Shown piece by piece: positions 1 to 54,809 of a stretch of DNA of 54,809 bases. Numbering within the stretch: the first letter of the stretch is position 1; each line of letters starts with the position of its first letter. The notes beneath the pieces are model-generated. The model was not told the DNA's origin. It searched no databases and saw only the letters and a program-made list of their open reading frames with translations. The translations under genes were made by a program, and so were the position numbers. The stretch is from contig LNGC01000001.1 in the NCBI GenBank assembly GCA_001587715.1, positions 1-54,809 of the forward strand, read 5' to 3'. The stretch is from Candidatus Methanofastidiosum methylothiophilum. GTDB taxonomy: Archaea; Methanobacteriota_B; Thermococci; Methanofastidiosales; Methanofastidiosaceae.

Positions 1-250
1 CATTAGCCAATACGTAGGCTAGTTTTGCTTCTACTTCTTTTTGTTGTCTTATTATTTCTTCCATTTTAAAAACACCTCTTTTCTCATCCTTAAGTGGGGG
101 ATGATAGTAATATCCTTTGCTTGACATCCGATAAATCACTGAATTTTTAGAACGCCCTAATATTTCTCCTATTTCGGTTCCGTTCAGTCCTTTTTCATGG
201 TATAACTCATAAAGCTTTAAATCTTCTTTGTATGTCCAATCAACAGCCAT
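1..250 (-). CDS. Myb/SANT-like HTH protein, partial (3' end leaves window)
   Basis: Hand translation from ATG 250-248: MAVDWTYKEDLKLYELYHEKGLNGTEIGEILGRSKNSVIYRMSS... It shows the same W-x3-ED...EIG..LGRS..SV pattern as both repeats of the 5275-5697 product. It is absent from the ORF track because no stop lies inside the window. Confidence 0.5.
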   Translation of the reverse strand, partial: MAVDWTYKEDLKLYELYHEKGLNGTEIGEILGRSKNSVIYRMSSKGYYYHPPLKDEKRGVFKMEEIIRQQKEVEAKLAYVLAN

Positions 251-270
251 AAATATCCACTTACTACTTT

Positions 271-891
271 TTATTCATTCAAATATACACATAATTTCCA
301 GACAGGATTACCAGCGTACTTTTTTAACTGTTTTGCGGTTTCTCGTGGAGTTTCTAGTTTTTGGTAGTGGTGCATGGATAATTTTCCGTTTTCGAGTTCT
401 GTTTTTGGTATTTTAAGCTCTCTTAAACTCTCAATTAATACAAATAGTTCTTTAATTGTTTCTAGTTCTATGAAGTAAGTGTCATAGTCTAAACAGCAAC
501 AGATAAGACTGTTTTTATCATAGTTCACTCTGTTTACCATTTTTAACCAACCTATCTGTTGCCAGGTGTTGGTTAGGTATAAGTAGAATGGTTTGTCTGG
601 TAAATTGAGTATAACTTCTTTTGCTTCTTGTTTTTTAAATTTATGAAACTCTGATTCTGTTATTAGCCACATGCTGCGTCTTAGTTCATTTGATAGTTTG
701 ATTAGTGGTTGGCAGTGTGGGCATATTACTGTTCCTTGGCTGATTTCGACTGCTTTGGTCATGTTTGCTCCGAATTTCTTTTTATATCCTTTTGTGGTTG
801 TTTTTCCACATAAACAGCATACACCTTTTAGTTCCCCGTTTTGGGGCGTGATTTGTTTGTGTTTGCATATTAATTCGCTTAATGTTTCCAT
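271..891 (-). CDS. hypothetical protein with Cys-rich (CCLCG...CPHC) N-terminus
   Basis: ORF track, 206 aa. The ATG is preceded by GAGGTGA 7 nt upstream. It is the first gene downstream of the left copy of the 30-bp TATA-containing repeat. Confidence 0.6.
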   Translation of the reverse strand: METLSELICKHKQITPQNGELKGVCCLCGKTTTKGYKKKFGANMTKAVEISQGTVICPHCQPLIKLSNELRRSMWLITESEFHKFKKQEAKEVILNLPDKPFYLYLTNTWQQIGWLKMVNRVNYDKNSLICCCLDYDTYFIELETIKELFVLIESLRELKIPKTELENGKLSMHHYQKLETPRETAKQLKKYAGNPVWKLCVYLNE

Positions 892-924
892 ATTTTTTTC
901 ACCTCATTTTTTTGTCACATAATA

Positions 925-954
925 CATTATTTATAGGTGTGATTCCAAAGTAAC
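925..954. repeat. 30-bp exact direct repeat, left copy (cattatttataggtgtgattccaaagtaac); carries TATAAATA on the minus strand
   Basis: Identical 30-mer at 54754-54783. Imperfect similarity extends to about 905-975 versus 54738-54805. Confidence 0.9.
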
Positions 955-976
955 CTATCACTTAGAAATTAGGGTC

Positions 977-1066
977 TTAAATTTTGCTATAAAAAAATAT
1001 TCCTAGACCAAATCCACCTATAAATCCAAATATTAACCCATAATAAGCTGCTGAATATATATCCAT
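977..1066 (-). CDS. small hydrophobic peptide (29 aa)
   Basis: Hand translation MDIYSAAYYGLIFGFIGGFGLGIFFYSKI*. GAGGT lies 8 nt upstream. Below the ORF-track size cutoff. Confidence 0.3.
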   Translation of the reverse strand: MDIYSAAYYGLIFGFIGGFGLGIFFYSKI

Positions 1067-1067
1067 A

Positions 1068-1190
1068 TCATTTTACCTCTTCTTTTTTTGCTGTTAATCT
1101 CATACAATCACTGCATAGGTAATAAGTTGCACTTGGAAATTCAGTGTATATTATTTCTGTGTTTTTGCTCTGGGAGTGCTTACACCTCAT
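1068..1190 (-). CDS. small zinc-finger-like protein (40 aa)
   Basis: Hand translation MRCKHSQSKNTEIIYTEFPSATYYLCSDCMRLTAKKEEVK*. C-x-H ... C-x2-C pattern. Its start overlaps the upstream stop (ATGAGGTGTAA). Confidence 0.35.
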   Translation of the reverse strand: MRCKHSQSKNTEIIYTEFPSATYYLCSDCMRLTAKKEEVK

Positions 1191-1359
1191 TCATTCCAGC
1201 CTCATTTGCTTTTGTTACGGCTTTTAATGGGTTCATGGGTGGTCCATAATATGATTGGTGGCAGATGGGGCATCGGTAAAGTGTTGCACCAGTTACTACT
1301 CTGCTATGGGTTATTATAACCTCGCTGGGCGTGTTGTGGCAGATATTACTATTTTCCAT
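1180..1359 (-). CDS. small Cys/His-rich protein (59 aa)
   Basis: Hand translation MENSNICHNTPSEVIITHSRVVTGATLYRCPICHQSYYGPP... GAGGAATGA lies upstream of the ATG. Confidence 0.4.
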   Translation of the reverse strand: MENSNICHNTPSEVIITHSRVVTGATLYRCPICHQSYYGPPMNPLKAVTKANEAGMNEV

Positions 1360-1365
1360 AGTTTA

Positions 1366-1542
1366 TCATTCCTCTAATAATTTAATTGATGCAGTCCATT
1401 TTTTATATTTCTTTCCGTGCATTATTCCCGCACAAAAGAACATAACAACAACCCCTATCATTGCAATTCCATTATTATGTGTAAATAGTCCTGTAATGCT
1501 GGTGATTAGGCTTATAATCCATATTATATCTGCTATTGACAT
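1366..1542 (-). CDS. small membrane protein (58 aa, about 2 TM)
   Basis: Hand translation MSIADIIWIISLITSITGLFTHNNGIAMIGVVVMFFCAGIMHGKKYKKW... GGAGGA lies 8 nt upstream. The plus-strand track ORF 1331-1579 is its antisense shadow. Confidence 0.45.
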   Translation of the reverse strand: MSIADIIWIISLITSITGLFTHNNGIAMIGVVVMFFCAGIMHGKKYKKWTASIKLLEE

Positions 1543-1545
1543 ATT

Positions 1546-1758
1546 TCAATCCTCCTTTATGTATTCTATCAACATATAATCCCCACTATACCTTAATTCA
1601 CCACAGCTATTTTCTATTGCCAACATACCTGTGTCATCGAAGAGTATATGACAATTATAAGAGGGGTGGAATCCTACTTCTTTTTGTATTTCTGTTATTT
1701 TTTTGTAATGGTCTGAGTAGAATATTTCGAGCTTTTTTTTATCTAAAATCATGAACAT
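1546..1758 (-). CDS. hypothetical protein (70 aa)
   Basis: ORF track. GGGAGATGA lies upstream. Tightly packed in a co-directional array. Confidence 0.5.
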   Translation of the reverse strand: MFMILDKKKLEIFYSDHYKKITEIQKEVGFHPSYNCHILFDDTGMLAIENSCGELRYSGDYMLIEYIKED

Positions 1759-1775
1759 AGCTTATCATCTCCCTT

Positions 1776-2048
1776 TTAATTACCTGTTTTATCTTCGTTT
1801 ATCACTCTTTTAAACTCCCATTTCCCAGATTCCCCACTAAATTCAACCTCCACATCCTTAACCTCCACAGTATTCAAGTTTTCGTTGAATGAAAATATGG
1901 AGGGTAATTGTTCTGGAGGGATTATTATTCTATACCATCCGCCACTTGGGAAATCGGCTTCAACATAAGCTATGCTTAAAAAGGTATCATTCATGAGGTT
2001 CCTTTCATATTTTAATTCAACGATTTTAACAATCCGTGTAAAACTCAT
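1776..2048 (-). CDS. hypothetical protein (90 aa)
   Basis: ORF track. Co-directional with neighbours and has an SD-like GGATAGGA upstream. Confidence 0.55.
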   Translation of the reverse strand: MSFTRIVKIVELKYERNLMNDTFLSIAYVEADFPSGGWYRIIIPPEQLPSIFSFNENLNTVEVKDVEVEFSGESGKWEFKRVINEDKTGN

Positions 2049-2051
2049 TTT

Positions 2052-2225
2052 TCATCCTATCCTCACCAATCCTAAATTCCACCTTATTAATTCTATAAAA
2101 ACAGCCAACCAGATAATTAAAGCAATTTTATACAATAGAGGGGCTTTAATCAATGCTTTTTTTAAATTGTAGATTGCTTGATTCATTTCTTCCAATGCTT
2201 CCTTTGCAGATTTACTTCTTTTCAT
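2052..2225 (-). CDS. small membrane protein (57 aa)
   Basis: Hand translation MKRSKSAKEALEEMNQAIYNLKKALIKAPLLYKIALIIWLAVFIELIRWNLGLVRIG*. It fills the gap between 2048 and 2226. Confidence 0.4.
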   Translation of the reverse strand: MKRSKSAKEALEEMNQAIYNLKKALIKAPLLYKIALIIWLAVFIELIRWNLGLVRIG

Positions 2226-2609
2226 CTATATCATCTCCCATTTCTCCTTGTTAGTATCCCATTTTTTATTGTAGCATGTTTCCATGACAAACAAGATCAT
2301 CATAGTGTTTAAATCAAGATGATAACGTTGTGGATTGTCAGCCCAATTCACCAATTGAGCAAGTAACGGTACAACATAGTGGCTTTTAACATGTTTAAGA
2401 TACATTTCGATTAAATCTTCAATCCGAGGACACCATGTTAAATTATCTTTAAGTCCTTCTAAATTTAAAACAGTCACAGCTCCCACCTTTGTTAAACCTA
2501 TTACTCTTTCTTCATCCCCATATACATGTAAATCCCCTTCTTTAGGTTTCCACATGTCTTGTATTTCCGTTGCAGCACACACCATTTTTATAAACATTTC
2601 ATCAATCAT
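2226..2609 (-). CDS. hypothetical protein (127 aa)
   Basis: ORF track. GGGTGAAAGAGT-ATG type RBS. Confidence 0.6.
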   Translation of the reverse strand: MIDEMFIKMVCAATEIQDMWKPKEGDLHVYGDEERVIGLTKVGAVTVLNLEGLKDNLTWCPRIEDLIEMYLKHVKSHYVVPLLAQLVNWADNPQRYHLDLNTMMILFVMETCYNKKWDTNKEKWEMI

Positions 2610-2627
2610 ACTCTTTCACCCTCTTTT

Positions 2628-2873
2628 TTACTTCCGTAAACCTAAGTTTAACGAAGTTAAATGCCTTAACCCCACCCAATTCTTTTCACCGTTATAAATT
2701 TCCAGTTCTATTTCCTCTGATTTAACTTTCTGTTTATATGAATCATTTACAATCCATTGGGTGTGATATTTCATGAAATTTTTATATTGTTTATCAGAAT
2801 ATTTATCCCCCCACCAATGGTTTTCAAAATAATAATTAAGAACATCTTTTTGTTTTTGTGTTAATTCATACAT
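2628..2873 (-). CDS. hypothetical protein (81 aa)
   Basis: ORF track. GGAGGTGTAAAAAATG start. Overlaps the methyltransferase gene end by 8 nt. Confidence 0.55.
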   Translation of the reverse strand: MYELTQKQKDVLNYYFENHWWGDKYSDKQYKNFMKYHTQWIVNDSYKQKVKSEEIELEIYNGEKNWVGLRHLTSLNLGLRK

Positions 2874-3327
2874 TTTTTACACCTCCTTTAAAAATTACTA
2901 TTGCACTAGCAAATGGTGCTGAATTATTTGTATAACTATTTTCAAATTTTAATCTCCCCCGAATAAATCTTATTTCTCCTTTCATACAATAATCATGCCA
3001 ATAACTAACATCAGTACGAACAGGTAATAGTAATACGCTAGTTACTCCCTTCTTCGATTCATTATATGCCTTTTTAACCCATGCTTCAATTGTTCCCCTT
3101 CCACCATAAGGAGGATTACACCAAACAGTTTCATTACTCCAATCCTGTTTAAGACCATCTTCTTCTTTGGTGAAATATCGTTCACATTTATTATTAGTTG
3201 AAGTTGCTGCTACATCTAAAGTAAAATGAAATTCACCATTCAATTTATCAAAGAATTTCTGGGGTGTTATCCACTCATCGGTTTTATAATTAAACCTTTT
3301 CTTATTCATTGTGACTAAACGACTCAT
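2866..3327 (-). CDS. DNA N6-adenine methyltransferase, small phage Dam-like type
   Basis: 153 aa with EWITPQ...FTLDVAAT...WCNPPYG...LLLPVRTD..W, the layout of the phage N-6-adenine-MTase family. No adjacent restriction enzyme. Confidence 0.8.
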   Translation of the reverse strand: MSRLVTMNKKRFNYKTDEWITPQKFFDKLNGEFHFTLDVAATSTNNKCERYFTKEEDGLKQDWSNETVWCNPPYGGRGTIEAWVKKAYNESKKGVTSVLLLPVRTDVSYWHDYCMKGEIRFIRGRLKFENSYTNNSAPFASAIVIFKGGVKNV

Positions 3328-3366
3328 TCTTTCACCTTTTATTTCGTTATATGTGACTATAACGAA

Positions 3367-3534
3367 CTAAATCTTTTCACGCCTTGCCAAATTTGGATCT
3401 TCTATTGTTCCAGCATTGCAGGGATAATCACAACTGTTTAATCCATTATGCCAGTATGGACTATGTGGAACACCATGTTTGCATAATTCTTCATTCCCAA
3501 AATAAGGGCATGATTCCATATTGCATATTAACAT
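3367..3534 (-). CDS. small Cys-rich protein (55 aa)
   Basis: Hand translation MLICNMESCPYFGNEELCKHGVPHSPYWHNGLNSCDYPCNAGTIEDPNLARREKI*. Its leader is identical to that of the 4060-4830 gene. Confidence 0.45.
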   Translation of the reverse strand: MLICNMESCPYFGNEELCKHGVPHSPYWHNGLNSCDYPCNAGTIEDPNLARREKI

Positions 3535-3560
3535 CTTTTTTCACATCCCTTTTTTTTGTA
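3532..3560 (-). promoter_or_regulatory. 29-bp exact repeated translation leader, copy 1 (minus strand TACAAAAAAAAGGGATGTGAAAAAAGATG)
   Basis: Identical to 4828-4856. Both copies end in the ATG of a minus-strand gene. Confidence 0.8.
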
Positions 3561-3717
3561 ATCTAAACCCTACTGTACCTTCAACATGTAATTCATCACA
3601 CCCCTTAACCGTACACACAATATAACCAAGACTGATGCGTCCGTATCTCCGCATAGTAAGTCCATGTCCATAGGGGCATAGGTATTGTGTTTCCCTGTCT
3701 TCCTCAGTCGATGCCAT
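3541..3717 (-). CDS. small zinc-ribbon-like protein (58 aa)
   Basis: Hand translation MASTEEDRETQYLCPYGHGLTMRRYGRISLGYIVCTVKGCDELHVEGTVGFRLQKKGM*. GGTGA lies upstream. This stretch looks locally richer in G+C by eye. Confidence 0.4.
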   Translation of the reverse strand: MASTEEDRETQYLCPYGHGLTMRRYGRISLGYIVCTVKGCDELHVEGTVGFRLQKKGM

Positions 3718-3773
3718 ACTATTTTCACCATCCTTTTTGATGAAACTTTAAGAAAGTTTCTTCACCTCGTTTT

Positions 3774-4055
3774 TTATACATCACAGCCCCTTTTAAAATG
3801 GTTATTTCTCCATTCACTTAATATTTTTTGGCAATTTATATGATATTTAGCTATTGCAATCCTAGAATTAGCATAAGACAACGGAGAAGTATCTCCACTA
3901 AATAAAACCACTTCTAATTTTTTCCTTTCTTTTTCAAGTAAATCAGTTACTTTATCATCATCTGTCATCTCTTCTTCACCTCTTAGTTTTTGATGAACCT
4001 TTTTCCTAAAAAGGTTCGCCCCTATGATTTCAGTGGGACTTATGAAACTACACAT
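3774..4055 (-). CDS. hypothetical protein (93 aa; possible alternative start at Met30)
   Basis: ORF track. GAGGTG lies 7 nt before ATG 4055, and a second good SD (GAGGTGA) precedes the internal Met. Confidence 0.45.
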   Translation of the reverse strand: MCSFISPTEIIGANLFRKKVHQKLRGEEEMTDDDKVTDLLEKERKKLEVVLFSGDTSPLSYANSRIAIAKYHINCQKILSEWRNNHFKRGCDV

Positions 4056-4059
4056 CCTT

Positions 4060-4830
4060 TTACACCTCTAATTTAGACTGTTCAACATATTTCCGAAGTC
4101 TATTATCAATAATATCACAATACTTAGGCTCCTTTTCTATGAGGACACCTTCACGATTATATTTTTCACATACAACCCCCACAGTACCAGATCCAGCAAA
4201 AGGATCAAGAACCATATCTTTCTCATTAGATAAACTTAAAACCAACCTCTCAATTAATGCCTCTGGGAATTGACAGGGATGTTCTGTCTTTTCAGGGTGA
4301 TTATGAACCACATTCGGAATATACCACACATCACCCGGATTTTTCCCTAAAGGATTGCAGCTGTATTTTCCCTTCTTATCCCCTTTAAAATGTTTCTTTC
4401 GAGGATATTTTTGGGGAATCCTAACCAGGTCTAAATTAAAAATATAATCATCTGTTTTAGTAAACCACAAAACAGTTTCATAGCGCCCGCTAAATCTGTT
4501 ATTTGAGTGTAATCCATAGTCAAAGGTCCAGATGATACGGTTCTGGAATTTCAACCCCAAATCAGTAAAAATGTTAAAAAGATAAATATCAAGCGGTATT
4601 CTCTTCTTACCCTTAACATAAGTCCCAACCTGCCAACAGATGGAACCTGTATCTTTTAAGGTTCGTACACATTCTTTTATGATTTTGGCTTGTTGTTCTT
4701 TGTATTCTTCGAGATCTAAGTTATCATCATATTCTTTCCCAATGTTATAGGGGGGACTGGTGATGATTAATTGGATTTTTTTGTCTTGTATTAAGGGTAA
4801 GAAATTTTTACAGTCTTCATTAAAAACCAT
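4060..4830 (-). CDS. DNA methyltransferase (N4-C/N6-A, beta class)
   Basis: 256 aa with an N-terminal SPPY catalytic motif and a C-terminal DPFAGSGT AdoMet motif. This is the typical order of beta-class amino-methyltransferases. No adjacent restriction enzyme. Confidence 0.85.
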   Translation of the reverse strand: MVFNEDCKNFLPLIQDKKIQLIITSPPYNIGKEYDDNLDLEEYKEQQAKIIKECVRTLKDTGSICWQVGTYVKGKKRIPLDIYLFNIFTDLGLKFQNRIIWTFDYGLHSNNRFSGRYETVLWFTKTDDYIFNLDLVRIPQKYPRKKHFKGDKKGKYSCNPLGKNPGDVWYIPNVVHNHPEKTEHPCQFPEALIERLVLSLSNEKDMVLDPFAGSGTVGVVCEKYNREGVLIEKEPKYCDIIDNRLRKYVEQSKLEV

Positions 4831-4856
4831 CTTTTTTCACATCCCTTTTTTTTGTA
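4828..4856 (-). promoter_or_regulatory. 29-bp exact repeated translation leader, copy 2
   Basis: Identical to 3532-3560 and ends in the methyltransferase ATG. Confidence 0.8.
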
Positions 4857-4919
4857 TCATGTTCTATAAACCACCAATGCACCACCCGGTTCATCTCGTC
4901 TATAACATCCTTTAGTTCC

Positions 4920-5282
4920 TCACTCATCAATAAACAGCCCCAATTCATTAAACCGAGTAATTATATTACCGTTCAACTCAATTATACGAGAATAAAGCTT
5001 ATCTTCCACTTCTAACACCTTAAAAACATCCTTAATCCCTAACCTCTGCACCCATTTATAATCATCAAATAGAGCATTAGTCCTAAACATCAAAATGTCG
5101 GCAGAGTCATGGTAAAACCAGTATTCAATAACAAAAGCTGATTTGGGGGTATCAACCCTTATTTTTATTAAATCCCCTATTTTGGTGTTTTTTAGGACTT
5201 TTTTCTCGATTAATTTTATTTTTTCTTTTGCCTTTTTCTCGATAGTTCTTCTCTCTTTAATCAGTTCTTCAAAATCAGCCAT
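4920..5282 (-). CDS. hypothetical protein (120 aa)
   Basis: ORF track. The start is embedded in GAGGTGGCTGAGAATG. This is the leftmost gene using the GGTGGCT-type start motif. Confidence 0.55.
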   Translation of the reverse strand: MADFEELIKERRTIEKKAKEKIKLIEKKVLKNTKIGDLIKIRVDTPKSAFVIEYWFYHDSADILMFRTNALFDDYKWVQRLGIKDVFKVLEVEDKLYSRIIELNGNIITRFNELGLFIDE

Positions 5283-5697
5283 TCTCAGCCACCTCTAGTA
5301 CTCTATTATCTTCTATAGTTACCTCTTTAAGCCCTAATAATTCTATTACCTCCTCTGGCATCTCATCCCCTGGAGGTTTTATAGCAAACATCCCATTACA
5401 GAATCTGTTATTTACTGATGATTTACTCCTACCAATCAGCTCCCCTATTTCTTTATTATTCAGGAGAGTATGATTCTTATAGTACCAAACTATCCAATCC
5501 TCTTTAGGAGTCCATAAATTCCAAATACCCTTGTGTTCCATCCTATACCCATATTTCTCCACTAACCTTAATTCTGCTATTTTAGCATCTACAGCATCCC
5601 TACTCCTGCCTAACTTCTTACCTATTTCTCTGCTTGTTTTTTTCTCTTTAAACATTTTATCTAATTCTTTTTTATCGTTTTTAGTCCATTTTTTCAT
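5275..5697 (-). CDS. tandem Myb/SANT-like HTH DNA-binding protein
   Basis: Two repeats: WTKNDKKELDKMFKEKKTSREIGKKLGRSRDAVDAKI and WTPKEDWIVWYYKNH..NKEIGELIGRSKSSVNNRF. I moved the start to ATG 5697, directly after GAGGTGGCTATA; the track start is the GTG inside the SD. Confidence 0.65.
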   Translation of the reverse strand: MKKWTKNDKKELDKMFKEKKTSREIGKKLGRSRDAVDAKIAELRLVEKYGYRMEHKGIWNLWTPKEDWIVWYYKNHTLLNNKEIGELIGRSKSSVNNRFCNGMFAIKPPGDEMPEEVIELLGLKEVTIEDNRVLEVAENG

Positions 5698-5712
5698 TAT
5701 AGCCACCTCTTT

Positions 5713-6048
5713 TTATTTACTGTTCACCTCTATGAGGAGGTTATTCTCCTTTAATTTCTGTATAACCTTTTTACCTGCTGCTATACTTCTCTTAGCATCA
5801 TCTTTAGTAACATAACTCCCCAGGTAAAAATCTAGTTTATTCCATCTAAATCTAGCCTGGAACTTACCAGAGGGAGCTTTACTAACCCCCCTATATTCCT
5901 TAGGATTTTTTCTATATTTTTTCCTGATCTCCAGGATCTCCTGTTTACTACTTACTGGATCTAGTAACTCAGGCTCATCTAACTCAGGTACTAACTCAGA
6001 TTCTACTATTTTAGGTACTCCATTCTCCATAACTAAAACTTTACTCAT
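5713..6048 (-). CDS. AP2-domain DNA-binding protein
   Basis: YRGVSKAPSGKFQARFRWNKLDFYLGSYVTKDDAKRSIAAGKKV matches the AP2/integrase-type DNA-binding domain pattern (YRGV..GK..A.i...k...LG.f.t.eeA). Confidence 0.6.
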   Translation of the reverse strand: MSKVLVMENGVPKIVESELVPELDEPELLDPVSSKQEILEIRKKYRKNPKEYRGVSKAPSGKFQARFRWNKLDFYLGSYVTKDDAKRSIAAGKKVIQKLKENNLLIEVNSK

Positions 6049-6269
6049 CTTATAGCCACCTCTTTTTTTTCTTTAACATTAATCCCTAAACCTTCTAAAA
6101 ATTGTAAAAAACTATATCCAGGATTCCCTATGTTCTTACCCTGCTGCTGAATATACTGAGCAAATTCTTTATAAACTGGAGGATCCAAACAAACAATTAA
6201 AAAAAACTCATTCTTACTATTCAATCTATGCCTAAGCTCTCCCCTATCAATTATATTAACCCTATCCAT
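6045..6269 (-). CDS. hypothetical protein (74 aa)
   Basis: ORF track. Canonical AGAGGTGGCTGTATG start. Confidence 0.5.
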   Translation of the reverse strand: MDRVNIIDRGELRHRLNSKNEFFLIVCLDPPVYKEFAQYIQQQGKNIGNPGYSFLQFLEGLGINVKEKKEVAIR

Positions 6270-6280
6270 ACAGCCACCTC

Positions 6281-6523
6281 TTATTTTTTGTATTCCCTAC
6301 ATATCATATCATAAATATCTAGAAAATCACTAGGGTGTAAATCCCCTAAAAACAGAATTTCTCTACTAAACTTTATATTAATCCCTTTAAACAGACTTAT
6401 ATCCATTAGTTTACCTATAAAGTTTAAAATCTGCTCTTTATCCTTAAATTCACAGCAAATACATTTATCTTTTTGATCAGTCCAAACCTTAATCTCCTTA
6501 TTAAAAATATTAGAAGTTTCCAT
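6281..6523 (-). CDS. hypothetical protein (80 aa)
   Basis: ORF track. Canonical start motif. First gene downstream of the operator/TATA copy at 6571-6601. Confidence 0.5.
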   Translation of the reverse strand: METSNIFNKEIKVWTDQKDKCICCEFKDKEQILNFIGKLMDISLFKGINIKFSREILFLGDLHPSDFLDIYDMICREYKK

Positions 6524-6570
6524 TCTATAGCCACCTCTTATTTTTTAGGTATTTATATCTATATTCCTTA

Positions 6571-6601
6571 TCCCTTATATATGATTCTACTCAGTAGAAT
6601 C
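6571..6601 (-). promoter_or_regulatory. operator palindrome (GATTCTAC-TCA-GTAGAATC, 6583-6601) fused to a minus-strand TATA box (TATATAAG, 6574-6581); copy 3
   Basis: Aligns with 8943-8978 and 16538-16573 with 4 differences. Two of these are compensatory and keep the dyad. The ATG of 6281-6523 lies about 50 nt downstream. Confidence 0.5.
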
Positions 6602-6880
6602 TATCTCCTCTTTTAATGACCCTATAAACTGTTTAATCAAATCTACTTTCATTTGATCATGTTTCCTATTTAATCTAAAAGCCTCCTTTTTTGCAGTGCT
6701 TTTATCAATAAAAGATTTATCTAATGGTTTTTTCTTTAAAGTATCATAAACTCTCCATTCTGGATAAAGCTGATTAACATGATACCGATCTGTTATTTGG
6801 GGAGAAAAAAACTGGAATAACCCTAATAAATTCTCTTCTGTTTTAGTTAATTCCATATCCTTAAATCTTTCATTATCCAT
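6587..6880 (-). CDS. hypothetical protein (97 aa)
   Basis: ORF track. I moved the start to ATG 6880, preceded by GGAGGTAATTTGG. Confidence 0.5.
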   Translation of the reverse strand: MDNERFKDMELTKTEENLLGLFQFFSPQITDRYHVNQLYPEWRVYDTLKKKPLDKSFIDKSTAKKEAFRLNRKHDQMKVDLIKQFIGSLKEEIDSTE

Positions 6881-6901
6881 CCAAATTACCTCCATAACTT
6901 T

Positions 6902-7063
6902 CTATTTTAATCTTTCAAATACCAGCTCCCTCTTAGGCAGCCAGGTATCTCCTACTAACAAAGCCTTAGGAGATTCTCTGGAAACCTCCAGAACATCCCC
7001 TATAAATACTCCTGTCTTCTTAGATAACCAGCCTGGAATCTCCAGGATCTCAATCCTAAACAT
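6902..7063 (-). CDS. small protein (53 aa), possibly AbrB/SpoVT-like
   Basis: Hand translation MFRIEILEIPGWLSKKTGVFIGDVLEVSRESPKALLVGDTWLPKRELVFERLK*. It loosely resembles the swapped-hairpin 'iPk...g...GD.lev' pattern. Confidence 0.35.
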   Translation of the reverse strand: MFRIEILEIPGWLSKKTGVFIGDVLEVSRESPKALLVGDTWLPKRELVFERLK

Positions 7064-7162
7064 TTAATCCAGCCTCCTATCCTCTGCCAGTATATCCTCC
7101 CTTTCATCCTGCTCCCTTAATATCTCCTTAACTATAATACAATCCCTCTCAAAATAATCCAT
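7064..7162 (-). CDS. small acidic protein (32 aa)
   Basis: Hand translation MDYFERDCIIVKEILREQDEREDILAEDRRLD*. GAGGAGGA lies 5 nt upstream. Its stop abuts the next ATG (TAAATG). Confidence 0.3.
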   Translation of the reverse strand: MDYFERDCIIVKEILREQDEREDILAEDRRLD

Positions 7163-7163
7163 T

Positions 7164-7436
7164 TTATCCTCCTCTTTTTTTCATGTTAGCCTCTAAATCC
7201 TTACCTAAACCTTTCTCCAGATAATTATCTAAGGTTTTAAAAATCAGATCGCTTAAACATTTTATTTTATCAGAGTCATCAGGTCCTATAATCTCATCAG
7301 AAATAATAACATCTACCTCCAAATCAAAAGGCAGATAAATCTTTATAGTTCCAGAATCCTCCTCACTCCCAATACCAACATCTACATATTTACCCTCTAA
7401 ACTTACATCTAACCTCATAACAGCCACCTCTAACAA
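7164..7436 (-). CDS. hypothetical acidic protein (90 aa)
   Basis: ORF track. Canonical start motif. Confidence 0.5.
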   Translation of the reverse strand: MLEVAVMRLDVSLEGKYVDVGIGSEEDSGTIKIYLPFDLEVDVIISDEIIGPDDSDKIKCLSDLIFKTLDNYLEKGLGKDLEANMKKRGG

Positions 7437-7484
7437 TTTTTTTTAATTAAAAAAAAAATAAAAAATTAATTTTTTATGAACTTC

Positions 7485-7706
7485 CTAACATTCATTTATC
7501 ATATCCATAGTATCAAGGATCTCACTATCATGAGGGATCAGATCATACTCCATATCCAGCAGCTCCCTCTCCAGATCCTGATCATAATCAAAAAAACCAG
7601 CCTCCTCTAAGCAGTACTTACACTCATCCATATCTTTATATCGTATATCTCCACATTCTGGAAAGTGAATACATATCATTGATAATTTTTTACTAACTTT
7701 AACCAT
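7485..7706 (-). CDS. hypothetical Cys-containing acidic protein (73 aa)
   Basis: ORF track. Start leader TTGGAGGCTTAAAAAATG, the same as the next gene upstream. Confidence 0.5.
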   Translation of the reverse strand: MVKVSKKLSMICIHFPECGDIRYKDMDECKYCLEEAGFFDYDQDLERELLDMEYDLIPHDSEILDTMDMINEC

Positions 7707-7709
7707 TTT

Positions 7710-7865
7710 TTAAGCCTCCAATATTTTTAAAGCTACCTCTAATCCACTATATTCCCCATTCAAATAATAATACTTAGATACCTCTTTAGCATCCAAATCA
7801 ATAAACTGAGCAGAGATCCTACTCATTTTATTTTTAATCTCTGCTATTGAACTTTCTCTATCCAT
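7710..7865 (-). CDS. small protein (51 aa)
   Basis: Hand translation MDRESSIAEIKNKMSRISAQFIDLDAKEVSKYYYLNGEYSGLEVALKILEA*. Leader TGGAGGCTTAAAAAATG. Confidence 0.4.
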   Translation of the reverse strand: MDRESSIAEIKNKMSRISAQFIDLDAKEVSKYYYLNGEYSGLEVALKILEA

Positions 7866-7868
7866 TTT

Positions 7869-8111
7869 TTAAGCCTCCATACAAATTTTAGGGAGGTATG
7901 TTAAACATCTCCAAAAATTAGAAAACCAGCCTGGATTTTCATAAAAAATATGGTGATTTACTGAGAGTATTTTGGTTACTTTAAATCCAAATTCCCTAAA
8001 TATTATTAAATCTTTACCCTCTCTAAATAAAAATTCCACATCTATCTTATCTCTCTGCATTGAAACCCTTTTAATCATAGCCTCATCATTATCTATTATT
8101 TCAGTTCTCAT
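7869..8111 (-). CDS. hypothetical protein (80 aa)
   Basis: ORF track. Canonical start motif. Confidence 0.5.
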   Translation of the reverse strand: MRTEIIDNDEAMIKRVSMQRDKIDVEFLFREGKDLIIFREFGFKVTKILSVNHHIFYENPGWFSNFWRCLTYLPKICMEA

Positions 8112-8125
8112 ATACAGCCACCTCT

Positions 8126-8362
8126 CTAGTTTAATACCTGGTACTCCCAGGCTATTTCTCCATCAATTTCTAAAAAAATCTTATCCTGGCTTTTCAGCTC
8201 CATATCCTCAGGTAAAGGTATAAACTCAGCCCTGGTAAACTCTAAATTTCTAAGCTCAAAATCAGATAACTCATGACCTCTAAGTTTAAGCCTTTTACCA
8301 GGTAAGATCTGCCTCTGGATCTGGTTTAGGTCCTCTGTTTTAAAAAAAGTAGGGGAATACAT
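8126..8362 (-). CDS. hypothetical protein (78 aa)
   Basis: ORF track. Co-directional and tightly packed. Confidence 0.5.
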   Translation of the reverse strand: MYSPTFFKTEDLNQIQRQILPGKRLKLRGHELSDFELRNLEFTRAEFIPLPEDMELKSQDKIFLEIDGEIAWEYQVLN

Positions 8363-8364
8363 TT

Positions 8365-8622
8365 TTATAACTCCCCCATGTATAAGGGAAAGTTATTAAT
8401 TCCCTCTTCATTGCAGATTGTTTTTATTTCTAAGTTATTCTGAGGAGTAGTACTAATTTTCCTAAACATATAACAGGAAAACTCATTAGGTAATATCCTA
8501 TTCTCATCTAAAGTTTTCCATATAGGACGGTATCCATCTAAAGCTTTTTTATTCAATTCTCTTAAAAAATCTGTTCTACTACCCTCAACCTCTAAAAAAT
8601 AGTATTCATCTACCATTGCCAT
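8365..8622 (-). CDS. hypothetical protein (85 aa)
   Basis: ORF track. I moved the start to ATG 8622, directly after GGAGGTGGCTAAAA. The longer track version would overlap the upstream gene. Confidence 0.5.
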   Translation of the reverse strand: MAMVDEYYFLEVEGSRTDFLRELNKKALDGYRPIWKTLDENRILPNEFSCYMFRKISTTPQNNLEIKTICNEEGINNFPLYMGEL

Positions 8623-8648
8623 TTTTAGCCACCTCCAAAAAAAAGGTT

Positions 8649-8870
8649 TTATTCTCCTAGGCATAAAGCCCATATAGCTTTAGCCTCTGAAGTTTTAGCT
8701 AATTTTATGTTCAAATTTATTATATCTAACTCTGTAGCCTCTGGTACTTCTCTCTGTATCTCTGCTATTTTAGCTTTAGCTGCTGCTAAAACTGCTGATA
8801 CTTTCTCTTTACCCCATGAGTCCTCTAAAAGTTTTTTTCCATTTGCTATCTGTACTGCTATTTTCATCAT
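8649..8870 (-). CDS. hypothetical protein (73 aa)
   Basis: ORF track. Canonical start motif. First gene downstream of operator/TATA copy 2. Confidence 0.5.
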   Translation of the reverse strand: MMKIAVQIANGKKLLEDSWGKEKVSAVLAAAKAKIAEIQREVPEATELDIINLNIKLAKTSEAKAIWALCLGE

Positions 8871-8942
8871 ATTAAGCCACCTCTATAGTTTTTTTTTGAG
8901 GAGTTTTTTTCATCCCTCCTCTGTTTAATCTATTAGATTTTT

Positions 8943-8978
8943 CTCCCTTATAAATGTTTCTACTAAGTAGAAACTAAA
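8943..8978 (-). promoter_or_regulatory. operator palindrome (GTTTCTAC-TAA-GTAGAAAC, 8956-8974) fused to a minus-strand TATA box (TTTATAAG, 8947-8954); copy 2
   Basis: 36 bp identical to 16538-16573. ATG 8870 lies about 80 nt downstream on the minus strand. Confidence 0.5.
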
Positions 8979-9003
8979 AAGATAAAAAAAATTAAAATTT
9001 CAA

Positions 9004-9034
<31 letters not shown>

Positions 9035-9066
9035 TAATTAAATAAATAAAAAAAGGTATAGTGGGA

Positions 9067-9150
9067 TTTTTGTATTACAGGAGTACAACTGTAATACAAA
9101 AAAAACAGGGTACCTCTCAAAAAAAATAATGTAATACAACTGTAATACAA
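9067..9150. repeat. iteron-like cluster: four copies of TGTAATACAA (one inverted), including a perfect 14-bp inverted repeat
   Basis: TTTTTGTATTACAG at 9067-9080 and CTGTAATACAAAAA at 9089-9102. Direct copies at 9090-9099, 9130-9139 and 9141-9150, each followed by an A-run. Confidence 0.8.
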
Positions 9151-9158
9151 AAAAAAGA

Positions 9159-9563
9159 TTATAAAAATTCAATTTCATTAGCTAAAACATTCTCTAACTC
9201 TTTAACCGATATTCCTAACCTATTACTCCATCCTACCACCATCTCCCCATCTATATTACCTGTAGCTAAATACCTACTCCTGATTCTTTCTATACAGGTA
9301 GTCCATAATTCTTTATCAGCTTTACTCTCAACTTTCTCCAGGTCATCTAACCGTTTACTTAGATCCTCTATTTCTTTATAATGATAATCTATTTGTATTC
9401 TTAAATATTCTTTTTCTGCTGAGATTGTTAGATTATCATATAAAGCTTTTCTAACTATTTCACTTTTATTAAGTCCTAGCTCCTCTGCCTTTTTAAGTAA
9501 ATCAACTGGTACCCTTGCTGACATAATAGCAGTTTCAGCTCCTCCTTTTTTCTTTCTACCCAT
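9159..9563 (-). CDS. ribbon-helix-helix (CopG-like) N-terminal domain protein with coiled-coil C-terminus
   Basis: AIMSARVPVDLLKKAEELGLNKSEIVRKALYDNL fits a strand-helix-helix pattern. I moved the start to ATG 9563 after GAGGTGGCTATA. Confidence 0.55.
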   Translation of the reverse strand: MGRKKKGGAETAIMSARVPVDLLKKAEELGLNKSEIVRKALYDNLTISAEKEYLRIQIDYHYKEIEDLSKRLDDLEKVESKADKELWTTCIERIRSRYLATGNIDGEMVVGWSNRLGISVKELENVLANEIEFL

Positions 9564-9631
9564 TATAGCCACCTCTATTTTTTTTTATTGATTTATATTT
9601 TAATATGTTAATATATTTATATTTTTATATT

Positions 9632-9853
9632 TTATTCTCCCTCTGGTTTAACTAACCTCCCTAACTCCTTAACCCCTAAAAACCTATAACCATCCCCATC
9701 TATCTCATAAACAGCTCCACATATACACTCATTTTTAAAACTTTCTTCCACATCATTAACTCCACCATAAACCTTACTTTTTAAACGGGTATTCCATGGC
9801 TTCAACTTCCTACCACATACCTTACATTTACCGTTCATCATACCCCTCATCAC
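9632..9853 (-). CDS. zinc-ribbon protein (73 aa)
   Basis: ORF track. CKVCGRKL ... CICG pairs. Confidence 0.5.
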   Translation of the reverse strand: MMRGMMNGKCKVCGRKLKPWNTRLKSKVYGGVNDVEESFKNECICGAVYEIDGDGYRFLGVKELGRLVKPEGE

Positions 9854-10142
9854 ATAAATTTAATAGGTCCTCTATTTCATACCTATCTAATTTAGATAAT
9901 TTTGTACTAGGAATACCCATACGCTCCCCCATGGAACCATCTATTTTCTGAGGTTTAGGATTTTTAACATACTTCCCCTTTCTACAGATTCTATCAGGTC
10001 CTGCTGCATTCAGAGTATAATCATTATATCCCTCCAGCTCCTCAGGAGTAAGTGATTCTACTCCATGATCCTCAGCTTTTTTTTTAATTCTCTGAATATC
10101 CTGATAACTCCAGATAATCAGTTTAGTAAAACCAATAACCAA
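9828..10142 (-). CDS. hypothetical protein (104 aa), TTG start
   Basis: ORF track. GGAGGGG lies 6 nt before the TTG. Confidence 0.45.
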   Translation of the reverse strand: MVIGFTKLIIWSYQDIQRIKKKAEDHGVESLTPEELEGYNDYTLNAAGPDRICRKGKYVKNPKPQKIDGSMGERMGIPSTKLSKLDRYEIEDLLNLCDEGYDER

Positions 10143-10145
10143 ACT

Positions 10146-10262
10146 TTACCCCTCCCCATATATGTAATCGGTTATTATCTCCCCCATTTTCCAGCTATAT
10201 CTGAATAAAAGCCAGAAATAAGCTAAAGTTAAAACTAACCCTACAATCATTAATCCATTCAT
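10146..10262 (-). CDS. small membrane peptide (38 aa)
   Basis: Hand translation MNGLMIVGLVLTLAYFWLLFRYSWKMGEIITDYIYGEG*. Canonical AGAGGTGGCTATAGTATG start. Confidence 0.35.
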   Translation of the reverse strand: MNGLMIVGLVLTLAYFWLLFRYSWKMGEIITDYIYGEG

Positions 10263-10285
10263 ACTATAGCCACCTCTAAAAATTT

Positions 10286-10783
10286 TTATATTAATTTCAC
10301 TGATTTAAATTCCCTATCACATTTACCAAAAGAGATAATTTCCCTATTAAAATCCCTCTTAAAATGTATTAAACAGGACCCGAACCTGGGAGAACCTACT
10401 TTTTTCTTATTCTCATCTAAATAACTTAACCTCCCATTTATCAAATAAATAGTATTTACTAGCTCTGGCTTATTAAAAACAGAATTATGATAATAATTAG
10501 ACTCAAAAGTCATAGGGAGCAGCATAAATACCTCTAAATCTTTACTCTTTAGAATCTCATCATTAACTTTATCTAACCAGATACTAGGTTTACTATAAGG
10601 GGGATTAAGCCATCCCATATTATAGCTGTTCCAATCCATTTTTAAACTGTTATCTTTCTCATCAAAATATTTATTAACCTTTCTATTCTGAAAATTTGCG
10701 GCTAAATCTATATCCATATCTCCAAAATAATCCTCTACCCCATCAAAAAAGGGTTTAGGAGTTTCCCATAAATCATTACCCAT
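10286..10783 (-). CDS. DNA N6-adenine methyltransferase, small phage Dam-like type (second copy)
   Basis: 165 aa with LWETPKPFF...DIDLAAN...DWN...WLNPPYS...MLLPMT, the same family layout as 2866-3327. Confidence 0.75.
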   Translation of the reverse strand: MGNDLWETPKPFFDGVEDYFGDMDIDLAANFQNRKVNKYFDEKDNSLKMDWNSYNMGWLNPPYSKPSIWLDKVNDEILKSKDLEVFMLLPMTFESNYYHNSVFNKPELVNTIYLINGRLSYLDENKKKVGSPRFGSCLIHFKRDFNREIISFGKCDREFKSVKLI

Positions 10784-10794
10784 ATAGATAACTC

Positions 10795-10917
10795 CTACTC
10801 TTTATTTTTATTCTGTAAACTTCTAATAAAACAGTCCTGGATAAACATACTAAACTCCTTAGCCATATACCTATTAAAATTAGGTCCTAGTATGCTCCTC
10901 TCTACTACTATTCCCAT
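10795..10917 (-). CDS. small protein (40 aa)
   Basis: Hand translation MGIVVERSILGPNFNRYMAKEFSMFIQDCFIRSLQNKNKE*. Canonical GAGGTGGCTAAAAATG start. Confidence 0.35.
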   Translation of the reverse strand: MGIVVERSILGPNFNRYMAKEFSMFIQDCFIRSLQNKNKE

Positions 10918-10919
10918 TT

Positions 10920-11114
10920 TTAGCCACCTCTTTTTATTTCAAACTCTTTAAATAATATATTTAAATAAATAAATCCTGGATATATTTCAATCCCTAATAA
11001 AGACCCTGAATAATAATCAAATACAATATTAACTAAGAATCCTTTAAAAGTCCATGGCTGCTCCTTATTCTGAAAATATCTTTTTTCTAAAGTAAAAAAA
11101 TTAAACAGGAACAT
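10920..11114 (-). CDS. hypothetical protein (64 aa)
   Basis: ORF track. GGGGGAGG lies upstream. Confidence 0.4.
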   Translation of the reverse strand: MFLFNFFTLEKRYFQNKEQPWTFKGFLVNIVFDYYSGSLLGIEIYPGFIYLNILFKEFEIKRGG

Positions 11115-11370
11115 CCATCCTCCCCCTGTATTTAATTAGTTCTTTTAGTTCCAGGTTATTTCTCCAGAGATAGTAACCTAAAATACTAGTTACTAGATTA
11201 GCTGCAAATACTAAGGATAAAAAATAAGATCCTGAGTATATAGTTTGCAGCATAAAAATAGTATTAGTAAAGCTCCAGAGTAGGAAGGACCTCCAATCCC
11301 TAACTATATTTAAACCGTTTCCTATGAGAGCTATACCTGTAACTATCCAATAAATGAGATCTGGGATTAT
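11101..11370 (-). CDS. 3-TM membrane protein ORF (89 codons) with no canonical start; ATA sits at the expected start position
   Basis: Hand translation IIPDLIYWIVTGIALIGNGLNIVRDWRSFLLWSFTNTIFMLQTIYSGSYFLSLVFAANLVTSILGYYLWRNN... The frame is open from a TGA at about 11400. AAGGAGGG lies 7 nt before ATA 11370-11368, which overlaps the upstream stop (ATAA). Confidence 0.3.
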   Translation of the reverse strand: MIPDLIYWIVTGIALIGNGLNIVRDWRSFLLWSFTNTIFMLQTIYSGSYFLSLVFAANLVTSILGYYLWRNNLELKELIKYRGRMDVPV

Positions 11371-11585
11371 TCCAGATCCCTCCTTATAATCACATAAATT
11401 GTTAATTTCTCATCCTTAGCTATGGGTTTCTTATAAAAACTATTCAATAATTCTACAGCCTCCTCCCTGGTAGCTCTGCCAGTATCTTTTAACAGGAAAC
11501 CATCAGGAATATACCGTCTAATAGTAGTAAAATACTCATTCTCTAATTTAGGATAATCCTCACTAAACTTAATCAAACCACCCAT
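11367..11585 (-). CDS. hypothetical protein (72 aa)
   Basis: ORF track. I moved the start to ATG 11585 (GAGGTGGCTATAATG; TAATG overlap with the upstream stop). Confidence 0.5.
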   Translation of the reverse strand: MGGLIKFSEDYPKLENEYFTTIRRYIPDGFLLKDTGRATREEAVELLNSFYKKPIAKDEKLTIYVIIRRDLE

Positions 11586-12079
11586 TATAGCCACCTCTGT
11601 CTTTTTTTTATTTTCCCCATAACTCCAGCTCCAGCCTCTGGAGTTTTTCTTATAATATCATTAATTAAACTGGCTGGATCTGGGGGATCTACAGGATTAG
11701 TAATAGTAATCATATCAGGTACTGATCCATTCACCTTAATCTCAGGCTTATATTTACTAGAAAAAGTACCCCCTATATGTGTATCTACTAGATCCTGCTG
11801 CTGGTTTACTCCCTTAATTTCAGCTAACTTAAATAAACAGGCTGCTATATGCTTACAGAAAAAGCTGCCTGTATGCTTATTCCAATTTTTTTTAAAGCTC
11901 CAGCAGTTATTACAGAACCCTACCCCATCTTTAATAGTTATAAAATAATTAGGTCTATCACCTCCTTTTTTTGGTTTAGATCCTAATACATCAAACTCGT
12001 AGAGTCCATTAGTTTCTCCTATAAATGTTACATATCCTTTTTGGTATAGTTTAAACCCATCATTTATAGGATCACTCAT
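11585..12079 (-). CDS. SWIM-like zinc-finger protein
   Basis: FCNNCWSF...FFCKHIAACLFKL resembles the SWIM C-x-C...C-x-H signature; CKHIaA is typical of it. 164 aa. Confidence 0.5.
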   Translation of the reverse strand: MSDPINDGFKLYQKGYVTFIGETNGLYEFDVLGSKPKKGGDRPNYFITIKDGVGFCNNCWSFKKNWNKHTGSFFCKHIAACLFKLAEIKGVNQQQDLVDTHIGGTFSSKYKPEIKVNGSVPDMITITNPVDPPDPASLINDIIRKTPEAGAGVMGKIKKRQRWL

Positions 12080-12167
12080 CAGAATCTCCTCTGATGATTG
12101 TTTTTATATTTTCAAAATCGGAGATAGCCCTATCTATCTCCTGCTCTAACTCATCATTACTCATCAT
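12072..12167 (-). CDS. small acidic protein (31 aa)
   Basis: Hand translation MMSNDELEQEIDRAISDFENIKTIIRGDSDE*. Canonical start motif. Confidence 0.35.
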   Translation of the reverse strand: MMSNDELEQEIDRAISDFENIKTIIRGDSDE

Positions 12168-12345
12168 ATATAGCCACCTCTAGTTTTTTTTATATGATTA
12201 TGTACTGTTCTTTCCTTACTTTCTCCTGTACCAACTCTATATCTACCTGGTATTTTTTCTTAAAATTCTCTTTTTTCTTATTCCCTGTTTTAATTGCCTC
12301 TAAATATTCTCTCATATTTATCTTTAACAACATAACAGATCTCCC

Positions 12346-12636
12346 TTACCCTCTATTATATGTTTTTACTCCTTTTATCTCCCTACCTAAACTCTCAGGA
12401 TTATTAACCTCCTCCATTGGATCCCCTGCCTCCAGGCAGTACCTTATATCCTCAAAATTAACAAACCCTTTTTTACCATCATTTGTAACAAAATAAACAG
12501 TACTAGGTTTTAGAGTAAGTTTATTCCTTAAAACCTCTGTTATTTTAACTCCCTCAAACCCTCCTTTTTTAAGTGTAATATCTACTTTCTGCCCGATCCA
12601 TTCAAAAATCTTATTCCCTGCCTCAAAATTACTCAT
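12346..12636 (-). CDS. hypothetical protein (96 aa)
   Basis: ORF track. I moved the start to ATG 12636, after GGAGGTTAAAATT. Confidence 0.5.
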   Translation of the reverse strand: MSNFEAGNKIFEWIGQKVDITLKKGGFEGVKITEVLRNKLTLKPSTVYFVTNDGKKGFVNFEDIRYCLEAGDPMEEVNNPESLGREIKGVKTYNRG

Positions 12637-12674
12637 AATTTTAACCTCCAAAAAAATATAAGAGGAGCTGTTAC

Positions 12675-13418
12675 TCAGCCCCCTTTAGGTATATCCCCTC
12701 TATTTACCATTACTGCTATCTGAGCTTTAATCCTGGATTTGGTGATCTCTTTATCCTTTAAATCAGGATCAGTATCTACCATTTTTACCAGGTCCTCATC
12801 AGTAGGATCCTCCCTATAATTCTCAGATCTATACAGATCCTGGTAGATTTTTATAGTGTTTTCTGCATCTGGATCATCCTGATCAGCCATAGTTCCATGA
12901 TTCTCCTCTGGTTCATCCTCTACCTCTTCTGATTCAGGCATTTTATCTTTAAGGGTTTTAGCAGTGATAAACTCAGTATCTATCTTAGGCTCAGGTTTAT
13001 ACTCCTCCAGTGGTACTAGGTCTTTAGCTCTTACAAAATATTTTCTAAACTGGTTTCCTGTTTTAGATGCTGTTAGTTCATCTAAAAATTTAAACCAGAG
13101 TATTTGACCTTTTTTAAAGCTGGAACTGTAATCCTGCATTATTTTAGCTTCATTAACCCCTGTTATGCCTTTGGGAGTTAGGAGTATGAATCTCCTATAT
13201 GTTTTTTCATCATCTCTTTGGGAGGGTATCTCCTCAGATCCTAAGTATATTCCCTGGATCTCATCTCCTTTATTTGGTTTCCAGGTATCATTTATATTTG
13301 TACTTACAATATACCAGCCATCTCTCCACCATTTAACACTCTCATAATTTGTATCTACTTGATCCAGGTAAGGGCTGTATTCTTTCATGTCCTTTAATAA
13401 AATTTCATGATCTATCAT
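12675..13418 (-). CDS. hypothetical protein with a long acidic C-terminal half (possible ssDNA-binding protein; weak)
   Basis: ORF track, 247 aa. An acidic tail (SEEVEDEPEENHGTMADQDDPDAEN) follows a beta-rich N-terminal half, reminiscent of phage SSBs. The function is only a guess. Confidence 0.5.
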   Translation of the reverse strand: MIDHEILLKDMKEYSPYLDQVDTNYESVKWWRDGWYIVSTNINDTWKPNKGDEIQGIYLGSEEIPSQRDDEKTYRRFILLTPKGITGVNEAKIMQDYSSSFKKGQILWFKFLDELTASKTGNQFRKYFVRAKDLVPLEEYKPEPKIDTEFITAKTLKDKMPESEEVEDEPEENHGTMADQDDPDAENTIKIYQDLYRSENYREDPTDEDLVKMVDTDPDLKDKEITKSRIKAQIAVMVNRGDIPKGG

Positions 13419-13735
13419 TTAGCCACCTCTATAGTTTTTTCTGCCTCAGCTTTTAGCTGCTGCTGATGCCTGAATAAACTTACTACTCTATCTATATGCT
13501 CTGTAATCTGTTTATCCAGGGCTTTTTTTTCAAGTACTAACCCTGCCAGGTAATAGTCATTTTTAAACAGGGTTGCCTCCTCTGTACTTAATTTATCTGT
13601 ATAAGTTACTACTTTCTTATTTTCACTCCTGATTTTTTTAGCAGATCCTATTAATCTAGCTAAACTTATTCCACTAACATCTATAGCCTCTTTAATATCA
13701 GCCTCCTTTTTCAGTATTCCATCAATTAAACTCAT
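13415..13735 (-). CDS. hypothetical protein (106 aa)
   Basis: ORF track. ATGA overlap with the downstream gene. Confidence 0.5.
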   Translation of the reverse strand: MSLIDGILKKEADIKEAIDVSGISLARLIGSAKKIRSENKKVVTYTDKLSTEEATLFKNDYYLAGLVLEKKALDKQITEHIDRVVSLFRHQQQLKAEAEKTIEVAK

Positions 13736-14019
13736 TTTATCTCCTCTACAGAACTCCAGTATAAGCTAAACCAGTTTTTAAGCCTTGAAATGTATGTTAT
13801 AATAATTTTCAGGTTAGGGATCTGGATCTTATTTTTAGTAGTTTGAGCTGGATCCTGTATTGGGGGTAAATCCATATCCTCAAAATATGCTTTTTCTCCT
13901 TTACTGCTCCAGCCTGGAACTCCTCTAAAAGCCTTTTTGTTTTCCTGTACTTTCTTATCTATTTCAGAAAGTTTTAGATTATCCTCTGCCTGTTTAACTA
14001 TGCTCTGAGTACTTCTCAC
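13732..14019 (-). CDS. hypothetical protein (95 aa), GTG start
   Basis: ORF track. The start is placed at GTG 14019, at canonical spacing after GAGGTGGCTAAA. The track start is the GTG inside the SD. Confidence 0.5.
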   Translation of the reverse strand: MRSTQSIVKQAEDNLKLSEIDKKVQENKKAFRGVPGWSSKGEKAYFEDMDLPPIQDPAQTTKNKIQIPNLKIIITYISRLKNWFSLYWSSVEEIK

Positions 14020-14030
14020 TTTAGCCACCT

Positions 14031-14177
14031 CTATACTTTTTCCAGTTTATTGTTTAACTTCTCTGTTTTAGTTCTCATCCAAATTAACATCATTAACCCT
14101 ACTAAACCGAGTATAGTAACAGTAACTCCTACAGCTATTCCTATCTGGTAATCTGAGATTGTTACAATCCATGCCAC
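14031..14177 (-). CDS. small single-TM protein (48 aa), GTG start
   Basis: Hand translation (M)AWIVTISDYQIGIAVGVTVTILGLVGLMMLIWMRTKTEKLNNKLEKV*. GGAGGTGA lies 4 nt upstream. Confidence 0.35.
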   Translation of the reverse strand: MAWIVTISDYQIGIAVGVTVTILGLVGLMMLIWMRTKTEKLNNKLEKV

Positions 14178-14198
14178 AGTTTCACCTCCTATTTTTTT

Positions 14199-14402
14199 TT
14201 AAAACCCTCTGGTTAGTATTGCCTCAATTGCTGCCAGGATCCTAGTATTCACTTTCAGGAAGATCCCATCTGGATTATTTTCCATGTTCTCTTTACAGTA
14301 CTGATCCATACAGGGTTTACAGATAGTTTCTCCTGTATCACGGTTCCAGTAGTTTATAGGGTTTCCATCCCCATTACTACATCTTAAAGCTTCTAAACTC
14401 AT
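14199..14402 (-). CDS. hypothetical Cys-containing protein (67 aa)
   Basis: ORF track. Canonical start motif. Confidence 0.5.
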   Translation of the reverse strand: MSLEALRCSNGDGNPINYWNRDTGETICKPCMDQYCKENMENNPDGIFLKVNTRILAAIEAILTRGF

Positions 14403-14451
14403 GCTATAGCCACCTCTATCGTTTTTTCCTACACTATTTTAAAAAAATATT

Positions 14452-15282
14452 TTATGAGAGATTAGCTCTCCCATTCTCCTGTAACTCTTTATTAATCTCT
14501 TTAACAGCCTTATTTATCACTTTTTTAACTTTCCTAGGTGCCTCTTTAGGTTTTTTAAAAAAATCATCTAAATTACCTAATCTCCTCTCTATAGCCTCCA
14601 TTCTATCCTTTTTAGTTTTGTACTGCCTGTAACCCTCTACTATGTTTACTTTACTTTTTTTGATTCTTTCTAGTTTCACCTCCCCCTCTAGGGTTTTTAA
14701 TCCTCTAGTGAACTTAATATTTTCTACAGCCTCTCCATTTTTAAATGTCTGCTCTACTCTGCCACCTATCATGATACTAGCTTTTTCTATTCCTTCTTTT
14801 CCTGCTATATCGTTCATTACATCTATTATCTCACCTGTATCCATATTCAGGCTGATAGATGCTCCGATATGGTAGCTGCCACAATCCCGATCTACACTTT
14901 TTCCAGGCTGAGATCCTCCCTCGGTATGATCTGTTATATCTGTAATGTTCTCCTGTACTCTTTCATCCTTTAGGAACTTACTCATTAGCTCAGGATTATC
15001 TTTAACATACAGATTAGTTACTCTAAATGAGCAGATTAATCTGGCTCTGCCTAATTGTTTGAGGTTTCCCATAAAATTAACAATCTCAGAGGGATAGTTA
15101 CCCCCTGTAAAATATTTCTCATGAAAGGAGCAGTAAACCCTATCTCCCCAGTTTACCCTTTTAGCCTGAGTTAGGGGGATGTTCCTGCTTATTCCTTTCT
15201 TTTTAGCTTCTTTTAAAAAAGAATTGTAGTTTTTTCCTATAAATAGGATATGTTCTTTTTGTTTGTTTGTTTGTTTTTTCAT
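14452..15282 (-). CDS. hypothetical protein (276 aa), largest protein of the early block
   Basis: ORF track. Canonical start motif. I recognised no motif. Confidence 0.6.
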   Translation of the reverse strand: MKKQTNKQKEHILFIGKNYNSFLKEAKKKGISRNIPLTQAKRVNWGDRVYCSFHEKYFTGGNYPSEIVNFMGNLKQLGRARLICSFRVTNLYVKDNPELMSKFLKDERVQENITDITDHTEGGSQPGKSVDRDCGSYHIGASISLNMDTGEIIDVMNDIAGKEGIEKASIMIGGRVEQTFKNGEAVENIKFTRGLKTLEGEVKLERIKKSKVNIVEGYRQYKTKKDRMEAIERRLGNLDDFFKKPKEAPRKVKKVINKAVKEINKELQENGRANLS

Positions 15283-15371
15283 ATTTAGCCACCTCTATTT
15301 TTTTTGGATATAAAAATATAAAAATATTTTTATATAATTATATTAAGATTTACCCCTATATAAATCTTACC

Positions 15372-15719
15372 TCATAAATCTATAAACTTCTTATCAGCCT
15401 TCTCCCTACACTCCTTAGAACAGTAAGCAACCTCACCAAAAATATTATCAGGATATTTAGCCATATAAAAAGGAATATCCATAGGCTTATTACACTCACT
15501 ACATTTATCAATCATTATAGGCTTAAAACCTGAGCAGCCTCTAGAATCCCCATCATAAGCCTCATTCATCTCATCAGTATCCAGCTCATCCTCCAGATCA
15601 CAGTAAAACTCCTCCTCCCTAGGCTCATTCCAGCCATCCCCAGAATAACCTATATGTCCATGAATACAATAATCACAGGTAGGAACAGCAGCAAAATCCA
15701 TAAATCTAACTTTACCCAT
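15372..15719 (-). CDS. Cys-rich (multi zinc-ribbon-like) protein
   Basis: ORF track, 115 aa with CDYCIH, CSGF, CSECNK and CSKEC. Confidence 0.55.
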   Translation of the reverse strand: MGKVRFMDFAAVPTCDYCIHGHIGYSGDGWNEPREEEFYCDLEDELDTDEMNEAYDGDSRGCSGFKPIMIDKCSECNKPMDIPFYMAKYPDNIFGEVAYCSKECREKADKKFIDL

Positions 15720-15745
15720 AAATAGCCACCTCTAAAAAAATAAAA

Positions 15746-16261
15746 TTACTGGTACTCCCAGTAAAATTTTTCATCCCTAAATTTAGTTATGTTTCCTTTA
15801 GCTGCCTCTAATATAATTAACTCCTCTAAGATTCTAAATACTGATTTTAACTCATCTCTACCCATATTTTTATATTTTTTATCTCCTAGGAGTTTAGCTA
15901 AAAATCCAAATTGAGAGGGGTTAGTTTTTTGAGAGGCTAAAACACCAAAATAATTTTGGTATTCATCTCTAACAACTAAAACTTTATGTTTATCCTCTGC
16001 ATTCAGATTTACACCACAAAAAACATTTAAATCACTAGTAGCACAGTAATTACTAAGAGGATCATCAAACTCCCTATAATCCTCAGCTTTAAAAATAGCA
16101 TCTCTCTCCTGGTTAATTATGTAAAATCCTGTCAGAAAATCCTCATCTTTCTCAAAAACAGGGGAATCACATTCAGGGCATAAAACATACCATTCACTAT
16201 GTAACCCTATATCAAACTCTAACCCACATTTTCCACATTTTTTTATATTTTTTTCTACCAT
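15746..16261 (-). CDS. zinc-ribbon protein (171 aa)
   Basis: CGKCG...CPECD at the N-terminus. I moved the start to ATG 16261 after GAGGTGGCTGCA. Confidence 0.55.
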   Translation of the reverse strand: MVEKNIKKCGKCGLEFDIGLHSEWYVLCPECDSPVFEKDEDFLTGFYIINQERDAIFKAEDYREFDDPLSNYCATSDLNVFCGVNLNAEDKHKVLVVRDEYQNYFGVLASQKTNPSQFGFLAKLLGDKKYKNMGRDELKSVFRILEELIILEAAKGNITKFRDEKFYWEYQ

Positions 16262-16305
16262 TGCAGCCACCTCTATAGTTTTTTTTTAAGAAAATAAGAA
16301 AAAAA

Positions 16306-16467
16306 TTAAAATTCAGCTACTATATCTCTGCCTCCTAGAAAACTGTTTATATTTGTGGATACCCTCACTCCTTTTACTATATCCAGTTCCTGTACTTCAA
16401 TATCAAATCCTTTAAAAATAATTCTAGCTTCTCTCCATCCGTATTCATTTAGTTTTAGTTTTTGCAT
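16306..16467 (-). CDS. small protein (53 aa), first gene of the leftward early operon
   Basis: Hand translation MQKLKLNEYGWREARIIFKGFDIEVQELDIVKGVRVSTNINSFLGGRDIVAEF*. Canonical start motif. Lies downstream of operator/TATA copy 1. Confidence 0.45.
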   Translation of the reverse strand: MQKLKLNEYGWREARIIFKGFDIEVQELDIVKGVRVSTNINSFLGGRDIVAEF

Positions 16468-16537
16468 ATTTAGCCACCTCTAGTTTTTTTTGGAGTCAGG
16501 TTTTACCTCCTGCCTCTGTATAGTATATTAGAAAGAA

Positions 16538-16573
16538 CTCCCTTATAAATGTTTCTACTAAGTAGAAACTAAA
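16538..16573 (-). promoter_or_regulatory. operator palindrome (GTTTCTAC-TAA-GTAGAAAC, 16551-16569) fused to a minus-strand TATA box (TTTATAAG, 16542-16549); copy 1
   Basis: 36 bp identical to 8943-8978. It sits between the leftward operon (ATG 16467) and the plus-strand RHH gene. Confidence 0.55.
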
Positions 16574-16574
16574 C

Positions 16575-16582
16575 TTTATATA
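16575..16582 (+). promoter_or_regulatory. consensus archaeal-type TATA box TTTATATA for the plus-strand RHH gene
   Basis: It lies 6 bp right of the palindrome and about 53 nt before ATG 16635. The predicted TSS near 16605 leaves a roughly 30-nt leader containing GGGAGGTG. Confidence 0.4.
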
Positions 16583-16634
16583 TGTTAGCAACACATATAA
16601 AAATATAAATATATAAAAATATGGGAGGTGTAAA

Positions 16635-16796
16635 ATGTCAAAAAAAGAAGCTACAGAACCTTTATACATAGATAAAATACCTGCAAAACTGAAATCAGAA
16701 CTTAAAATAAAAGCAATAGAAAGAAATCTCAAACTAAAAGAACTAGTCATAGAATATTTAGAAGCTGGATTAAAAAAAGATACTCCTACTGAATAA
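16635..16796 (+). CDS. ribbon-helix-helix (CopG/Arc-like) transcriptional regulator, candidate lysogeny repressor
   Basis: Hand translation MSKKEATEPLYIDKIPAKLKSELKIKAIERNLKLKELVIEYLEAGLKKDTPTE* is a textbook strand-helix-helix. GGGAGGTG lies 6 nt before the ATG. It is one of only two credible plus-strand genes and is below the ORF-track size cutoff. Confidence 0.65.
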   Translation: MSKKEATEPLYIDKIPAKLKSELKIKAIERNLKLKELVIEYLEAGLKKDTPTE

Positions 16797-17134
16797 GGTC
16801 TAACCCTACTATTTTTTAAAGGGTAAAAGGAGTTACCCATTACTCCCATTCCCTCAAATCCTTCATTAATCAAGATATAGCCACCTCTACAAAGGATTTT
16901 ATCATATAAAATATATGACAATAACACTTTTTTTTATATTATAACATCTGTATTACTTGTGAATTAAGATTTACCTCCAATTAAAGTAATAATATCCTCT
17001 GCTCTCTATCTAATTAATCCTTACACAAATATGATATTTATAGATTGTGATTACTATCTCAAAAAAATCTATAAAATCTATAAAAAAATATATTTTAAAA
17101 TTATTTAAAAAAAATGGATGAGAGCATTTGAGAA

Positions 17135-18388
17135 CTAATCATGATCTAACATCTTTCCCCTATATTTCTTTAAAGCCTCTCTAACTCCCTTATCAGTCTT
17201 AGCAGCTTCAAACATCCAACTAGTTTTATCTATAATATCCTCAATCTGAGAAAGTTTCTCATCATTCAGATCAGCCCTAGCCTCAGCAGCATTTAATTTA
17301 TTAACTATCTCCCTAACCTCTTCAGATTCAATCCTTTTAACTTTAACTTTCTCCAGGGTTATCTCAGGTAAAGCTTTAAGATACTGCTCTTTTAAATCCT
17401 CAGGGTTACTTCTAAAATAGGCTGCATTTTGATCATTTATTTTATGTCCTAAGAAAAAATCAATCTTTAATCTATCTACCCCTTTTTTAAATAGGGTAGA
17501 GCTAAACAGCTCTCTTAATTGATGAGAGGTTATAAAATGTCTGTTATTTTCTGCTCTCCTCTCAAACCCTACTTTTTCATTTAATCTAAGAAAAATTAGA
17601 GAGTATGGGTTAGGTCTAAGAAATTTATTATATTGATTTACAAATAAGAAATCTGAATTAGATCTGATCTGTTTGTTCTCCCTATTCCTATGTATCAAAT
17701 ATTGGATTATTGCTCTGGTACTTTCAGGACTGTTAAATGTAGTAAAATAATAACCTGTTTTATATCTATGAATACTCCAACAACCTATAAGATCCTCATC
17801 CTCTCTACTTTCCAGGATCTCTACAGTTTCCTCTATATCTACTCTCCTTTTTACTGGTAAGTTTTGGCTTTTTAGGAAATCAGAATAAGTAAGATGAGAT
17901 ACCTCACTTAATCCCATGCCTGAGCTGAGATGTAAAAGTATTAGAGCTTTATCCCTAATACCTGCCCTAAATACTAACCGTTTAACATCCTCCAAAGTGG
18001 GTAACTCACTAATCCCCCTCTGTATTACTTCATCCTTATTAGGCTTAGTACTGATTTTAGGAGGTATTATTATCTCATTATCTCCATAAAAGGCTTTTAC
18101 ACTTATCACATAAGACCTTACTGTATTTATGCTTTTACCTCTCTTTTTTAGGTCTTTTATGTAACTATTGAAGTACTTTTTTATTTTCCTATGTTTAATT
18201 TTAACATTGTTATCCTGCTCCTCCTCAGCCTCTTCTATTAATGCAGTAGGGAGTTTCTGGATATAATTACAGTAGTCTTTTAAGGCTGTAATATGGAATC
18301 TTTTAGTATTTTCTGCTATATTGCGATCTAAAAAATCCTCTACTAAGGCATCATTATTTATATCCTCTAAGGTATATTCCATAGTCAT
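17135..18388 (-). CDS. int: tyrosine recombinase / integrase
   Basis: 417 aa. The N-terminus looks like a SAM-like core-binding domain. The C-terminal box II reads HQLRELFSSTL...LGHK...AAYF (H-x-x-R, G-H, Y). There is no SD before the ATG. Confidence 0.85.
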   Translation of the reverse strand: MTMEYTLEDINNDALVEDFLDRNIAENTKRFHITALKDYCNYIQKLPTALIEEAEEEQDNNVKIKHRKIKKYFNSYIKDLKKRGKSINTVRSYVISVKAFYGDNEIIIPPKISTKPNKDEVIQRGISELPTLEDVKRLVFRAGIRDKALILLHLSSGMGLSEVSHLTYSDFLKSQNLPVKRRVDIEETVEILESREDEDLIGCWSIHRYKTGYYFTTFNSPESTRAIIQYLIHRNRENKQIRSNSDFLFVNQYNKFLRPNPYSLIFLRLNEKVGFERRAENNRHFITSHQLRELFSSTLFKKGVDRLKIDFFLGHKINDQNAAYFRSNPEDLKEQYLKALPEITLEKVKVKRIESEEVREIVNKLNAAEARADLNDEKLSQIEDIIDKTSWMFEAAKTDKGVREALKKYRGKMLDHD

Positions 18389-18412
18389 AGTAATTTTTTA
18401 GATCTTTCCAAC

Positions 18413-18420
18413 ATATAAAA
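18413..18420 (-). promoter_or_regulatory. TATA-like box (minus strand TTTTATAT) at leaderless spacing from the integrase ATG
   Basis: The box centre is about 27-28 nt upstream of ATG 18388 and there is no SD, consistent with an archaeal leaderless mRNA. Confidence 0.35.
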
Positions 18421-18663
18421 TATGACATAACTCTAATACTATTTCTATAATAAGCTTTCAGTTATATCACATTTATACCCAATTTTGATATAACCTTTAT
18501 ATAATAATTATTACATTTTAAAATATAAAAATGTAGTGTAACCAGTTTCCTAAAAACCAAAAATAAGAAACCAGTTTCTTTTTTATCCAAAATAAAAAAC
18601 TAATTTCCAGTAAAACATTAAATAGAAACTTCTTAAATAATTTAAAAATAGTAGTAATACTTT

Positions 18664-18831
18664 TTATTTTTCCTGATCTGATTTAAGTATAACCTGGTAA
18701 AAAAAACCTTCATTATCACATTTACAATTATAAATAGTAGTAAAAGATCCAGCTTTCCCAAAACTTTTAACACTTAAAACAGTACTCTCCCTATTACAGA
18801 AAGGGCATAATCCAGGTAGAACATCCTCTAT
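18664..18831 (-). CDS. zinc-ribbon ORF (55 codons) with no ATG/GTG/TTG; ATA sits at the canonical start position
   Basis: Hand translation IEDVLPGLCPFCNRESTVLSVKSFGKAGSFTTIYNCKCDNEGFFYQVILKSDQEK*. It is preceded by GGGGTGGCTATT, a variant start motif. Confidence 0.3.
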   Translation of the reverse strand: MEDVLPGLCPFCNRESTVLSVKSFGKAGSFTTIYNCKCDNEGFFYQVILKSDQEK

Positions 18832-18963
18832 AATAGCCACCCCCTAAAAAAAAATAAAATTATAGGTAAAATCTCTAAAAAATACCTATAACCCTACAAA
18901 ATTTAATTTTTTTAAGTACACATATTTAGTCATCTCTTGATAGTAGATTCTATGGATTTTAAT

Positions 18964-18995
18964 ACTCCCTATAGGTTCTTATAGGGAGTTTTTTT
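18964..18995 (+). terminator. perfect 10-bp hairpin (ACTCCCTATA-ggttct-TATAGGGAGT) followed by a T-run, on the plus strand
   Basis: Read directly. Its orientation is opposite to all surrounding genes. Confidence 0.4.
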
Positions 18996-19096
18996 ATAAA
19001 ATCCTATCCAAAATACAGCCCTAATCATATATAGGTCTATATAGTTAGTCATCTACTATTATGATAGATGCCAGTGAAATACAGCCTATTAATCTA

Positions 19097-19207
19097 TTAA
19101 TTAATAGGGAATATTGGAGCTGTTCTTAACCTCCTCCTCTTCCTATGCTCATTACTATCTTTTTTATAATTCACATAATCACATTTACAGTTACAGTACT
19201 TGCTCAA
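19097..19207 (-). CDS. small basic Cys-rich peptide (36 aa), TTG start
   Basis: Hand translation (M)SKYCNCKCDYVNYKKDSNEHRKRRRLRTAPIFPIN*. AGGAGGT lies 7 nt before the TTG, overlapping the end of the peptidase gene. Confidence 0.25.
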   Translation of the reverse strand: MSKYCNCKCDYVNYKKDSNEHRKRRRLRTAPIFPIN

Positions 19208-19212
19208 ATTAT

Positions 19213-20094
19213 CTACCTCCTACCTATAAGACTTAAAAACAGATCTTTTAACTTATCTAAAAAGCTTTTATTTTCAGCTACAACAGCAGCCATATAAGCA
19301 TTTTTGAGGAGAACCCAAAAATCAGAGGCTAATCCTGTACTAAAATACCTGTAATCTATCCAGCCATATCCTTTATTTCCCCATGATTCCCCCCATGAGT
19401 TACGGATCATAAAAGCTCCTTTACCATCATTTATGTTATAGTTATCATCATATCCAACTATAACCATAGCATGACCCCCTATAGATTGATCAGAAGGCTT
19501 AGGATAAGGAATATCAGGGCTGTTAATACAGTACCCTTGATCATTCAGGATATTATTATACAAATTAGTTCCAAAATTAACAGGATAACCCTGAGCTATA
19601 AACTGCTTAATCTGGTTTAAGCTGGTAAGCCTAGTATAAGTAACAGCCTTATAGATTAAGGCATCAGTAAAAGCTTTCTCTGGAGGTGTATCATCAAACT
19701 TTTTAACATCATAAGGATACTCCTCCTCTGGAGGGGTACCATACTTACCTAAAGCTTTAATAGTATCCCTTATACTAGCTCCAGTATCCCCATTAACCCC
19801 CATTATATACCTTCTAGTTACATAATAAAGGAACAGCCTAGAAGCTATTACATAAGGCTTTTTACTAAAATTTTTCTCATTAAACTGTAAAGTAGCACAT
19901 TGACTATTAGCAGTACAGGATCCCAGATCTCCCTGATCCATAATAGGAGTATCTTTACTAGTTAAATCTACCTTGGAGGGTAGTTTACTCACTTTTATTG
20001 CCTTGTAAAACTCTTTTACCTGCTCATGTTTTACAGTATAATCTCTTTCATCATATTTATCCTCTAACCATCCAAAATTAAACTTATTCTCCAT
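19213..20094 (-). CDS. papain-family (C1-like) cysteine peptidase, candidate lysis enzyme
   Basis: All catalytic signatures are present: QGDLGSCTANS (Gln/Cys), GGHAMVIVGYD (His), IRNSWGESWGNKGYGWI (Asn-Ser-Trp). It is the last gene of the late operon. Confidence 0.85.
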   Translation of the reverse strand: MENKFNFGWLEDKYDERDYTVKHEQVKEFYKAIKVSKLPSKVDLTSKDTPIMDQGDLGSCTANSQCATLQFNEKNFSKKPYVIASRLFLYYVTRRYIMGVNGDTGASIRDTIKALGKYGTPPEEEYPYDVKKFDDTPPEKAFTDALIYKAVTYTRLTSLNQIKQFIAQGYPVNFGTNLYNNILNDQGYCINSPDIPYPKPSDQSIGGHAMVIVGYDDNYNINDGKGAFMIRNSWGESWGNKGYGWIDYRYFSTGLASDFWVLLKNAYMAAVVAENKSFLDKLKDLFLSLIGRR

Positions 20095-20113
20095 CTATAG
20101 CCACCTCTAAATT

Positions 20114-20362
20114 TTATCCATCAGTATTACCAGTAGGTTTACCTCTCCAGCAGCTTCTAAAAATATTAGATTCATCTAAAGAAACTGCCTCAGTTCTCCC
20201 AATAATCCTAAGATTATTATACCTATTTGAGGGTAAAACCTGCTCTACATAAATCTCCTCTAAAATATTACCTGGAACTAAACCAGAAAGTCTTAATATT
20301 TGATTAAGAGTAATATCATCAAATCTCCAATGATACTTCTCTCCATTAATTACTACATTCAT
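20114..20362 (-). CDS. hypothetical protein (82 aa)
   Basis: ORF track. I moved the start to ATG 20362, after GGGGAGTAAGTG. Confidence 0.5.
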   Translation of the reverse strand: MNVVINGEKYHWRFDDITLNQILRLSGLVPGNILEEIYVEQVLPSNRYNNLRIIGRTEAVSLDESNIFRSCWRGKPTGNTDG

Positions 20363-20365
20363 CAC

Positions 20366-21925
20366 TTACTCCCCTATGATCATTAGTGAGGGGGAGCTGA
20401 TTAAGCTAGTAGCTATTTTCATATCAGTATAGGATACTGTTTTTACATTTCTATCAGGATCTGCTATGGTTACAGTCTGATTTTTTACATTAACTCCCAC
20501 TATTACTATATAGTGTCCAAAGCTGCCAGAGTATCCTGGGAAGTTCCAGCCAAAATTAGTTTTAAATGTATGAGCTGAGATATTATTTACTCCTGAAAAT
20601 AGAGCAGCAGATAAACCCTGATCTCCAGTCATAATATTAACAATAGCCCTTTTACCAGCCCTGATATAATTTGCTATTCCCTGGAGTCCTGTACCTGCAA
20701 AACTAATAAACTCAGATTTTAACTTTTTACCAAACTTACTATTTAACCATGGAGTTACTTTTAACATCCCTGCATGACCTGTACCAGCATAACTCATACT
20801 AGTACCAGCTACTTTAGCTATAACCATCTCAGCAGAGTAAGGATCATTTAAATCAGCCTGTTCACTACCTAACATATACATATCATAGGTGCTGCAAACA
20901 ATCAGCCAACTAGTAGGACCACATATATAATCATTCTGCTGGAAAAAATAATTAAAAGGAGGGATCCTTACATAATCAGAGTTATTCTCTGCTACTGGTT
21001 TAGAGTCTATATAGTTAGGTTCTCTACTAAATCCTTTTTTAAAGGCATCCCATCTCTTTTTTATCTCATCATACTTAGCCTTAGTGAAATACTGATTAGT
21101 TTTAACCAGGCTTACCCTAAGATACACCTTGGAGGGTGTACCTTTATAGTTCTCTACAGCAGTTATCATAGCCTTAAAATCAGCCTTTTGGATTCTAACA
21201 TTTTCTTTATCTATACATACCCCATCCATATTACCACTCCCTACAGCCCATTTTACCATACTTACTAACAGATCTGGATCCTGAGGAGTTAATTCTGGAT
21301 GAGGACCCCCTAATATAACTCTACCTTTACCATGGGTATCTCCAGCTATAGCTCCATACATATAGTTATCAGTTACTTTAGGATCATTGTAGATAGCAAA
21401 GATAATAACTGAGCTACCCTCTGGAGATAAAAAACCAGGTCCATTATAATGAGCCATTTTCTGTACTCCTCCAGATTTTCCTAACTGTAAACATTCAGGT
21501 CTTACCATCAAAATATTTATAGCATCCTCAGAATCATCTAAACCTTTACATTCTATAGTTCCTACCCCTATACCATCATAAACCTTATTAATCTTATTAC
21601 CATCCTTATCTATGTTCCAAACACTTTTAGAAAGATAGTAAGCTCCAGCACATATACCAGATACTGATCCTCCCTCCTTTACATACTGCCTAATCCCTGC
21701 TGAATAAGGAGCTAAAACTTTAAGGTATTTATTACCCCCATCACCTCCAGGAATATTAAAATGATCATACTTCTTTAAATTCCCATAAGTAGGAGGGATT
21801 AAAGATTTACCACTATTAGGATCATTGGTATAATCTACATCCATCCCTGCATTCTTTAGAATAGTATAGGTATTTTTAGGACCATTTATAGCACTAGCTA
21901 CCCCATTATAAATTAAAACCTTCAT
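20366..21925 (-). CDS. two-domain protein: N-terminal class-I glutamine-amidotransferase-like fold and C-terminal C39-like (papain-fold) cysteine peptidase
   Basis: N-terminus: MKVLIYNG...FNIPGG...GGSVSGICAGAYYLS, a GATase1/BPL_N-like nucleophile elbow. C-terminus: QQNDYICGPTSWLIV ... FGHYIVIVGVN..VTIADPD, matching the Q..CGPTS / GHY..v.G / DP pattern of C39-like peptidases. Confidence 0.6.
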   Translation of the reverse strand: MKVLIYNGVASAINGPKNTYTILKNAGMDVDYTNDPNSGKSLIPPTYGNLKKYDHFNIPGGDGGNKYLKVLAPYSAGIRQYVKEGGSVSGICAGAYYLSKSVWNIDKDGNKINKVYDGIGVGTIECKGLDDSEDAINILMVRPECLQLGKSGGVQKMAHYNGPGFLSPEGSSVIIFAIYNDPKVTDNYMYGAIAGDTHGKGRVILGGPHPELTPQDPDLLVSMVKWAVGSGNMDGVCIDKENVRIQKADFKAMITAVENYKGTPSKVYLRVSLVKTNQYFTKAKYDEIKKRWDAFKKGFSREPNYIDSKPVAENNSDYVRIPPFNYFFQQNDYICGPTSWLIVCSTYDMYMLGSEQADLNDPYSAEMVIAKVAGTSMSYAGTGHAGMLKVTPWLNSKFGKKLKSEFISFAGTGLQGIANYIRAGKRAIVNIMTGDQGLSAALFSGVNNISAHTFKTNFGWNFPGYSGSFGHYIVIVGVNVKNQTVTIADPDRNVKTVSYTDMKIATSLISSPSLMIIGE

Positions 21926-21945
21926 CTATAGCCACCCCTATTTTT

Positions 21946-22275
21946 TTATCCATGTTCTTTAGGTTTGCATTTTAAACATGAATCTTTATTAAACTCCTTT
22001 AAAATTCCTTTAATATCTACACATACCTTTAAACTTCTTAAATTACCATTAAACTCTTTAATAATAACCCTCCCATATCCCCATTTTTTAACCTCATCTT
22101 TTATCCTTAAAATCTCCTCTAACTTATCCCCTCCTTTTAATTCCTGAATTAATATGCAATGATCCCCATGGTTACATCTGCTACTTTTTAATCCAGGAAT
22201 ATCCCTAACCACTAACTCTAATTTATTTATCGAATTTATAGAGTCCTGAGCCTCAGCACATAACCTATCATCCAT
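21946..22275 (-). CDS. hypothetical Cys-containing protein (109 aa)
   Basis: ORF track. Canonical start motif. Confidence 0.5.
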   Translation of the reverse strand: MDDRLCAEAQDSINSINKLELVVRDIPGLKSSRCNHGDHCILIQELKGGDKLEEILRIKDEVKKWGYGRVIIKEFNGNLRSLKVCVDIKGILKEFNKDSCLKCKPKEHG

Positions 22276-22314
22276 ACAGCCACCTCTTACTTCCTTAAAT
22301 AAAGAAAAAAAGAG

Positions 22315-23223
22315 TTAAATTAAACCAACTAATCCAATTAAATTAGTAGTTTTTAAATTAGATATGTTTAAATCCTGATCTACCCTGAATAATTTAGATT
22401 TATCATCTAATACATACATATAATCCTCTCCTAAGATTACTGTAGGAGCTTTAGTAAATCCATGATAAACCTTATTTTTAATTACTAAATCTAAATCCAA
22501 TTTAAAAATATCATAAGGATAAGTTTTATAACTATATCCAAAAGTAAATAAAAACCCTTTAAAATAAACTATATTATTCAACTCACTATCTATCTCTCTA
22601 GAAGCTGTTATATATGTATTATTCTGGATTGAGGGTATAATTTTTGATACTGTTTGATACCACCATTCCACAGCATATACTACCCCATCTACTATGATCA
22701 TACTACTATAATCAAACCCCCCTATATATGAATCTTTTAATCTATTTAATTCAAAATCAAATATTAAGAAGTCTTGATACCCTATAACATAAATATAATT
22801 CCCATCATAACAGATAGCATCTAAACCTTTCATATCTGTATTAAGCCATCCTGCCACTACCTCTAAATCCTGATTGATCAACTGTAGATCATACCTTTGA
22901 AAATAATGATAATCATTCCAACTAGTAACAGCTAAATAATCCCCTGCTATTATCATCTGATGCCCTGACATGGCAGGAGGTATATCTATACTCCCCTCCA
23001 GCTTTACCTCCACATCCTCCACTACTTCCAAATCCTTATCATAAAAAACATACTTGTTACTAGTTCCAGTACAGCCTAATAATATAGCCTCAGAATCCTT
23101 AAATGAGAATTTATGTATTTTATGGGTATCATTGCTTAAACAGTATAAATACCCATTTAAAATAACTCCAAAATTCCATGGAGGGAGCCTGTTCTGTTTC
23201 TTAGGACAATCATCTCTTACCAT
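22315..23223 (-). CDS. repeat-rich beta-propeller-like protein (receptor-binding candidate)
   Basis: ORF track, 302 aa. Recurrent aromatic beta-strand-like blades (YLYCLS, YIYVIGY, VVYAVEWW, YMYVLDD). The function is inferred from position only. Confidence 0.5.
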   Translation of the reverse strand: MVRDDCPKKQNRLPPWNFGVILNGYLYCLSNDTHKIHKFSFKDSEAILLGCTGTSNKYVFYDKDLEVVEDVEVKLEGSIDIPPAMSGHQMIIAGDYLAVTSWNDYHYFQRYDLQLINQDLEVVAGWLNTDMKGLDAICYDGNYIYVIGYQDFLIFDFELNRLKDSYIGGFDYSSMIIVDGVVYAVEWWYQTVSKIIPSIQNNTYITASREIDSELNNIVYFKGFLFTFGYSYKTYPYDIFKLDLDLVIKNKVYHGFTKAPTVILGEDYMYVLDDKSKLFRVDQDLNISNLKTTNLIGLVGLI

Positions 23224-23245
23224 AAAAAATATACCCCCAAACTGG

Positions 23246-23938
23246 TTAGGTTCCTGATCCCCAACTACAAAAGCCTATTATGTCTGATTGATCATATTTA
23301 CCTTCTACCCCTATTAATCCATCTCCATTCTCTTTAATTACTAATTTTAATTTTCCATTAAGCTCTATATCCATCTCTACAGCAGAAACTAAATAATATA
23401 CCTCATCCACCTCCCCATGCCACTCCGATACCTGATAATAATCAGTATAATCATTCCCCTCATTATCAACTATCTTAAAGTTTCCGTATGCCATCCCCCC
23501 ATGAGATCGTCCATAATCTTTAGGAACTATCAATAAAGAGAACCCAAACCTTTCTCCCTCAGGATTAAACCATGCATCGGGTAGTTTAGGAATATCAAAT
23601 ATCATCTCAGTTCCAGTATCCACATTTTGTATAGGTAAATTACATACCTGTAAACAGTTTTTACCTCCTGTTATGGCTATAACCCTGTTTACATCATCAT
23701 TGTTAGCAAGAGGGTTAGGATAGATTATAGCTCCCTCTCCCTCCTCTGGTACACTTTTACCAGGAGTTATTAATCTATGAGTTATAACTCTCCCATCTGG
23801 TAATCTTTGATCAGGTATCTCAAAAACAGCTATTCTATCCCCTACCTGAGGCATAGCTCCAGAGGGAATCATTTTAACCTTTTTCCCTATTGGAACTATT
23901 AAAATCTTATCATCTATTTGTGGCATTTTAAAAGTCAT
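23246..23938 (-). CDS. tail/baseplate structural protein (230 aa)
   Basis: ORF track. ATGA overlap with the upstream gene. Lies in the distal-tail module. Confidence 0.5.
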   Translation of the reverse strand: MTFKMPQIDDKILIVPIGKKVKMIPSGAMPQVGDRIAVFEIPDQRLPDGRVITHRLITPGKSVPEEGEGAIIYPNPLANNDDVNRVIAITGGKNCLQVCNLPIQNVDTGTEMIFDIPKLPDAWFNPEGERFGFSLLIVPKDYGRSHGGMAYGNFKIVDNEGNDYTDYYQVSEWHGEVDEVYYLVSAVEMDIELNGKLKLVIKENGDGLIGVEGKYDQSDIIGFCSWGSGT

Positions 23939-25200
23939 AAAACATCAACTCCTATACCCCCACCAGAGGAGCCTCCCCCTCCTCCCATGCCTCCAGCTAG
24001 TACTGCATTCTGCTGAGAACCTATACCTCCTGTCATCTCCCCTACCGGTACTACTGAAACCTGTTTAGTTTCTGTATTTACAGCAGTTACTACAGCCTCT
24101 GTAGGAGTTACCTGTACTGTATTTGCTTTAATTAGCTGTTCTATAATATCTGAGAGGTTAGGATTAACCAGCACATTTTTATCAGTACTAATCCCTAGAA
24201 CAGTTTGATAGTTACCAGGTTTCCCTGTATGCTTTATACTTGTTATAATAAATTTATCATCTTTATATCGTTCACTAAACAATAATTTAATAGCTAATCC
24301 ACATTCTGTAACAGGGAACCCTGCCAGAGTAACCTCCCCCACTTTGATTACTTTTGTTAATCTTTTTAACTCAGAATTAGCCTTATCAGCCACATCCCCA
24401 GTAGTTTTAAGAGTACTACTGGTTATATCTGGAGCTACTCTCCTCCCATACTGTCTAATACTCTCCATATCATAAACTCTAGATCTAATATCATTTTTTT
24501 CTCCCCCTATAACAGTTAGATCATTCTTAACAGATTGAATATCCTCCCCTACCTTTATCCTAATAACTCCTTTACTTGAAATATCCTCTAACCCCATAGT
24601 AGGTATATTATTCATATTAGAAGTGTCTAATAATCTTATATAACCAGAAGTATCAACCCACCACTGATACCAGTTACTAGGTTTGCCATTAAGCTCCCCA
24701 TACCTGGTAAGTAACCAGTCTATAGCATCAGTTCTAGATTTATTTCCCCCAAACAATCCACAAAAACAATTACTATCAGCAGGATCATTACTAAAATCCT
24801 GAGTATATGATAAGATCTCAGGTCCTAACTTAGTTCCTGTACCTTTCCTAATTCTTTCAATTAACCACTGCAAACTCCTAGTTCTTTTAACCCCTGTACT
24901 AACTTTGTAGCATGGAAAATATATTGGCTGAGAATCAAGATACATAGCCACATTTCTACCAGATACATTAAACACCCTTCTAGATATATCAATAGTATCA
25001 TCTACTTTCTCAATACTACCATTAAAAAGAACATCCCTACCCCCATTAAATAAGTTTTTAAGTCCATACTGTACTTTTTTTCCTTTTACTATCTCTGGAG
25101 GATTGTATTTGCTTAGGAGATTAAAGTTAAAGGCTGTAGCTTTTACATCGATCCTTTTATCAACTATAAAATCACTTATCCCTTTAGATTTAAGAATCAT
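23935..25200 (-). CDS. baseplate/tail-hub-like structural protein with Gly-rich C-terminus
   Basis: ORF track, 421 aa. The segment VGEVTLAGFPVTECGLAIKLLF...FIITSIKHTGKPGNYQTVLGIS resembles gpD/XkdQ-type hub proteins (weak). It ends GGMGGGGGSSGGGIGVDVL. Confidence 0.5.
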   Translation of the reverse strand: MILKSKGISDFIVDKRIDVKATAFNFNLLSKYNPPEIVKGKKVQYGLKNLFNGGRDVLFNGSIEKVDDTIDISRRVFNVSGRNVAMYLDSQPIYFPCYKVSTGVKRTRSLQWLIERIRKGTGTKLGPEILSYTQDFSNDPADSNCFCGLFGGNKSRTDAIDWLLTRYGELNGKPSNWYQWWVDTSGYIRLLDTSNMNNIPTMGLEDISSKGVIRIKVGEDIQSVKNDLTVIGGEKNDIRSRVYDMESIRQYGRRVAPDITSSTLKTTGDVADKANSELKRLTKVIKVGEVTLAGFPVTECGLAIKLLFSERYKDDKFIITSIKHTGKPGNYQTVLGISTDKNVLVNPNLSDIIEQLIKANTVQVTPTEAVVTAVNTETKQVSVVPVGEMTGGIGSQQNAVLAGGMGGGGGSSGGGIGVDVL

Positions 25201-26221
25201 ATCTTTTATCCCCCACTATAAACTCAAATCCCTCAGAACCCTCATCATACTCCTCTGCTCTTATAACTACTTGAGCAAATAGTTCTATACTAGTTTCATC
25301 ATTATCTACATTAACTTTAGCCCTAACAAAAACCCTCTGTAACTCCTCCACATCTACTTTAGCCCTAACAAACTTCTTAACTAACCGAGTAGGAGGTTTA
25401 TCATCTATAATGTTTACTTTAGCCCTAACTACCTTCTTAGCCTGTTCTAAAATCCCTACTTTACTCCGTACAAACACTCTCCGATCTGGCATAACCCATA
25501 CATTAGCCCGAACTCTTTTAATAATCCCCTCCATTATCCCTACTTTAGCCCGAACTCTTTTAACCTGTAAAGGGGTGTAACTACTAGTTACACTAAAATT
25601 ACTGATCTCTGTAGTTCCATAAAATGAGTAATTAGGATACCTACCAGTTATAATAGCAATAGCAGAGGGAGTATTAGTAATATCTACAGTACCTACTACT
25701 CCATTTTCATCACTTAAAGTAATTGTGCTACCTGATTTTTCTATAGTAATCTCCATGGAGTCATCAGAATCAACAGGTTTTATTATTTGATCATCAGAGA
25801 TACTCTGATCCCATGATGGAGTTTTATAACTGAAACTATTTTCAGCTTTACAATACCTCCTAGATTGATTAACTCCCCCCTCATAATCCATATATCCTAT
25901 ACCTACAACTAGATCACCATTATCTCTAACTAAAGCCACCTGATTAATCCCTAAACTACTTGATACATTATTAACACACCTTATATTAAATGTAATAATA
26001 TAATCATCAGGTAAACCCTCTAACTCTGGCAGATCTATTATAGGTCTGATCTGGTTTCCATGCTGAGTAACATTCTCCCCAAACCAGGTATTAGGATCAC
26101 AGCTAGTTATAGACAATTTACTACTACCAACTGAGTAGATAGTATTCCCTACTGCTATTGTATCCCATTTCTCAGGATCTAAACCAGATCCTGAGAAGTC
26201 ATCAGAAAAAATAACACCCAT
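25190..26221 (-). CDS. ConA-like lectin/glucanase-fold protein with C-terminal VRAKV tandem repeats
   Basis: The N-terminus FSDDFSGSGLDPEKWDT... is typical of LamG/GH16-like jelly rolls. The C-terminus carries about 7 units of x-V-R-A-K-V-x-I with a 14-20 aa period. Confidence 0.55.
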   Translation of the reverse strand: MGVIFSDDFSGSGLDPEKWDTIAVGNTIYSVGSSKLSITSCDPNTWFGENVTQHGNQIRPIIDLPELEGLPDDYIITFNIRCVNNVSSSLGINQVALVRDNGDLVVGIGYMDYEGGVNQSRRYCKAENSFSYKTPSWDQSISDDQIIKPVDSDDSMEITIEKSGSTITLSDENGVVGTVDITNTPSAIAIITGRYPNYSFYGTTEISNFSVTSSYTPLQVKRVRAKVGIMEGIIKRVRANVWVMPDRRVFVRSKVGILEQAKKVVRAKVNIIDDKPPTRLVKKFVRAKVDVEELQRVFVRAKVNVDNDETSIELFAQVVIRAEEYDEGSEGFEFIVGDKRYDS

Positions 26222-26233
26222 TTATAACCCCTC

Positions 26234-27520
26234 TTAGGTTAGGTTATATCTAAACTCTAGATTAAATTCCACATTTTCCTTATGGCTGGTACTATCAGCA
26301 GCTACTTTAGCTTTGATAACTTTTTTATGCTTCCTGGTAACAGTACCCTCCTCTAAAGGAGTACCCTCTACAGTATCACATTTTTTATCCTCATAGCCAC
26401 TACTATTTAACCCTGCAATTAGAAGGCTCTCAGCTCCGTAGCTCTGGCTAGTTTCAGTTCTAAAGGCTTTATAGGTTTGAGCATAGTCCACATCAGCCCA
26501 ATCCCAATCTATCTTATTATTCCCAATCAAAATAGCATATAATTCATATATAGTAGAGCTATCCTGCCAACTGCCATTAGTATAAATTTTTACATTATGA
26601 TTAGTACCTGTAGCTTTACCCTTTAATTTACCAGTTCCAGCAGTTATTACAAATACAAACCAGTAAGTAGTTCCATCTGTCCAGCTCTGTTCATTATTCC
26701 ATAAAATACTAGTTTTAATAGCATCCTGGAAACTTATACCTGTTTTCTCTGCATTTTCATTTACTAAAGTACCACTGGGAGATCCTGAGTTATCAGTTTC
26801 TAATCTTAGAGTACCTTCTAAGGTACCTCCTGCTGATTGTAAAACTTGTAACCCATTTATAAAGGTTCCTATACCTGCCTTTTTCCATCCTATTCTTGTA
26901 TTAGTAGTATTATCTAAGGTTTCGCTTTCTCCATCTTGATCAGTTTGACTATCCAAAGGAGATATAGTTACTCCTGCACTTTCAGATCCTGCCTCAGTTT
27001 CTCCAGTTTCATCAGTAGCACTAACACATAAATAATAGGTTCCAGGTAAAACCTCTCCTCCACTTTCATGCCCTGCTGTTCCTGTAGGTATTCCTGGAGT
27101 AGCTAATTTATCTCCTCTCAGATCTCCAAGGGTTAAAGTTATTAATCCCCCTACAGCTTTATATACTGTTCCCCCTCCACTTACATCTATAACTAGGATT
27201 TCTCTAAGTTCTACTACTTCTTTACCTTCTTTAATAGTTCCCCCTGCATTTTGACCTCGGAGGGTAGAGGCTGTTACACTTAGATTATATGCTATTCCTA
27301 GATCTACCCCTCCCTCTTCATCTCCATCTATATTATTCCAGATATGATACTCCTGTTCTATTGTTGCCTCTCCAGCTTTAACATTCCCAAAGAGAATAGG
27401 CTTTAAAGCTATCCCTATATCATCATCAGGAGCAGGTAAAAACTCAGTTGTACTTGCACTATCATCTACTATATCTATATCATTTGCTTTAGTTACAGTT
27501 ATTACAGGTTCATTCACCAT
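26234..27520 (-). CDS. tail fibre / structural protein (428 aa)
   Basis: ORF track. Canonical start motif. Beta-rich, Gly/Thr/Ser-rich composition. Confidence 0.55.
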   Translation of the reverse strand: MVNEPVITVTKANDIDIVDDSASTTEFLPAPDDDIGIALKPILFGNVKAGEATIEQEYHIWNNIDGDEEGGVDLGIAYNLSVTASTLRGQNAGGTIKEGKEVVELREILVIDVSGGGTVYKAVGGLITLTLGDLRGDKLATPGIPTGTAGHESGGEVLPGTYYLCVSATDETGETEAGSESAGVTISPLDSQTDQDGESETLDNTTNTRIGWKKAGIGTFINGLQVLQSAGGTLEGTLRLETDNSGSPSGTLVNENAEKTGISFQDAIKTSILWNNEQSWTDGTTYWFVFVITAGTGKLKGKATGTNHNVKIYTNGSWQDSSTIYELYAILIGNNKIDWDWADVDYAQTYKAFRTETSQSYGAESLLIAGLNSSGYEDKKCDTVEGTPLEEGTVTRKHKKVIKAKVAADSTSHKENVEFNLEFRYNLT

Positions 27521-27539
27521 ACATAGCCACCTCTATATT

Positions 27540-27884
27540 TTAAGTTAATCTTTTAATCAGTAATCTCCATTGATATTTCATTATAAGAGCTATCCAGGTA
27601 GGTTGATAATGTAAATAAATAATTAGCTTACTATCAGCAGGTATATTAATTATCTGCTCTGGATAACCATTTACTCGATCTAAACTAATAATAGTTGAAT
27701 TAACAGTATCTACTGGTAATCCCATAGGATTTATTTTACTAAAATCTGGTTTAACTAAAAAACTCCCATCAATTGAGGTATCATTATAAAGTACCAAGGG
27801 CAGAGGCTCAGTAATCTCACCCCTCATTATTTGCCCTATCATCAAATAATCTAAAGGATTACCATTTATATCTTCTATTATCAT
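27540..27884 (-). CDS. tail structural protein (114 aa)
   Basis: ORF track. ATGA overlap with the upstream gene. Confidence 0.5.
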   Translation of the reverse strand: MIIEDINGNPLDYLMIGQIMRGEITEPLPLVLYNDTSIDGSFLVKPDFSKINPMGLPVDTVNSTIISLDRVNGYPEQIINIPADSKLIIYLHYQPTWIALIMKYQWRLLIKRLT

Positions 27885-29071
27885 CCTCCCATACCTCCCC
27901 CACTACTTTTACTAGATACCCCTACCTGAACAACACTAATAGGACCCATTCCTGCCCCTATTGATACTCCTGTTGTTTTCCATGCTCCTCCTCCTGCGAA
28001 TCCCCCACTTGTTTTAATCATATTTGGCTGAGTACTACTACCTCCTGCTTTAGTTACACATTTATCAGAAACAACAGAAGTTACACCCCCTCCATTTTCT
28101 CCTCCTGAGGATGGGATAGATATACTTTGTAAAACAAATATTCCAGGAGTTTGACTAGTTTTTTCTACTGATAGAACTAGTTTATCACTATCTAAATTAT
28201 TTATCCAGGCATCTTGCGATAATCCTATCTGCCCTCCTACTCCTGCTCTATTAAACTCAAAATCAGTACTATTAACTCTAAGCACTGGATGTGTTGTTTC
28301 CCATTCACTACCCCATGTATCAGCAGGTATTTCTTCTCCAAATGCTCCTACCATTTGTGTTCCTTTTCCTAAATAATCTGTACTAAGAGCTATATGATCT
28401 TTAACTTCTGCATCGATCACAACTGTATAACCTGTAATATCATAGGGTATTGTATGCCTGATCCCTTCTGGTAATAAATAGCCATATCTAGGATCATATA
28501 CAGCTCCCTCCATGTACTCATGTCTATAAACATTCACATCCTGGTAAGTACCTAATGGACGGTAAGTATTATAATTATTAGGATATGTGTTTAAACCATT
28601 TTCAGAGCTTTCCCCTGCTGATATATCACAAGCTGGATTATATTTCTCATATCCTAGCTCCCAATCATCATCCCATGTTCTCTCATCACCATCTGGGAGT
28701 ATTTCAGCCTCTATAGGTTCTTTAGGAGGGATATATTTAGCTAGTTTAATCTGGTAATATATAACCTCATCAGCCCATTTATCCTCTACTGGAATAACAT
28801 TCTCTACAGTTCCTAGGAAGGTTTCAAATCCATCAGAAATAATCAGCACATCATCAGGTAAATAAGTCTGGAGTACTGTTCCAGCAGAGAGGACACTGGT
28901 ATTATCATAGCCACTTGTTATTTTATCCATGATCTGAAAGATCTCCTCAGTAGGATCGCTGCCATCAGGTTTTTTAAATGATGCACAATTTAATATCACT
29001 TCTTTACTGGTATAATCCCATGTTACCACATTAGAGGGGATAAAACCTCCTATATTCCAGTTACCTATCAT
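27881..29071 (-). CDS. tail-associated structural protein with Gly-rich C-terminus
   Basis: ORF track, 396 aa. It ends ...GGFAGGGAWKTTGVSIGAGMGP...SSGGGMGG. Confidence 0.55.
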   Translation of the reverse strand: MIGNWNIGGFIPSNVVTWDYTSKEVILNCASFKKPDGSDPTEEIFQIMDKITSGYDNTSVLSAGTVLQTYLPDDVLIISDGFETFLGTVENVIPVEDKWADEVIYYQIKLAKYIPPKEPIEAEILPDGDERTWDDDWELGYEKYNPACDISAGESSENGLNTYPNNYNTYRPLGTYQDVNVYRHEYMEGAVYDPRYGYLLPEGIRHTIPYDITGYTVVIDAEVKDHIALSTDYLGKGTQMVGAFGEEIPADTWGSEWETTHPVLRVNSTDFEFNRAGVGGQIGLSQDAWINNLDSDKLVLSVEKTSQTPGIFVLQSISIPSSGGENGGGVTSVVSDKCVTKAGGSSTQPNMIKTSGGFAGGGAWKTTGVSIGAGMGPISVVQVGVSSKSSGGGMGG

Positions 29072-29073
29072 AA

Positions 29074-29835
29074 TTATACTCCCTCTATAGGCTCGGTTAA
29101 AATAGATTTATTTTCATTAGGGAAAGTACAGATAGCCTTAATATTACTACCATAATATCCATTACTTACCCCATTCTGATAATTAGGGCTTCTAATCGTT
29201 ACAATTTGAGTATTATCAACTTTAAAAATTAATTTTTCTACAGGTTTACCCTGTTTATAATGCCAGTATTTTCTTTTTCCATTGATCTCTACCCATGAGG
29301 GGAGGTTAATCCCTGCTCCATATACATCTACTCTAATAATAGGATCAGCTTCTGTAATCTGTACCTCTCCTAACTCCTCACCTAAAATATTTGAACTTGA
29401 GGAGCTATCTAAATACTTTTTATATTGGAGATTATTGTATCCATAGCCTATAGGATATTTAACCCCATATTTATCCAGATACCTAACATCCCCTACTATG
29501 AACTCTAAATTAAAATAGATCCGTTGCTTACTCCATTCATTCTCTGAGAAAGTAACCTTACTAAGTACAGCCTCCCATCTCTGGAGAGCATTAGTTAAAA
29601 GATAAGTAGGGCTTCCTACTGCCTGGATTATAGCTTGATTATTTAAATTTTTAGTTCTACTCTCCTCCAGGCTTTCTAGTTTTCTCCATTTTTCCAGGAA
29701 TATCCTAGGATCATTATCAGCATCTCCCTCTGTATAGCAGTTTAATTTTATATTACCTGTAGCTGGATCATAAGTGGATTTAATAACATATTCTATAGGT
29801 ATATTATTAAACATCCAATACTCATAGTCGCTCAT
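29074..29835 (-). CDS. distal tail protein candidate (by position directly after the tape measure)
   Basis: ORF track, 253 aa. The call rests on synteny only. Confidence 0.5.
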   Translation of the reverse strand: MSDYEYWMFNNIPIEYVIKSTYDPATGNIKLNCYTEGDADNDPRIFLEKWRKLESLEESRTKNLNNQAIIQAVGSPTYLLTNALQRWEAVLSKVTFSENEWSKQRIYFNLEFIVGDVRYLDKYGVKYPIGYGYNNLQYKKYLDSSSSSNILGEELGEVQITEADPIIRVDVYGAGINLPSWVEINGKRKYWHYKQGKPVEKLIFKVDNTQIVTIRSPNYQNGVSNGYYGSNIKAICTFPNENKSILTEPIEGV

Positions 29836-29839
29836 TGTT

Positions 29840-32800
29840 TCACACCTTATATATGGATAATCCTTTTTGCCCTAACTCTACTCCTAACTCCTCTTTTACT
29901 ATTCTAATTACTTTCTCTGCTAATGTTTCTGCTGCCTCATCAGCCTCAGCCTCATTCCTAGCATTAATATTACCAATTTCAAAATGTAGATGTAACTCTC
30001 CAGAGCTTCCAGAACCATTATCATTAGATCTTAAATCCTGATTTACAATATCCATAGTCCTTTTAGGAACTTCAAAACTAGAAGGGGATATACTATTAAT
30101 AGCCAAATTCATCCCTTTACTTAATGAACTTCTAAATGATGCTACTTTACTGGTTAATCCAGATACATCCATACCATTAATATTCCCTATTGTACTCCTA
30201 GCATGATTACCTAAAGCTCTAAAATGATCCTTACCTGCTGATGACATGTCATTTAAGGCAGGTATTATACCAGGAGAACACCCTGCTATAGCACAATATA
30301 TTTTTTTAAGCCAATCCATAGCACCACTAGCATTTAAACCCTTCATAAATCCATCAAGAGCATTTTTAGCAGCATCAAAGAATTTTTGAGGTAAACTAGT
30401 ACACCAATTCAGGAAATCATTAAAAGCATTTGGTATAGTCTGAGTAAAGAAACTTAAAACAGCATTCCAGGCATCAGTTAAACCCTTCTCTAGATTAGAG
30501 ATTATGCTAACCCCTAAATTATAGATCTGATTAGGGATACTTTCTAACCATTTAATAAAGTTACTAAAGCTATCTGGAACAGTTTTAGTAAAGAATTTAA
30601 CAACTGCATTATAAGCATCCGTTAAACCTTTCTCCAGATTTTTAATAACCTCCTCCCCTGCATCATATAACTGTTTAGGGAGATTCTGAATCCATTTAAT
30701 AAAGTTACTAAAGCTATCTGGAACAGTTTTAGTAAGGAAAGTAGTTACTCCTTTATAACCATCCTCTAATCCCTTTTGTAGGTTTCCTATAAACTGAGAT
30801 CCCCATTTGCTTAACTGCTCTGGTAAAGTACCCAGGTAAGTTATAAAATCAGTGAATATTTTAGTAATATTGCCAACTGATGATTTAACCCCTGCTACAG
30901 CTCCATTAACTCCTCCAGAAATAGAAGATCCTAAATTACTTATCTCTGCTGATACTTGAGCAGGTAAACCCTTAACAAAAACTATTAAATTATAAATACC
31001 TTCCAAAACCACGCTAAGAGCATTACCAACAGCCAAACCAACAGTATAAGGGATATTACTAAGGAAAGTAGTAAAATTAGCTAAAGCCCCAGTGAGTATA
31101 GTTGGGATCTGGCTGATAAAACCTGTAACCTGCTGAGGTAGAGTAGATAACCAGGAAACAAAATTACCAAATTGAGTTTGTATATTCTGCCAGATCAGAT
31201 TAAAATTCCCAAAAACATTAGCCCAATCCCAGGGTACTAACTGCATAGGCACCCCAGTAAGCCAACTCATAAAACCAGTGATAGCTCCTTTAACTCCCTC
31301 AAAGAAACTCCAAACAGGGGATATATCATTAGGATCCTGATCTCCAAATAAGATCCCCATCAAATTTACTTTTACTCCTCCCTCACCTGATAATAATTTT
31401 TGAAGGTTAGGAATAAAATTATCAACAGCAGAACGGAAAGGATTAACTATATTACTTGTAAACCAGCCCACAAATCCATTATAAAAATCCTCTCCAAATA
31501 CAGCCTTACCAAGTTTCTCAGGAGTCATCCATCCTGTTACACTCTGTATAAAATCACGGAGCTGCTGAGGTAAAAGCTGATAAGTACCACCTAAATAAAT
31601 ATTCCAAAGTAGCTCTACTGGATTCTGAGAGAGCATATCAGTATAATGATATAACCCCTCTGCTGCTGATTGAATAACAGCCAGAGGTATAGCCACATCC
31701 CCTATCAGTTTAGGAATCCCTTTAAGTAACCCTGTACTCAAACCCTCAGGGATCTTTAACCCCACACCTTCCAAAGAGGGTAACTTAATACCAACACTAC
31801 TAATAGCATCAGATAACTTACCAGGAACACTCCTACCCCATCCTACTATTTTCTCTAAGAATCCTGGAGCTTTAGCCTCCCAACTACCATCTAACCCTTT
31901 AACCATGTCAATATCTTTAGTTTGAGTACTCCAGCCAGTCCATCCTTTAATAGTTTCTACTACTCTGGATCCAAAGTTTCTAAGTTTACCTAAAAAGCCA
32001 GTTTCATCTACTGCTCCATCTAAAGCCTTAGTTATGCCCTGGCTCTTCTCAGCAGCAGCCTCCCCCCATCCAGTCCAGCCTTTAATAGTTTCGAGGATAC
32101 GAGAACCCATAGTTTCAAGTTTACTCCTAAGTGTATCCTGCCATACCTTCAAAAAATCAAATTTAGTAGTATCAAAAACAGAATTTAAAGCCTTACTTAA
32201 ACTACCTCCCATACCTACAACTGCTGCTGTAACACCTGTAATTACAGAAACAATAGATCCAAAAAAGGAAATCCAATCACCATAAACTACCTGGAAATCT
32301 TCCAACATAGCCATGAACTTTTGCCATGCAGTAGTATGCTCCTGAACACTCTGAGTATTCCTATCAATTTTCCCAGAATACTTAGCAGTTTCCTCTGATG
32401 CCCTGGATAAAGCTCCAGGCTGCATACCTAACCTCTGTTCTAATATGGATAAATCGCCATTACTTTCCTTAATGGCTTCATTCAATCCCTGGTAAGCTGC
32501 TCTGCCTCCACCAAACTTTTTAGTAGCAGCAGCTATAAGTACAGCAGTTTGATCGATATTAAGCCCCATTTCTTTAAAGGTGCTGTCATATTTCTGCATC
32601 CATTGGACATAGGTAGAAAATCCCCCTACTACATTAGCTTGAGCATAAGCTATAGCATTAAAGGCTTCAGGCAGATTATTTAAATCAATACCCATTACAA
32701 CAATAGAATTAGCAAATTTATTTATAGTTTCCTCAGATGATCCAGTAGCTACTCTCATCTCATTCATGGCAGTGGCACCACGTCTAAGAGAATCTTCTGA

Positions 32801-33586
32801 GGTTACTCCCATCTGTTTTAAAAGTGTTATGTAATTTAAAGCTTCATCTGCTGGAAAATGAGCATTGGTTATATCTGCTACTAATTTTCGCATGTTTTCT
32901 TCAGGGATACTTCCCACTGTATTGCTCATTTTACTGAATTTAGCATTAAGTTCGTCTGTTTTTTCTACAGCTAACTCTAAGCCTGCGGTTAGTCCTGCAA
33001 GTGCCAGAACTGCTTGTCCAAATCCTCCTTCTGCTTGTTCTCCTGCTTTTTCTGATTTGTTTCCTACTTGTTCTGTCTGTTTGGCTGCATCTTCAGCAGA
33101 TTTTCCCACTTCATCAATTGATTTGGTGGCACCATCCATACTATTCTGTACCTGGTTAGCTGCTGCCTCTCCTGATGATCCTATCTGATCTAATTTACCT
33201 GCTGCATCCTCTATATCAGAGCTATCTACTGTTATCTTTTCCTGTATATCCTTACCCTCTAAGGCTTCCAGTTCACTATCTACAGTATTTATATCAGAGC
33301 TATCTATGGCTAATTTCTCATCTATGGTTTGACCTTCTAAAGCCTGTAGCTCGTTATCTACTTCCTGTACCTCTGTATCATCTACTGTTACAGTTTCATT
33401 TATTGTTTGATTTTCAAGACCTGCCAGTTCTCCCTCTAAGTTCTCCAGCTCTGTATCCTCTACAGTTACCCCAATATTAACCATTTTATCTATAAGGTTC
33501 CCTAAGGTTTCTGCTAGTGTGTTAATAGCATCCTGTATATCAGATACATCCCCTGTAACCTGGATCCCCAAAGTCTTATCTGGCAT
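29840..33586 (-). CDS. tail tape measure protein
   Basis: 1248 aa and the largest gene. It has coiled-coil-like N-terminal ~27-aa repeats, a hydrophobic central segment, and three 48-codon C-terminal repeats (44-bp exact DNA repeat at 30548-30591 and 30692-30735). It follows the chaperone and major tail genes. Confidence 0.85.
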   Translation of the reverse strand: MPDKTLGIQVTGDVSDIQDAINTLAETLGNLIDKMVNIGVTVEDTELENLEGELAGLENQTINETVTVDDTEVQEVDNELQALEGQTIDEKLAIDSSDINTVDSELEALEGKDIQEKITVDSSDIEDAAGKLDQIGSSGEAAANQVQNSMDGATKSIDEVGKSAEDAAKQTEQVGNKSEKAGEQAEGGFGQAVLALAGLTAGLELAVEKTDELNAKFSKMSNTVGSIPEENMRKLVADITNAHFPADEALNYITLLKQMGVTSEDSLRRGATAMNEMRVATGSSEETINKFANSIVVMGIDLNNLPEAFNAIAYAQANVVGGFSTYVQWMQKYDSTFKEMGLNIDQTAVLIAAATKKFGGGRAAYQGLNEAIKESNGDLSILEQRLGMQPGALSRASEETAKYSGKIDRNTQSVQEHTTAWQKFMAMLEDFQVVYGDWISFFGSIVSVITGVTAAVVGMGGSLSKALNSVFDTTKFDFLKVWQDTLRSKLETMGSRILETIKGWTGWGEAAAEKSQGITKALDGAVDETGFLGKLRNFGSRVVETIKGWTGWSTQTKDIDMVKGLDGSWEAKAPGFLEKIVGWGRSVPGKLSDAISSVGIKLPSLEGVGLKIPEGLSTGLLKGIPKLIGDVAIPLAVIQSAAEGLYHYTDMLSQNPVELLWNIYLGGTYQLLPQQLRDFIQSVTGWMTPEKLGKAVFGEDFYNGFVGWFTSNIVNPFRSAVDNFIPNLQKLLSGEGGVKVNLMGILFGDQDPNDISPVWSFFEGVKGAITGFMSWLTGVPMQLVPWDWANVFGNFNLIWQNIQTQFGNFVSWLSTLPQQVTGFISQIPTILTGALANFTTFLSNIPYTVGLAVGNALSVVLEGIYNLIVFVKGLPAQVSAEISNLGSSISGGVNGAVAGVKSSVGNITKIFTDFITYLGTLPEQLSKWGSQFIGNLQKGLEDGYKGVTTFLTKTVPDSFSNFIKWIQNLPKQLYDAGEEVIKNLEKGLTDAYNAVVKFFTKTVPDSFSNFIKWLESIPNQIYNLGVSIISNLEKGLTDAWNAVLSFFTQTIPNAFNDFLNWCTSLPQKFFDAAKNALDGFMKGLNASGAMDWLKKIYCAIAGCSPGIIPALNDMSSAGKDHFRALGNHARSTIGNINGMDVSGLTSKVASFRSSLSKGMNLAINSISPSSFEVPKRTMDIVNQDLRSNDNGSGSSGELHLHFEIGNINARNEAEADEAAETLAEKVIRIVKEELGVELGQKGLSIYKV

Positions 33587-33694
33587 AGTCTAAGCTCCTC
33601 CTGTCAAAAAAGTTTCTCAAAAAATTTAAATACTGAATAAAAAAAGAATAGTAATCAATAACATCCCCTACATTATCAGGGAGGTTTAAAAAAA

Positions 33695-34051
33695 ATGGTA
33701 AAAATAACAGAATTAATAAGTATTAAAGGACTGATAATAGCAATACCCTTAGCTTTTATAGGCACTATATTAGCCAGTACCTTCTTTCCTAACTTCTATA
33801 TAGAATTTCTATTAGGACTAGGATTTGGAGCATTCTTTATAGGATTAATTAACTATACAGATACTCCAAAAACCCTAAGAACAGGAGTTTTATTAGGCTT
33901 CCTATATAGCCTCCTCTCCATAGGAAACTTAGTAGATTTTATAATTTTCCTAGTAGGATTTATCCTCATGGGAATAATAGGAGGTTATATAGGAGTATGG
34001 GTAAGGAGAACTTACATCAGCATCTGGAGAACAGATAAAACTAAAGTTTAA
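33695..34051 (+). CDS. polytopic membrane protein (118 aa, 3-4 TM) on the opposite strand: moron
   Basis: ORF track. GGGAGGT lies 9 nt before the ATG. A TTTAAATA box sits at 33625-33632 and a T6 run follows the stop. Confidence 0.65.
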   Translation: MVKITELISIKGLIIAIPLAFIGTILASTFFPNFYIEFLLGLGFGAFFIGLINYTDTPKTLRTGVLLGFLYSLLSIGNLVDFIIFLVGFILMGIIGGYIGVWVRRTYISIWRTDKTKV

Positions 34052-34188
34052 TCTTTTTTCTCTGCTTGGATCGCTCTCATTAAGAAATCATTATTTTTCT
34101 TACTCATATCCCTCAATTTTTTCTTAGCATCCTCTCTACTTAATTTCTCTTTAAAGAAATCAGCAGGATCAGTATAAAACTCCACCAT
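34048..34188 (-). CDS. small ORF (46 aa) in the -1 frame downstream of the tail chaperone
   Basis: Hand translation MVEFYTDPADFFKEKLSREDAKKKLRDMSKKNNDFLMRAIQAEKKD*. The same frame stays open upstream across the chaperone stop. Confidence 0.3.
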   Translation of the reverse strand: MVEFYTDPADFFKEKLSREDAKKKLRDMSKKNNDFLMRAIQAEKKD

Positions 34189-34217
34189 CTTAATTATTTC
34201 AGGAAAAAACTCTAAAT

Positions 34218-34745
34218 CTATTTCTCTTCTACTTTCTCCTGTTTGTTGTCTGATATATTGCCCTGCTGCCCAGTGTCTTCTTTCTGTTCGTTCTCTGTTC
34301 CATTCATAATCATGCTCATGTTTAGATTCTGCATGTTCCGAAAATCTCCACTGGTTATATTTGCAGTTTTAACAGCTATTTCCATAGCTAAATCTATAGG
34401 GCATGGGATATGAGGCACCTTCTCTTTTAGCTCCTCCCTAGTCATCTTAGCATATTCAGGTTTTTCTTTCCTTTTCAGCACTATTTGAGCTATCTCCTCA
34501 ATAATAGGACCAAATCTATTAACATTAAAATTGAATAACTGTTTATCCATCTCCTCCTTAGTTATTCTACCCCTACCTTTACCATTCACCCTTTTAGTTA
34601 GTTTAGCTCTGAGTTTCCTCTCCTCCATCTGTAGATCAAAATAGTCATATATTGCATCCATATCCCCAAATCTTAAAGGTTCTAGGATTAACTTCTCTCC
34701 ATCTGGTAAACTTACTGACTCCTCTTTATATAACTTTACTGACAA
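34218..34745 (-). CDS. tail assembly chaperone candidate
   Basis: ORF track. It lies between the major tail and tape measure genes and has an acidic C-terminus. I placed the start at TTG 34745 after GAGGTGGCTATA. Confidence 0.5.
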   Translation of the reverse strand: MSVKLYKEESVSLPDGEKLILEPLRFGDMDAIYDYFDLQMEERKLRAKLTKRVNGKGRGRITKEEMDKQLFNFNVNRFGPIIEEIAQIVLKRKEKPEYAKMTREELKEKVPHIPCPIDLAMEIAVKTANITSGDFRNMQNLNMSMIMNGTENEQKEDTGQQGNISDNKQEKVEEK

Positions 34746-34801
34746 TATAGCCACCTCATTAATACTTTAAATTAAATAAAAAAAAATAGAAAAAAAGGGT
34801 T

Positions 34802-35581
34802 TTATGTTGCTGTTGGAGTTAATAGTATAGGTGATTCAGCTACTGAAATCTGTAAGTTAAAGCTGATATTATCTCCCTCTTTAACCCCTGGCAGATCCTT
34901 AGGTACTGCCTGGCAGGATTTAAAGTAAAACCTACCTACTACTGTATCTCCATTTTCAATAGGAATATACCCATACAGATCTTTAGGGGTATTAGGGAAC
35001 TCATGAGCCTGATAACCAGTTTCAACAGTTCCAGATCCACTATATGGCTGCATCAATATCTGTTTAATAGGCTCCAAATCTCCCAGTAGGTTCTCCTGTT
35101 CTACTGTTACCTCCATAGCCCCCCATACAGTATTTTTCATTTTAGATCTAATCCTACCAGTAGTATTAGAATCCATTTTTATACCGGTTTTAATATCCTG
35201 AGCTATGTAAGGCTCTAATTCTGTTACACACTTACCATAAACTCCATCAGCACCCTCACTAGTAGGAGGGGTAGTTAGTTTTACAGCTCCGAATACCTGG
35301 AAACCTGTAGCTGGATCAGTTACTAATTCTATACTGGTTACATTTACCACAGTATAAGTAGTACCTTTTTTAGTCCTTATTGTTACATCTCCAGGCTGAG
35401 GGGTTATACTCAGGCTGTTTTTAGGATATATGGGGTAGTTTGCAGCAGGGAAAGTAAAGGTATCATTAGTACCATCTATAGTACCAGTAAGTTGTACCTC
35501 CTCTAACATAGGTATTCCACATACAAAACCCATATCTACACTATTCATAGGCTTAATAGCATCTATATTTTTAACAGGCAT
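34802..35581 (-). CDS. major tail protein candidate
   Basis: ORF track, 259 aa. GAGGAGGA SD. The call rests on its position immediately upstream of the chaperone and tape measure. Confidence 0.55.
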   Translation of the reverse strand: MPVKNIDAIKPMNSVDMGFVCGIPMLEEVQLTGTIDGTNDTFTFPAANYPIYPKNSLSITPQPGDVTIRTKKGTTYTVVNVTSIELVTDPATGFQVFGAVKLTTPPTSEGADGVYGKCVTELEPYIAQDIKTGIKMDSNTTGRIRSKMKNTVWGAMEVTVEQENLLGDLEPIKQILMQPYSGSGTVETGYQAHEFPNTPKDLYGYIPIENGDTVVGRFYFKSCQAVPKDLPGVKEGDNISFNLQISVAESPILLTPTAT

Positions 35582-35599
35582 TTTATCTAATCCTCCTCT

Positions 35600-35803
35600 T
35601 TAGGCTGGTTTAGCCTTTTTATTCTCCTCATTTTCTAACTCATTAATCTTGTTTATCGCTGCCTCTACATCGTATCCTTTTATTTTACTACCATGATTGA
35701 TAGCAATTCTTTTAGCTGTTTCAAAGTCTTTAAATTTACAGTAATGAGCTATATCCTTATCTAACTCTTTCTTATTCATTTCTGACAGTATAGCCACCTC
35801 CAA
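35600..35803 (-). CDS. hypothetical protein (about 60 aa; start uncertain)
   Basis: ORF track. The canonical motif is followed by an in-frame ATA-CTG (GGAGGTGGCTATACTG). The first ATG is 24 nt further in. Confidence 0.45.
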   Translation of the reverse strand: MEVAILSEMNKKELDKDIAHYCKFKDFETAKRIAINHGSKIKGYDVEAAINKINELENEENKKAKPA

Positions 35804-35849
35804 AAAAAAATTTAATATAATTTTTTAATGAAAATCAAGAAAAAAACAA

Positions 35850-36236
35850 TTAAATACAAAGTAACCCTAAAATAGTTTCCATTTTATTAATATCATAATC
35901 ACATTCTAACAGATCCTTCTGGAGAAATACCATGTCATCAGGATGTCCTACACATAAAAAAGTATTCTCCTCAATATTCCCTTTAATACTGTTAATCTCC
36001 CCATTATCTGGATTAAAACTCATAGGTCTAGAACAATCAATAGGTCTTATCCCCCTAGGAATATCCTCAGCAAAATCTAGATCTGCTAATTTTATTTTCT
36101 GAATCAAAGGGCTTAATTCTCTAGAAATGAATATATAACTATTAAAATCAAATCCTTTAAATTCCATTTTGGCAGGATTAATTTTATATAACTCAGCTAA
36201 CCTATCCCTCAAACATTCTATCATTTTAACAAACAT
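35850..36236 (-). CDS. structural-module protein (128 aa)
   Basis: Track ORF 35850-36317, trimmed to ATG 36236 after AGAGGTGGCTATGGA. The 27-codon extension in the track runs into the tRNA gene. Confidence 0.5.
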   Translation of the reverse strand: MFVKMIECLRDRLAELYKINPAKMEFKGFDFNSYIFISRELSPLIQKIKLADLDFAEDIPRGIRPIDCSRPMSFNPDNGEINSIKGNIEENTFLCVGHPDDMVFLQKDLLECDYDINKMETILGLLCI

Positions 36237-36270
36237 TCCATAGCCACCTCTTATTTTATAAAAAAAATTA

Positions 36271-36344
36271 AGCCTATGACCGGATTTGAACCGGCATTTA
36301 GTGAGTCTGCAACCCACCGCCTAACCAGGCTAAGCTACATAGGC
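36271..36344 (-). tRNA. tRNA-Cys: tRNA-Cys (anticodon GCA)
   Basis: Hand-folded cloverleaf of the minus-strand sequence GCCTATG-TA-GCTT-AGCCTGGTT-AGGC-G-GTGGG-TTGCAGA-CTCAC-TAAAT-GCCGG-TTCAAAT-CCGGT-CATAGGC-T. The 7-bp acceptor stem is perfect. The discriminator is U73, the CysRS identity element. No CCA is encoded and a T-run follows. Confidence 0.85.
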
Positions 36345-36351
36345 AATTATT

Positions 36352-36849
36352 CTATGATTCAATTACAGTACTAGCCACCTTAGAAAGATCAAATAAGGTA
36401 CCACATCCAGTACTAAGATTAGGTTTCTTAACATCTCCCCATGGAATAGTTCTGAAACTCTGAGGATTCTTAACCTTAGCCAGGGTTACATCAGTTCCAG
36501 GAACATCCTTAAATGGATTACTTCTCAGATATGCCTGGATAATATCAGCATCTTTAGTACATTTTTTAGCTGCCTTATCATCTAAACCAGGAATAACATG
36601 AATAATAGCACCCTGAATATTAATCATATTCCCTCTACCTCTAAGATAGGTGGTAAAACTGTTATCATAAAATTTAAGGTAAGCTAACTCCCCTGCAAAC
36701 AAACTATTAGTTTTAGGTTTCCCTAGTACTACATTTCTAAATAATTTCTCAGGATCCTCACTTTCATCCCTAGGATCTGTTAGCTCTGCTAACATTCCCC
36801 TAAAAGTTTCCAGAGTATCCTCTAAATCAAACAGATACATCTTACCCAT
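36352..36849 (-). CDS. head-tail joining / tail terminator module protein (165 aa)
   Basis: ORF track. Canonical start motif. Call by position. Confidence 0.5.
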   Translation of the reverse strand: MGKMYLFDLEDTLETFRGMLAELTDPRDESEDPEKLFRNVVLGKPKTNSLFAGELAYLKFYDNSFTTYLRGRGNMINIQGAIIHVIPGLDDKAAKKCTKDADIIQAYLRSNPFKDVPGTDVTLAKVKNPQSFRTIPWGDVKKPNLSTGCGTLFDLSKVASTVIES

Positions 36850-36872
36850 ACTATAGCCACCTCTAATTTTTT

Positions 36873-37322
36873 TTAGCTTACTAATAGATCTCCAAACTCT
36901 GAGATCCTACTTTCCACATCAGCCTCAGCATTATAGAAAGCCTCCAGGGGAAAGTCATCCCCTCCCTTATAGCCCTCTGTTTTATTAACATAAACTCCCC
37001 CTAGTACAGTATTCAAATACCAAAACCACCATCTTCTCTGCCTTTCAGAGAATATAGGACCATATACAGCATGACCCCCTACTAGAGGATCCCACCAATC
37101 CACCTCACTATAAACAAATCCTAGGGAATCTGATAATCTCTCTACTGTTATATTCCGTTTAGTATTGCCCTGCCTTTCTGGTGCTATATCCTGCATACTG
37201 AATTTATATATATCCAGTACATCCCCTACAAACTCCCTCCAATAAATAGGAAAGTTAGCTTTAAGCTCTCTGATCCCAGTTTCATCTTTATAAGAGAACT
37301 TAACATATCCCATTCTACTCAT
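36873..37322 (-). CDS. head-tail joining module protein (149 aa)
   Basis: ORF track. 8-nt overlap with the upstream gene. Confidence 0.5.
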   Translation of the reverse strand: MSRMGYVKFSYKDETGIRELKANFPIYWREFVGDVLDIYKFSMQDIAPERQGNTKRNITVERLSDSLGFVYSEVDWWDPLVGGHAVYGPIFSERQRRWWFWYLNTVLGGVYVNKTEGYKGGDDFPLEAFYNAEADVESRISEFGDLLVS

Positions 37323-37695
37323 CCTCTAAATCAGGTCCTGAAACTGTAAAAATATTAATCTTAGTACTACTCTTTTTATCCTCAGGGGTAGAGGCTAGAA
37401 AATCCTTTAAATACTCTTTAGCTTCTTTCTCCCAGGTTATAGCTGATGCTTTCCTGTTATCTTCATCACTATAATAATCATCTAATATATGTTTAGCTGC
37501 ATAGAAAGTAGCAGCTCTTACTAAATTTTTAGGGATCTCATCAGGAATCTTACTCTCATCTACTTTGCTGTTTATCCAATCATCAGCAGCATTTAAACCC
37601 TCTTGCAGGATCCCCTCATATCTCTCATCCCCCCCTAAACCCTCTGAGATTGATCTGGTTTTAAATCGTACTGTATCCTCATCAGCATAAGCCAC
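37315..37695 (-). CDS. head-tail connector-like protein (126 aa), GTG start
   Basis: ORF track. AGGAGGT lies 7 nt before the GTG. Size and position fit gp6-like adaptors (weak). Confidence 0.45.
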   Translation of the reverse strand: MAYADEDTVRFKTRSISEGLGGDERYEGILQEGLNAADDWINSKVDESKIPDEIPKNLVRAATFYAAKHILDDYYSDEDNRKASAITWEKEAKEYLKDFLASTPEDKKSSTKINIFTVSGPDLEDE

Positions 37696-37707
37696 CTCTA
37701 AAACCTC

Positions 37708-38037
37708 CTATTCTATTGGTTTTATTCCTTTCAAATTCTTAACCAGGTAAACTATCTCCTCAGCTCCCTCTCCATTACCACTAGCATAACTCCAGGTTAT
37801 AGTTAATCTCCTTTTCTCTGTCCTGCTCTTATCATTAAGGATTTGGTTATGTTCTGAGGGTATTACTAGAACATACTGAGGGCTGGAGGGTATAAACCTC
37901 TGAGTATCCACTATAAAAGTATCTGAGTTATCATCTAAGATACTGTAATGAGCTTCATCAGGAGTAGTAGCTAAACCATCCTCATCAAAAAAATCCAGTA
38001 CTATTCTAAAGGATTTATTCTCATTAATCTCTTCCAT
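37708..38037 (-). CDS. structural-module protein (109 aa)
   Basis: ORF track. GGAGGGGAGAGT-ATG start. Confidence 0.5.
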   Translation of the reverse strand: MEEINENKSFRIVLDFFDEDGLATTPDEAHYSILDDNSDTFIVDTQRFIPSSPQYVLVIPSEHNQILNDKSRTEKRRLTITWSYASGNGEGAEEIVYLVKNLKGIKPIE

Positions 38038-38060
38038 ACTCTCCCCTCCACTTATTATTT

Positions 38061-38468
38061 TTAATCTAAGTTTATTACTAAATCCCCTGGAGTACCCCCT
38101 GCATATTTACAGGTATCCCCCTGACTTACAGCTTTAGCTACTCCTAAGCTTCCATGAGCTAACATATTACCTCCCTCAGCAGCATCCATAATAGCGAAAT
38201 AGGCAATAGTACCCCATGATCCTGATGCCTGAGGGAAAGTTATATCCTGAGCATTGCTTATACTGCCTGAGGCTGCATTATTCCAATCAGCAGCAGCAGT
38301 AGCTACTCTGGCATATCCATTACCACTAGGCTCAGCTAAACCAGCATTATCCTCCCCAGGATCAGCAGTGCTTAAAGCTATATAAGCTGTAGGTTTAGTA
38401 AAAGCTGTTTTCCCTACTATATGCTCTAAAATCTTATTCTCTGCATAATTACCAAAACTCCCACTCAT
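38061..38468 (-). CDS. conserved phage structural protein (135 aa)
   Basis: The ILEHIVGKTAF.KPTAYIALSTADPGEDNAGLAEPSGNGYARV...WG.IAYFAIMDA..GGN pattern recalls a family of small phage fibre or minor-tail proteins. This is from memory, not a search. Confidence 0.5.
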   Translation of the reverse strand: MSGSFGNYAENKILEHIVGKTAFTKPTAYIALSTADPGEDNAGLAEPSGNGYARVATAAADWNNAASGSISNAQDITFPQASGSWGTIAYFAIMDAAEGGNMLAHGSLGVAKAVSQGDTCKYAGGTPGDLVINLD

Positions 38469-38493
38469 AAATAAAAACCTCCCATTAAAAATT

Positions 38494-41352
38494 TTAATCT
38501 ATTATCCTAAAAATAATCTTAGATTGTTTTATTTTAGATTTAACAGTATTATAGAATATTTTATATTTTATTGATGATTGTTTGAAAGTTATATTACATA
38601 ATATCTCCTTAAAATTAATGATATAAGTTAAAATAACTGATGTATAACTAGTACCTGTAATAGTAGCAGCTAATAACATAATCCTAGATAATCTGCCAGT
38701 AACATTAACTACTCCAGTAATTACTCCTTTTAATAAGGTGATGTATATCATATTTGCAGTTAAACTAGAATCAGCCTCTACTCTCCCCTGGAGTCCTCTT
38801 ATACCCTGTAACATCCCCATAATTGAGCTGATACCTGAAACTTCTGAAAGGAATAACATCCATTTACTCAATTCTCCAGTAACTGTACTTTCTCCTGTAG
38901 TTTCAGAATCTAAATTAACATTCCTACTTATTTCTCCAGTACTATTAGCTGCTGTTACTATATTAGAATTTAATTTAAGACCTCTACTTAAATCTCCTGT
39001 ACTATTACCTACTACTTGAATATTAGAATTTAATTTAGTCAATCTTTCCAGGATCCCAGAGCTAAAACTACCTCCTGTACTCTCTGAGAGGATCCTGATT
39101 ACCCTGGATAAACTAGCAGAATTAGATCCTACTCCTCCCATGGAAGACTCCATTTCTAGGATTCTACTAATAGATCCTACTATACTACTTGAACAGGTAA
39201 CAGCAGCAGCTATAGATCTAACTCTTTTTAGATCTCCAGAGATTGTACTCTGAGCAGATATAACTCCTACTATTCCCTGAGTAACTGCTGATGGTGTTAC
39301 AGTTAATGAGGTTGATAAGGAGGCTGCTGCGGCTATGCTACCATCTAAATATTTTAAAAAGAATAAATAAGGATAACCCTTATTATGATTGTTATTTTCA
39401 ATAACCCATATAGGGGTATTAAAATCCCAGTTAGTATAGGTATTTTGATCTTTCATTTGAGCAGTAGTTTTACCAGTACCTAAAGCACTATTAGCCTGGT
39501 TACTAGTTTGAGTATCCCAGAAACAATCAGTAGCAGTACCTGTATTTATACTCCCTACTAATCCCCCTACATTATTATTACCAGCTACAGCCCCCATACT
39601 ATAAGAGTTAGTTATGGTTTTAGAGTCTTGCCTTCCTACTAATCCCCCTGTATGACCATAACCATTAACATCCATTCTACTATAACAATTAGTTATTTTA
39701 GCCATACAGATACCAGCTATCCCTCCTGCATAGTTAGGAGTACCTGATACTGTTAAAGTTCCTATTGATAAACTGTTTTTTATCTCAGAGCTAGTATTAC
39801 TCCAAGTAGCAGATCCAGCTATCCCTCCAACATAATTAACTCCAGAGATAGCTCCATGGTAAAGGCACTGATCAATAGTTAAAAGTAAATTATAATCATA
39901 AGTACCCCCTAACATACCTCCTACTCTATCTCCAGTACCTGATATATCACCTAATACTAAACATCTGTTTATACTAGAAGTACTATTCCTAAGGTATCCT
40001 ATCATGCCTCCTATGCTCCCTCTGCCTGATACATTACCTCTCTGCATACAATCAGATATAGCAGCATTATAAGCATATCCTATAATCCCCCCTAAATTAT
40101 CTCTCCCTGATATTGATTTGGTACTTATACATTTAGAAATAGTTAAAGCATAAGCTGAGGCTACAGGCTGCCCTCCTATTATCCCCCCTACACTATCTGA
40201 GGTACTGGAGGCTGTTATACTTATATTTTTATTATTTAATCCTGCTACTGTACCCCCATTAAGCACTCCTCCTATGAATCCTCCTATATTATTACCTGTA
40301 CCTACTACAGATCCTGAGACTGTAGCTGTTCCAAAAGTTACACCTGATCCATAACCCCAAACTCCAGCTATACCCCCTATATTAGTTCTCCCTGTAACAG
40401 TTCCAGTATAACTAACAGAGCTAAAAGTAGTTATTCCAGTATAACCTATAATCCCCCCTACCCCATCTCTGCCTGTTATATTAATCGCTACAGATCCATT
40501 ATTTATAGCTGAGGTATAGGCTGTACTTTCATTTTTACCTACTACCCCTCCTATATTATCCGAGGTACTAGATACACTGATAGATAAAGTATTAGATATG
40601 TCAAAACCAGTTATAGTAACTCCATAAGTTATAATACCTACAGCTCCTCCTATTTGGCTTCCTGTGGCTGATATAGTACCTTCAATTGTGAAAGATTGTA
40701 GAGTTACCTGAGGATACCCATATCTACCAAATATCCCCCCTATATAATTAGCTCCTGTTATATCTGCATTTACTGAACATCCTAAGCTATTCACTTTCTG
40801 GCAGTATCCAGCTATCCCTCCAATATAATCAGTACCAGATAAATCTGCTGTATTGGTACAATTGTTTATAGCTCCAGATCCTCCTGTAGCTTCATAAGCA
40901 CCTATTACTCCTCCAAGATAAGATGAGTTAGCTTTTATACTACCTGTAACTAAGAGGCTTGAGAATACTACCCCTCCTGTTGAACATCTCCCCACTACCC
41001 CCCCCACATAACTTTTACCGGTTATGTTTACATCTGTTAAATTTAAATTAGTTATACCTACAGTAACATATCCAAACAATCCCACATTATCAGTAGTAGG
41101 TCTGTTTATATACAATCCAGAGATTTCATATCCATCTCCATTAAATCCTCCAGTAAATTTAGTAGTAGCCTCCCCTCTAGGCAGCCATCCAGCACCCCCA
41201 TTATAATTAGCATCCTGAGTAGGAGAGGCATCAATATCAGCACCTAATTTATAATACTTATCTAAAGTATAGGGTGCTGATCCTAATAATTCTAGATCAC
41301 TAAATGAACTAAGAACATATGGATCAGCCTGAGTACCACTACCACTAACCAA
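38494..41352 (-). CDS. adhesin-like protein with about 18 GLUG-type repeats and a C-terminal periodic repeat region
   Basis: 952 aa, TTG start after GAGGTGGCTATAA. The N-terminus GSGTQADPYVLSSFSDLELL is typical of GLUG-domain proteins. The motif [IVL]GG[IVLM][IVA]G recurs about 18 times. The C-terminal ~215 aa form ~20-aa units G-x-[LI]-S-R-x. Confidence 0.8.
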   Translation of the reverse strand: MVSGSGTQADPYVLSSFSDLELLGSAPYTLDKYYKLGADIDASPTQDANYNGGAGWLPRGEATTKFTGGFNGDGYEISGLYINRPTTDNVGLFGYVTVGITNLNLTDVNITGKSYVGGVVGRCSTGGVVFSSLLVTGSIKANSSYLGGVIGAYEATGGSGAINNCTNTADLSGTDYIGGIAGYCQKVNSLGCSVNADITGANYIGGIFGRYGYPQVTLQSFTIEGTISATGSQIGGAVGIITYGVTITGFDISNTLSISVSSTSDNIGGVVGKNESTAYTSAINNGSVAINITGRDGVGGIIGYTGITTFSSVSYTGTVTGRTNIGGIAGVWGYGSGVTFGTATVSGSVVGTGNNIGGFIGGVLNGGTVAGLNNKNISITASSTSDSVGGIIGGQPVASAYALTISKCISTKSISGRDNLGGIIGYAYNAAISDCMQRGNVSGRGSIGGMIGYLRNSTSSINRCLVLGDISGTGDRVGGMLGGTYDYNLLLTIDQCLYHGAISGVNYVGGIAGSATWSNTSSEIKNSLSIGTLTVSGTPNYAGGIAGICMAKITNCYSRMDVNGYGHTGGLVGRQDSKTITNSYSMGAVAGNNNVGGLVGSINTGTATDCFWDTQTSNQANSALGTGKTTAQMKDQNTYTNWDFNTPIWVIENNNHNKGYPYLFFLKYLDGSIAAAASLSTSLTVTPSAVTQGIVGVISAQSTISGDLKRVRSIAAAVTCSSSIVGSISRILEMESSMGGVGSNSASLSRVIRILSESTGGSFSSGILERLTKLNSNIQVVGNSTGDLSRGLKLNSNIVTAANSTGEISRNVNLDSETTGESTVTGELSKWMLFLSEVSGISSIMGMLQGIRGLQGRVEADSSLTANMIYITLLKGVITGVVNVTGRLSRIMLLAATITGTSYTSVILTYIINFKEILCNITFKQSSIKYKIFYNTVKSKIKQSKIIFRIID

Positions 41353-41397
41353 TTATAGCCACCTCTTATTTTATATTAAATAAAATTTAGCAGCCCA

Positions 41398-41982
41398 TTA
41401 GGCTGCTCTCTCAAGTATTAGTTCTATTGCTGCTGCTGGTACTATTTGACCATCACCTGTTTTTGCTTTAGCCAGGCTGAGTACTGATCCTGCTGCTATA
41501 TCTGCATTGCTAACAGTACCTAAGCTAGTATATTTGTAAGCATCAGCTACATTAGTACTATTAAATGTTTTAGATGCTATTACAGTAGTACCTGCTCCAT
41601 CATTTCCTTTATTTATTAGGCTTAAAGCTGCATAGTCTGTAGCTTGTCCAAATTGTGTATCAGGGATTATCCCTACATCTATTACTTTAACAGCTTTATC
41701 TATATAGATTAAAGATTTATCCCAGGTATCTCCTGCTGCTCCATCAGCAGGGATCCTTATTACTTCTTTAAACTGTTTAGTATTAGTATCTAGTTTATCA
41801 TAGCTTATAGCAGCACTATGAACTTTATCAGTAGTTACAGCTCCATCCTCTATTTCGCTAGTTCCTACTGTACCTCCTACTCCTGTATGTTCATAGATAT
41901 ACTTAATTAAATTGTATAGGGCTTTGTTCTGGGGTATTTTTCCATATACTATACTTTTCCAACTGGGAAAACTCCAAGCCAT
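41398..41982 (-). CDS. capsid-associated structural protein (decoration or head-fibre candidate)
   Basis: ORF track, 194 aa. Canonical start. Lies immediately downstream of the major capsid gene. Confidence 0.45.
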   Translation of the reverse strand: MAWSFPSWKSIVYGKIPQNKALYNLIKYIYEHTGVGGTVGTSEIEDGAVTTDKVHSAAISYDKLDTNTKQFKEVIRIPADGAAGDTWDKSLIYIDKAVKVIDVGIIPDTQFGQATDYAALSLINKGNDGAGTTVIASKTFNSTNVADAYKYTSLGTVSNADIAAGSVLSLAKAKTGDGQIVPAAAIELILERAA

Positions 41983-42033
41983 TTATAGCCACCTCCATAT
42001 TATTTAAAAAAAATATTATATAAAACTAAACCT

Positions 42034-43062
42034 TTATGTTGGTTTAGCTTTATTAAGCCAGGCTACAGTAGCTGCCTCCTCATTCTCATAGGTACAATCC
42101 CCTCTCATGCTGAGGACATTCTTAATCTGCCTGTTATCTATATCCTTCTGGTTTTCTATAGTAACCTGCCTCCATAATCCCCATGGCATATTACTAGGTT
42201 TACTCAGGAGAGCAGGGATCTTAGATACTGTAGTAAATGTAGTGTCATCAAAGGCAGGAACTGAAACTATAGGAATATTCTTATACACTACAGGAGCATT
42301 ACCTGTAATAGCATTATCCCCTAATACAGTACCTCTAGCTGCTAATATATCTCGGTACATATCCTCCACATCAGCAGGAACATAGAACCTGTAATTAGTC
42401 CTATCAGATAAGTACTTGTTAGGAGTAGCTTTCATCAGAGCTTTAAAGATAGCTATAGGATCATAATCCCCATCACTATCTGTAGGGTTAAAGTCTGCAT
42501 CATCAGCTCCAGTAGTAGATTCAAGTCCATAGATCTGATTACCAGCTTTTTTAAGCCATCCATTCCCTATACTCATGATCTTACTAACCCTACTAGTACT
42601 CCAGGTAATAGCACTATCCATATATAGGAAAGTTTTTTCTATATCCCTACTGGCAGCAGCTCCAAACAGATCGATAGTAGTGTTTTCAAAGGCTGCCTGT
42701 TCAAGGTTATCCTCTAAGGTGTCATAGTCTAACCTTAACCTGGCTATTAATTCCTTAGCTACCAGGGTGTTAGTTTTAACCTCTACCTCTGCATCATTTG
42801 ATACTGATCTTTTATTTCCATCAGCATCTCTACCAGGTTCCAGGATTCCATCATTCATTTCTATCCTGTCTATATTTTTCTGGAAACTTTTCATAGGCTG
42901 GTATCTTGCCTCATTCAGTATAGGGCTGGATTCAGCCACTACCCTTACAAACCTATCTAATTTCTCAACATTGAGGATCCCTTCATCTAGATCCCCTACA
43001 TCCACTAATTTAAAAGCTTTATTATTCCATATTGCATCTAACATTTTTGTAGCTGCGATCAT
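42034..43062 (-). CDS. major capsid protein (HK97-fold type by size and synteny)
   Basis: 342 aa. It directly follows the protease/scaffold gene. Canonical start motif. No fold check was possible. Confidence 0.7.
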   Translation of the reverse strand: MIAATKMLDAIWNNKAFKLVDVGDLDEGILNVEKLDRFVRVVAESSPILNEARYQPMKSFQKNIDRIEMNDGILEPGRDADGNKRSVSNDAEVEVKTNTLVAKELIARLRLDYDTLEDNLEQAAFENTTIDLFGAAASRDIEKTFLYMDSAITWSTSRVSKIMSIGNGWLKKAGNQIYGLESTTGADDADFNPTDSDGDYDPIAIFKALMKATPNKYLSDRTNYRFYVPADVEDMYRDILAARGTVLGDNAITGNAPVVYKNIPIVSVPAFDDTTFTTVSKIPALLSKPSNMPWGLWRQVTIENQKDIDNRQIKNVLSMRGDCTYENEEAATVAWLNKAKPT

Positions 43063-43120
43063 ATAGCCACCTCCAATTTAATATAAAAAAAATTTAACAA
43101 ACTTTTTTTAGGCAGTCCTT

Positions 43121-44809
43121 TTACCCTTTTAAAGGTCTGCCCATACCATCCCTGCCAATCCTCTCCATAAAGGATTTATTAGCAGGTTTCTTTTTACTAG
43201 AACCCTCCGGCTCTTTTAAACCGTTGCTATCTACAGGTTCCCCTAGTTTTTCTTTAATAGATGCTAGTTCTCCCTCTAGTTTTTCTACTTTTTTCTCTGA
43301 GGTTTCTAGTTTTTTCTCTAGTTCTTTAGTAGCTGCTGGTTTAGGTTTAGGATCTGATTTAGTAGAGTTATCTGTAGGCTCTGTTTTAGTAGGTTCTCCA
43401 TCAGGCTCTGATTTAGTAGATTCATCAGGATCTACATCTTTTAGAACCTGGGCTTTAATAGCATCTATCCCCTCAGTTAAAGGTTTTAGTTTCTCATCTA
43501 ACCTCTTATCCACTTTCTCATTAAACTCATTCTCATCCATTTTATCTACCTCCATTAAAAATTTATCTACTACTGTAGGAGTAGTAGGATCTTTCCTCTC
43601 CTCAGTAGCTCTATTTAATAATTTATTTAAGTCATCTAAGCCTTTACTGATTTTCTCTTTAATGTTCTGTATCTGAGTAAAAGTAGTATCACTAAAGCTC
43701 CTACCTACCTTACTAGCAGCTTTAATACTGGTAGCTATGGCATTAGGAACACATGGATTATCCACTAAAGCTATACTTACAGCTACTGGATCATCTAACT
43801 CATTAATTAAAACTCTCTTATCAGCACCAACTAACTCACATATCTTAATAGCTCTCTTATCAGCACTAAGAAGCTTTAACAATTCATCAGCATCTTTCCT
43901 ACTAAGGTAAGATCCACTAGCTCCAGTAAGTGTACCCTCCTCTACCTGCTGCCAGGTAGCATCATCAGTAACTTTAATAGTAGTCATCCAGGTACCCCTA
44001 GGGAGGGTTACAGTTTCCCCTTTAACATTAGTAACAGTTTCATCAGCTTTAGTAGTCCAGTTCTCTACAGATTCACCAACTATATCCCCTGTACTGTTTA
44101 ATATGTGCATTTTATCAGCTAACCGGAAGTTAGCATTATACTCTCTACAGAATTTAGCCACTTCATCCTCTGTAAATATTTTCTCTCCCCTGTTAAAATC
44201 ACAATCAGCACAGCCAGGGAGCATAACCGGGGTAGTAACCTCTCTCTTTACTTCATCCTTAGTAACAAACCCCATTTTCACAGCTTCAAAGGTTTTAACC
44301 TCTACTACTGGAGTAGGTTCTCCTAAGATAACATTCCCATCACTATCCATGGTATAGGGAAAGTTAAATAAAGCTCTGCTATACTCATAAGTTACAGGAT
44401 CCTCAGTTCCTACTGATGCAATGACATGATCAGGATAAGTAGCCTGGATATAAACATACTGATTAACACCTAACATAGAGTTAATAGCATTCTTTATTTT
44501 AGATTTTAACTCCTCATAACTACCATCAGCCTCAGCATACTTAACAGCCTCATAACTAGTAACCTCTTTAACCTCTACAGCCTCCCCTAACTCCAAACCT
44601 TTCTCAGAATTAGTAAAAGGTACCTTAAAATTTTTAGCAGTATTGAAATCATATATTATAGATTCTCCTGCTGTTACTGGTGCCTCTGGTATTATATCCT
44701 GTACCCATATATCACTATTACCTACCTGATTCTCCCTGATCTGAGAATCAATCTGATCCATTAGTTCATTGAAACTCCCAGGTACAGCAGCTTTTTTACT
44801 ACCTTTCAA
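43121..44809 (-). CDS. XkdF-like putative prohead protease fused to a coiled-coil scaffold-like C-terminus
   Basis: 562 aa, TTG start after GGAGGT. The central TTPVMLPGCADCDFNRGEKIFTEDEVAKFCREYNANFRLADKMH resembles the XkdF/S78_2 pattern. The C-terminal 150 aa are Lys/Glu-rich coiled coil. Confidence 0.55.
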   Translation of the reverse strand: MKGSKKAAVPGSFNELMDQIDSQIRENQVGNSDIWVQDIIPEAPVTAGESIIYDFNTAKNFKVPFTNSEKGLELGEAVEVKEVTSYEAVKYAEADGSYEELKSKIKNAINSMLGVNQYVYIQATYPDHVIASVGTEDPVTYEYSRALFNFPYTMDSDGNVILGEPTPVVEVKTFEAVKMGFVTKDEVKREVTTPVMLPGCADCDFNRGEKIFTEDEVAKFCREYNANFRLADKMHILNSTGDIVGESVENWTTKADETVTNVKGETVTLPRGTWMTTIKVTDDATWQQVEEGTLTGASGSYLSRKDADELLKLLSADKRAIKICELVGADKRVLINELDDPVAVSIALVDNPCVPNAIATSIKAASKVGRSFSDTTFTQIQNIKEKISKGLDDLNKLLNRATEERKDPTTPTVVDKFLMEVDKMDENEFNEKVDKRLDEKLKPLTEGIDAIKAQVLKDVDPDESTKSEPDGEPTKTEPTDNSTKSDPKPKPAATKELEKKLETSEKKVEKLEGELASIKEKLGEPVDSNGLKEPEGSSKKKPANKSFMERIGRDGMGRPLKG

Positions 44810-44863
44810 AATATAAACCTCCTTTACAGTTAATCCAAAAAAAATAGAAATAAGAAAATAATT

Positions 44864-45037
44864 TTAATCAGTTTGTAAAGCTCTCCTATGACATTTAGGA
44901 CATTTACACCCTGCTAGTTTACCTTTATACTTACCCCTTTCTGAGCATTTACCACCATCTTTTTTTATCTGCTCCAGGATCTCCTTTAGGGTAGAGTAAT
45001 CATCAGTTTCATAACCACATACACAATAAGCAAACAT
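44864..45037 (-). CDS. zinc-ribbon protein (57 aa)
   Basis: Hand translation MFAYCVCGYETDDYSTLKEILEQIKKDGGKCSERGKYKGKLAGCKCPKCHRRALQTD*. GGGGGGA lies upstream. Confidence 0.45.
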   Translation of the reverse strand: MFAYCVCGYETDDYSTLKEILEQIKKDGGKCSERGKYKGKLAGCKCPKCHRRALQTD

Positions 45038-45053
45038 CTAAAATCCCCCCTTT

Positions 45054-45941
45054 CTATGTGTAATTACTTTCTAAACTAGCTAATCTAATATTCATGAATC
45101 TGCATCTACACCATGGATGAGGTTCTACAGGCTCATTCCAGATACTATAAGGGCTGTTAGCCTCTAATTCTAGGCAGGTTTCACATACCTTATCATCTCC
45201 AGCAGAGATCCAATCTCCTATAAGATCTCCTAGTATGGCTGCTCCTAGTTCCAGGGTTAAAAATTGTCCTAACTCTGTACTTTTAAACCATCCATACCAT
45301 CCTGTTTTATCTAATCTCTGCTGAGCTTCGTTAAATGCTCTGTTAATAAATGAGAGATCTGGTTTATAATCAGGTCTGGTAAGCCCATTAAGATCCTCTA
45401 ATAATATGCCCTGTTTGAGCTTATTCTCCAGGGTAGTTAGTATATCTTTTATACTATGGTTCTGCTGTTGTCTTATAAGGGCTAAATCTCCTGATGAGGG
45501 ATTTTGTTTTTTAATCTTACCATCAATAGCCTTTAAATCTTGATTAGCCTCTGTTACAGCTTTACTAAAAAATTTAGCTGTATATTTATCTACAACATTA
45601 CTAGCCTTAGTATCAGCATCATTTATCAGGTCCTCTATCTTACTGAATTTCTGATCTGAGGTTAATTCTGTACTCTCTGCTATTTTGGTACAGGCTGCAA
45701 ATATACTACCTATCAGAGCTATTATTTCATTACGATAATCCAGCTCCTCCTGAGTAGGTTCTCCCTCTCCTGCATCTGGATCAGCTTCAAAATCAGGATC
45801 ATCTGTAGCATCTTTTAGAGCATATTTAGTAGGGTAATCTTTACAGATACATTTCTCAGCAGATTTAGGTTTTTCCTGTAAGTTTTTTAACTGCTCTGCT
45901 GAATACCTTACCTTTTGAGCTATCTCCTTCCATGGATTCAT
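45054..45941 (-). CDS. head morphogenesis protein (Mu gpF / SPP1 gp7-like)
   Basis: The C-terminus DKVCETCLELEANSPYSIWNEPVEPHPWCRCRF matches the family signature (C..C ... P.HP.CRC). It follows the portal gene. Canonical start motif. Confidence 0.75.
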   Translation of the reverse strand: MNPWKEIAQKVRYSAEQLKNLQEKPKSAEKCICKDYPTKYALKDATDDPDFEADPDAGEGEPTQEELDYRNEIIALIGSIFAACTKIAESTELTSDQKFSKIEDLINDADTKASNVVDKYTAKFFSKAVTEANQDLKAIDGKIKKQNPSSGDLALIRQQQNHSIKDILTTLENKLKQGILLEDLNGLTRPDYKPDLSFINRAFNEAQQRLDKTGWYGWFKSTELGQFLTLELGAAILGDLIGDWISAGDDKVCETCLELEANSPYSIWNEPVEPHPWCRCRFMNIRLASLESNYT

Positions 45942-47433
45942 ATTTTATAGCCACCTCATCAATCTGCTCCCCTAAATCTTCTAATATTTTAATTACCGGC
46001 TCAGGTATAGCTCCCTCTGGCTGGTAATCTATAGCTTGTCCATTTATATAGTGAGCATTCATAGCAGGATGATCAACCTCTTTAAGCCCTAACCGATCTC
46101 CCCATTTTCTAATAAACTCATTAGGAGTCATACCTCCATTAGTGATAGCTAATGTGCTGAGGTTCATCTCCTGAGTTTCATCCTCTGTATTTATGCTGAT
46201 TAACTTGATTTTATGATCTGTAATCCCCAATCCATTTTTTATAACATGGATATTCAGGTAAGCTTCCAGTAACCTCTGATCTGGAACTACTGTACCCTCT
46301 TTATAATTCTTTTTAGTTTCAGATCCTAAGTTTCCCCCTAAACTGCCTATTGGTAAAATACCTGCTCTGTAAGGATCCATCTTATTAGCTGTAACTATTT
46401 CATCCCTATTATCCATCCTATACAGTCTAAAAGCACTTTCTTTAACCTCTACAGATAACCGTTCAAATTTAACCTCTACATTACTGGATTCTGTAGCTGT
46501 ATCACTAGTAGGAATACTAATAACCATGGTACTATGAGGCTTCTCTATTATGCTCCTCATCTGATCCTCTATCATATTCTGCATAGTAGATCTGCCAGTA
46601 GGTTTATTAGTTTCAGGATCTAGTATGGGTTTATCCTCAAAATCTCCAGTAATAAAGATAGCATATTCAGGGATCCCATAGTTACGGAAGAAATAAATAT
46701 TATATTCTACTGCTGAAATATCCCCTATAATTGTTTTTAGGGCTGGTACAATATCAGGAGAACCATAATAGGTACTGAGAGGGGTATAGTTAATATCAAA
46801 AATGATTTCTGTAGCTCTCTGCTGAGGGGGTAAGAAGCCTAAAGGATATTCTATACCTGTATCTTTATCTACATCTTTACCATATCCGATCCTTTTAAAC
46901 CATCTTTTTTTAACCCCATCCCATGACTGGAGGTATTTATTCCCATCTTTATGTATTCTGAAAGTATGGGAGGGTAGATGATTTATCCTCTGGAACTCAC
47001 TAGCTGCCAGGTTTCCTATTCTTAAACATTCAAGTACTCCCCATCCTACAGCAGCTTTATCTGTACTGCTCCTGGTAAGTACCTCCTCAAATACAGGTAA
47101 ACTATTATTTATTAACTCCTGGATCCGATCCTTATTAGCAGGGTTAGGCTTATCCCCTACTCCCTGTATCAGGTATCCTAATCCTCCTACATCAGTTCCC
47201 CTTTGTTTTACACATCGTGCATGATATGTATTCAGTTCTAATAATTTGATTAAGGCTTTAGGATTGTAAAGAGGTTCTTTAACTCCATCTATGGAGTAAT
47301 CAAACTCATCCTCTTTTAATCCTCTGCTCTCCTCAATCTCAGGATCTGCTGATTTAATAGCATACTGTTCTAATGTTTCAGTTAATACTACTGATCCTCC
47401 TTTAGTAGCATAAGCATAAGGTTTACCAGTCAT
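45865..47433 (-). CDS. portal protein
   Basis: 522 aa, immediately after TerL with a TAATG overlap. YGSPDIVPAL...YNIYFFRNYGIPEYAIFITGDF is typical of the portal core. Confidence 0.8.
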   Translation of the reverse strand: MTGKPYAYATKGGSVVLTETLEQYAIKSADPEIEESRGLKEDEFDYSIDGVKEPLYNPKALIKLLELNTYHARCVKQRGTDVGGLGYLIQGVGDKPNPANKDRIQELINNSLPVFEEVLTRSSTDKAAVGWGVLECLRIGNLAASEFQRINHLPSHTFRIHKDGNKYLQSWDGVKKRWFKRIGYGKDVDKDTGIEYPLGFLPPQQRATEIIFDINYTPLSTYYGSPDIVPALKTIIGDISAVEYNIYFFRNYGIPEYAIFITGDFEDKPILDPETNKPTGRSTMQNMIEDQMRSIIEKPHSTMVISIPTSDTATESSNVEVKFERLSVEVKESAFRLYRMDNRDEIVTANKMDPYRAGILPIGSLGGNLGSETKKNYKEGTVVPDQRLLEAYLNIHVIKNGLGITDHKIKLISINTEDETQEMNLSTLAITNGGMTPNEFIRKWGDRLGLKEVDHPAMNAHYINGQAIDYQPEGAIPEPVIKILEDLGEQIDEVAIKYESMEGDSSKGKVFSRAVKKLTGKT

Positions 47434-48998
47434 TATCTAGCTCCTCCATAAACTGTAGCTCTTTTCCTTATTCTAGTTAGCTGAGAATAAGCACCTGATG
47501 TAGCATCTACCTGATCCTTCCATTCTCCCCCTGGAAAGAGAGTATGCTCCTCTATAAATTCTTTATTCCATCTCCCTCTTAGGAGATACATGTTATTAAT
47601 CTCTATATGCTCTGCTACATTCTCAGCTCTATCCTCTTTACTTCCAACTTCTCTAATGAGCTTAAAATTATATCCTAATAATAATCTGCTGTATGTTAGT
47701 TCCTGGTCCTCTGAGGCTTGACCTGGATCTTTACCTCCTCTGATCCAGAAAATATTAGGTTCATCATACCATTCTCCCCATCGTTTCCTATCACTTTCAG
47801 CAGTTTTAACTACTTTTTTCCTTACTCCTGCTGGAGATTTTTGGAAAAATTTACTATCAAAACACCATAGATCCCTATCCTCTGTAATTCCTAGGAGTAC
47901 TCCTGCTGTTCTAGCATATTTACCCCCTGATTTCATGGCTTCTTTTTTCTTTTTACTGGCTAAATCCCACCATCGGATCATCCTAATTAGATCCTCTGGA
48001 GGTTCATCTTTAATTTTAAACCATGATTCATGAAACATATCCCCCTCATCTTCTATAGGGGTACCCATATACTCACTAAGCCATGATTTATGAGGAGTCC
48101 TCCCCTTTTTAAGGGTTAATTGTTTTAGGGGGTGTAAGTCTTCGCATAAGGCAGCTCCTTTAGCCCTATGCCAGAGAGTAGTTCCATTTAATTTTAGTAT
48201 TTCTCTTTTTGGAGCTATAGCTGGTAAATTTAATACTACCCATTCATCATTATCTAGGATCTCATTTCTCTGAAAAACTTTAAGAGCCTCTTCTATTGTT
48301 AGGCAGTCCTCAGCTTTCTGTATCCTTCCTGCTAAATCAAATAAATCCCACCGAGTTTGAATCAGAGCCATTATGCCCTTTTTACTCAGCCTAGGATCAG
48401 CACTATCAGTATAAAATTCATAAACATTCTGCTGGATTACTTTACTTCTAGCTTCCTTTCTGCCTTTATGAGGATCATCTATTGTAACACAATCTCCAGG
48501 GAGTCCTGTAAAAGCCCCATCACTTCCAGCAGTACTCATACTCCCCCTATATCCTTTTAGCTCCCATTCATTAGCAGCCTGTTTAGATGGATCTAGTTCT
48601 AAATTAAATAGGGGTTTGAAATATTCTTTAACTAACTCCCTAACTCTCCTACCCCATCTGTTAGCTACTCCTGCCTCATAACTAGCTAGTAGGAGTCTAT
48701 CATCAGGGTGATTAGCTATCTGCCAGGCTTGAAAATACTTACTTATTAGCTCTGATTTTCCATGTTGAGGAGGCATACTCACCATGAACCGGGTAAACCA
48801 CCTGGCATCTAAATATAAAAGAAATCTGTTTAATAATCTAAGATGAGGGTAAAAATTCCATACATCCCTAGTATAACCTGTTAATACCCCTGCCATAGTA
48901 GCAGGACTAATCAGAGCTTGAGAAGACTTTACTGATAAACTCTGTAGCATCTGCTCTAAGGTTTGGGTCCTGGAGGATGATCTTAATAGGTCCATCAC
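47433..48998 (-). CDS. terL: terminase large subunit
   Basis: 521 aa. Walker A-like PPQHGKSE, Walker B-like GDCVTIDDPHKG, and a C-terminal nuclease-size domain. An alternative start at ATG 48896 would remove the 92-nt overlap with TerS. Confidence 0.85.
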   Translation of the reverse strand: MMDLLRSSSRTQTLEQMLQSLSVKSSQALISPATMAGVLTGYTRDVWNFYPHLRLLNRFLLYLDARWFTRFMVSMPPQHGKSELISKYFQAWQIANHPDDRLLLASYEAGVANRWGRRVRELVKEYFKPLFNLELDPSKQAANEWELKGYRGSMSTAGSDGAFTGLPGDCVTIDDPHKGRKEARSKVIQQNVYEFYTDSADPRLSKKGIMALIQTRWDLFDLAGRIQKAEDCLTIEEALKVFQRNEILDNDEWVVLNLPAIAPKREILKLNGTTLWHRAKGAALCEDLHPLKQLTLKKGRTPHKSWLSEYMGTPIEDEGDMFHESWFKIKDEPPEDLIRMIRWWDLASKKKKEAMKSGGKYARTAGVLLGITEDRDLWCFDSKFFQKSPAGVRKKVVKTAESDRKRWGEWYDEPNIFWIRGGKDPGQASEDQELTYSRLLLGYNFKLIREVGSKEDRAENVAEHIEINNMYLLRGRWNKEFIEEHTLFPGGEWKDQVDATSGAYSQLTRIRKRATVYGGAR

Positions 48999-49446
48999 TC
49001 TCCCCCCCTACATTCTCTATTCTCTGTTCACTTTCTGTTTTTTCTACAGATCTGCCTAGAGCTATGTTACCCTCTTTTTCATAGTTGAGAGCTGCATTAC
49101 TTAATTTAGTTATATTATGATTGTCAATACTAGGATCATCTAATCTATCATTAACTAGTTCTAATCCTTTAGTAGCTATGTCTAAGTTTAGTAAATCAAA
49201 TTCTACAGCTTTATTACTAAACTGTTCTATCTTTTTCTCCTCTATTCTATTGTTTTTTTTAGTTCTGAATATCTCTCTTTTTTCTTTCCATTTTTCTTTA
49301 CTGGATCTGTTCATTAATGTTTTAATTGCAGGTCCATACTTCTCTGATAACTCCTCATGAGATGGGTAATAAAACTCTCCATCCTCATTAGTTAATCCCT
49401 GGATAAAATCATTAGTAATTGAATCCCAATCATATTTAGTAGCCAT
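48907..49446 (-). CDS. terS: terminase small subunit candidate
   Basis: N-terminal HTH-like SHEELSEKYGPAIKTLMNRSSKEKW and a position directly upstream of TerL. I placed the start at ATG 49446 (GGAAGGGA upstream); track start 49488 has no SD. Confidence 0.55.
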   Translation of the reverse strand: MATKYDWDSITNDFIQGLTNEDGEFYYPSHEELSEKYGPAIKTLMNRSSKEKWKEKREIFRTKKNNRIEEKKIEQFSNKAVEFDLLNLDIATKGLELVNDRLDDPSIDNHNITKLSNAALNYEKEGNIALGRSVEKTESEQRIENVGGESDGPIKIILQDPNLRADATEFISKVFSSSD

Positions 49447-49462
49447 AAGGGCATCCCTTCCT

Positions 49463-49570
49463 TTATTTGATATAGAGATAGATCTCATGGATTAATCCTA
49501 GTAAGATTATGAGCAGGATACAATCAATTAAAATAAATAGTATTGTTAGGCTCCAGCCTATAGCATCCAT
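49463..49570 (-). CDS. small membrane peptide (35 aa)
   Basis: Hand translation MDAIGWSLTILFILIDCILLIILLGLIHEIYLYIK*. Canonical GAGGTGGCTATTATG start. Confidence 0.35.
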   Translation of the reverse strand: MDAIGWSLTILFILIDCILLIILLGLIHEIYLYIK

Positions 49571-49581
49571 AATAGCCACCT

Positions 49582-50022
49582 CTAAATAAATGTTGTATAA
49601 ACTTTAATTGCCTCTATAAATATTGTGAATACTGCTCCCATGGCAGCACCTATAAGAATTAATTTAATACTATCTTTAAGCTCTCTCTTTTTTTGGTTTA
49701 AACCTAAGGCTCCTTTTATTTCAGCTATTTCTACCATGACCTCAGTTAATAGCTGTCTTATACTTTTATCCTCAGCCTCAGCCTTCTCCCCAATCTCATG
49801 AGCTTTAGCCCTAATCTCCTGTAATTGCTTATCCCTCTCCCCATTCTCCTTACTTTTAACTCCAAGAGCATCCTTAACTATTTCTAACTCCTCTGTTAAA
49901 AATGTGAATAAATTACTCCCTTTTTTTAACTCTCCCTTAATTCCTTTAACAGATCTACTTAACTTTAAAAAATCCTTCTCATGAATACAGTTACTATTAT
50001 TACAATCCCCATCCCCCTCCAT
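49582..50022 (-). CDS. coiled-coil protein with a C-terminal TM anchor
   Basis: ORF track, 146 aa. It ends LILIGAAMGAVFTIFIEAIKVYTTFI. Canonical start. Confidence 0.5.
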   Translation of the reverse strand: MEGDGDCNNSNCIHEKDFLKLSRSVKGIKGELKKGSNLFTFLTEELEIVKDALGVKSKENGERDKQLQEIRAKAHEIGEKAEAEDKSIRQLLTEVMVEIAEIKGALGLNQKKRELKDSIKLILIGAAMGAVFTIFIEAIKVYTTFI

Positions 50023-50056
50023 ACTATAGCCACCTCTTTATTTAAAAAAAATTAGT

Positions 50057-50467
50057 TTAAGGGTTAGATTTTATAACCCTTTCTCTAACTATTCTCTTTG
50101 CTATCTGTACTCTCTGCTCTGTAGTAATCTGATATAGTACAGCAAATACTAGAACTGCTATAGGAACATAAACAGCAGGTATAGCACCCATTATAACAGC
50201 CTGGTATAGTATCACTATAGGAGCTACAGCATATACCACATTCAAGATCCAGGTAACATAACCTAACCTTTTAATAGTTTCAACTGCCTCAGTAACTCTC
50301 TTATCACTAGCATACTTACTCAGTATAGCCAGGAATAGCTGTACTGCTATTAACAGCTCTGGGCTGTAATCATTAACATAACCTAAAATCACTACCTGGA
50401 AAAACAAAATAACAGGTATTAAAGCTAACAATATTGTAGTAATCCAATCAAAAAATTTAAGATTCAT
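50057..50467 (-). CDS. 4-TM membrane protein (holin-like candidate)
   Basis: ORF track, 136 aa with four hydrophobic spans. GGGAGGT SD. It is the first gene after a 436-bp non-coding region. Confidence 0.55.
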   Translation of the reverse strand: MNLKFFDWITTILLALIPVILFFQVVILGYVNDYSPELLIAVQLFLAILSKYASDKRVTEAVETIKRLGYVTWILNVVYAVAPIVILYQAVIMGAIPAVYVPIAVLVFAVLYQITTEQRVQIAKRIVRERVIKSNP

Positions 50468-50755
50468 CCTAAAAAAACCTCCCTTTTTGAAAATATTTTT
50501 TTTTTATAATGGAGCTGGGAAAAAAAATTTTATTATATGAGGTGATTTGTTGGCTGAAAAAACCAGCTCCAATATAAAAAAAGTGATAGAGTATTAGCCA
50601 CCTCTAAAAAGGGGGAGATACTCAGGGATCTAACTAGTTACTCCAGAGAGGGTATAGAAAAATAAAAGGAGTAAATAGTTAAATAATTTTTTTTTAGAGT
50701 ACTCCCCCTTACTATATATATGCTACTTAGTGAGAACATCCCAAAAAAAAGGGAA

Positions 50756-50763
50756 TATATAAA
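50756..50763 (-). promoter_or_regulatory. consensus TTTATATA box on the minus strand (candidate late-operon promoter)
   Basis: Reverse complement of tataaa... at 50756-50763. It lies inside the non-coding gap upstream of the membrane/packaging/structural genes, but the implied leader is about 260 nt. Confidence 0.25.
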
Positions 50764-50903
50764 GGCTTTAAATCCAGTATAACCCTCCCATATTCTCTCT
50801 AGAAAATAGTAGGAAAAAAACTCCTAAAAATCTCCCAAAAAAATCCCTGGAACTAGGGATATGTTTTACAATTTAAAAGTTAATAATTAAATAAAATAAT
50901 ATA

Positions 50904-51638
50904 TTATTCATTCTCTTTTACCTTAGGAGTTAATGGATGATCAAGTAAAAAATACCCTAATCGCTCTACAATCCTGGTATATTTTTTATCAGTTAAACCT
51001 ATCCCTTTAAGGAACTTGTTAGAACCTATGTTTATTTTTCTATGATCTTTTCTCATTACATATACTGCTAGGGCTGCTATTATTATTTCATAGCTACAGT
51101 TTGCACATAGATCTTTTAAGCTGATGTTACTGATGATATGTTTTATACTTGTTTTTTGCCAGGCTGTCATCATGAACTCTGTATTTACTACTCCTATGTA
51201 TCGTATGTACTGGGATTTTCTGTATTCTTTTGGATCTTCTTTTTTGGTTTCATAGTATTTTATTAGTTTGCCGATGTCCTGGAACTGTTCATTTTTTACT
51301 CGTTCTCCTTCTATTAATTTTGTACTAGTAACCTCTGCATTTAACTCTCTCTTTGATACTAAGCATCCTGGTAGTTTATCATTAGTTACTATGTTAATAT
51401 CAGCCACCTCATCAATATAACTTTCAAAATAGTATTTATCCCCCTCTCCTACATGGTGGATTAGTACTTTTTTTGTTACTATTCCACAGTTTCCACAGAA
51501 CCAAACCCCCTCTTTAATATCTTTTCTTTCTGTTACTATGTTGTTACATCTTTTACAGATTGTAATCTCAGATATTAGTTTTTTAACCTCTTTTCTGGAG
51601 GTTAATCTGGGAGCTAGGCTAATTGTATAGCACCCCAA
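50904..51638 (-). CDS. Zn-ribbon protein with a possible TFB/TFIIB-like cyclin-fold C-terminus; start unresolved
   Basis: CKRCNN-x17-CGNCG ribbon, then ...EIIIAALAVYVMRKDHRKINIGSNKFLKGIGLTDKKYTRIVERLGYFL, reminiscent of a TFB cyclin repeat. The only in-frame start is TTG 51638, which has no SD. The canonical motif+ATG at 51661 is out of frame. Confidence 0.5.
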   Translation of the reverse strand: MGCYTISLAPRLTSRKEVKKLISEITICKRCNNIVTERKDIKEGVWFCGNCGIVTKKVLIHHVGEGDKYYFESYIDEVADINIVTNDKLPGCLVSKRELNAEVTSTKLIEGERVKNEQFQDIGKLIKYYETKKEDPKEYRKSQYIRYIGVVNTEFMMTAWQKTSIKHIISNISLKDLCANCSYEIIIAALAVYVMRKDHRKINIGSNKFLKGIGLTDKKYTRIVERLGYFLLDHPLTPKVKENE

Positions 51639-51972
51639 CTATACTTATCCTTTCTACTCATTATAGCCACCTCTAATATTATTTTTAGTACCCTATTTTT
51701 ATCTGTTAGTTGATTACTTATTTAATACTATCCTTTTATTATAAAAATAATACTTATTCCAGGGATAGTAATCTAATCAAAAAGCTTAAATAACTCTAAA
51801 AAACAGAAAAAAAATAGGGTATAGAAACAAAACTTTTTTTTATTAGAGATATAGCCACCTCTATAAAAAAAAAATATATTTATACCCAAAAATTTTTTAA
51901 GAGCCTGGAGGGGATAAACCCTAAACCCCTCCACCTCTTAAAACCCCTACTATATCAAAAAGAATAATAAAA

Positions 51973-52356
51973 CTAGTTTTTACAATTAATATGCTCCATC
52001 ATAATCTTACTATACTTATAAGTATGCACCCTCTCAATATCTCCTACCTCTAAAAAATCATGATATTTACAGGTTTCCATCAGCTCCAGGATCCTATTAA
52101 ACCTCTCCCTCTCATCTGAATAAATAATCTCACTATAAAAAGTAACGATATGATAACTACCATTCCAGCTTATATCTAAATCATGAACTCTTAAAAAATT
52201 CTTATCAGCCACTTTAAAAAATAACTCCTCAGCTACTAACTCCTCCACTTTCATAAATAAAGGGATCATCTCCATTTTTATATCATATAATTCATCCTCT
52301 AATTTAATTAACTCAGCATCTATCCTATTATACTCCTCCTTTAAACTTACCCTCAT
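51973..52356 (-). CDS. hypothetical protein (127 aa)
   Basis: ORF track. Co-directional. Confidence 0.5.
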   Translation of the reverse strand: MRVSLKEEYNRIDAELIKLEDELYDIKMEMIPLFMKVEELVAEELFFKVADKNFLRVHDLDISWNGSYHIVTFYSEIIYSDERERFNRILELMETCKYHDFLEVGDIERVHTYKYSKIMMEHINCKN

Positions 52357-52361
52357 CCATC

Positions 52362-52607
52362 CTATACCATCCTCCCCTTAACCCTTCTATCAGTTATCTC
52401 TGAATTATTTAAATAATAATTTTTCATTTGATCATAAGCTTCTTTCCTGAAAAAAATCCTTAAAGTTCTAATATCAAAATAACCAGGAGCATCTGGATTC
52501 TCTTTTAAATATTTAGCAGCCCTCCTCTCTGCATCCTCCTCCTCATCCTCTCTTATTTTCCTATTCCTTTCCCTCATAACTTTAAGCTCAGCAGGGATCT
52601 CCCTCAT
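52362..52607 (-). CDS. hypothetical basic/acidic protein (81 aa)
   Basis: ORF track. GAGGTAGTGGAGAT-ATG start. Confidence 0.5.
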   Translation of the reverse strand: MREIPAELKVMRERNRKIREDEEEDAERRAAKYLKENPDAPGYFDIRTLRIFFRKEAYDQMKNYYLNNSEITDRRVKGRMV

Positions 52608-52759
52608 ATCTCCACTACCTCAATTAATTTTATAATATATTTTTTCCCTTTCTCTACCTGGATCCCATTAGCCTTTAAATCTATACTTTCTCCCTTTTTA
52701 CATACTCCATTATAGAGCAGTTCTTTAGTACTATAATCATAAATAAACCAATTAGGCAT
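52604..52759 (-). CDS. small protein (51 aa)
   Basis: Hand translation MPNWFIYDYSTKELLYNGVCKKGESIDLKANGIQVEKGKKYIIKLIEVVEI*. ATGA-type overlap with the next gene. Confidence 0.4.
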   Translation of the reverse strand: MPNWFIYDYSTKELLYNGVCKKGESIDLKANGIQVEKGKKYIIKLIEVVEI

Positions 52760-52761
52760 TA

Positions 52762-53271
52762 TTAAAAACCTCTTCTCATATCATCCAGTATAATACTCAT
52801 ATTTTGGTTTATATATTGGTTTACAGCCTTTTTATATTCCCCTGGTATTTCTAAACTATTCACTAACTCTATGAACCCATTATAACTACGAATACTATTA
52901 CCATACTTATCTACCATATCTGCCAAACTATATTTATTAACATTCAGTTCTACTACCTTCCCATTATTTAAAGTAAATCTAAACTTTAACCCATCAAATA
53001 CATGAATAATAGTAAAAGATTCTACTTCTATTTTATAATCTACTTTTTTTAAATCCTTTTTATCCAGGATCTCCAGATCTAAAACTGTTTTTATTTCTAA
53101 AGGTTCTACCTCAGGTATTCTTAATGGATCATCTTTCTTAATCTTTCCCTCCGGTAAAATCATAGGATCATGACACTCATAATAATCTATTTCTTTAATC
53201 CTATATTTCACTCCATTAAATTTAATTATATCTCCTTTAGCTAAACTAGCTTTATGCTCAATCTCTATCAT
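52762..53271 (-). CDS. hypothetical protein (169 aa)
   Basis: ORF track. ATGA overlap with the upstream gene. Confidence 0.5.
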   Translation of the reverse strand: MIEIEHKASLAKGDIIKFNGVKYRIKEIDYYECHDPMILPEGKIKKDDPLRIPEVEPLEIKTVLDLEILDKKDLKKVDYKIEVESFTIIHVFDGLKFRFTLNNGKVVELNVNKYSLADMVDKYGNSIRSYNGFIELVNSLEIPGEYKKAVNQYINQNMSIILDDMRRGF

Positions 53272-53732
53272 AAAATCCCCTCTCTCTTATTATGATTATC
53301 ACATTTCCAGCCTGTTATTAATTCCCCTAAAAAGAGAACTAGATAAACTGTTTTACCCTTTAAAGATTTAATTTTAATATTCCTTAAACAGGCTTTAATT
53401 TCAGGATCACAAAAAGAGCAGAATAAACAGCATCCAAATAAACTAGTTCTATCAATCCCTAAATTAGGATACTGCTGGTTAAACCAGTTATACAATAATC
53501 TCCAGTCAAATCTAGGCTCATCAATTAATAATTCAAAAAATTCTATTATCTCTTTATCAGCTTCAGGATCCAGCTTAAACTTTATACTAACTTTCCCATA
53601 TCCAATTTTAGTATCTTTTTTTATTCTTTCAAAATCTATCCCCTTTTTAGCTGTAACAGTACAAATATTTGGTTTAAATTCCTGAGCTTTATAAACCTCT
53701 CCATCTATTATTAACCCCTCTTCTTTAACCAT
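53268..53732 (-). CDS. hypothetical Cys-rich protein (154 aa)
   Basis: ORF track. It is the rightmost gene with the canonical GAGGTGGCTATAGGATG start. Contains CCLFCSFCDPEIKAC. Confidence 0.5.
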   Translation of the reverse strand: MVKEEGLIIDGEVYKAQEFKPNICTVTAKKGIDFERIKKDTKIGYGKVSIKFKLDPEADKEIIEFFELLIDEPRFDWRLLYNWFNQQYPNLGIDRTSLFGCCLFCSFCDPEIKACLRNIKIKSLKGKTVYLVLFLGELITGWKCDNHNKREGIL

Positions 53733-53777
53733 CCTATAGCCACCTCAACTTTTTTCTTTAAATATTCTCCTATCCTC

Positions 53778-53792
53778 TATAAATCATTTATA
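53778..53792. promoter_or_regulatory. palindromic double TATA element TATAAAT-C-ATTTATA
   Basis: Read directly. It lies about 50 nt upstream (minus strand) of ATG 53732. Confidence 0.3.
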
Positions 53793-53853
53793 TGGATAAT
53801 AAATTAAATTACATGCCATCATAAGCTCTGGCAGTTTATCTCTCCAAATCATA

Positions 53854-54255
53854 TTATCCCTTTTTATCTGCTATTCCCAGGGCTTCCTTATACTCCCTGT
53901 TCTCCTCTTTTAATCTCTTATTCTCCATGGTATTCTTTTTATTATGTTCTAATAACTCAGTAATAGTTTTATTCTGTTTAGTTTTCATTTCTTTTATTTT
54001 AGCTTTTAATTTTTTATTCTCCACCTCCAACTCCTTACACCGTTTACCCTCTTTTTCCAGATCTACCCCCTCTACTATAACATTCTTTTTTAATAATTTT
54101 TGTATTATACTGTTATAACTCTCTCCTTTCCTACCCCTCCTGGTTAGAGCTTCATGGGTACCTGTTTTAACCTTAATCAACTCATCTAACTTATCTTTAG
54201 TGTCCTTACTTACCCTCATAGATTTTTCACTATATCCTTTATCCTCTGCCAACAT
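53854..54255 (-). CDS. RHH-like N-terminus plus coiled-coil protein
   Basis: ORF track, 133 aa. SMRVSKDTKDKLDELIKVK...ESYNSIIQKLLKKN could be strand-helix-helix. The C-terminal half is Lys/Glu coiled coil. Confidence 0.45.
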   Translation of the reverse strand: MLAEDKGYSEKSMRVSKDTKDKLDELIKVKTGTHEALTRRGRKGESYNSIIQKLLKKNVIVEGVDLEKEGKRCKELEVENKKLKAKIKEMKTKQNKTITELLEHNKKNTMENKRLKEENREYKEALGIADKKG

Positions 54256-54415
54256 TATCCCCCTCTTTACTTTTATCCTGTTCCTGCCTCTTTTTCTTAA
54301 TTATTTCTGCATTCTTTCTCCATTTACTCTCTAACTTCCAATTATTCAAACTAATATAATACCCCTCTATCCAACTACAAACATCCTCCAATACCTCTAA
54401 AACTTCCTCATCCAT
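54239..54415 (-). CDS. small protein (58 aa)
   Basis: Hand translation MDEEVLEVLEDVCSWIEGYYISLNNWKLESKWRKNAEIIKKKRQEQDKSKEGDNVGRG*. GGAGGAG lies 7 nt upstream. Confidence 0.4.
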   Translation of the reverse strand: MDEEVLEVLEDVCSWIEGYYISLNNWKLESKWRKNAEIIKKKRQEQDKSKEGDNVGRG

Positions 54416-54418
54416 TTA

Positions 54419-54740
54419 CTACTCCTCCAAATAATAATCCCTCCTTTTAAATGGATTTTTAAAATTAGTCCACTTATTCCATACAGGATTAATTATATGT
54501 AAATCCTCAGATTTAATTTTAGGCTCGAATTTAGGACAATTATGCTTATTCATAAAACAGTTTAAACTATCCATAACAGGCTGTAAATCTTTTAAAATTT
54601 TCTCAGCTAACTTTCTAAAAGCAGTTAGTACCTGCTCAGCAGCCTCTCTAACTGGTTTAAAAGGATCCTTTAAAAGCTCCTCATTCCTTCTCCTGCTTAA
54701 AGCCTCAGTTCTAGCAGCCTTAAACTGTTCTTTTTTCCAT
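54419..54740 (-). pseudogene. first gene after the right promoter repeat, interrupted by a frameshift in an A6 run
   Basis: ATG 54740 reads ATGGAAAAAAGAACAGTTTAA and stops after 6 codons. The neighbouring frame is open for about 105 codons (WKKEQFKAARTEALSRRRNEELLKDPFKPVREAAEQVLTAF...YYLEE*) but has no start before Met 55. Confidence 0.35.
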
Positions 54741-54753
54741 TTTTTTCACATAC

Positions 54754-54783
54754 CATTATTTATAGGTGTGATTCCAAAGTAAC
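54754..54783. repeat. 30-bp exact direct repeat, right copy
   Basis: Identical to 925-954. Its minus-strand TATAAATA lies at 54757-54764. Confidence 0.9.
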
Positions 54784-54809
54784 AAATCGCTAATAAATTA
54801 TCATTTCTT

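What the first reader, a model, noticed from the sequence alone, without database searches (positions are those of the whole stretch)
16538..16796. Compact back-to-back promoter switch with one dyad operator between two divergent TATA boxes, next to an RHH gene and the integrase
A perfect palindrome GTTTCTAC-TAA-GTAGAAAC (16551-16569) is flanked on two sides. On the left is a minus-strand TATA (TTTATAAG, 16542-16549) that faces the long leftward early operon (ATG 16467). Six bp to the right is a consensus plus-strand TTTATATA (16575-16582) that faces a 53-aa ribbon-helix-helix gene (16635-16796). That gene is one of only two plus-strand genes in 55 kb and is convergent with the integrase. One bound dimer or tetramer could therefore control both promoters at once, giving a minimal lysis-lysogeny switch. 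The RHH gene is missed by the ORF track. The track instead shows a 143-aa antisense ORF.
Basis: partly seen in the sequence, partly recalled or inferred. Interest (0 to 1): 0.65.

Follow-up and report, generated by a model that had tools for sequence, protein, structure and literature searches.

The report
Repressor-operator switch in a methanogen virus
A temperate tailed virus of Methanobacterium-like archaea carries a real 53-residue ribbon-helix-helix regulator gene beside a conserved 19-bp palindrome, and that palindrome is built into an early-promoter cassette used three times, so this is a plausible but untested member of a known kind of viral on/off switch.

Summary
The perfect dyad GTTTCTAC-TAA-GTAGAAAC (16551-16569), the two flanking TATA-like boxes and the 53-codon plus-strand ORF are all at the stated coordinates.

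The ORF is a real gene. It has a conserved Shine-Dalgarno (SD) sequence and start codon, dN/dS is about 0.3, and gene callers call it. Profile and fold searches place it among Arc/CopG-type ribbon-helix-helix (RHH) proteins. The 143-aa antisense ORF is an artefact of an AT-rich antisense frame.

The host is archaeal (Methanobacteriales), so reading the boxes as TATA/BRE promoters is appropriate.

The main correction concerns the dyad. It is not a one-off shared operator. It is part of a leftward promoter cassette (dyad + BRE + TATA + leader). The cassette recurs exactly at 8956-8974 and, with symmetric arm changes, at 6583-6601. Only the first copy also faces the RHH promoter.

In relatives the 8-3-8 geometry is kept, the arms change symmetrically and the spacer is free.

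Most likely the RHH protein binds the dyad as a dimer of dimers. That would block TFB at the BRE inside the arm next to the TATA box, repress three early units and regulate its own promoter. Binding, transcription starts and the sign of regulation are untested.

It is a new member of a known kind (SSV1 F55, SIRV1 SvtR, P22 Arc/Mnt).

The parts
16551..16569 (.). Operator O_A: perfect dyad GTTTCTAC-TAA-GTAGAAAC. Half-site centres are 11 bp apart.
   Evidence: Conserved in L001, L013-15 and L018. No variant within 16544-16590 in 4 metagenome runs.
16542..16549 (-). TATA box of leftward early promoter P_A (TTTATAAG on the minus strand; TTTATATA in L001).
   Evidence: It is part of the cassette conserved at all three sites.
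16550..16556 (-). Predicted BRE of P_A (minus strand AGAAACA, with G at -6 and A at -3). All but its last base (16550) lies inside the TATA-proximal dyad arm.
   Evidence: Read from the sequence. The G-6/A-3 rule for strong archaeal BREs is quoted from PMC11065993.
16468..16520 (-). Predicted leader of the leftward early unit: conserved ACAGAGG start region, a hairpin, an A-run and the extended ribosome-binding site AGAGGTGGCTA.
   Evidence: 96-nt repeat D12 shared with site B at 80% identity. Alignment. Hairpins. The transcription start is inferred, not mapped.
16306..16467 (-). First gene of early unit A (53 aa, function unknown).
   Evidence: Variants in run X1 fall at third codon positions. 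AF2 was uninformative, pLDDT 49.
16569..16582 (+). Predicted BRE (CTAAAC) and TATA box (TTTATATA) of the RHH promoter. The dyad touches only the -6 position.
   Evidence: Identical in L001 and L013. In L018 the TATA box (TTTATAAA) lies 16 nt from the dyad.
16623..16630 (+). Shine-Dalgarno sequence GGGAGGTG of the RHH gene.
   Evidence: Conserved in all four relatives.
16635..16796 (+). RHH regulator gene (53 aa).
   Evidence: dN/dS is 0.28-0.31. Homologs P0002, P0026 and P0027. 149 remote relatives, of which 32 of 60 tested hit Pfam RHH_10. The family profile hits PDB 2kel (SvtR) at E=2.3e-7. AF2 and Foldseek results.
16812..16817 (+). T6 run directly after the RHH stop codon; likely archaeal oligo-T terminator.
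   Evidence: Conserved as T5-T6 in all relatives. Its function is inferred.
8947..8974 (-). Second cassette copy P_B: TATA box (8947-8954) plus an identical dyad O_B (8956-8974). It drives the unit starting at ATG 8870.
   Evidence: A site-B-like copy is also present in the L001-type relative (X2 record 7).
6574..6601 (-). Third cassette copy P_C: TATA box (6574-6581, TATATAAG) plus variant dyad O_C, GATTCTAC-TCA-GTAGAATC (6583-6601). It overlaps the stop codon of gene 6587-6895 and drives the unit starting at ATG 6523.
   Evidence: The arm change is symmetric (T>A paired with A>T).
16496..16927 (-). 143-aa antisense ORF (125 aa from the TTG at 16873). Not a gene.
   Evidence: dN/dS is 0.73-1.26 in the overlap. 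The start is not conserved: a 2-nt indel in L013 and no start codon in L018. It would run through a promoter cassette that is non-coding at site B. Its third codon positions coincide with those of the RHH frame, so stop codons are rare by construction.
17135..18388 (-). Tyrosine integrase, convergent with the RHH gene.
   Evidence: Pfam Phage_integrase. Relatives occur only in Methanobacteriales genomes and viruses.

Best explanation
The window is a temperate tailed virus of a Methanobacterium-like archaeon. Gene 16635-16796 encodes a small Arc/CopG-type ribbon-helix-helix DNA-binding protein.

Its likely operator is the 19-bp dyad. The two 8-bp half-sites have centres 11 bp apart, which fits two RHH dimers on one face of the DNA.

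The dyad is a built-in part of an early-promoter cassette: dyad, then BRE, then TATA box, then a roughly 50-nt leader, then the ribosome-binding site. The cassette occurs three times and heads leftward transcription units at 16467, 8870 and 6523. In each copy the half-site nearest the TATA box contains the BRE.

Bound protein would therefore compete with TFB/TBP and shut off all three early units. That is the role expected of a lysogeny-maintenance repressor such as SSV1 F55.

At the 16551 copy the same site sits 5 bp upstream of the regulator's own TATA box, centred near -44. Occupancy there would also tune the regulator's own synthesis, either up or down.

Shown here: the gene, its fold class, the cassette repeats, conservation, and symmetric co-variation of the arms. 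Inferred: which protein binds, the transcription start sites, repression as the outcome, and the lysogeny role.
For: The gene is real:
- dN/dS is about 0.3 in its frame and about 1 in the antisense frame.
- SD and ATG are conserved.
- Gene callers call it in the window and in relatives.

RHH fold:
- 149 remote homologs were found.
- 32 of 60 hit Pfam RHH_10, 24 hit FitA-like_RHH and 17 hit 56B_RHH.
- The family profile hits SvtR (2kel, E=2.3e-7), a CopG-family protein, ParG, ORF56 and Mnt.
- AF2 gives two helices after an extended N-terminus. Nearly all Foldseek hits, including the best, are RHH proteins.

Cassette:
- Three copies are present.
- G-6/A-3 BRE positions lie within the arm (with the rule from PMC11065993).

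Conservation:
- Arms are identical in L001 and L013 while the spacer differs (TAA versus TTG).
- L018 has GTTTTTAC-CAG-GTAAAAAC, and site C has GATTCTAC-TCA-GTAGAATC.
- The geometry is kept and the changes are symmetric.
- 14 of 16 arm positions are kept in L018 although its flanks barely align.
- There are no variants in 16544-16590 in four runs.

Co-occurrence: each of the four relative groups whose contig reaches upstream of the RHH gene (L001, L013-15, L018) has the dyad.

Archaeal host: integrase relatives are found only in Methanobacterium genomes and Methanobacteriales viruses.

Precedent: F55, SvtR and AvtR are small viral RHH regulators that bind their own and other viral promoters (PMC5569661).
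Against: - There are no binding, transcription-start or expression data. The RNA runs hold almost nothing from this region.
- The protein itself gives no direct Pfam hit, so RHH assignment is transitive. The Foldseek E-values are weak.
- In L018 the core dyad is 7 nt from the left TATA box and 16 nt from the right one. Direct BRE occlusion is therefore not conserved.
- A site upstream of the TATA box is also where archaeal activators bind.
- A second RHH-like protein (9159-9563), the unknown first early gene and host factors are alternative binders.
- The close relatives are few and similar, so much of the conservation could be recent common descent.
- Symmetric arm changes are equally expected for a hairpin.
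Confidence: 0.55

Rival explanations
1. The parts are the same but the role differs. The RHH protein is an early feedback regulator (Cro- or Aca-like). It damps strong immediate-early promoters after infection and does not maintain lysogeny.
For: Archaeal viruses commonly share one strong BRE/TATA regulatory sequence among early genes. Some carry inverted repeats overlapping the BRE, and the regulator gene itself is preceded by the motif (PMC11065993). SvtR and AvtR are not lysogeny repressors. Here the cassette has a strong BRE and is reused.
Against: The gene is the only divergently transcribed gene at the integrase/early boundary, which is the classical position of a maintenance repressor. 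It has its own promoter pointing away from the early units and is not part of them.
Confidence: 0.2
2. The dyad is bound by something else: the second RHH-like protein (9159-9563), the product of the first early gene, or a host factor. Alternatively it acts as an upstream activating site for the early promoters.
For: The dyad lies upstream of the TATA box, where archaeal activators act. In L018 it clears the BRE. A second RHH-like gene sits directly upstream of cassette B. Variant site C could belong to a second specificity.
Against: In the window the arm covers BRE positions -9 to -2, which is hard to reconcile with simultaneous TFB binding. The 53-aa RHH gene and the dyad co-occur in every relative whose contig reaches that far, including L018. 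In L018 both the protein's N-terminal strand and the arms differ.
Confidence: 0.15
3. The dyad works as an RNA or DNA hairpin, for example a 3' end or processing signal for transcripts arriving from upstream. It is not a protein-binding site.
For: It folds as an 8-bp stem (-8.1 kcal/mol, z = -3.3). The arm changes are compensatory (site C and L018). At site C it overlaps the end of the upstream gene.
Against: Six of the eight arm positions are invariant across very divergent relatives, and no G-U intermediates are seen, which suggests sequence-specific reading. No T-run follows the stem. It keeps a fixed register with the TATA/BRE in three cassettes. It lies upstream of the start sites it accompanies.
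Confidence: 0.06
4. The 143-aa minus-strand ORF is the real gene, and the RHH ORF and the 'promoters' are chance features inside it.
For: The ORF is open in all four relatives. In the window it follows a canonical viral ribosome-binding site with a TTG start (AGAGGTGGCTATATCTTG). psiM2 and psiM100 have an annotated ORF30 in the equivalent position.
Against: dN/dS is 0.73-1.26 against 0.3 for the RHH frame. The frame from the TTG is broken in L013, and L018 has no start codon. The stretch is also a repeated non-coding cassette at 8947-8974. Its hydrophobic, low-complexity product is what the antisense strand of a Lys/Glu-rich gene gives. It has no Pfam hit.
Confidence: 0.03

Closest known systems
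SSV1 F55 (Fuselloviridae lysogeny regulator)
   Same: F55 is a roughly 6-kDa viral RHH protein. Its sites lie in its own promoter and in several early promoters, overlapping the BRE and transcription start. It is proposed to hold the virus in the lysogenic/carrier state (PMC5569661).
   Different: F55 binds tandem direct repeats (ATAGATAG), not an inverted repeat. SSV1 is a crenarchaeal spindle virus, not a tailed virus. No sequence relationship was tested here. The divergent back-to-back layout is not the SSV1 arrangement.
SIRV1 SvtR (protein 56B, PDB 2kel) and AFV6 AvtR
   Same: SvtR is the best solved-structure match of the family profile (E=2.3e-7). Both are small archaeal-virus RHH regulators that repress their own promoter and bind imperfect inverted repeats. 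AvtR covers the region between two neighbouring promoters.
   Different: They come from lytic or chronic crenarchaeal viruses with no integrase context. The SvtR high-affinity site is about 80 nt from the BRE/TATA and is thought to work by spreading along the DNA. The similarity to the window protein is only transitive.
Phage P22 immI region (Arc and Mnt RHH repressors at divergent Pant/Pmnt); from my own knowledge
   Same: RHH proteins bind as dimer-of-dimers to roughly 21-bp symmetric operators with half-site centres about one helical turn apart. One operator between back-to-back promoters affects both, and Mnt represses one promoter while favouring its own.
   Different: P22 uses bacterial sigma-70 promoters. 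There are two RHH proteins and two operators. The operator is not replicated at remote early promoters.
Lambda-type CI/Cro switch
   Same: The repressor gene is divergent from the early lytic operon, lies next to the integration module, and has an operator in the shared spacer.
   Different: Here there is a single dyad rather than three graded operators. The regulator is an RHH of 53 aa with no cleavable C-terminal domain. No Cro-like partner was identified. The promoters are archaeal TBP/TFB promoters.
Shared early-gene regulatory sequences of archaeal viruses (PMC11065993)
   Same: A virus-specific cassette with a strong BRE/TATA is reused in front of several early genes. In some viruses it carries inverted repeats over the BRE that are predicted to bind a repressor.
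   Different: Those were described in Sulfolobales viruses, mostly for single small anti-defence genes, with a wHTH Aca8 regulator. Here the cassettes head multi-gene units in a methanogen tailed virus.
MSTV1 (Methanobrevibacter smithii tailed virus 1) proposed switch
   Same: It is a temperate tailed virus of Methanobacteriales with a related integrase (27% identity). A lysogeny-lysis switch has been proposed from transcriptomes (PMC11375127).
   Different: The players proposed for MSTV1 are a wHTH protein and Orc1/Cdc6, not an RHH protein with a dyad.

Membership tests
Ribbon-helix-helix (Arc/MetJ/CopG) superfamily | Significant sequence-profile match to RHH families | tested here: met
   There is no direct Pfam hit at E<=0.1, so the assignment is transitive. 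A profile of the 4 close homologs finds 149 small proteins. Of 60 tested, 32 match RHH_10, 24 match FitA-like_RHH and 17 match 56B_RHH. The 60-sequence profile hits PDB RHH proteins: 2kel 2.3e-7, 9kkd 1e-4, ParG 4e-4.
Ribbon-helix-helix (Arc/MetJ/CopG) superfamily | [quoted passage not shown] | tested here: inconclusive
   The AF2 monomer (pLDDT 72) has helices at 17-29 and 34-49 after an extended N-terminus. No strand forms in the monomer, as expected for an obligate dimer. Most Foldseek hits are RHH proteins (StnY, VapB, CopA, AmrZ, CopG, Arc, ORF56) but all have E>=0.7.
Ribbon-helix-helix (Arc/MetJ/CopG) superfamily | Dimer or tetramer binding to repeated DNA half-sites through the beta-ribbon | not testable with these tools
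   Only the candidate site geometry is available: 8-3-8, centres 11 bp apart.
F55-type archaeal viral lysogeny repressor | Binding sites in its own promoter and in several early promoters, overlapping the BRE or transcription start | tested here: met
   Met at sequence level only. The dyad is present at three leftward early promoters, with the BRE inside the arm, and one copy lies 5 nt from the RHH TATA box.
F55-type archaeal viral lysogeny repressor | Sites are tandem direct repeats (ATAGATAG) | tested here: not met
   The sites here are inverted repeats.
F55-type archaeal viral lysogeny repressor | Expressed in the lysogen and depleted on induction | not testable with these tools
   No lysogen or informative RNA data exist. 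Runs X4, X6 and X8 give almost no coverage.
Lambda-type CI/Cro switch | Repressor gene divergent from the early lytic operon, with a shared operator region | tested here: met
   Gene orientation and spacing were checked. The promoters are predicted, not mapped.
Lambda-type CI/Cro switch | Several adjacent operators of graded affinity, plus a Cro-like second repressor as the first early gene | tested here: not met
   There is one dyad in the 167-nt spacer. The first early gene has no family and its fold is uninformative.
Type II toxin-antitoxin RHH antitoxin | A toxin gene co-transcribed immediately downstream | tested here: not met
   The RHH stop codon is followed by a T6 run, hairpins and the convergent integrase. 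There is no downstream plus-strand ORF.
Archaeal TBP/TFB promoter | TATA box TTTAWATA with a purine-rich BRE (G-6, A-3) upstream, in an archaeal host | tested here: met
   Sequence: TTTATAAG/TTTATATA preceded by AGAAACA, and TTTATATA preceded by CTAAAC, which has A-3 only. Host: integrase relatives are exclusively from Methanobacteriales. Transcription starts are not mapped.

The most novel reading that the evidence does not exclude
A one-operator bistable switch in Archaea. A single RHH-bound dyad would repress the early promoter by occupying its BRE. From about -44 it would also stimulate the regulator's own divergent promoter, as lambda CI does at PRM or Mnt does at Pmnt. The same operator, copied into two remote early promoters, would make the whole early programme depend on one 53-residue protein.

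A more remote extra is a possible translational layer. A conserved copy of the virus-wide extended ribosome-binding motif (complement of AGAGGTGGCTATA) lies just downstream of the RHH gene. That motif is present on about 32 viral genes and absent from host-like DNA, so it might mark translational control.
Probability: 0.12. Interest if true: 0.7.

Novelty: new member of a known kind. Interest (0 to 1): 0.4.

Why it matters
No lysis-lysogeny switch of a methanogen virus has been dissected. For MSTV1 only a transcriptome-based hypothesis with different players exists (PMC11375127).

This locus offers a small, fully specified test system: one 53-residue protein, one 19-bp site in three natural variants and contexts, and two back-to-back archaeal promoters. 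It could show how a repressor competes with TFB/TBP at a BRE.

It may also supply regulatable promoter parts for Methanobacteriales. The result also shows that longest-ORF tracks mislead in AT-rich archaeal viruses, and the same problem may affect ORF30 of psiM2 and psiM100.

In concept, though, an RHH repressor with operators at early promoters is well known.

Tried and rejected
- DNA search of the phage collection with 14000-20500 found no match.
- Exact look-ups of window proteins found nothing on record.
- A dyad scan of viral contigs found nothing.
- RHH-profile scans of metagenome contigs and viral contigs, and an integrase scan of viral contigs, found no relatives.
- Contigs of more distant integrases (P0009, P0020, P0023, P0007) are other integrated elements without this RHH or dyad.
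- RNA runs X4, X6 and X8 hold only 16824-17152, the conserved RHH-integrase spacer. This probably comes from relatives whose coding regions are too divergent to be laid. It gives no transcription-start information.
- AF2 of the first early gene gave pLDDT 49, which is unusable. It has no similarity to the first early gene of L018.
- A covariation test of the RHH-integrase spacer as an RNA gave a weak covariation term of -1.06.
- A search for an att site against a Methanobacterium integrase junction found no match. In psiM100 the attL core lies upstream of int, so the spacer next to the RHH gene is probably not attP.
- dN/dS between psiM2 and psiM100 is saturated and does not discriminate between the strands. 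hhalign and Pfam on their RHH-like ORFs gave nothing.
- A bacterial sigma-70 reading (TTTATA-16-TATACT) was rejected because the host is archaeal and the -35/-10 spacing is not kept at site C.
Full report
**1. What is in the sequence**

- A perfect inverted repeat GTTTCTAC-TAA-GTAGAAAC lies at 16551-16569.
- CTTATAAA lies at 16542-16549, which is TTTATAAG on the minus strand.
- TTTATATA lies at 16575-16582, with 5 nt between it and the dyad.
- A strong Shine-Dalgarno sequence GGGAGGTG lies at 16623-16630.
- A 53-codon ORF runs from 16635 to 16796.
- On the other strand the first gene of a long leftward gene array starts at ATG 16467, behind the ribosome-binding site AGAGGTGGCTA.

A 143-codon minus-strand ORF (16496-16927) covers the whole region. 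Only two plus-strand ORFs with a Shine-Dalgarno sequence lie outside minus-strand genes: this one and 33695-34051.

**2. Is it more than chance?**

A single perfect 8-3-8 palindrome is not remarkable in this 33% G+C sequence. There are 7 in the window against 2.0 expected.

What is remarkable is recurrence.
- The same 19-mer, with about 14 nt of flank on each side, occurs again at 8956-8974.
- A variant, GATTCTAC-TCA-GTAGAATC, occurs at 6583-6601.
- The degenerate family pattern gives 3 hits against 0.00 expected.

Aligned on the minus strand, all three copies share TTTAG-dyad-CAT(T/A)TATAAGGGA. Copies A and B share a further 96-nt stretch at 80% identity. That stretch runs through a conserved ACAGAGG motif, a leader hairpin and an A-run to the ribosome-binding site and ATG.

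So the dyad plus the minus-strand TATA box form a repeated leftward promoter cassette. The cassettes head transcription units that begin at 16467, 8870 and 6523. Only the copy at 16551 has a plus-strand TATA box and gene on its other side.

**3. Host and genome context**

The window is a tailed-virus genome with almost all genes on the minus strand.
- It has a terminase and a portal protein.
- It has a lysis module with a C1 peptidase.
- It has a tyrosine integrase at 17135-18388.
- The leftward array holds small genes, three DNA methyltransferases and several DNA-binding proteins.

The integrase has 50% and 41% identical relatives in a Methanobacterium MAG and in M. formicicum DSM 3637. In the phage collection it matches only viruses of Methanobacteriales: psiM2 at 39.5%, psiM100 at 36%, and also vir080, vir075 and MSTV1. 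The terminase also resembles those of methanogen viruses.

The host is therefore an archaeon, and TBP/TFB promoters (TATA box plus BRE) are the right frame of reference. A sigma-70 reading is possible by pattern but is not appropriate for this host.

**4. Which strand codes?**

The RHH frame is under purifying selection. dN/dS is 0.28-0.31 in three pairwise comparisons among the window, L001 and L013. The open antisense frame gives 0.73-1.26.

The antisense frame shares third codon positions with the RHH frame. Stops can arise in it only at rare dicodons, which explains why it stays open in all four relatives.

Its apparent start is a canonical viral ribosome-binding site plus TTG at 16871-16889. 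In L013 a 2-nt indel puts this start out of frame. L018 has no start codon at all.

The ORF would also have to read through a cassette that is plainly non-coding at 8947-8974. The gene callers behind the protein database call the 53-aa ORF in the window and in relatives. The 143-aa ORF is rejected.

**5. What the 53-aa protein is**

It has no direct Pfam hit and only three close homologs in 5.8 billion proteins: P0002, P0026 and P0027.

A profile of these four, searched exhaustively, finds 149 small proteins at E<=0.001. The shared pattern is x-L-x-I-x-(I/F)-P-x-x-L-K-x-x-L-K-I-x-A, then a turn, then L-K-E-L-V-I-E-x-L-E.

Of 60 of these proteins, 32 match Pfam RHH_10, 24 match FitA-like_RHH and 17 match 56B_RHH.

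The 60-sequence profile hits solved RHH proteins. The best is SIRV1 SvtR/56B (2kel, E=2.3e-7). Others are a CopG-family protein, ParG, pRN1 ORF56 and Mnt.

AlphaFold (pLDDT 72) gives two helices after an extended N-terminus. The Foldseek hit list consists largely of RHH proteins, although the E-values are weak.

The protein is therefore an Arc/CopG-type RHH protein by transitive evidence. It is not a toxin-antitoxin antitoxin, because no downstream partner gene exists.

**6. Conservation of the switch**

Four groups of related contigs carry the same arrangement.
- L001 has an integrase 56% identical.
- L013-15 have an integrase 85% identical. Two extra genes sit between int and the RHH gene.
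- L018 has an integrase 50% identical and an RHH protein 34% identical.

The dyad arms are identical in L001 and L013. The spacer differs (TAA versus TTG).

L018 has (CT)GTTTTTAC-CAG-GTAAAAAC(AG). The geometry is the same, one symmetric arm change is present, and 14 of 16 arm positions are kept although the flanks barely align. Site C in the window likewise differs by one symmetric change.

Four metagenome runs show no variant anywhere in 16544-16590, while positions on both sides vary. One of these runs also contains a site-B-type copy of the cassette.

The contigs of L013, L014, L015 and L001 all end inside the cassette. That is what a repeat does to short-read assemblies.

Invariant arm sequence, a free spacer, symmetric changes and no G-U intermediates fit a site read by a symmetric protein better than a mere hairpin.

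**7. Promoter anatomy and likely mechanism**

On the minus strand the TATA-proximal arm reads GTAGAAAC-A-TTTATAAG. This places G at -6 and A at -3 relative to the TATA box. Those are the positions quoted for strong TFB binding (PMC11065993). The leftward BRE therefore lies inside the operator arm.

An RHH dimer inserting its ribbon into that major groove should exclude TFB. That would repress all three early units.

The half-site centres are 11 bp apart, one helical turn. This is the arrangement used by dimer-of-dimer RHH repressors such as Arc and Mnt (my own knowledge).

On the other side the dyad touches only position -6 of the RHH promoter (CTAAAC-TTTATATA). Its centre is near -44 relative to a start predicted at about 16603-16607. 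That position is compatible with either negative or positive autoregulation.

Predicted starts are about 16516-16520 on the minus strand, at the conserved ACAGAGG motif, and about 16605 on the plus strand. They are inferences only.

In L018 the spacings differ: 7 nt on the left and 16 nt on the right. Direct BRE occlusion is therefore not strictly conserved. The right-hand shift is 11 bp, which is one helical turn.

**8. Alternatives**

- The protein may be an early feedback regulator rather than a lysogeny repressor.
- Another protein may bind the dyad. Candidates are the second RHH-like protein at 9159-9563, the unknown first early gene, or a host factor. The dyad might also act as an activating site.
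- The dyad may be an RNA hairpin.
- The antisense ORF may be the real gene.

These are weighed in the rival list. None is favoured by the data, but the first two cannot be excluded without experiments.

**9. Comparison with known systems**

The logic matches SSV1 F55. F55 is a small RHH protein with sites in its own and in early promoters, overlapping the BRE or transcription start, and it maintains lysogeny. The logic also matches SvtR and AvtR (PMC5569661).

The back-to-back layout resembles P22 immI (Arc/Mnt) and lambda OR.

Differences are:
- inverted rather than tandem repeats;
- one operator in the divergent spacer;
- the operator copied within a promoter cassette to two remote early promoters;
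- a euryarchaeal tailed virus as the carrier.

For Methanobacteriales viruses, the only switch proposal I found involves a wHTH protein and Orc1/Cdc6 in MSTV1 (PMC11375127).

**10. Verdict**

This is a new member of a known kind of system. It has moderate interest, mainly as a compact, testable model for repression at an archaeal BRE and for lysogeny control in methanogen viruses.

Noticed in passing
window, whole; for example 16470-16483, 8877-8890, 6529-6542: About 32 minus-strand genes are preceded by an extended, nearly invariant ribosome-binding motif A-GAGGTG-GCTA(T)A. This goes well beyond a Shine-Dalgarno sequence. It also occurs in relatives L001, L013 and L018. It is absent from about 53 kb of host-like Methanobacterium DNA and from the psiM2 and psiM100 fragments. 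The reason for the extra conserved GCTATA is unexplained.
   Followed up: partly
window 16871-16889: One copy of that motif plus a TTG start sits just downstream of the RHH gene and is invariant in all four relatives. No conserved ORF follows it: the frame is broken in L013 and L018 has no start codon. It could be a decayed gene start, a short leader, or an RNA element. The fold z-score is -3.4 on the minus strand, but covariation is weak.
   Followed up: partly
window 16902-16918 and 16928-16935: A second conserved dyad, TCATATA-AAA-TATATGA, is followed by a T8 run. It is present in all four relatives, with 9-bp arms in L018. It may be a terminator for the plus strand or a protein-binding site.
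   Followed up: no
window about 17040-17134; L018 2317-2420: The non-coding block next to the integrase stop codon is almost identical between the window, L001 and L018, although their integrases are only 50-56% identical. RNA-run contigs match 16824-17152. It could be a regulatory or recombination site. In psiM100 the att core lies on the other side of int.
   Followed up: partly
window 9159-9563: A second RHH-like protein of 134-137 aa (N-terminal sequence AIMSARVPVDLLKKAEELGLNKSEIVRKAL; weak RHH_1 and CcdA hits) is the last gene before cassette B. It is followed by two strong hairpins at 9060-9150, and an AT-rich palindrome lies upstream at 9590-9637.
   Followed up: no
window 15345-15368: Another leftward promoter, upstream of ATG 15282, has a similar TATA core (TTTATATAGGGG) enclosed by a different perfect dyad, AAGATTTA-N8-TAAATCTT. 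It may be the operator of a different regulator.
   Followed up: no
L021 (psiM2) 4488-4667 minus strand; L022 (psiM100) 3031-3207 minus strand: In psiM2 and psiM100 a conserved 58-59-aa ORF with an RHH-like pattern (VNLRV...LKIFKAIAMLKFEKTPITSAWEEAIDLFI) lies antisense to the annotated hydrophobic ORF30. It is just downstream of int and divergent from ORF31, with tandem repeats in the spacer. This is the same layout and the same strand ambiguity as here. The evidence is inconclusive: there is no Pfam hit and dN/dS is saturated.
   Followed up: partly
L013 12477, L014 6101, L015 2583, L001 1: Independent assemblies of relatives all break inside the promoter cassette, as expected if the cassette is repeated in those genomes too.
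   Followed up: partly
window 19213-21925: The lysis region encodes a papain-family C1 peptidase and a 519-aa protein with BPL_N and C39-like peptidase domains. It does not encode the transglutaminase-type pseudomurein endoisopeptidase of psiM2, whereas L018 has a Transglut_core gene.
   Followed up: no
window 36271-36344 (minus strand); 30367-30795: A tRNA-Cys gene lies among the structural genes. Three tandem 144-nt repeats lie inside the 1248-aa tape-measure-like gene.
   Followed up: no

What the first reader, a model, noticed from the sequence alone, without database searches (positions are those of the whole stretch)
19213..21925. Late operon ends with two papain-fold cysteine peptidases and no muramidase or amidase: candidate non-canonical lysis cassette
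The last three late genes have three products. The first is a 519-aa fusion of a glutamine-amidotransferase-like domain (GICAGAYY elbow) with a C39-like peptidase (Q..CGPTS / GHYIVIVG / DPD). The second is an 83-aa protein. The third is a 293-aa protein with every papain C1 signature (QGDLGSC, GGHAMVIVGY, NSWGESWG). I see no lysozyme, amidase, LysM, or SH3 domain. I also see nothing resembling, as far as I can recall them, the pseudomurein endoisopeptidases of Methanothermobacter viruses. If the host wall is peptide-cross-linked, as pseudomurein is, these could be a different enzymatic route to lysis. The GATase-like domain, as either a wall-binding or a deamidating partner, would be new for a lysin.
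Basis: partly seen in the sequence, partly recalled or inferred. Interest (0 to 1): 0.7.

Follow-up and report, generated by a model that had tools for sequence, protein, structure and literature searches.

The report
Three-part pseudomurein lysin of a methanogen virus
The "odd" lysis genes of this archaeal virus are mostly a known kind of enzyme (a PeiR-type cutter of the methanogen cell wall), but it carries an extra, apparently active glutaminase-like domain that recurs in wall-bound methanogen proteins and may be a second, undescribed wall-cutting activity.

Summary
The three ORFs and all quoted motifs are real. The C-terminal 280 residues of the 519-aa protein are a PeiR-family pseudomurein endoisopeptidase: two pseudomurein-binding repeats plus a C39-type Gln/Cys/His/Asp peptidase. 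They match the PeiR crystal structure (profile E=1.6e-12; best Foldseek hit) and ORF27 of Methanothermobacter virus PhiF3.

The N-terminal domain appears undescribed in a lysin. It has a class-I glutaminase fold with invariant Cys92/His209/Glu211. The same domain plus pseudomurein-binding repeats recurs fused to C39, C71 or transglutaminase-like peptidases. It also occurs in many secreted, wall-anchored Methanobacterium proteins. I infer a second wall-active catalytic domain, possibly cleaving γ-glutamyl isopeptide bonds; this is untested.

The 293-aa protein is an intact xylellain-like C1 peptidase from a very large, mostly cellular family. It has no wall-binding module, and its pairing with the lysin is not conserved, so its lysis role is only positional. 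The 83-aa gene is an ORFan. Verdict: a new variant of a known kind.

The parts
20366..21925 (-). 519-aa three-part lysin gene: GATase-like domain, 2 PMBR-like repeats, C39 (PeiR-type) peptidase
   Evidence: ORF. Pfam BPL_N and Peptidase_C39_2 above threshold. AF2 model with mean pLDDT 82. Full-length relatives P0002, P0003, P0125, P0126 and P0129.
21242..21925 (-). N-terminal class-I glutaminase-like domain (residues 1-228): PGG oxyanion motif (G60, G61), Cys92 (21650-21652), His209 (21299-21301), Glu211 (21293-21295)
   Evidence: Pfam BPL_N E=3e-17. Foldseek matches Pdx2/YaaE and HisH with TM 0.75-0.82 normalised to the target. C92/H209/E211 are invariant in 13 sequences of 25-49% identity. 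Codons verified.
21113..21196 (-). PMBR-like repeat 1 (residues ~244-271, RIQKADFKAMITAVENYKGTPSKVYLRV)
   Evidence: BLASTP to the PeiW repeat region. Covered by the profile alignment to PeiR residues 15 onward. Helix-strand unit in the model. Weaker than repeat 2.
21005..21091 (-). PMBR-like repeat 2 (residues ~279-307, ...KYDEIKKRWDAFKKGFSREPNYID)
   Evidence: A PMBR mini-profile hits only this ORF in the six-frame window, E=2e-7. BLASTP to PeiW repeats. The profile also hits the PMBR region of 8Z4F, E=1.8e-5.
20369..20980 (-). C39-type (PeiR-like) cysteine peptidase domain (residues 316-519): Gln329/330, Cys335 (20921-20923), His471-Tyr472 (20510-20515), Asp489 (20459-20461)
   Evidence: Pfam Peptidase_C39_2. 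tblastn to PhiF3 ORF27. Profile hit to PeiR 8Z4H, E=1.6e-12. Best Foldseek PDB hit is PeiR. Residues are invariant in A1/A2.
20114..20365 (-). 83-aa ORFan, start codon abutting the lysin stop codon
   Evidence: ORF. Only itself among 5.8 billion clusters. Only a sub-threshold Multi_ubiq hit, E=0.03. No TM segment.
19213..20094 (-). 293-aa xylellain-like papain-family (C1A) peptidase: N-terminal GW..D..D.RDY segment, Gln54/Cys60/His208/Asn232, and a C-terminal helix (residues 265-291; 19216-19302 includes the tail)
   Evidence: Pfam Peptidase_C1, 58.3 bits. PDB 3OIS, E=3.7e-44. Catalytic residues invariant in 23 homologs. AF2 mean pLDDT 89.5 with helix 265-291.
17135..18388 (-). Tyrosine integrase that bounds the cassette (context, not part of lysis)
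   Evidence: Pfam Phage_integrase. 36% identity to the psiM100 integrase.

Best explanation
The window is a temperate tailed archaeal virus of a pseudomurein-walled methanogen, probably Methanobacterium or a relative. Its late operon ends with a three-part endolysin.

Shown by homology: residues ~240-519 are a PeiR-family pseudomurein endoisopeptidase. Two pseudomurein-binding repeats dock the enzyme on the wall. A C39-type clan-CA cysteine peptidase (Gln329/330, Cys335, His471, Asp489) cuts the stem-peptide isopeptide bond. PeiR does this on Glu-gamma-Ala/Thr-pNA substrates, which mimic the Ala/Thr-epsilon-Lys bond.

Inferred: the N-terminal 228 residues are a second catalytic module. They have a class-I glutaminase fold with an intact oxyanion PGG, Cys92 nucleophile elbow and His209-Pro-Glu211. 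This chemistry forms a gamma-glutamyl thioester. The most economical target is therefore one of the gamma-glutamyl isopeptide bonds of pseudomurein (Glu-gamma-Ala, or the gamma-Glu-epsilon-Lys cross-link). The architecture would then be catalytic domain, binding domain, catalytic domain, hitting two different bonds.

The protein has no signal peptide, so it needs membrane disruption to reach the wall. No holin lies next to it. The only membrane-protein genes are about 28 kb away, at 49.5-50.5 kb.

The downstream 83-aa ORFan and the active C1A papain-like peptidase are co-transcribed accessory genes. Their role in lysis is possible but unproven.

My sub-probabilities:
- 519-aa protein is a PeiR-type pseudomurein lysin: 0.85.
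- GATase-like domain is catalytically active on the wall: 0.5.
- It is specifically a gamma-glutamyl isopeptidase: 0.3.
- C1 peptidase takes part in lysis: 0.3.
For: PeiR relationship:
- tblastn hit to PhiF3 ORF27, 'putative pseudomurein endoisopeptidase'. That protein is itself PMBR + C39_2.
- A profile of the C-terminal region matches PeiR 8Z4H over residues 15-203, E=1.6e-12, and the PMBR region of 8Z4F.
- PeiR is the best Foldseek PDB hit.
- The PMBR mini-profile hits only this ORF in the window.
- Gln/Cys/His/Asp and the His-Tyr pair are conserved.
- PeiR's lytic activity and 2 PMBR + C39 architecture are published (PMC6189367, PMC13642728). PeiR-like C39 endolysins are already noted in Methanobrevibacter viruses (PMC11375127).

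Position:
- The gene lies at the end of the tail module here, in L005 and in L104.
- The prohead protease is a separate XkdF-type gene.

GATase-like domain:
- Pfam BPL_N and a glutaminase fold with TM ~0.8.
- The triad is invariant across 13 divergent sequences.
- Among the 150 best cluster representatives, my own profiles classify 7 as fused via PMBR to C39 and 13 as fused to C71-like domains. About a dozen have PMBR only.
- Pfam confirmed Peptidase_C71 in 2 of these and Transglut_core in 3; the others sampled had no Pfam assignment at the C-terminus.
- The closest 59 genomic relatives are all Methanobacteriaceae. Most carry an N-terminal extension and a C-terminal region beyond the GATase-like domain, and my small PMBR profile hits that region in a minority. 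About half of the 12 read in full show a clear N-terminal signal peptide. All 12 keep GICAGAY/HPE, and almost all are followed by several PMBR-type repeats.
- Pseudomurein contains gamma- and epsilon-isopeptide bonds, and gamma-Glu-epsilon-Lys is thought to be the main cross-link (PMC4592898).
Against: - There is no biochemical evidence for any of these proteins.
- The GATase-like domain does not match Pfam Peptidase_C26 or any characterised peptidase family. Its nearest structures are glutaminase subunits that act on free glutamine.
- BPL_N domains have no established activity.
- Repeat 1 of the PMBR pair is weakly supported, and Pfam's own PMBR model does not reach E<0.1 on this protein.
- PeiR's substrate-recognition His162 aligns to Asn430 here, so specificity may differ.
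- No holin was identified near the lysin.
- Host assignment is indirect. No CRISPR spacer or att-site evidence was obtained.
Confidence: 0.7

Rival explanations
1. One reading: a non-canonical lysis cassette in which two papain-fold peptidases (C39-like and C1) together provide a wall-degrading route unrelated to known pseudomurein endoisopeptidases.
For: Both peptidases have intact catalytic residues and are co-transcribed at the end of the late operon. A C1 domain occurs in one predicted multidomain phage endolysin, Alicyclobacillus phage MMB025, which is C1 + Rv2525c-like glycosidase + PG_binding_1.
Against: The C39 half is homologous to PeiR, including its PMBR repeats, so it is a known route. 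The C1 peptidase has no PMBR or other binding module. It belongs to a family of more than 4000 clusters, mostly cellular standalone proteins. It is absent next to the homologous lysin in L005.
Confidence: 0.08
2. The C1 peptidase is a genuine auxiliary lysis factor. For example, it might trim pseudomurein peptides at ordinary alpha-peptide bonds or digest surface proteins, with its C-terminal amphipathic helix bringing it to the membrane. The 83-aa protein might act as its regulator.
For: It is tightly packed in the same transcription unit as the lysin and has the same strong ribosome-binding site. It has a virus-specific C-terminal helix at residues 265-291 that most cellular homologs lack, with a moderate hydrophobic moment of 0.35. 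The order C1, small ORF, integrase is conserved in a related provirus fragment, L011, at 94% identity.
Against: Other tail-bearing relatives (P0009, P0096) lie among small ORFans and nucleotide-metabolism genes of large virus-like contigs, not beside lysins. The gene sits in the classic position between lysis genes and integrase where temperate viruses carry cargo genes. There is no binding domain and no signal peptide. The 83-aa protein has no homolog at all.
Confidence: 0.3
3. The GATase-like domain is not a wall hydrolase. It might be a non-catalytic docking or regulatory module, or a glutaminase/deamidase acting on a small molecule or on a Gln side chain.
For: The nearest structures are glutaminase subunits. 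BPL_N domains have no known activity. There is no hit to the gamma-glutamyl hydrolase family C26.
Against: The full Cys/His/Glu triad and the PGG motif are invariant across viral and cellular members at 25-49% identity. A purely structural module would not be expected to keep them. The domain consistently co-occurs with PMBR in proteins whose N-termini, where read, often look like signal peptides. This places its substrate at the wall, outside the cell, where free glutamine metabolism makes little sense.
Confidence: 0.3
4. The 519-aa protein is a virion-associated enzyme that opens the wall during entry, rather than an endolysin for exit.
For: It directly follows tail and baseplate genes, and it has no signal peptide and no adjacent holin.
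Against: It has no structural tail domain. It carries a dedicated binding module, as soluble endolysins such as PeiW, PeiP and PeiR do. It occupies the same last-gene-before-integrase position as peiW in psiM100.
Confidence: 0.12

Closest known systems
PeiR, pseudomurein endoisopeptidase of Methanobrevibacter ruminantium provirus phi-mru (PDB 8Z4H; PMC6189367)
   Same: Two divergent PMBR repeats followed by a C39-type clan-CA peptidase with Gln/Cys/His and the His-Tyr pair. Profile E=1.6e-12 over nearly the whole of PeiR, and it is the best structural match. Cytoplasmic, with no signal peptide.
   Different: About 20% identity. The window protein has an extra 230-aa N-terminal glutaminase-like domain. 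PeiR's His162 aligns to Asn430. There are insertions at residues 353-360 and 439-457, which are low-confidence loops in the model.
ORF27 of Methanobacterium virus PhiF3 (host Methanothermobacter), annotated as a putative pseudomurein endoisopeptidase
   Same: Closest database relative of the C-terminal half: 25-26% identity and E=4e-20 against the window. PMBR + C39_2 architecture. Located after the tail genes.
   Different: 242 aa, with no GATase-like domain. Its PMBR repeats are much closer to those of PeiW, at 41% identity.
PeiW / PeiP (MEROPS C71) of psiM100 / psiM2
   Same: Same job, same host wall and same type of binding repeat. Only the PMBR region aligns. Same gene position next to the integrase or att site.
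   Different: The catalytic domain is transglutaminase-like C71, not C39. There is no C71 in the window. They have four PMBR repeats, not two.
Endolysins of Gram-positive phages with two catalytic domains around a central binding domain (e.g. the streptococcal lambdaSa2 lysin: endopeptidase, Cpl-7 repeats, glucosaminidase). From my own knowledge, not tested here.
   Same: Layout of catalytic domain, binding repeats, catalytic domain.
   Different: Different folds, different wall polymer and a bacterial host. Here the second catalytic activity is only inferred.
Class-I glutaminase domains (Pdx2/YaaE, HisH) and related hydrolases of the same fold (gamma-glutamyl hydrolase C26, PfpI C56, dipeptidase E S51). 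The latter group is from my own knowledge.
   Same: Fold (TM ~0.8), nucleophile-elbow Cys, His-x-Glu and PGG oxyanion motif. C26 enzymes use this triad to cut gamma-glutamyl amide bonds.
   Different: No synthase partner. No Pfam match to C26. The domain is extracellular and wall-tethered through PMBR.
Xylellain of Xylella fastidiosa (PDB 3OIS) and the prokaryotic ~280-aa C1A peptidase family
   Same: The 293-aa protein aligns over residues 4-262, E=3.7e-44. It has the same N-terminal segment and catalytic Gln/Cys/His/Asn.
   Different: A virus-specific C-terminal helix and no 'PPGT' insertion. The physiological role of the family is unknown.

Membership tests
PeiR-type pseudomurein endoisopeptidase (PMBR + C39) | C39-type clan-CA catalytic domain with oxyanion Gln, Cys and His (PeiR Q84, C90, H181) | tested here: met
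   Gln329/330, Cys335 and His471 (plus Asp489) align to PeiR and are invariant in relatives. Pfam Peptidase_C39_2 scores 32.5 bits against a threshold of 24.
PeiR-type pseudomurein endoisopeptidase (PMBR + C39) | Two pseudomurein-binding repeats N-terminal to the catalytic domain | tested here: met
   Repeat 2 is strong: mini-profile E=2e-7, unique in the window. Repeat 1 is weaker. Pfam's PMBR model itself is below E=0.1. The same was reported for PeiR, at E=0.11 (PMC6189367).
PeiR-type pseudomurein endoisopeptidase (PMBR + C39) | Substrate-recognition residues His162 and Tyr182 of PeiR | tested here: inconclusive
   The Tyr is kept (Tyr472). The position of His162 is Asn430 in the window, P0002 and P0003, but His in PhiF3, P0125, P0126 and P0129.
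PeiR-type pseudomurein endoisopeptidase (PMBR + C39) | Lysis of pseudomurein-walled cells and cleavage of Glu-gamma-Ala/Thr-pNA | not testable with these tools
   Needs recombinant enzyme.
PeiW/PeiP family (MEROPS C71) | Peptidase_C71 (transglutaminase-like) catalytic domain | tested here: not met
   No Pfam C71 hit. BLASTP aligns only the PMBR region. tblastn of PeiW finds no catalytic-domain match in the window.
Class-I glutamine-amidotransferase-like superfamily (Pfam BPL_N) | Fold, plus nucleophile-elbow Cys, His-x-Glu and oxyanion Gly-Gly | tested here: met
   BPL_N scores 62.8 bits against a threshold of 24.2. Foldseek TM is 0.75-0.82 to Pdx2 and HisH. C92, H209, E211, G60 and G61 are invariant.
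True glutamine amidotransferase | Partner synthase domain or subunit that receives ammonia | tested here: not met
   The domain is fused to PMBR and a peptidase, and in cells to PMBR repeats, often behind a signal-peptide-like N-terminus. No synthase domain is present.
Gamma-glutamyl hydrolase (MEROPS C26) | Match to the family profile | tested here: not met
   No Peptidase_C26 hit at E<0.1 in Pfam or NCBIfam. The shared chemistry is an analogy only.
Papain family C1A (xylellain-like) | Gln/Cys/His/Asn catalytic set and family profile | tested here: met
   Peptidase_C1 scores 58.3 bits against a threshold of 20.7. 3OIS E=3.7e-44. Q54, C60, H208 and N232 are invariant.
Canonical holin-endolysin cassette | Small membrane protein encoded next to the lysin | tested here: not met
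   No TM-containing ORF between 18.8 and 25 kb, apart from a doubtful overlapping 43-aa frame. Membrane proteins occur only at 49.5-50.5 kb.
Prohead maturation protease | Protease gene between the portal and capsid genes | tested here: not met
   That slot is filled by an XkdF-type S78 protease at 43121-44809. Both cysteine peptidases lie after the tail genes.

The most novel reading that the evidence does not exclude
The BPL_N-type glutaminase-like domain is a previously unrecognised family of pseudomurein-active enzymes. It would be a Cys-His-Glu gamma-glutamyl isopeptidase, or in cells possibly a remodelling or transpeptidase-type enzyme. Methanobacterium would secrete it in several wall-anchored paralogs. 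Its viruses would have repeatedly fused it to PeiR-, PeiW- and transglutaminase-type peptidases, giving the first archaeal endolysins with two catalytic domains.
Probability: 0.35. Interest if true: 0.75.

Novelty: new variant of a known kind. Interest (0 to 1): 0.55.

Why it matters
Only three pseudomurein lysins (PeiP, PeiW, PeiR) have been characterised. They are the main enzymatic tools for opening methanogen cells, and they are being developed as anti-methanogen agents for ruminant methane mitigation (PMC6189367, PMC8963448).

A recurring extra catalytic-looking domain tied to pseudomurein-binding repeats, in both viruses and hosts, points to a testable new wall-active activity. The enzymes that remodel or cross-link pseudomurein are largely unknown. 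A Cys-His-Glu enzyme aimed at gamma-glutamyl bonds would add a new cleavage specificity for lysin engineering. It would also give a handle on pseudomurein turnover.

The finding also corrects a likely annotation trap: C39_2-type proteins in methanogen viruses are Pei-type lysins, not bacteriocin-processing peptidases.

Tried and rejected
- Megablast of the 15-kb late region against GenBank phages found nothing.
- phmmer of the single 519-aa sequence against PDB found only marginal Pdx2 hits and missed PeiR. The relationship appeared only with a four-sequence profile.
- A scan of IMG/VR with the fusion alignment found no relatives.
- The 13-sequence alignment was too divergent for a genome scan. 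A four-sequence GATase alignment worked.
- PHROGs and NCBIfam added almost nothing.
- The 83-aa protein has no homolog. Its Multi_ubiq hit (E=0.03, below threshold) was not pursued and should not be relied on.
- I looked for compositional signs of recent acquisition of the three genes. GC and GC3 are like those of the neighbours.
- I considered that the identical 14-nt start regions of the two peptidase genes mark a duplicated module. They are simply the genome-wide ribosome-binding-site consensus.
- Sigma-70 promoter and terminator scans are uninformative for an archaeal virus.
- Context look-ups for P0125, P0128 and P0158 returned contigs too short to judge.
- The Medvedeva et al. 2023 compendium of methanogen viruses could not be read. 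I cannot exclude that it mentions such fusions.


Full report
**Observation**

- 20366-21925, 519 aa.
- 20114-20365, 83 aa. Its GTG start abuts the previous stop codon.
- 19213-20094, 293 aa, 19 nt further on.

They are followed by a 372-nt gap, a 58-aa ORF and a tyrosine integrase. All quoted motifs are present.

Pfam supports the domain calls above its curated cut-offs. In the 519-aa protein these are BPL_N (a class-I-amidotransferase-like family, residues 1-215) and Peptidase_C39_2 (residues 324-490). In the 293-aa protein it is Peptidase_C1.

**What the element is**

The window is a tailed archaeal virus related to Methanothermobacter prophage psiM100. Integrase, capsid, portal, terminase and tail proteins are 30-38% identical. 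The layout is a standard late operon: terminase, portal, XkdF-type prohead protease, capsid, tape measure, tail. Because the prohead protease slot is filled, neither cysteine peptidase is a maturation protease.

**The 519-aa protein contains a known lysin**

- tblastn against GenBank phages gave one hit: ORF27 of Methanobacterium virus PhiF3 (host Methanothermobacter), annotated as a putative pseudomurein endoisopeptidase. That protein is itself PMBR-like repeats plus Peptidase_C39_2, not C71.
- BLASTP against PeiW aligned only residues 242-310 of the window protein, and aligned them to PeiW's pseudomurein-binding repeats.
- A mini-profile of PeiW and PhiF3 repeats hit only this ORF in the six-frame window (E=2e-7). 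tblastn with PeiW found no C71 catalytic domain anywhere.
- The literature shows a third, experimentally validated lysin type. PeiR of the M. ruminantium provirus phi-mru has two very divergent PMBR repeats plus a C39 peptidase. It lyses several methanogens and cleaves Glu-gamma-Thr/Ala-pNA (PMC6189367, PMC13642728). PeiR-like C39 endolysins are already recognised in animal-gut Methanobrevibacter viruses (PMC11375127).
- A profile of the C-terminal 280 residues plus relatives matches the PeiR crystal structure 8Z4H across residues 15-203 (E=1.6e-12). It also matches the PMBR region of 8Z4F.
- PeiR is the best Foldseek hit of the AF2 model, which has mean pLDDT 82.
- Catalytic Gln329/330, Cys335, His471 and Asp489, and PeiR's Tyr182 equivalent, are conserved. 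PeiR's His162 equivalent is Asn430.

**The N-terminal domain is the interesting part**

Full-length relatives are rare. The word-indexed search found two, and the exhaustive profile search found a few more.

That exhaustive search also showed that the GATase-like + PMBR module is combinatorial. My own profiles classify the 150 best 50%-identity cluster representatives as follows:
- 7 are GATase-like, PMBR, C39.
- 13 are GATase-like, PMBR, C71-like.
- About a dozen are GATase-like plus PMBR in either order, with no peptidase.

Pfam's own models support this on a sample. Two have Peptidase_C71 (P0127, P0131). Three have Transglut_core at 45-66 bits (P0158, P0160, P0188). PMBR scores reach 135 bits (P0147). 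The other C-termini sampled had no Pfam assignment.

Across 13 such sequences (25-49% identity), Cys92, His209, Glu211 and the PGG motif are invariant. The fold superposes on the class-I glutaminases Pdx2/YaaE and HisH, with TM 0.75-0.82.

A scan of species-representative genomes found 391 relatives. The best 59 are all Methanobacteriaceae or Methanobacterium MAGs, often with several paralogs per genome. Most of these ORFs have an N-terminal extension, the GATase-like domain and a further C-terminal region, and my small PMBR profile hits that region in a minority. I read 12 in full. About half show a clear N-terminal signal peptide followed by an S/T/N-rich linker. All 12 keep GICAGAY and HPE, and almost all are followed by several PMBR-type repeats.

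Three fusion genes with enough context sit at the end of a tail module: the window, L005 and L104. I found no paper that links PMBR with an amidotransferase or BPL_N domain. The Medvedeva 2023 compendium was not readable.

**Mechanism**

Shown by homology: PMBR-mediated docking and C39-type cleavage of the stem-peptide isopeptide bond, as in PeiR.

Inferred: the glutaminase-like domain is a second catalytic module. This fold's chemistry goes through a gamma-glutamyl thioester. Pseudomurein is built with gamma- and epsilon-isopeptide bonds, including a presumed gamma-Glu-epsilon-Lys cross-link (PMC4592898). A gamma-glutamyl isopeptidase is therefore the most economical guess.

This is an analogy, not a membership claim. 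There is no match to the C26 family.

The protein lacks a signal peptide, and no holin is adjacent. The only membrane-protein genes are at 49.5-50.5 kb.

**The other two genes**

The 293-aa protein is an intact C1A peptidase. It matches xylellain 3OIS at E=3.7e-44, and Gln54, Cys60, His208 and Asn232 are invariant.

Its family has more than 4000 clusters, mostly about 280-aa standalone proteins. The few named sources are bacteria and Methanobacterium paludis, and several further members lie on long contigs. In M. paludis the gene lies among sugar-nucleotide and glycosyltransferase genes.

A virus-specific C-terminal helix (residues 265-291) is shared with P0004, P0009 and P0096. P0009 and P0096 sit among ORFans and nucleotide-metabolism genes of virus-like contigs, not beside lysins. 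L005, which has the homologous lysin, has no C1 gene. One phage, Alicyclobacillus MMB025, has a C1 domain inside a predicted multidomain endolysin, so a lytic role is not absurd. Here, however, it rests on position alone.

The 83-aa gene is an ORFan.

**Verdict**

The core of the cassette is a known PeiR-type pseudomurein lysin. The apparently new and testable element is the conserved glutaminase-like domain tied to pseudomurein-binding repeats in both viruses and hosts.

I rate this a new variant of a known kind, of moderate interest.

Noticed in passing
window 49463-50467 (- strand): Three membrane-protein ORFs just upstream of the terminase genes: 38 aa with 1 TM, 146 aa with a coiled coil plus C-terminal TM, and 136 aa with 3-4 TM. 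They are the only holin-like candidates in the window and lie about 28 kb from the lysin.
   Followed up: partly
window 36271-36344 (- strand): A tRNA-Cys (GCA) gene embedded in the late structural region.
   Followed up: no
window 38494-41352 (- strand): A 952-aa ORF between the capsid and tail genes with no Pfam family, only a sub-threshold GLUG motif.
   Followed up: no
window 18964-18989: A palindrome with an 11-bp stem, flanked by T/A runs, in the 372-nt gap between the C1 peptidase gene and the 58-aa and integrase genes. It could be a terminator or part of the attachment site.
   Followed up: no
window 271-891 (- strand); L005 16569-17066: This 206-aa ORF is 72% identical to a gene of the distantly related 60-kb contig L005. 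That gene carries a weak Csf1 hit and lies near a Csf3-hit gene, which may indicate type IV CRISPR-Cas-like components in these viruses.
   Followed up: no
window, 14 sites including 20092-20105 and 21923-21936: GGTGGCT-N4-ATG is a genome-wide ribosome-binding-site consensus: 14 sites within 2 mismatches, against 0.56 expected. Only the two peptidase genes carry the exact 14-mer.
   Followed up: yes
L015-L073 (Methanobacteriaceae genomes), e.g. L028 7695-9101, L065 496-2475: A multi-paralog family of cellular proteins in which the GATase-like domain (Cys/His/Glu intact) is followed by PMBR-type repeats. About half of the 12 read in full have a clear N-terminal signal peptide. I found no description of it, and it may act in pseudomurein turnover.
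   Followed up: partly
protein P0136 (database hit, 533 aa): Another modular pseudomurein lysin type: 2 PMBR repeats, a TIM-barrel-like insert and a C39 peptidase.
   Followed up: no
PDB 22oc ('P210 CD lyase', released 2026): An unexplained solved structure that matches the C39 domain profile (E=3.7e-9) and the model. It may be another methanogen-virus lysin catalytic domain.
   Followed up: no
L012/L013 961-2914: The 55%-identical C1 peptidase homolog P0005 is followed directly by a GH18 (chitinase-like) gene on a short contig of unknown origin.
   Followed up: no
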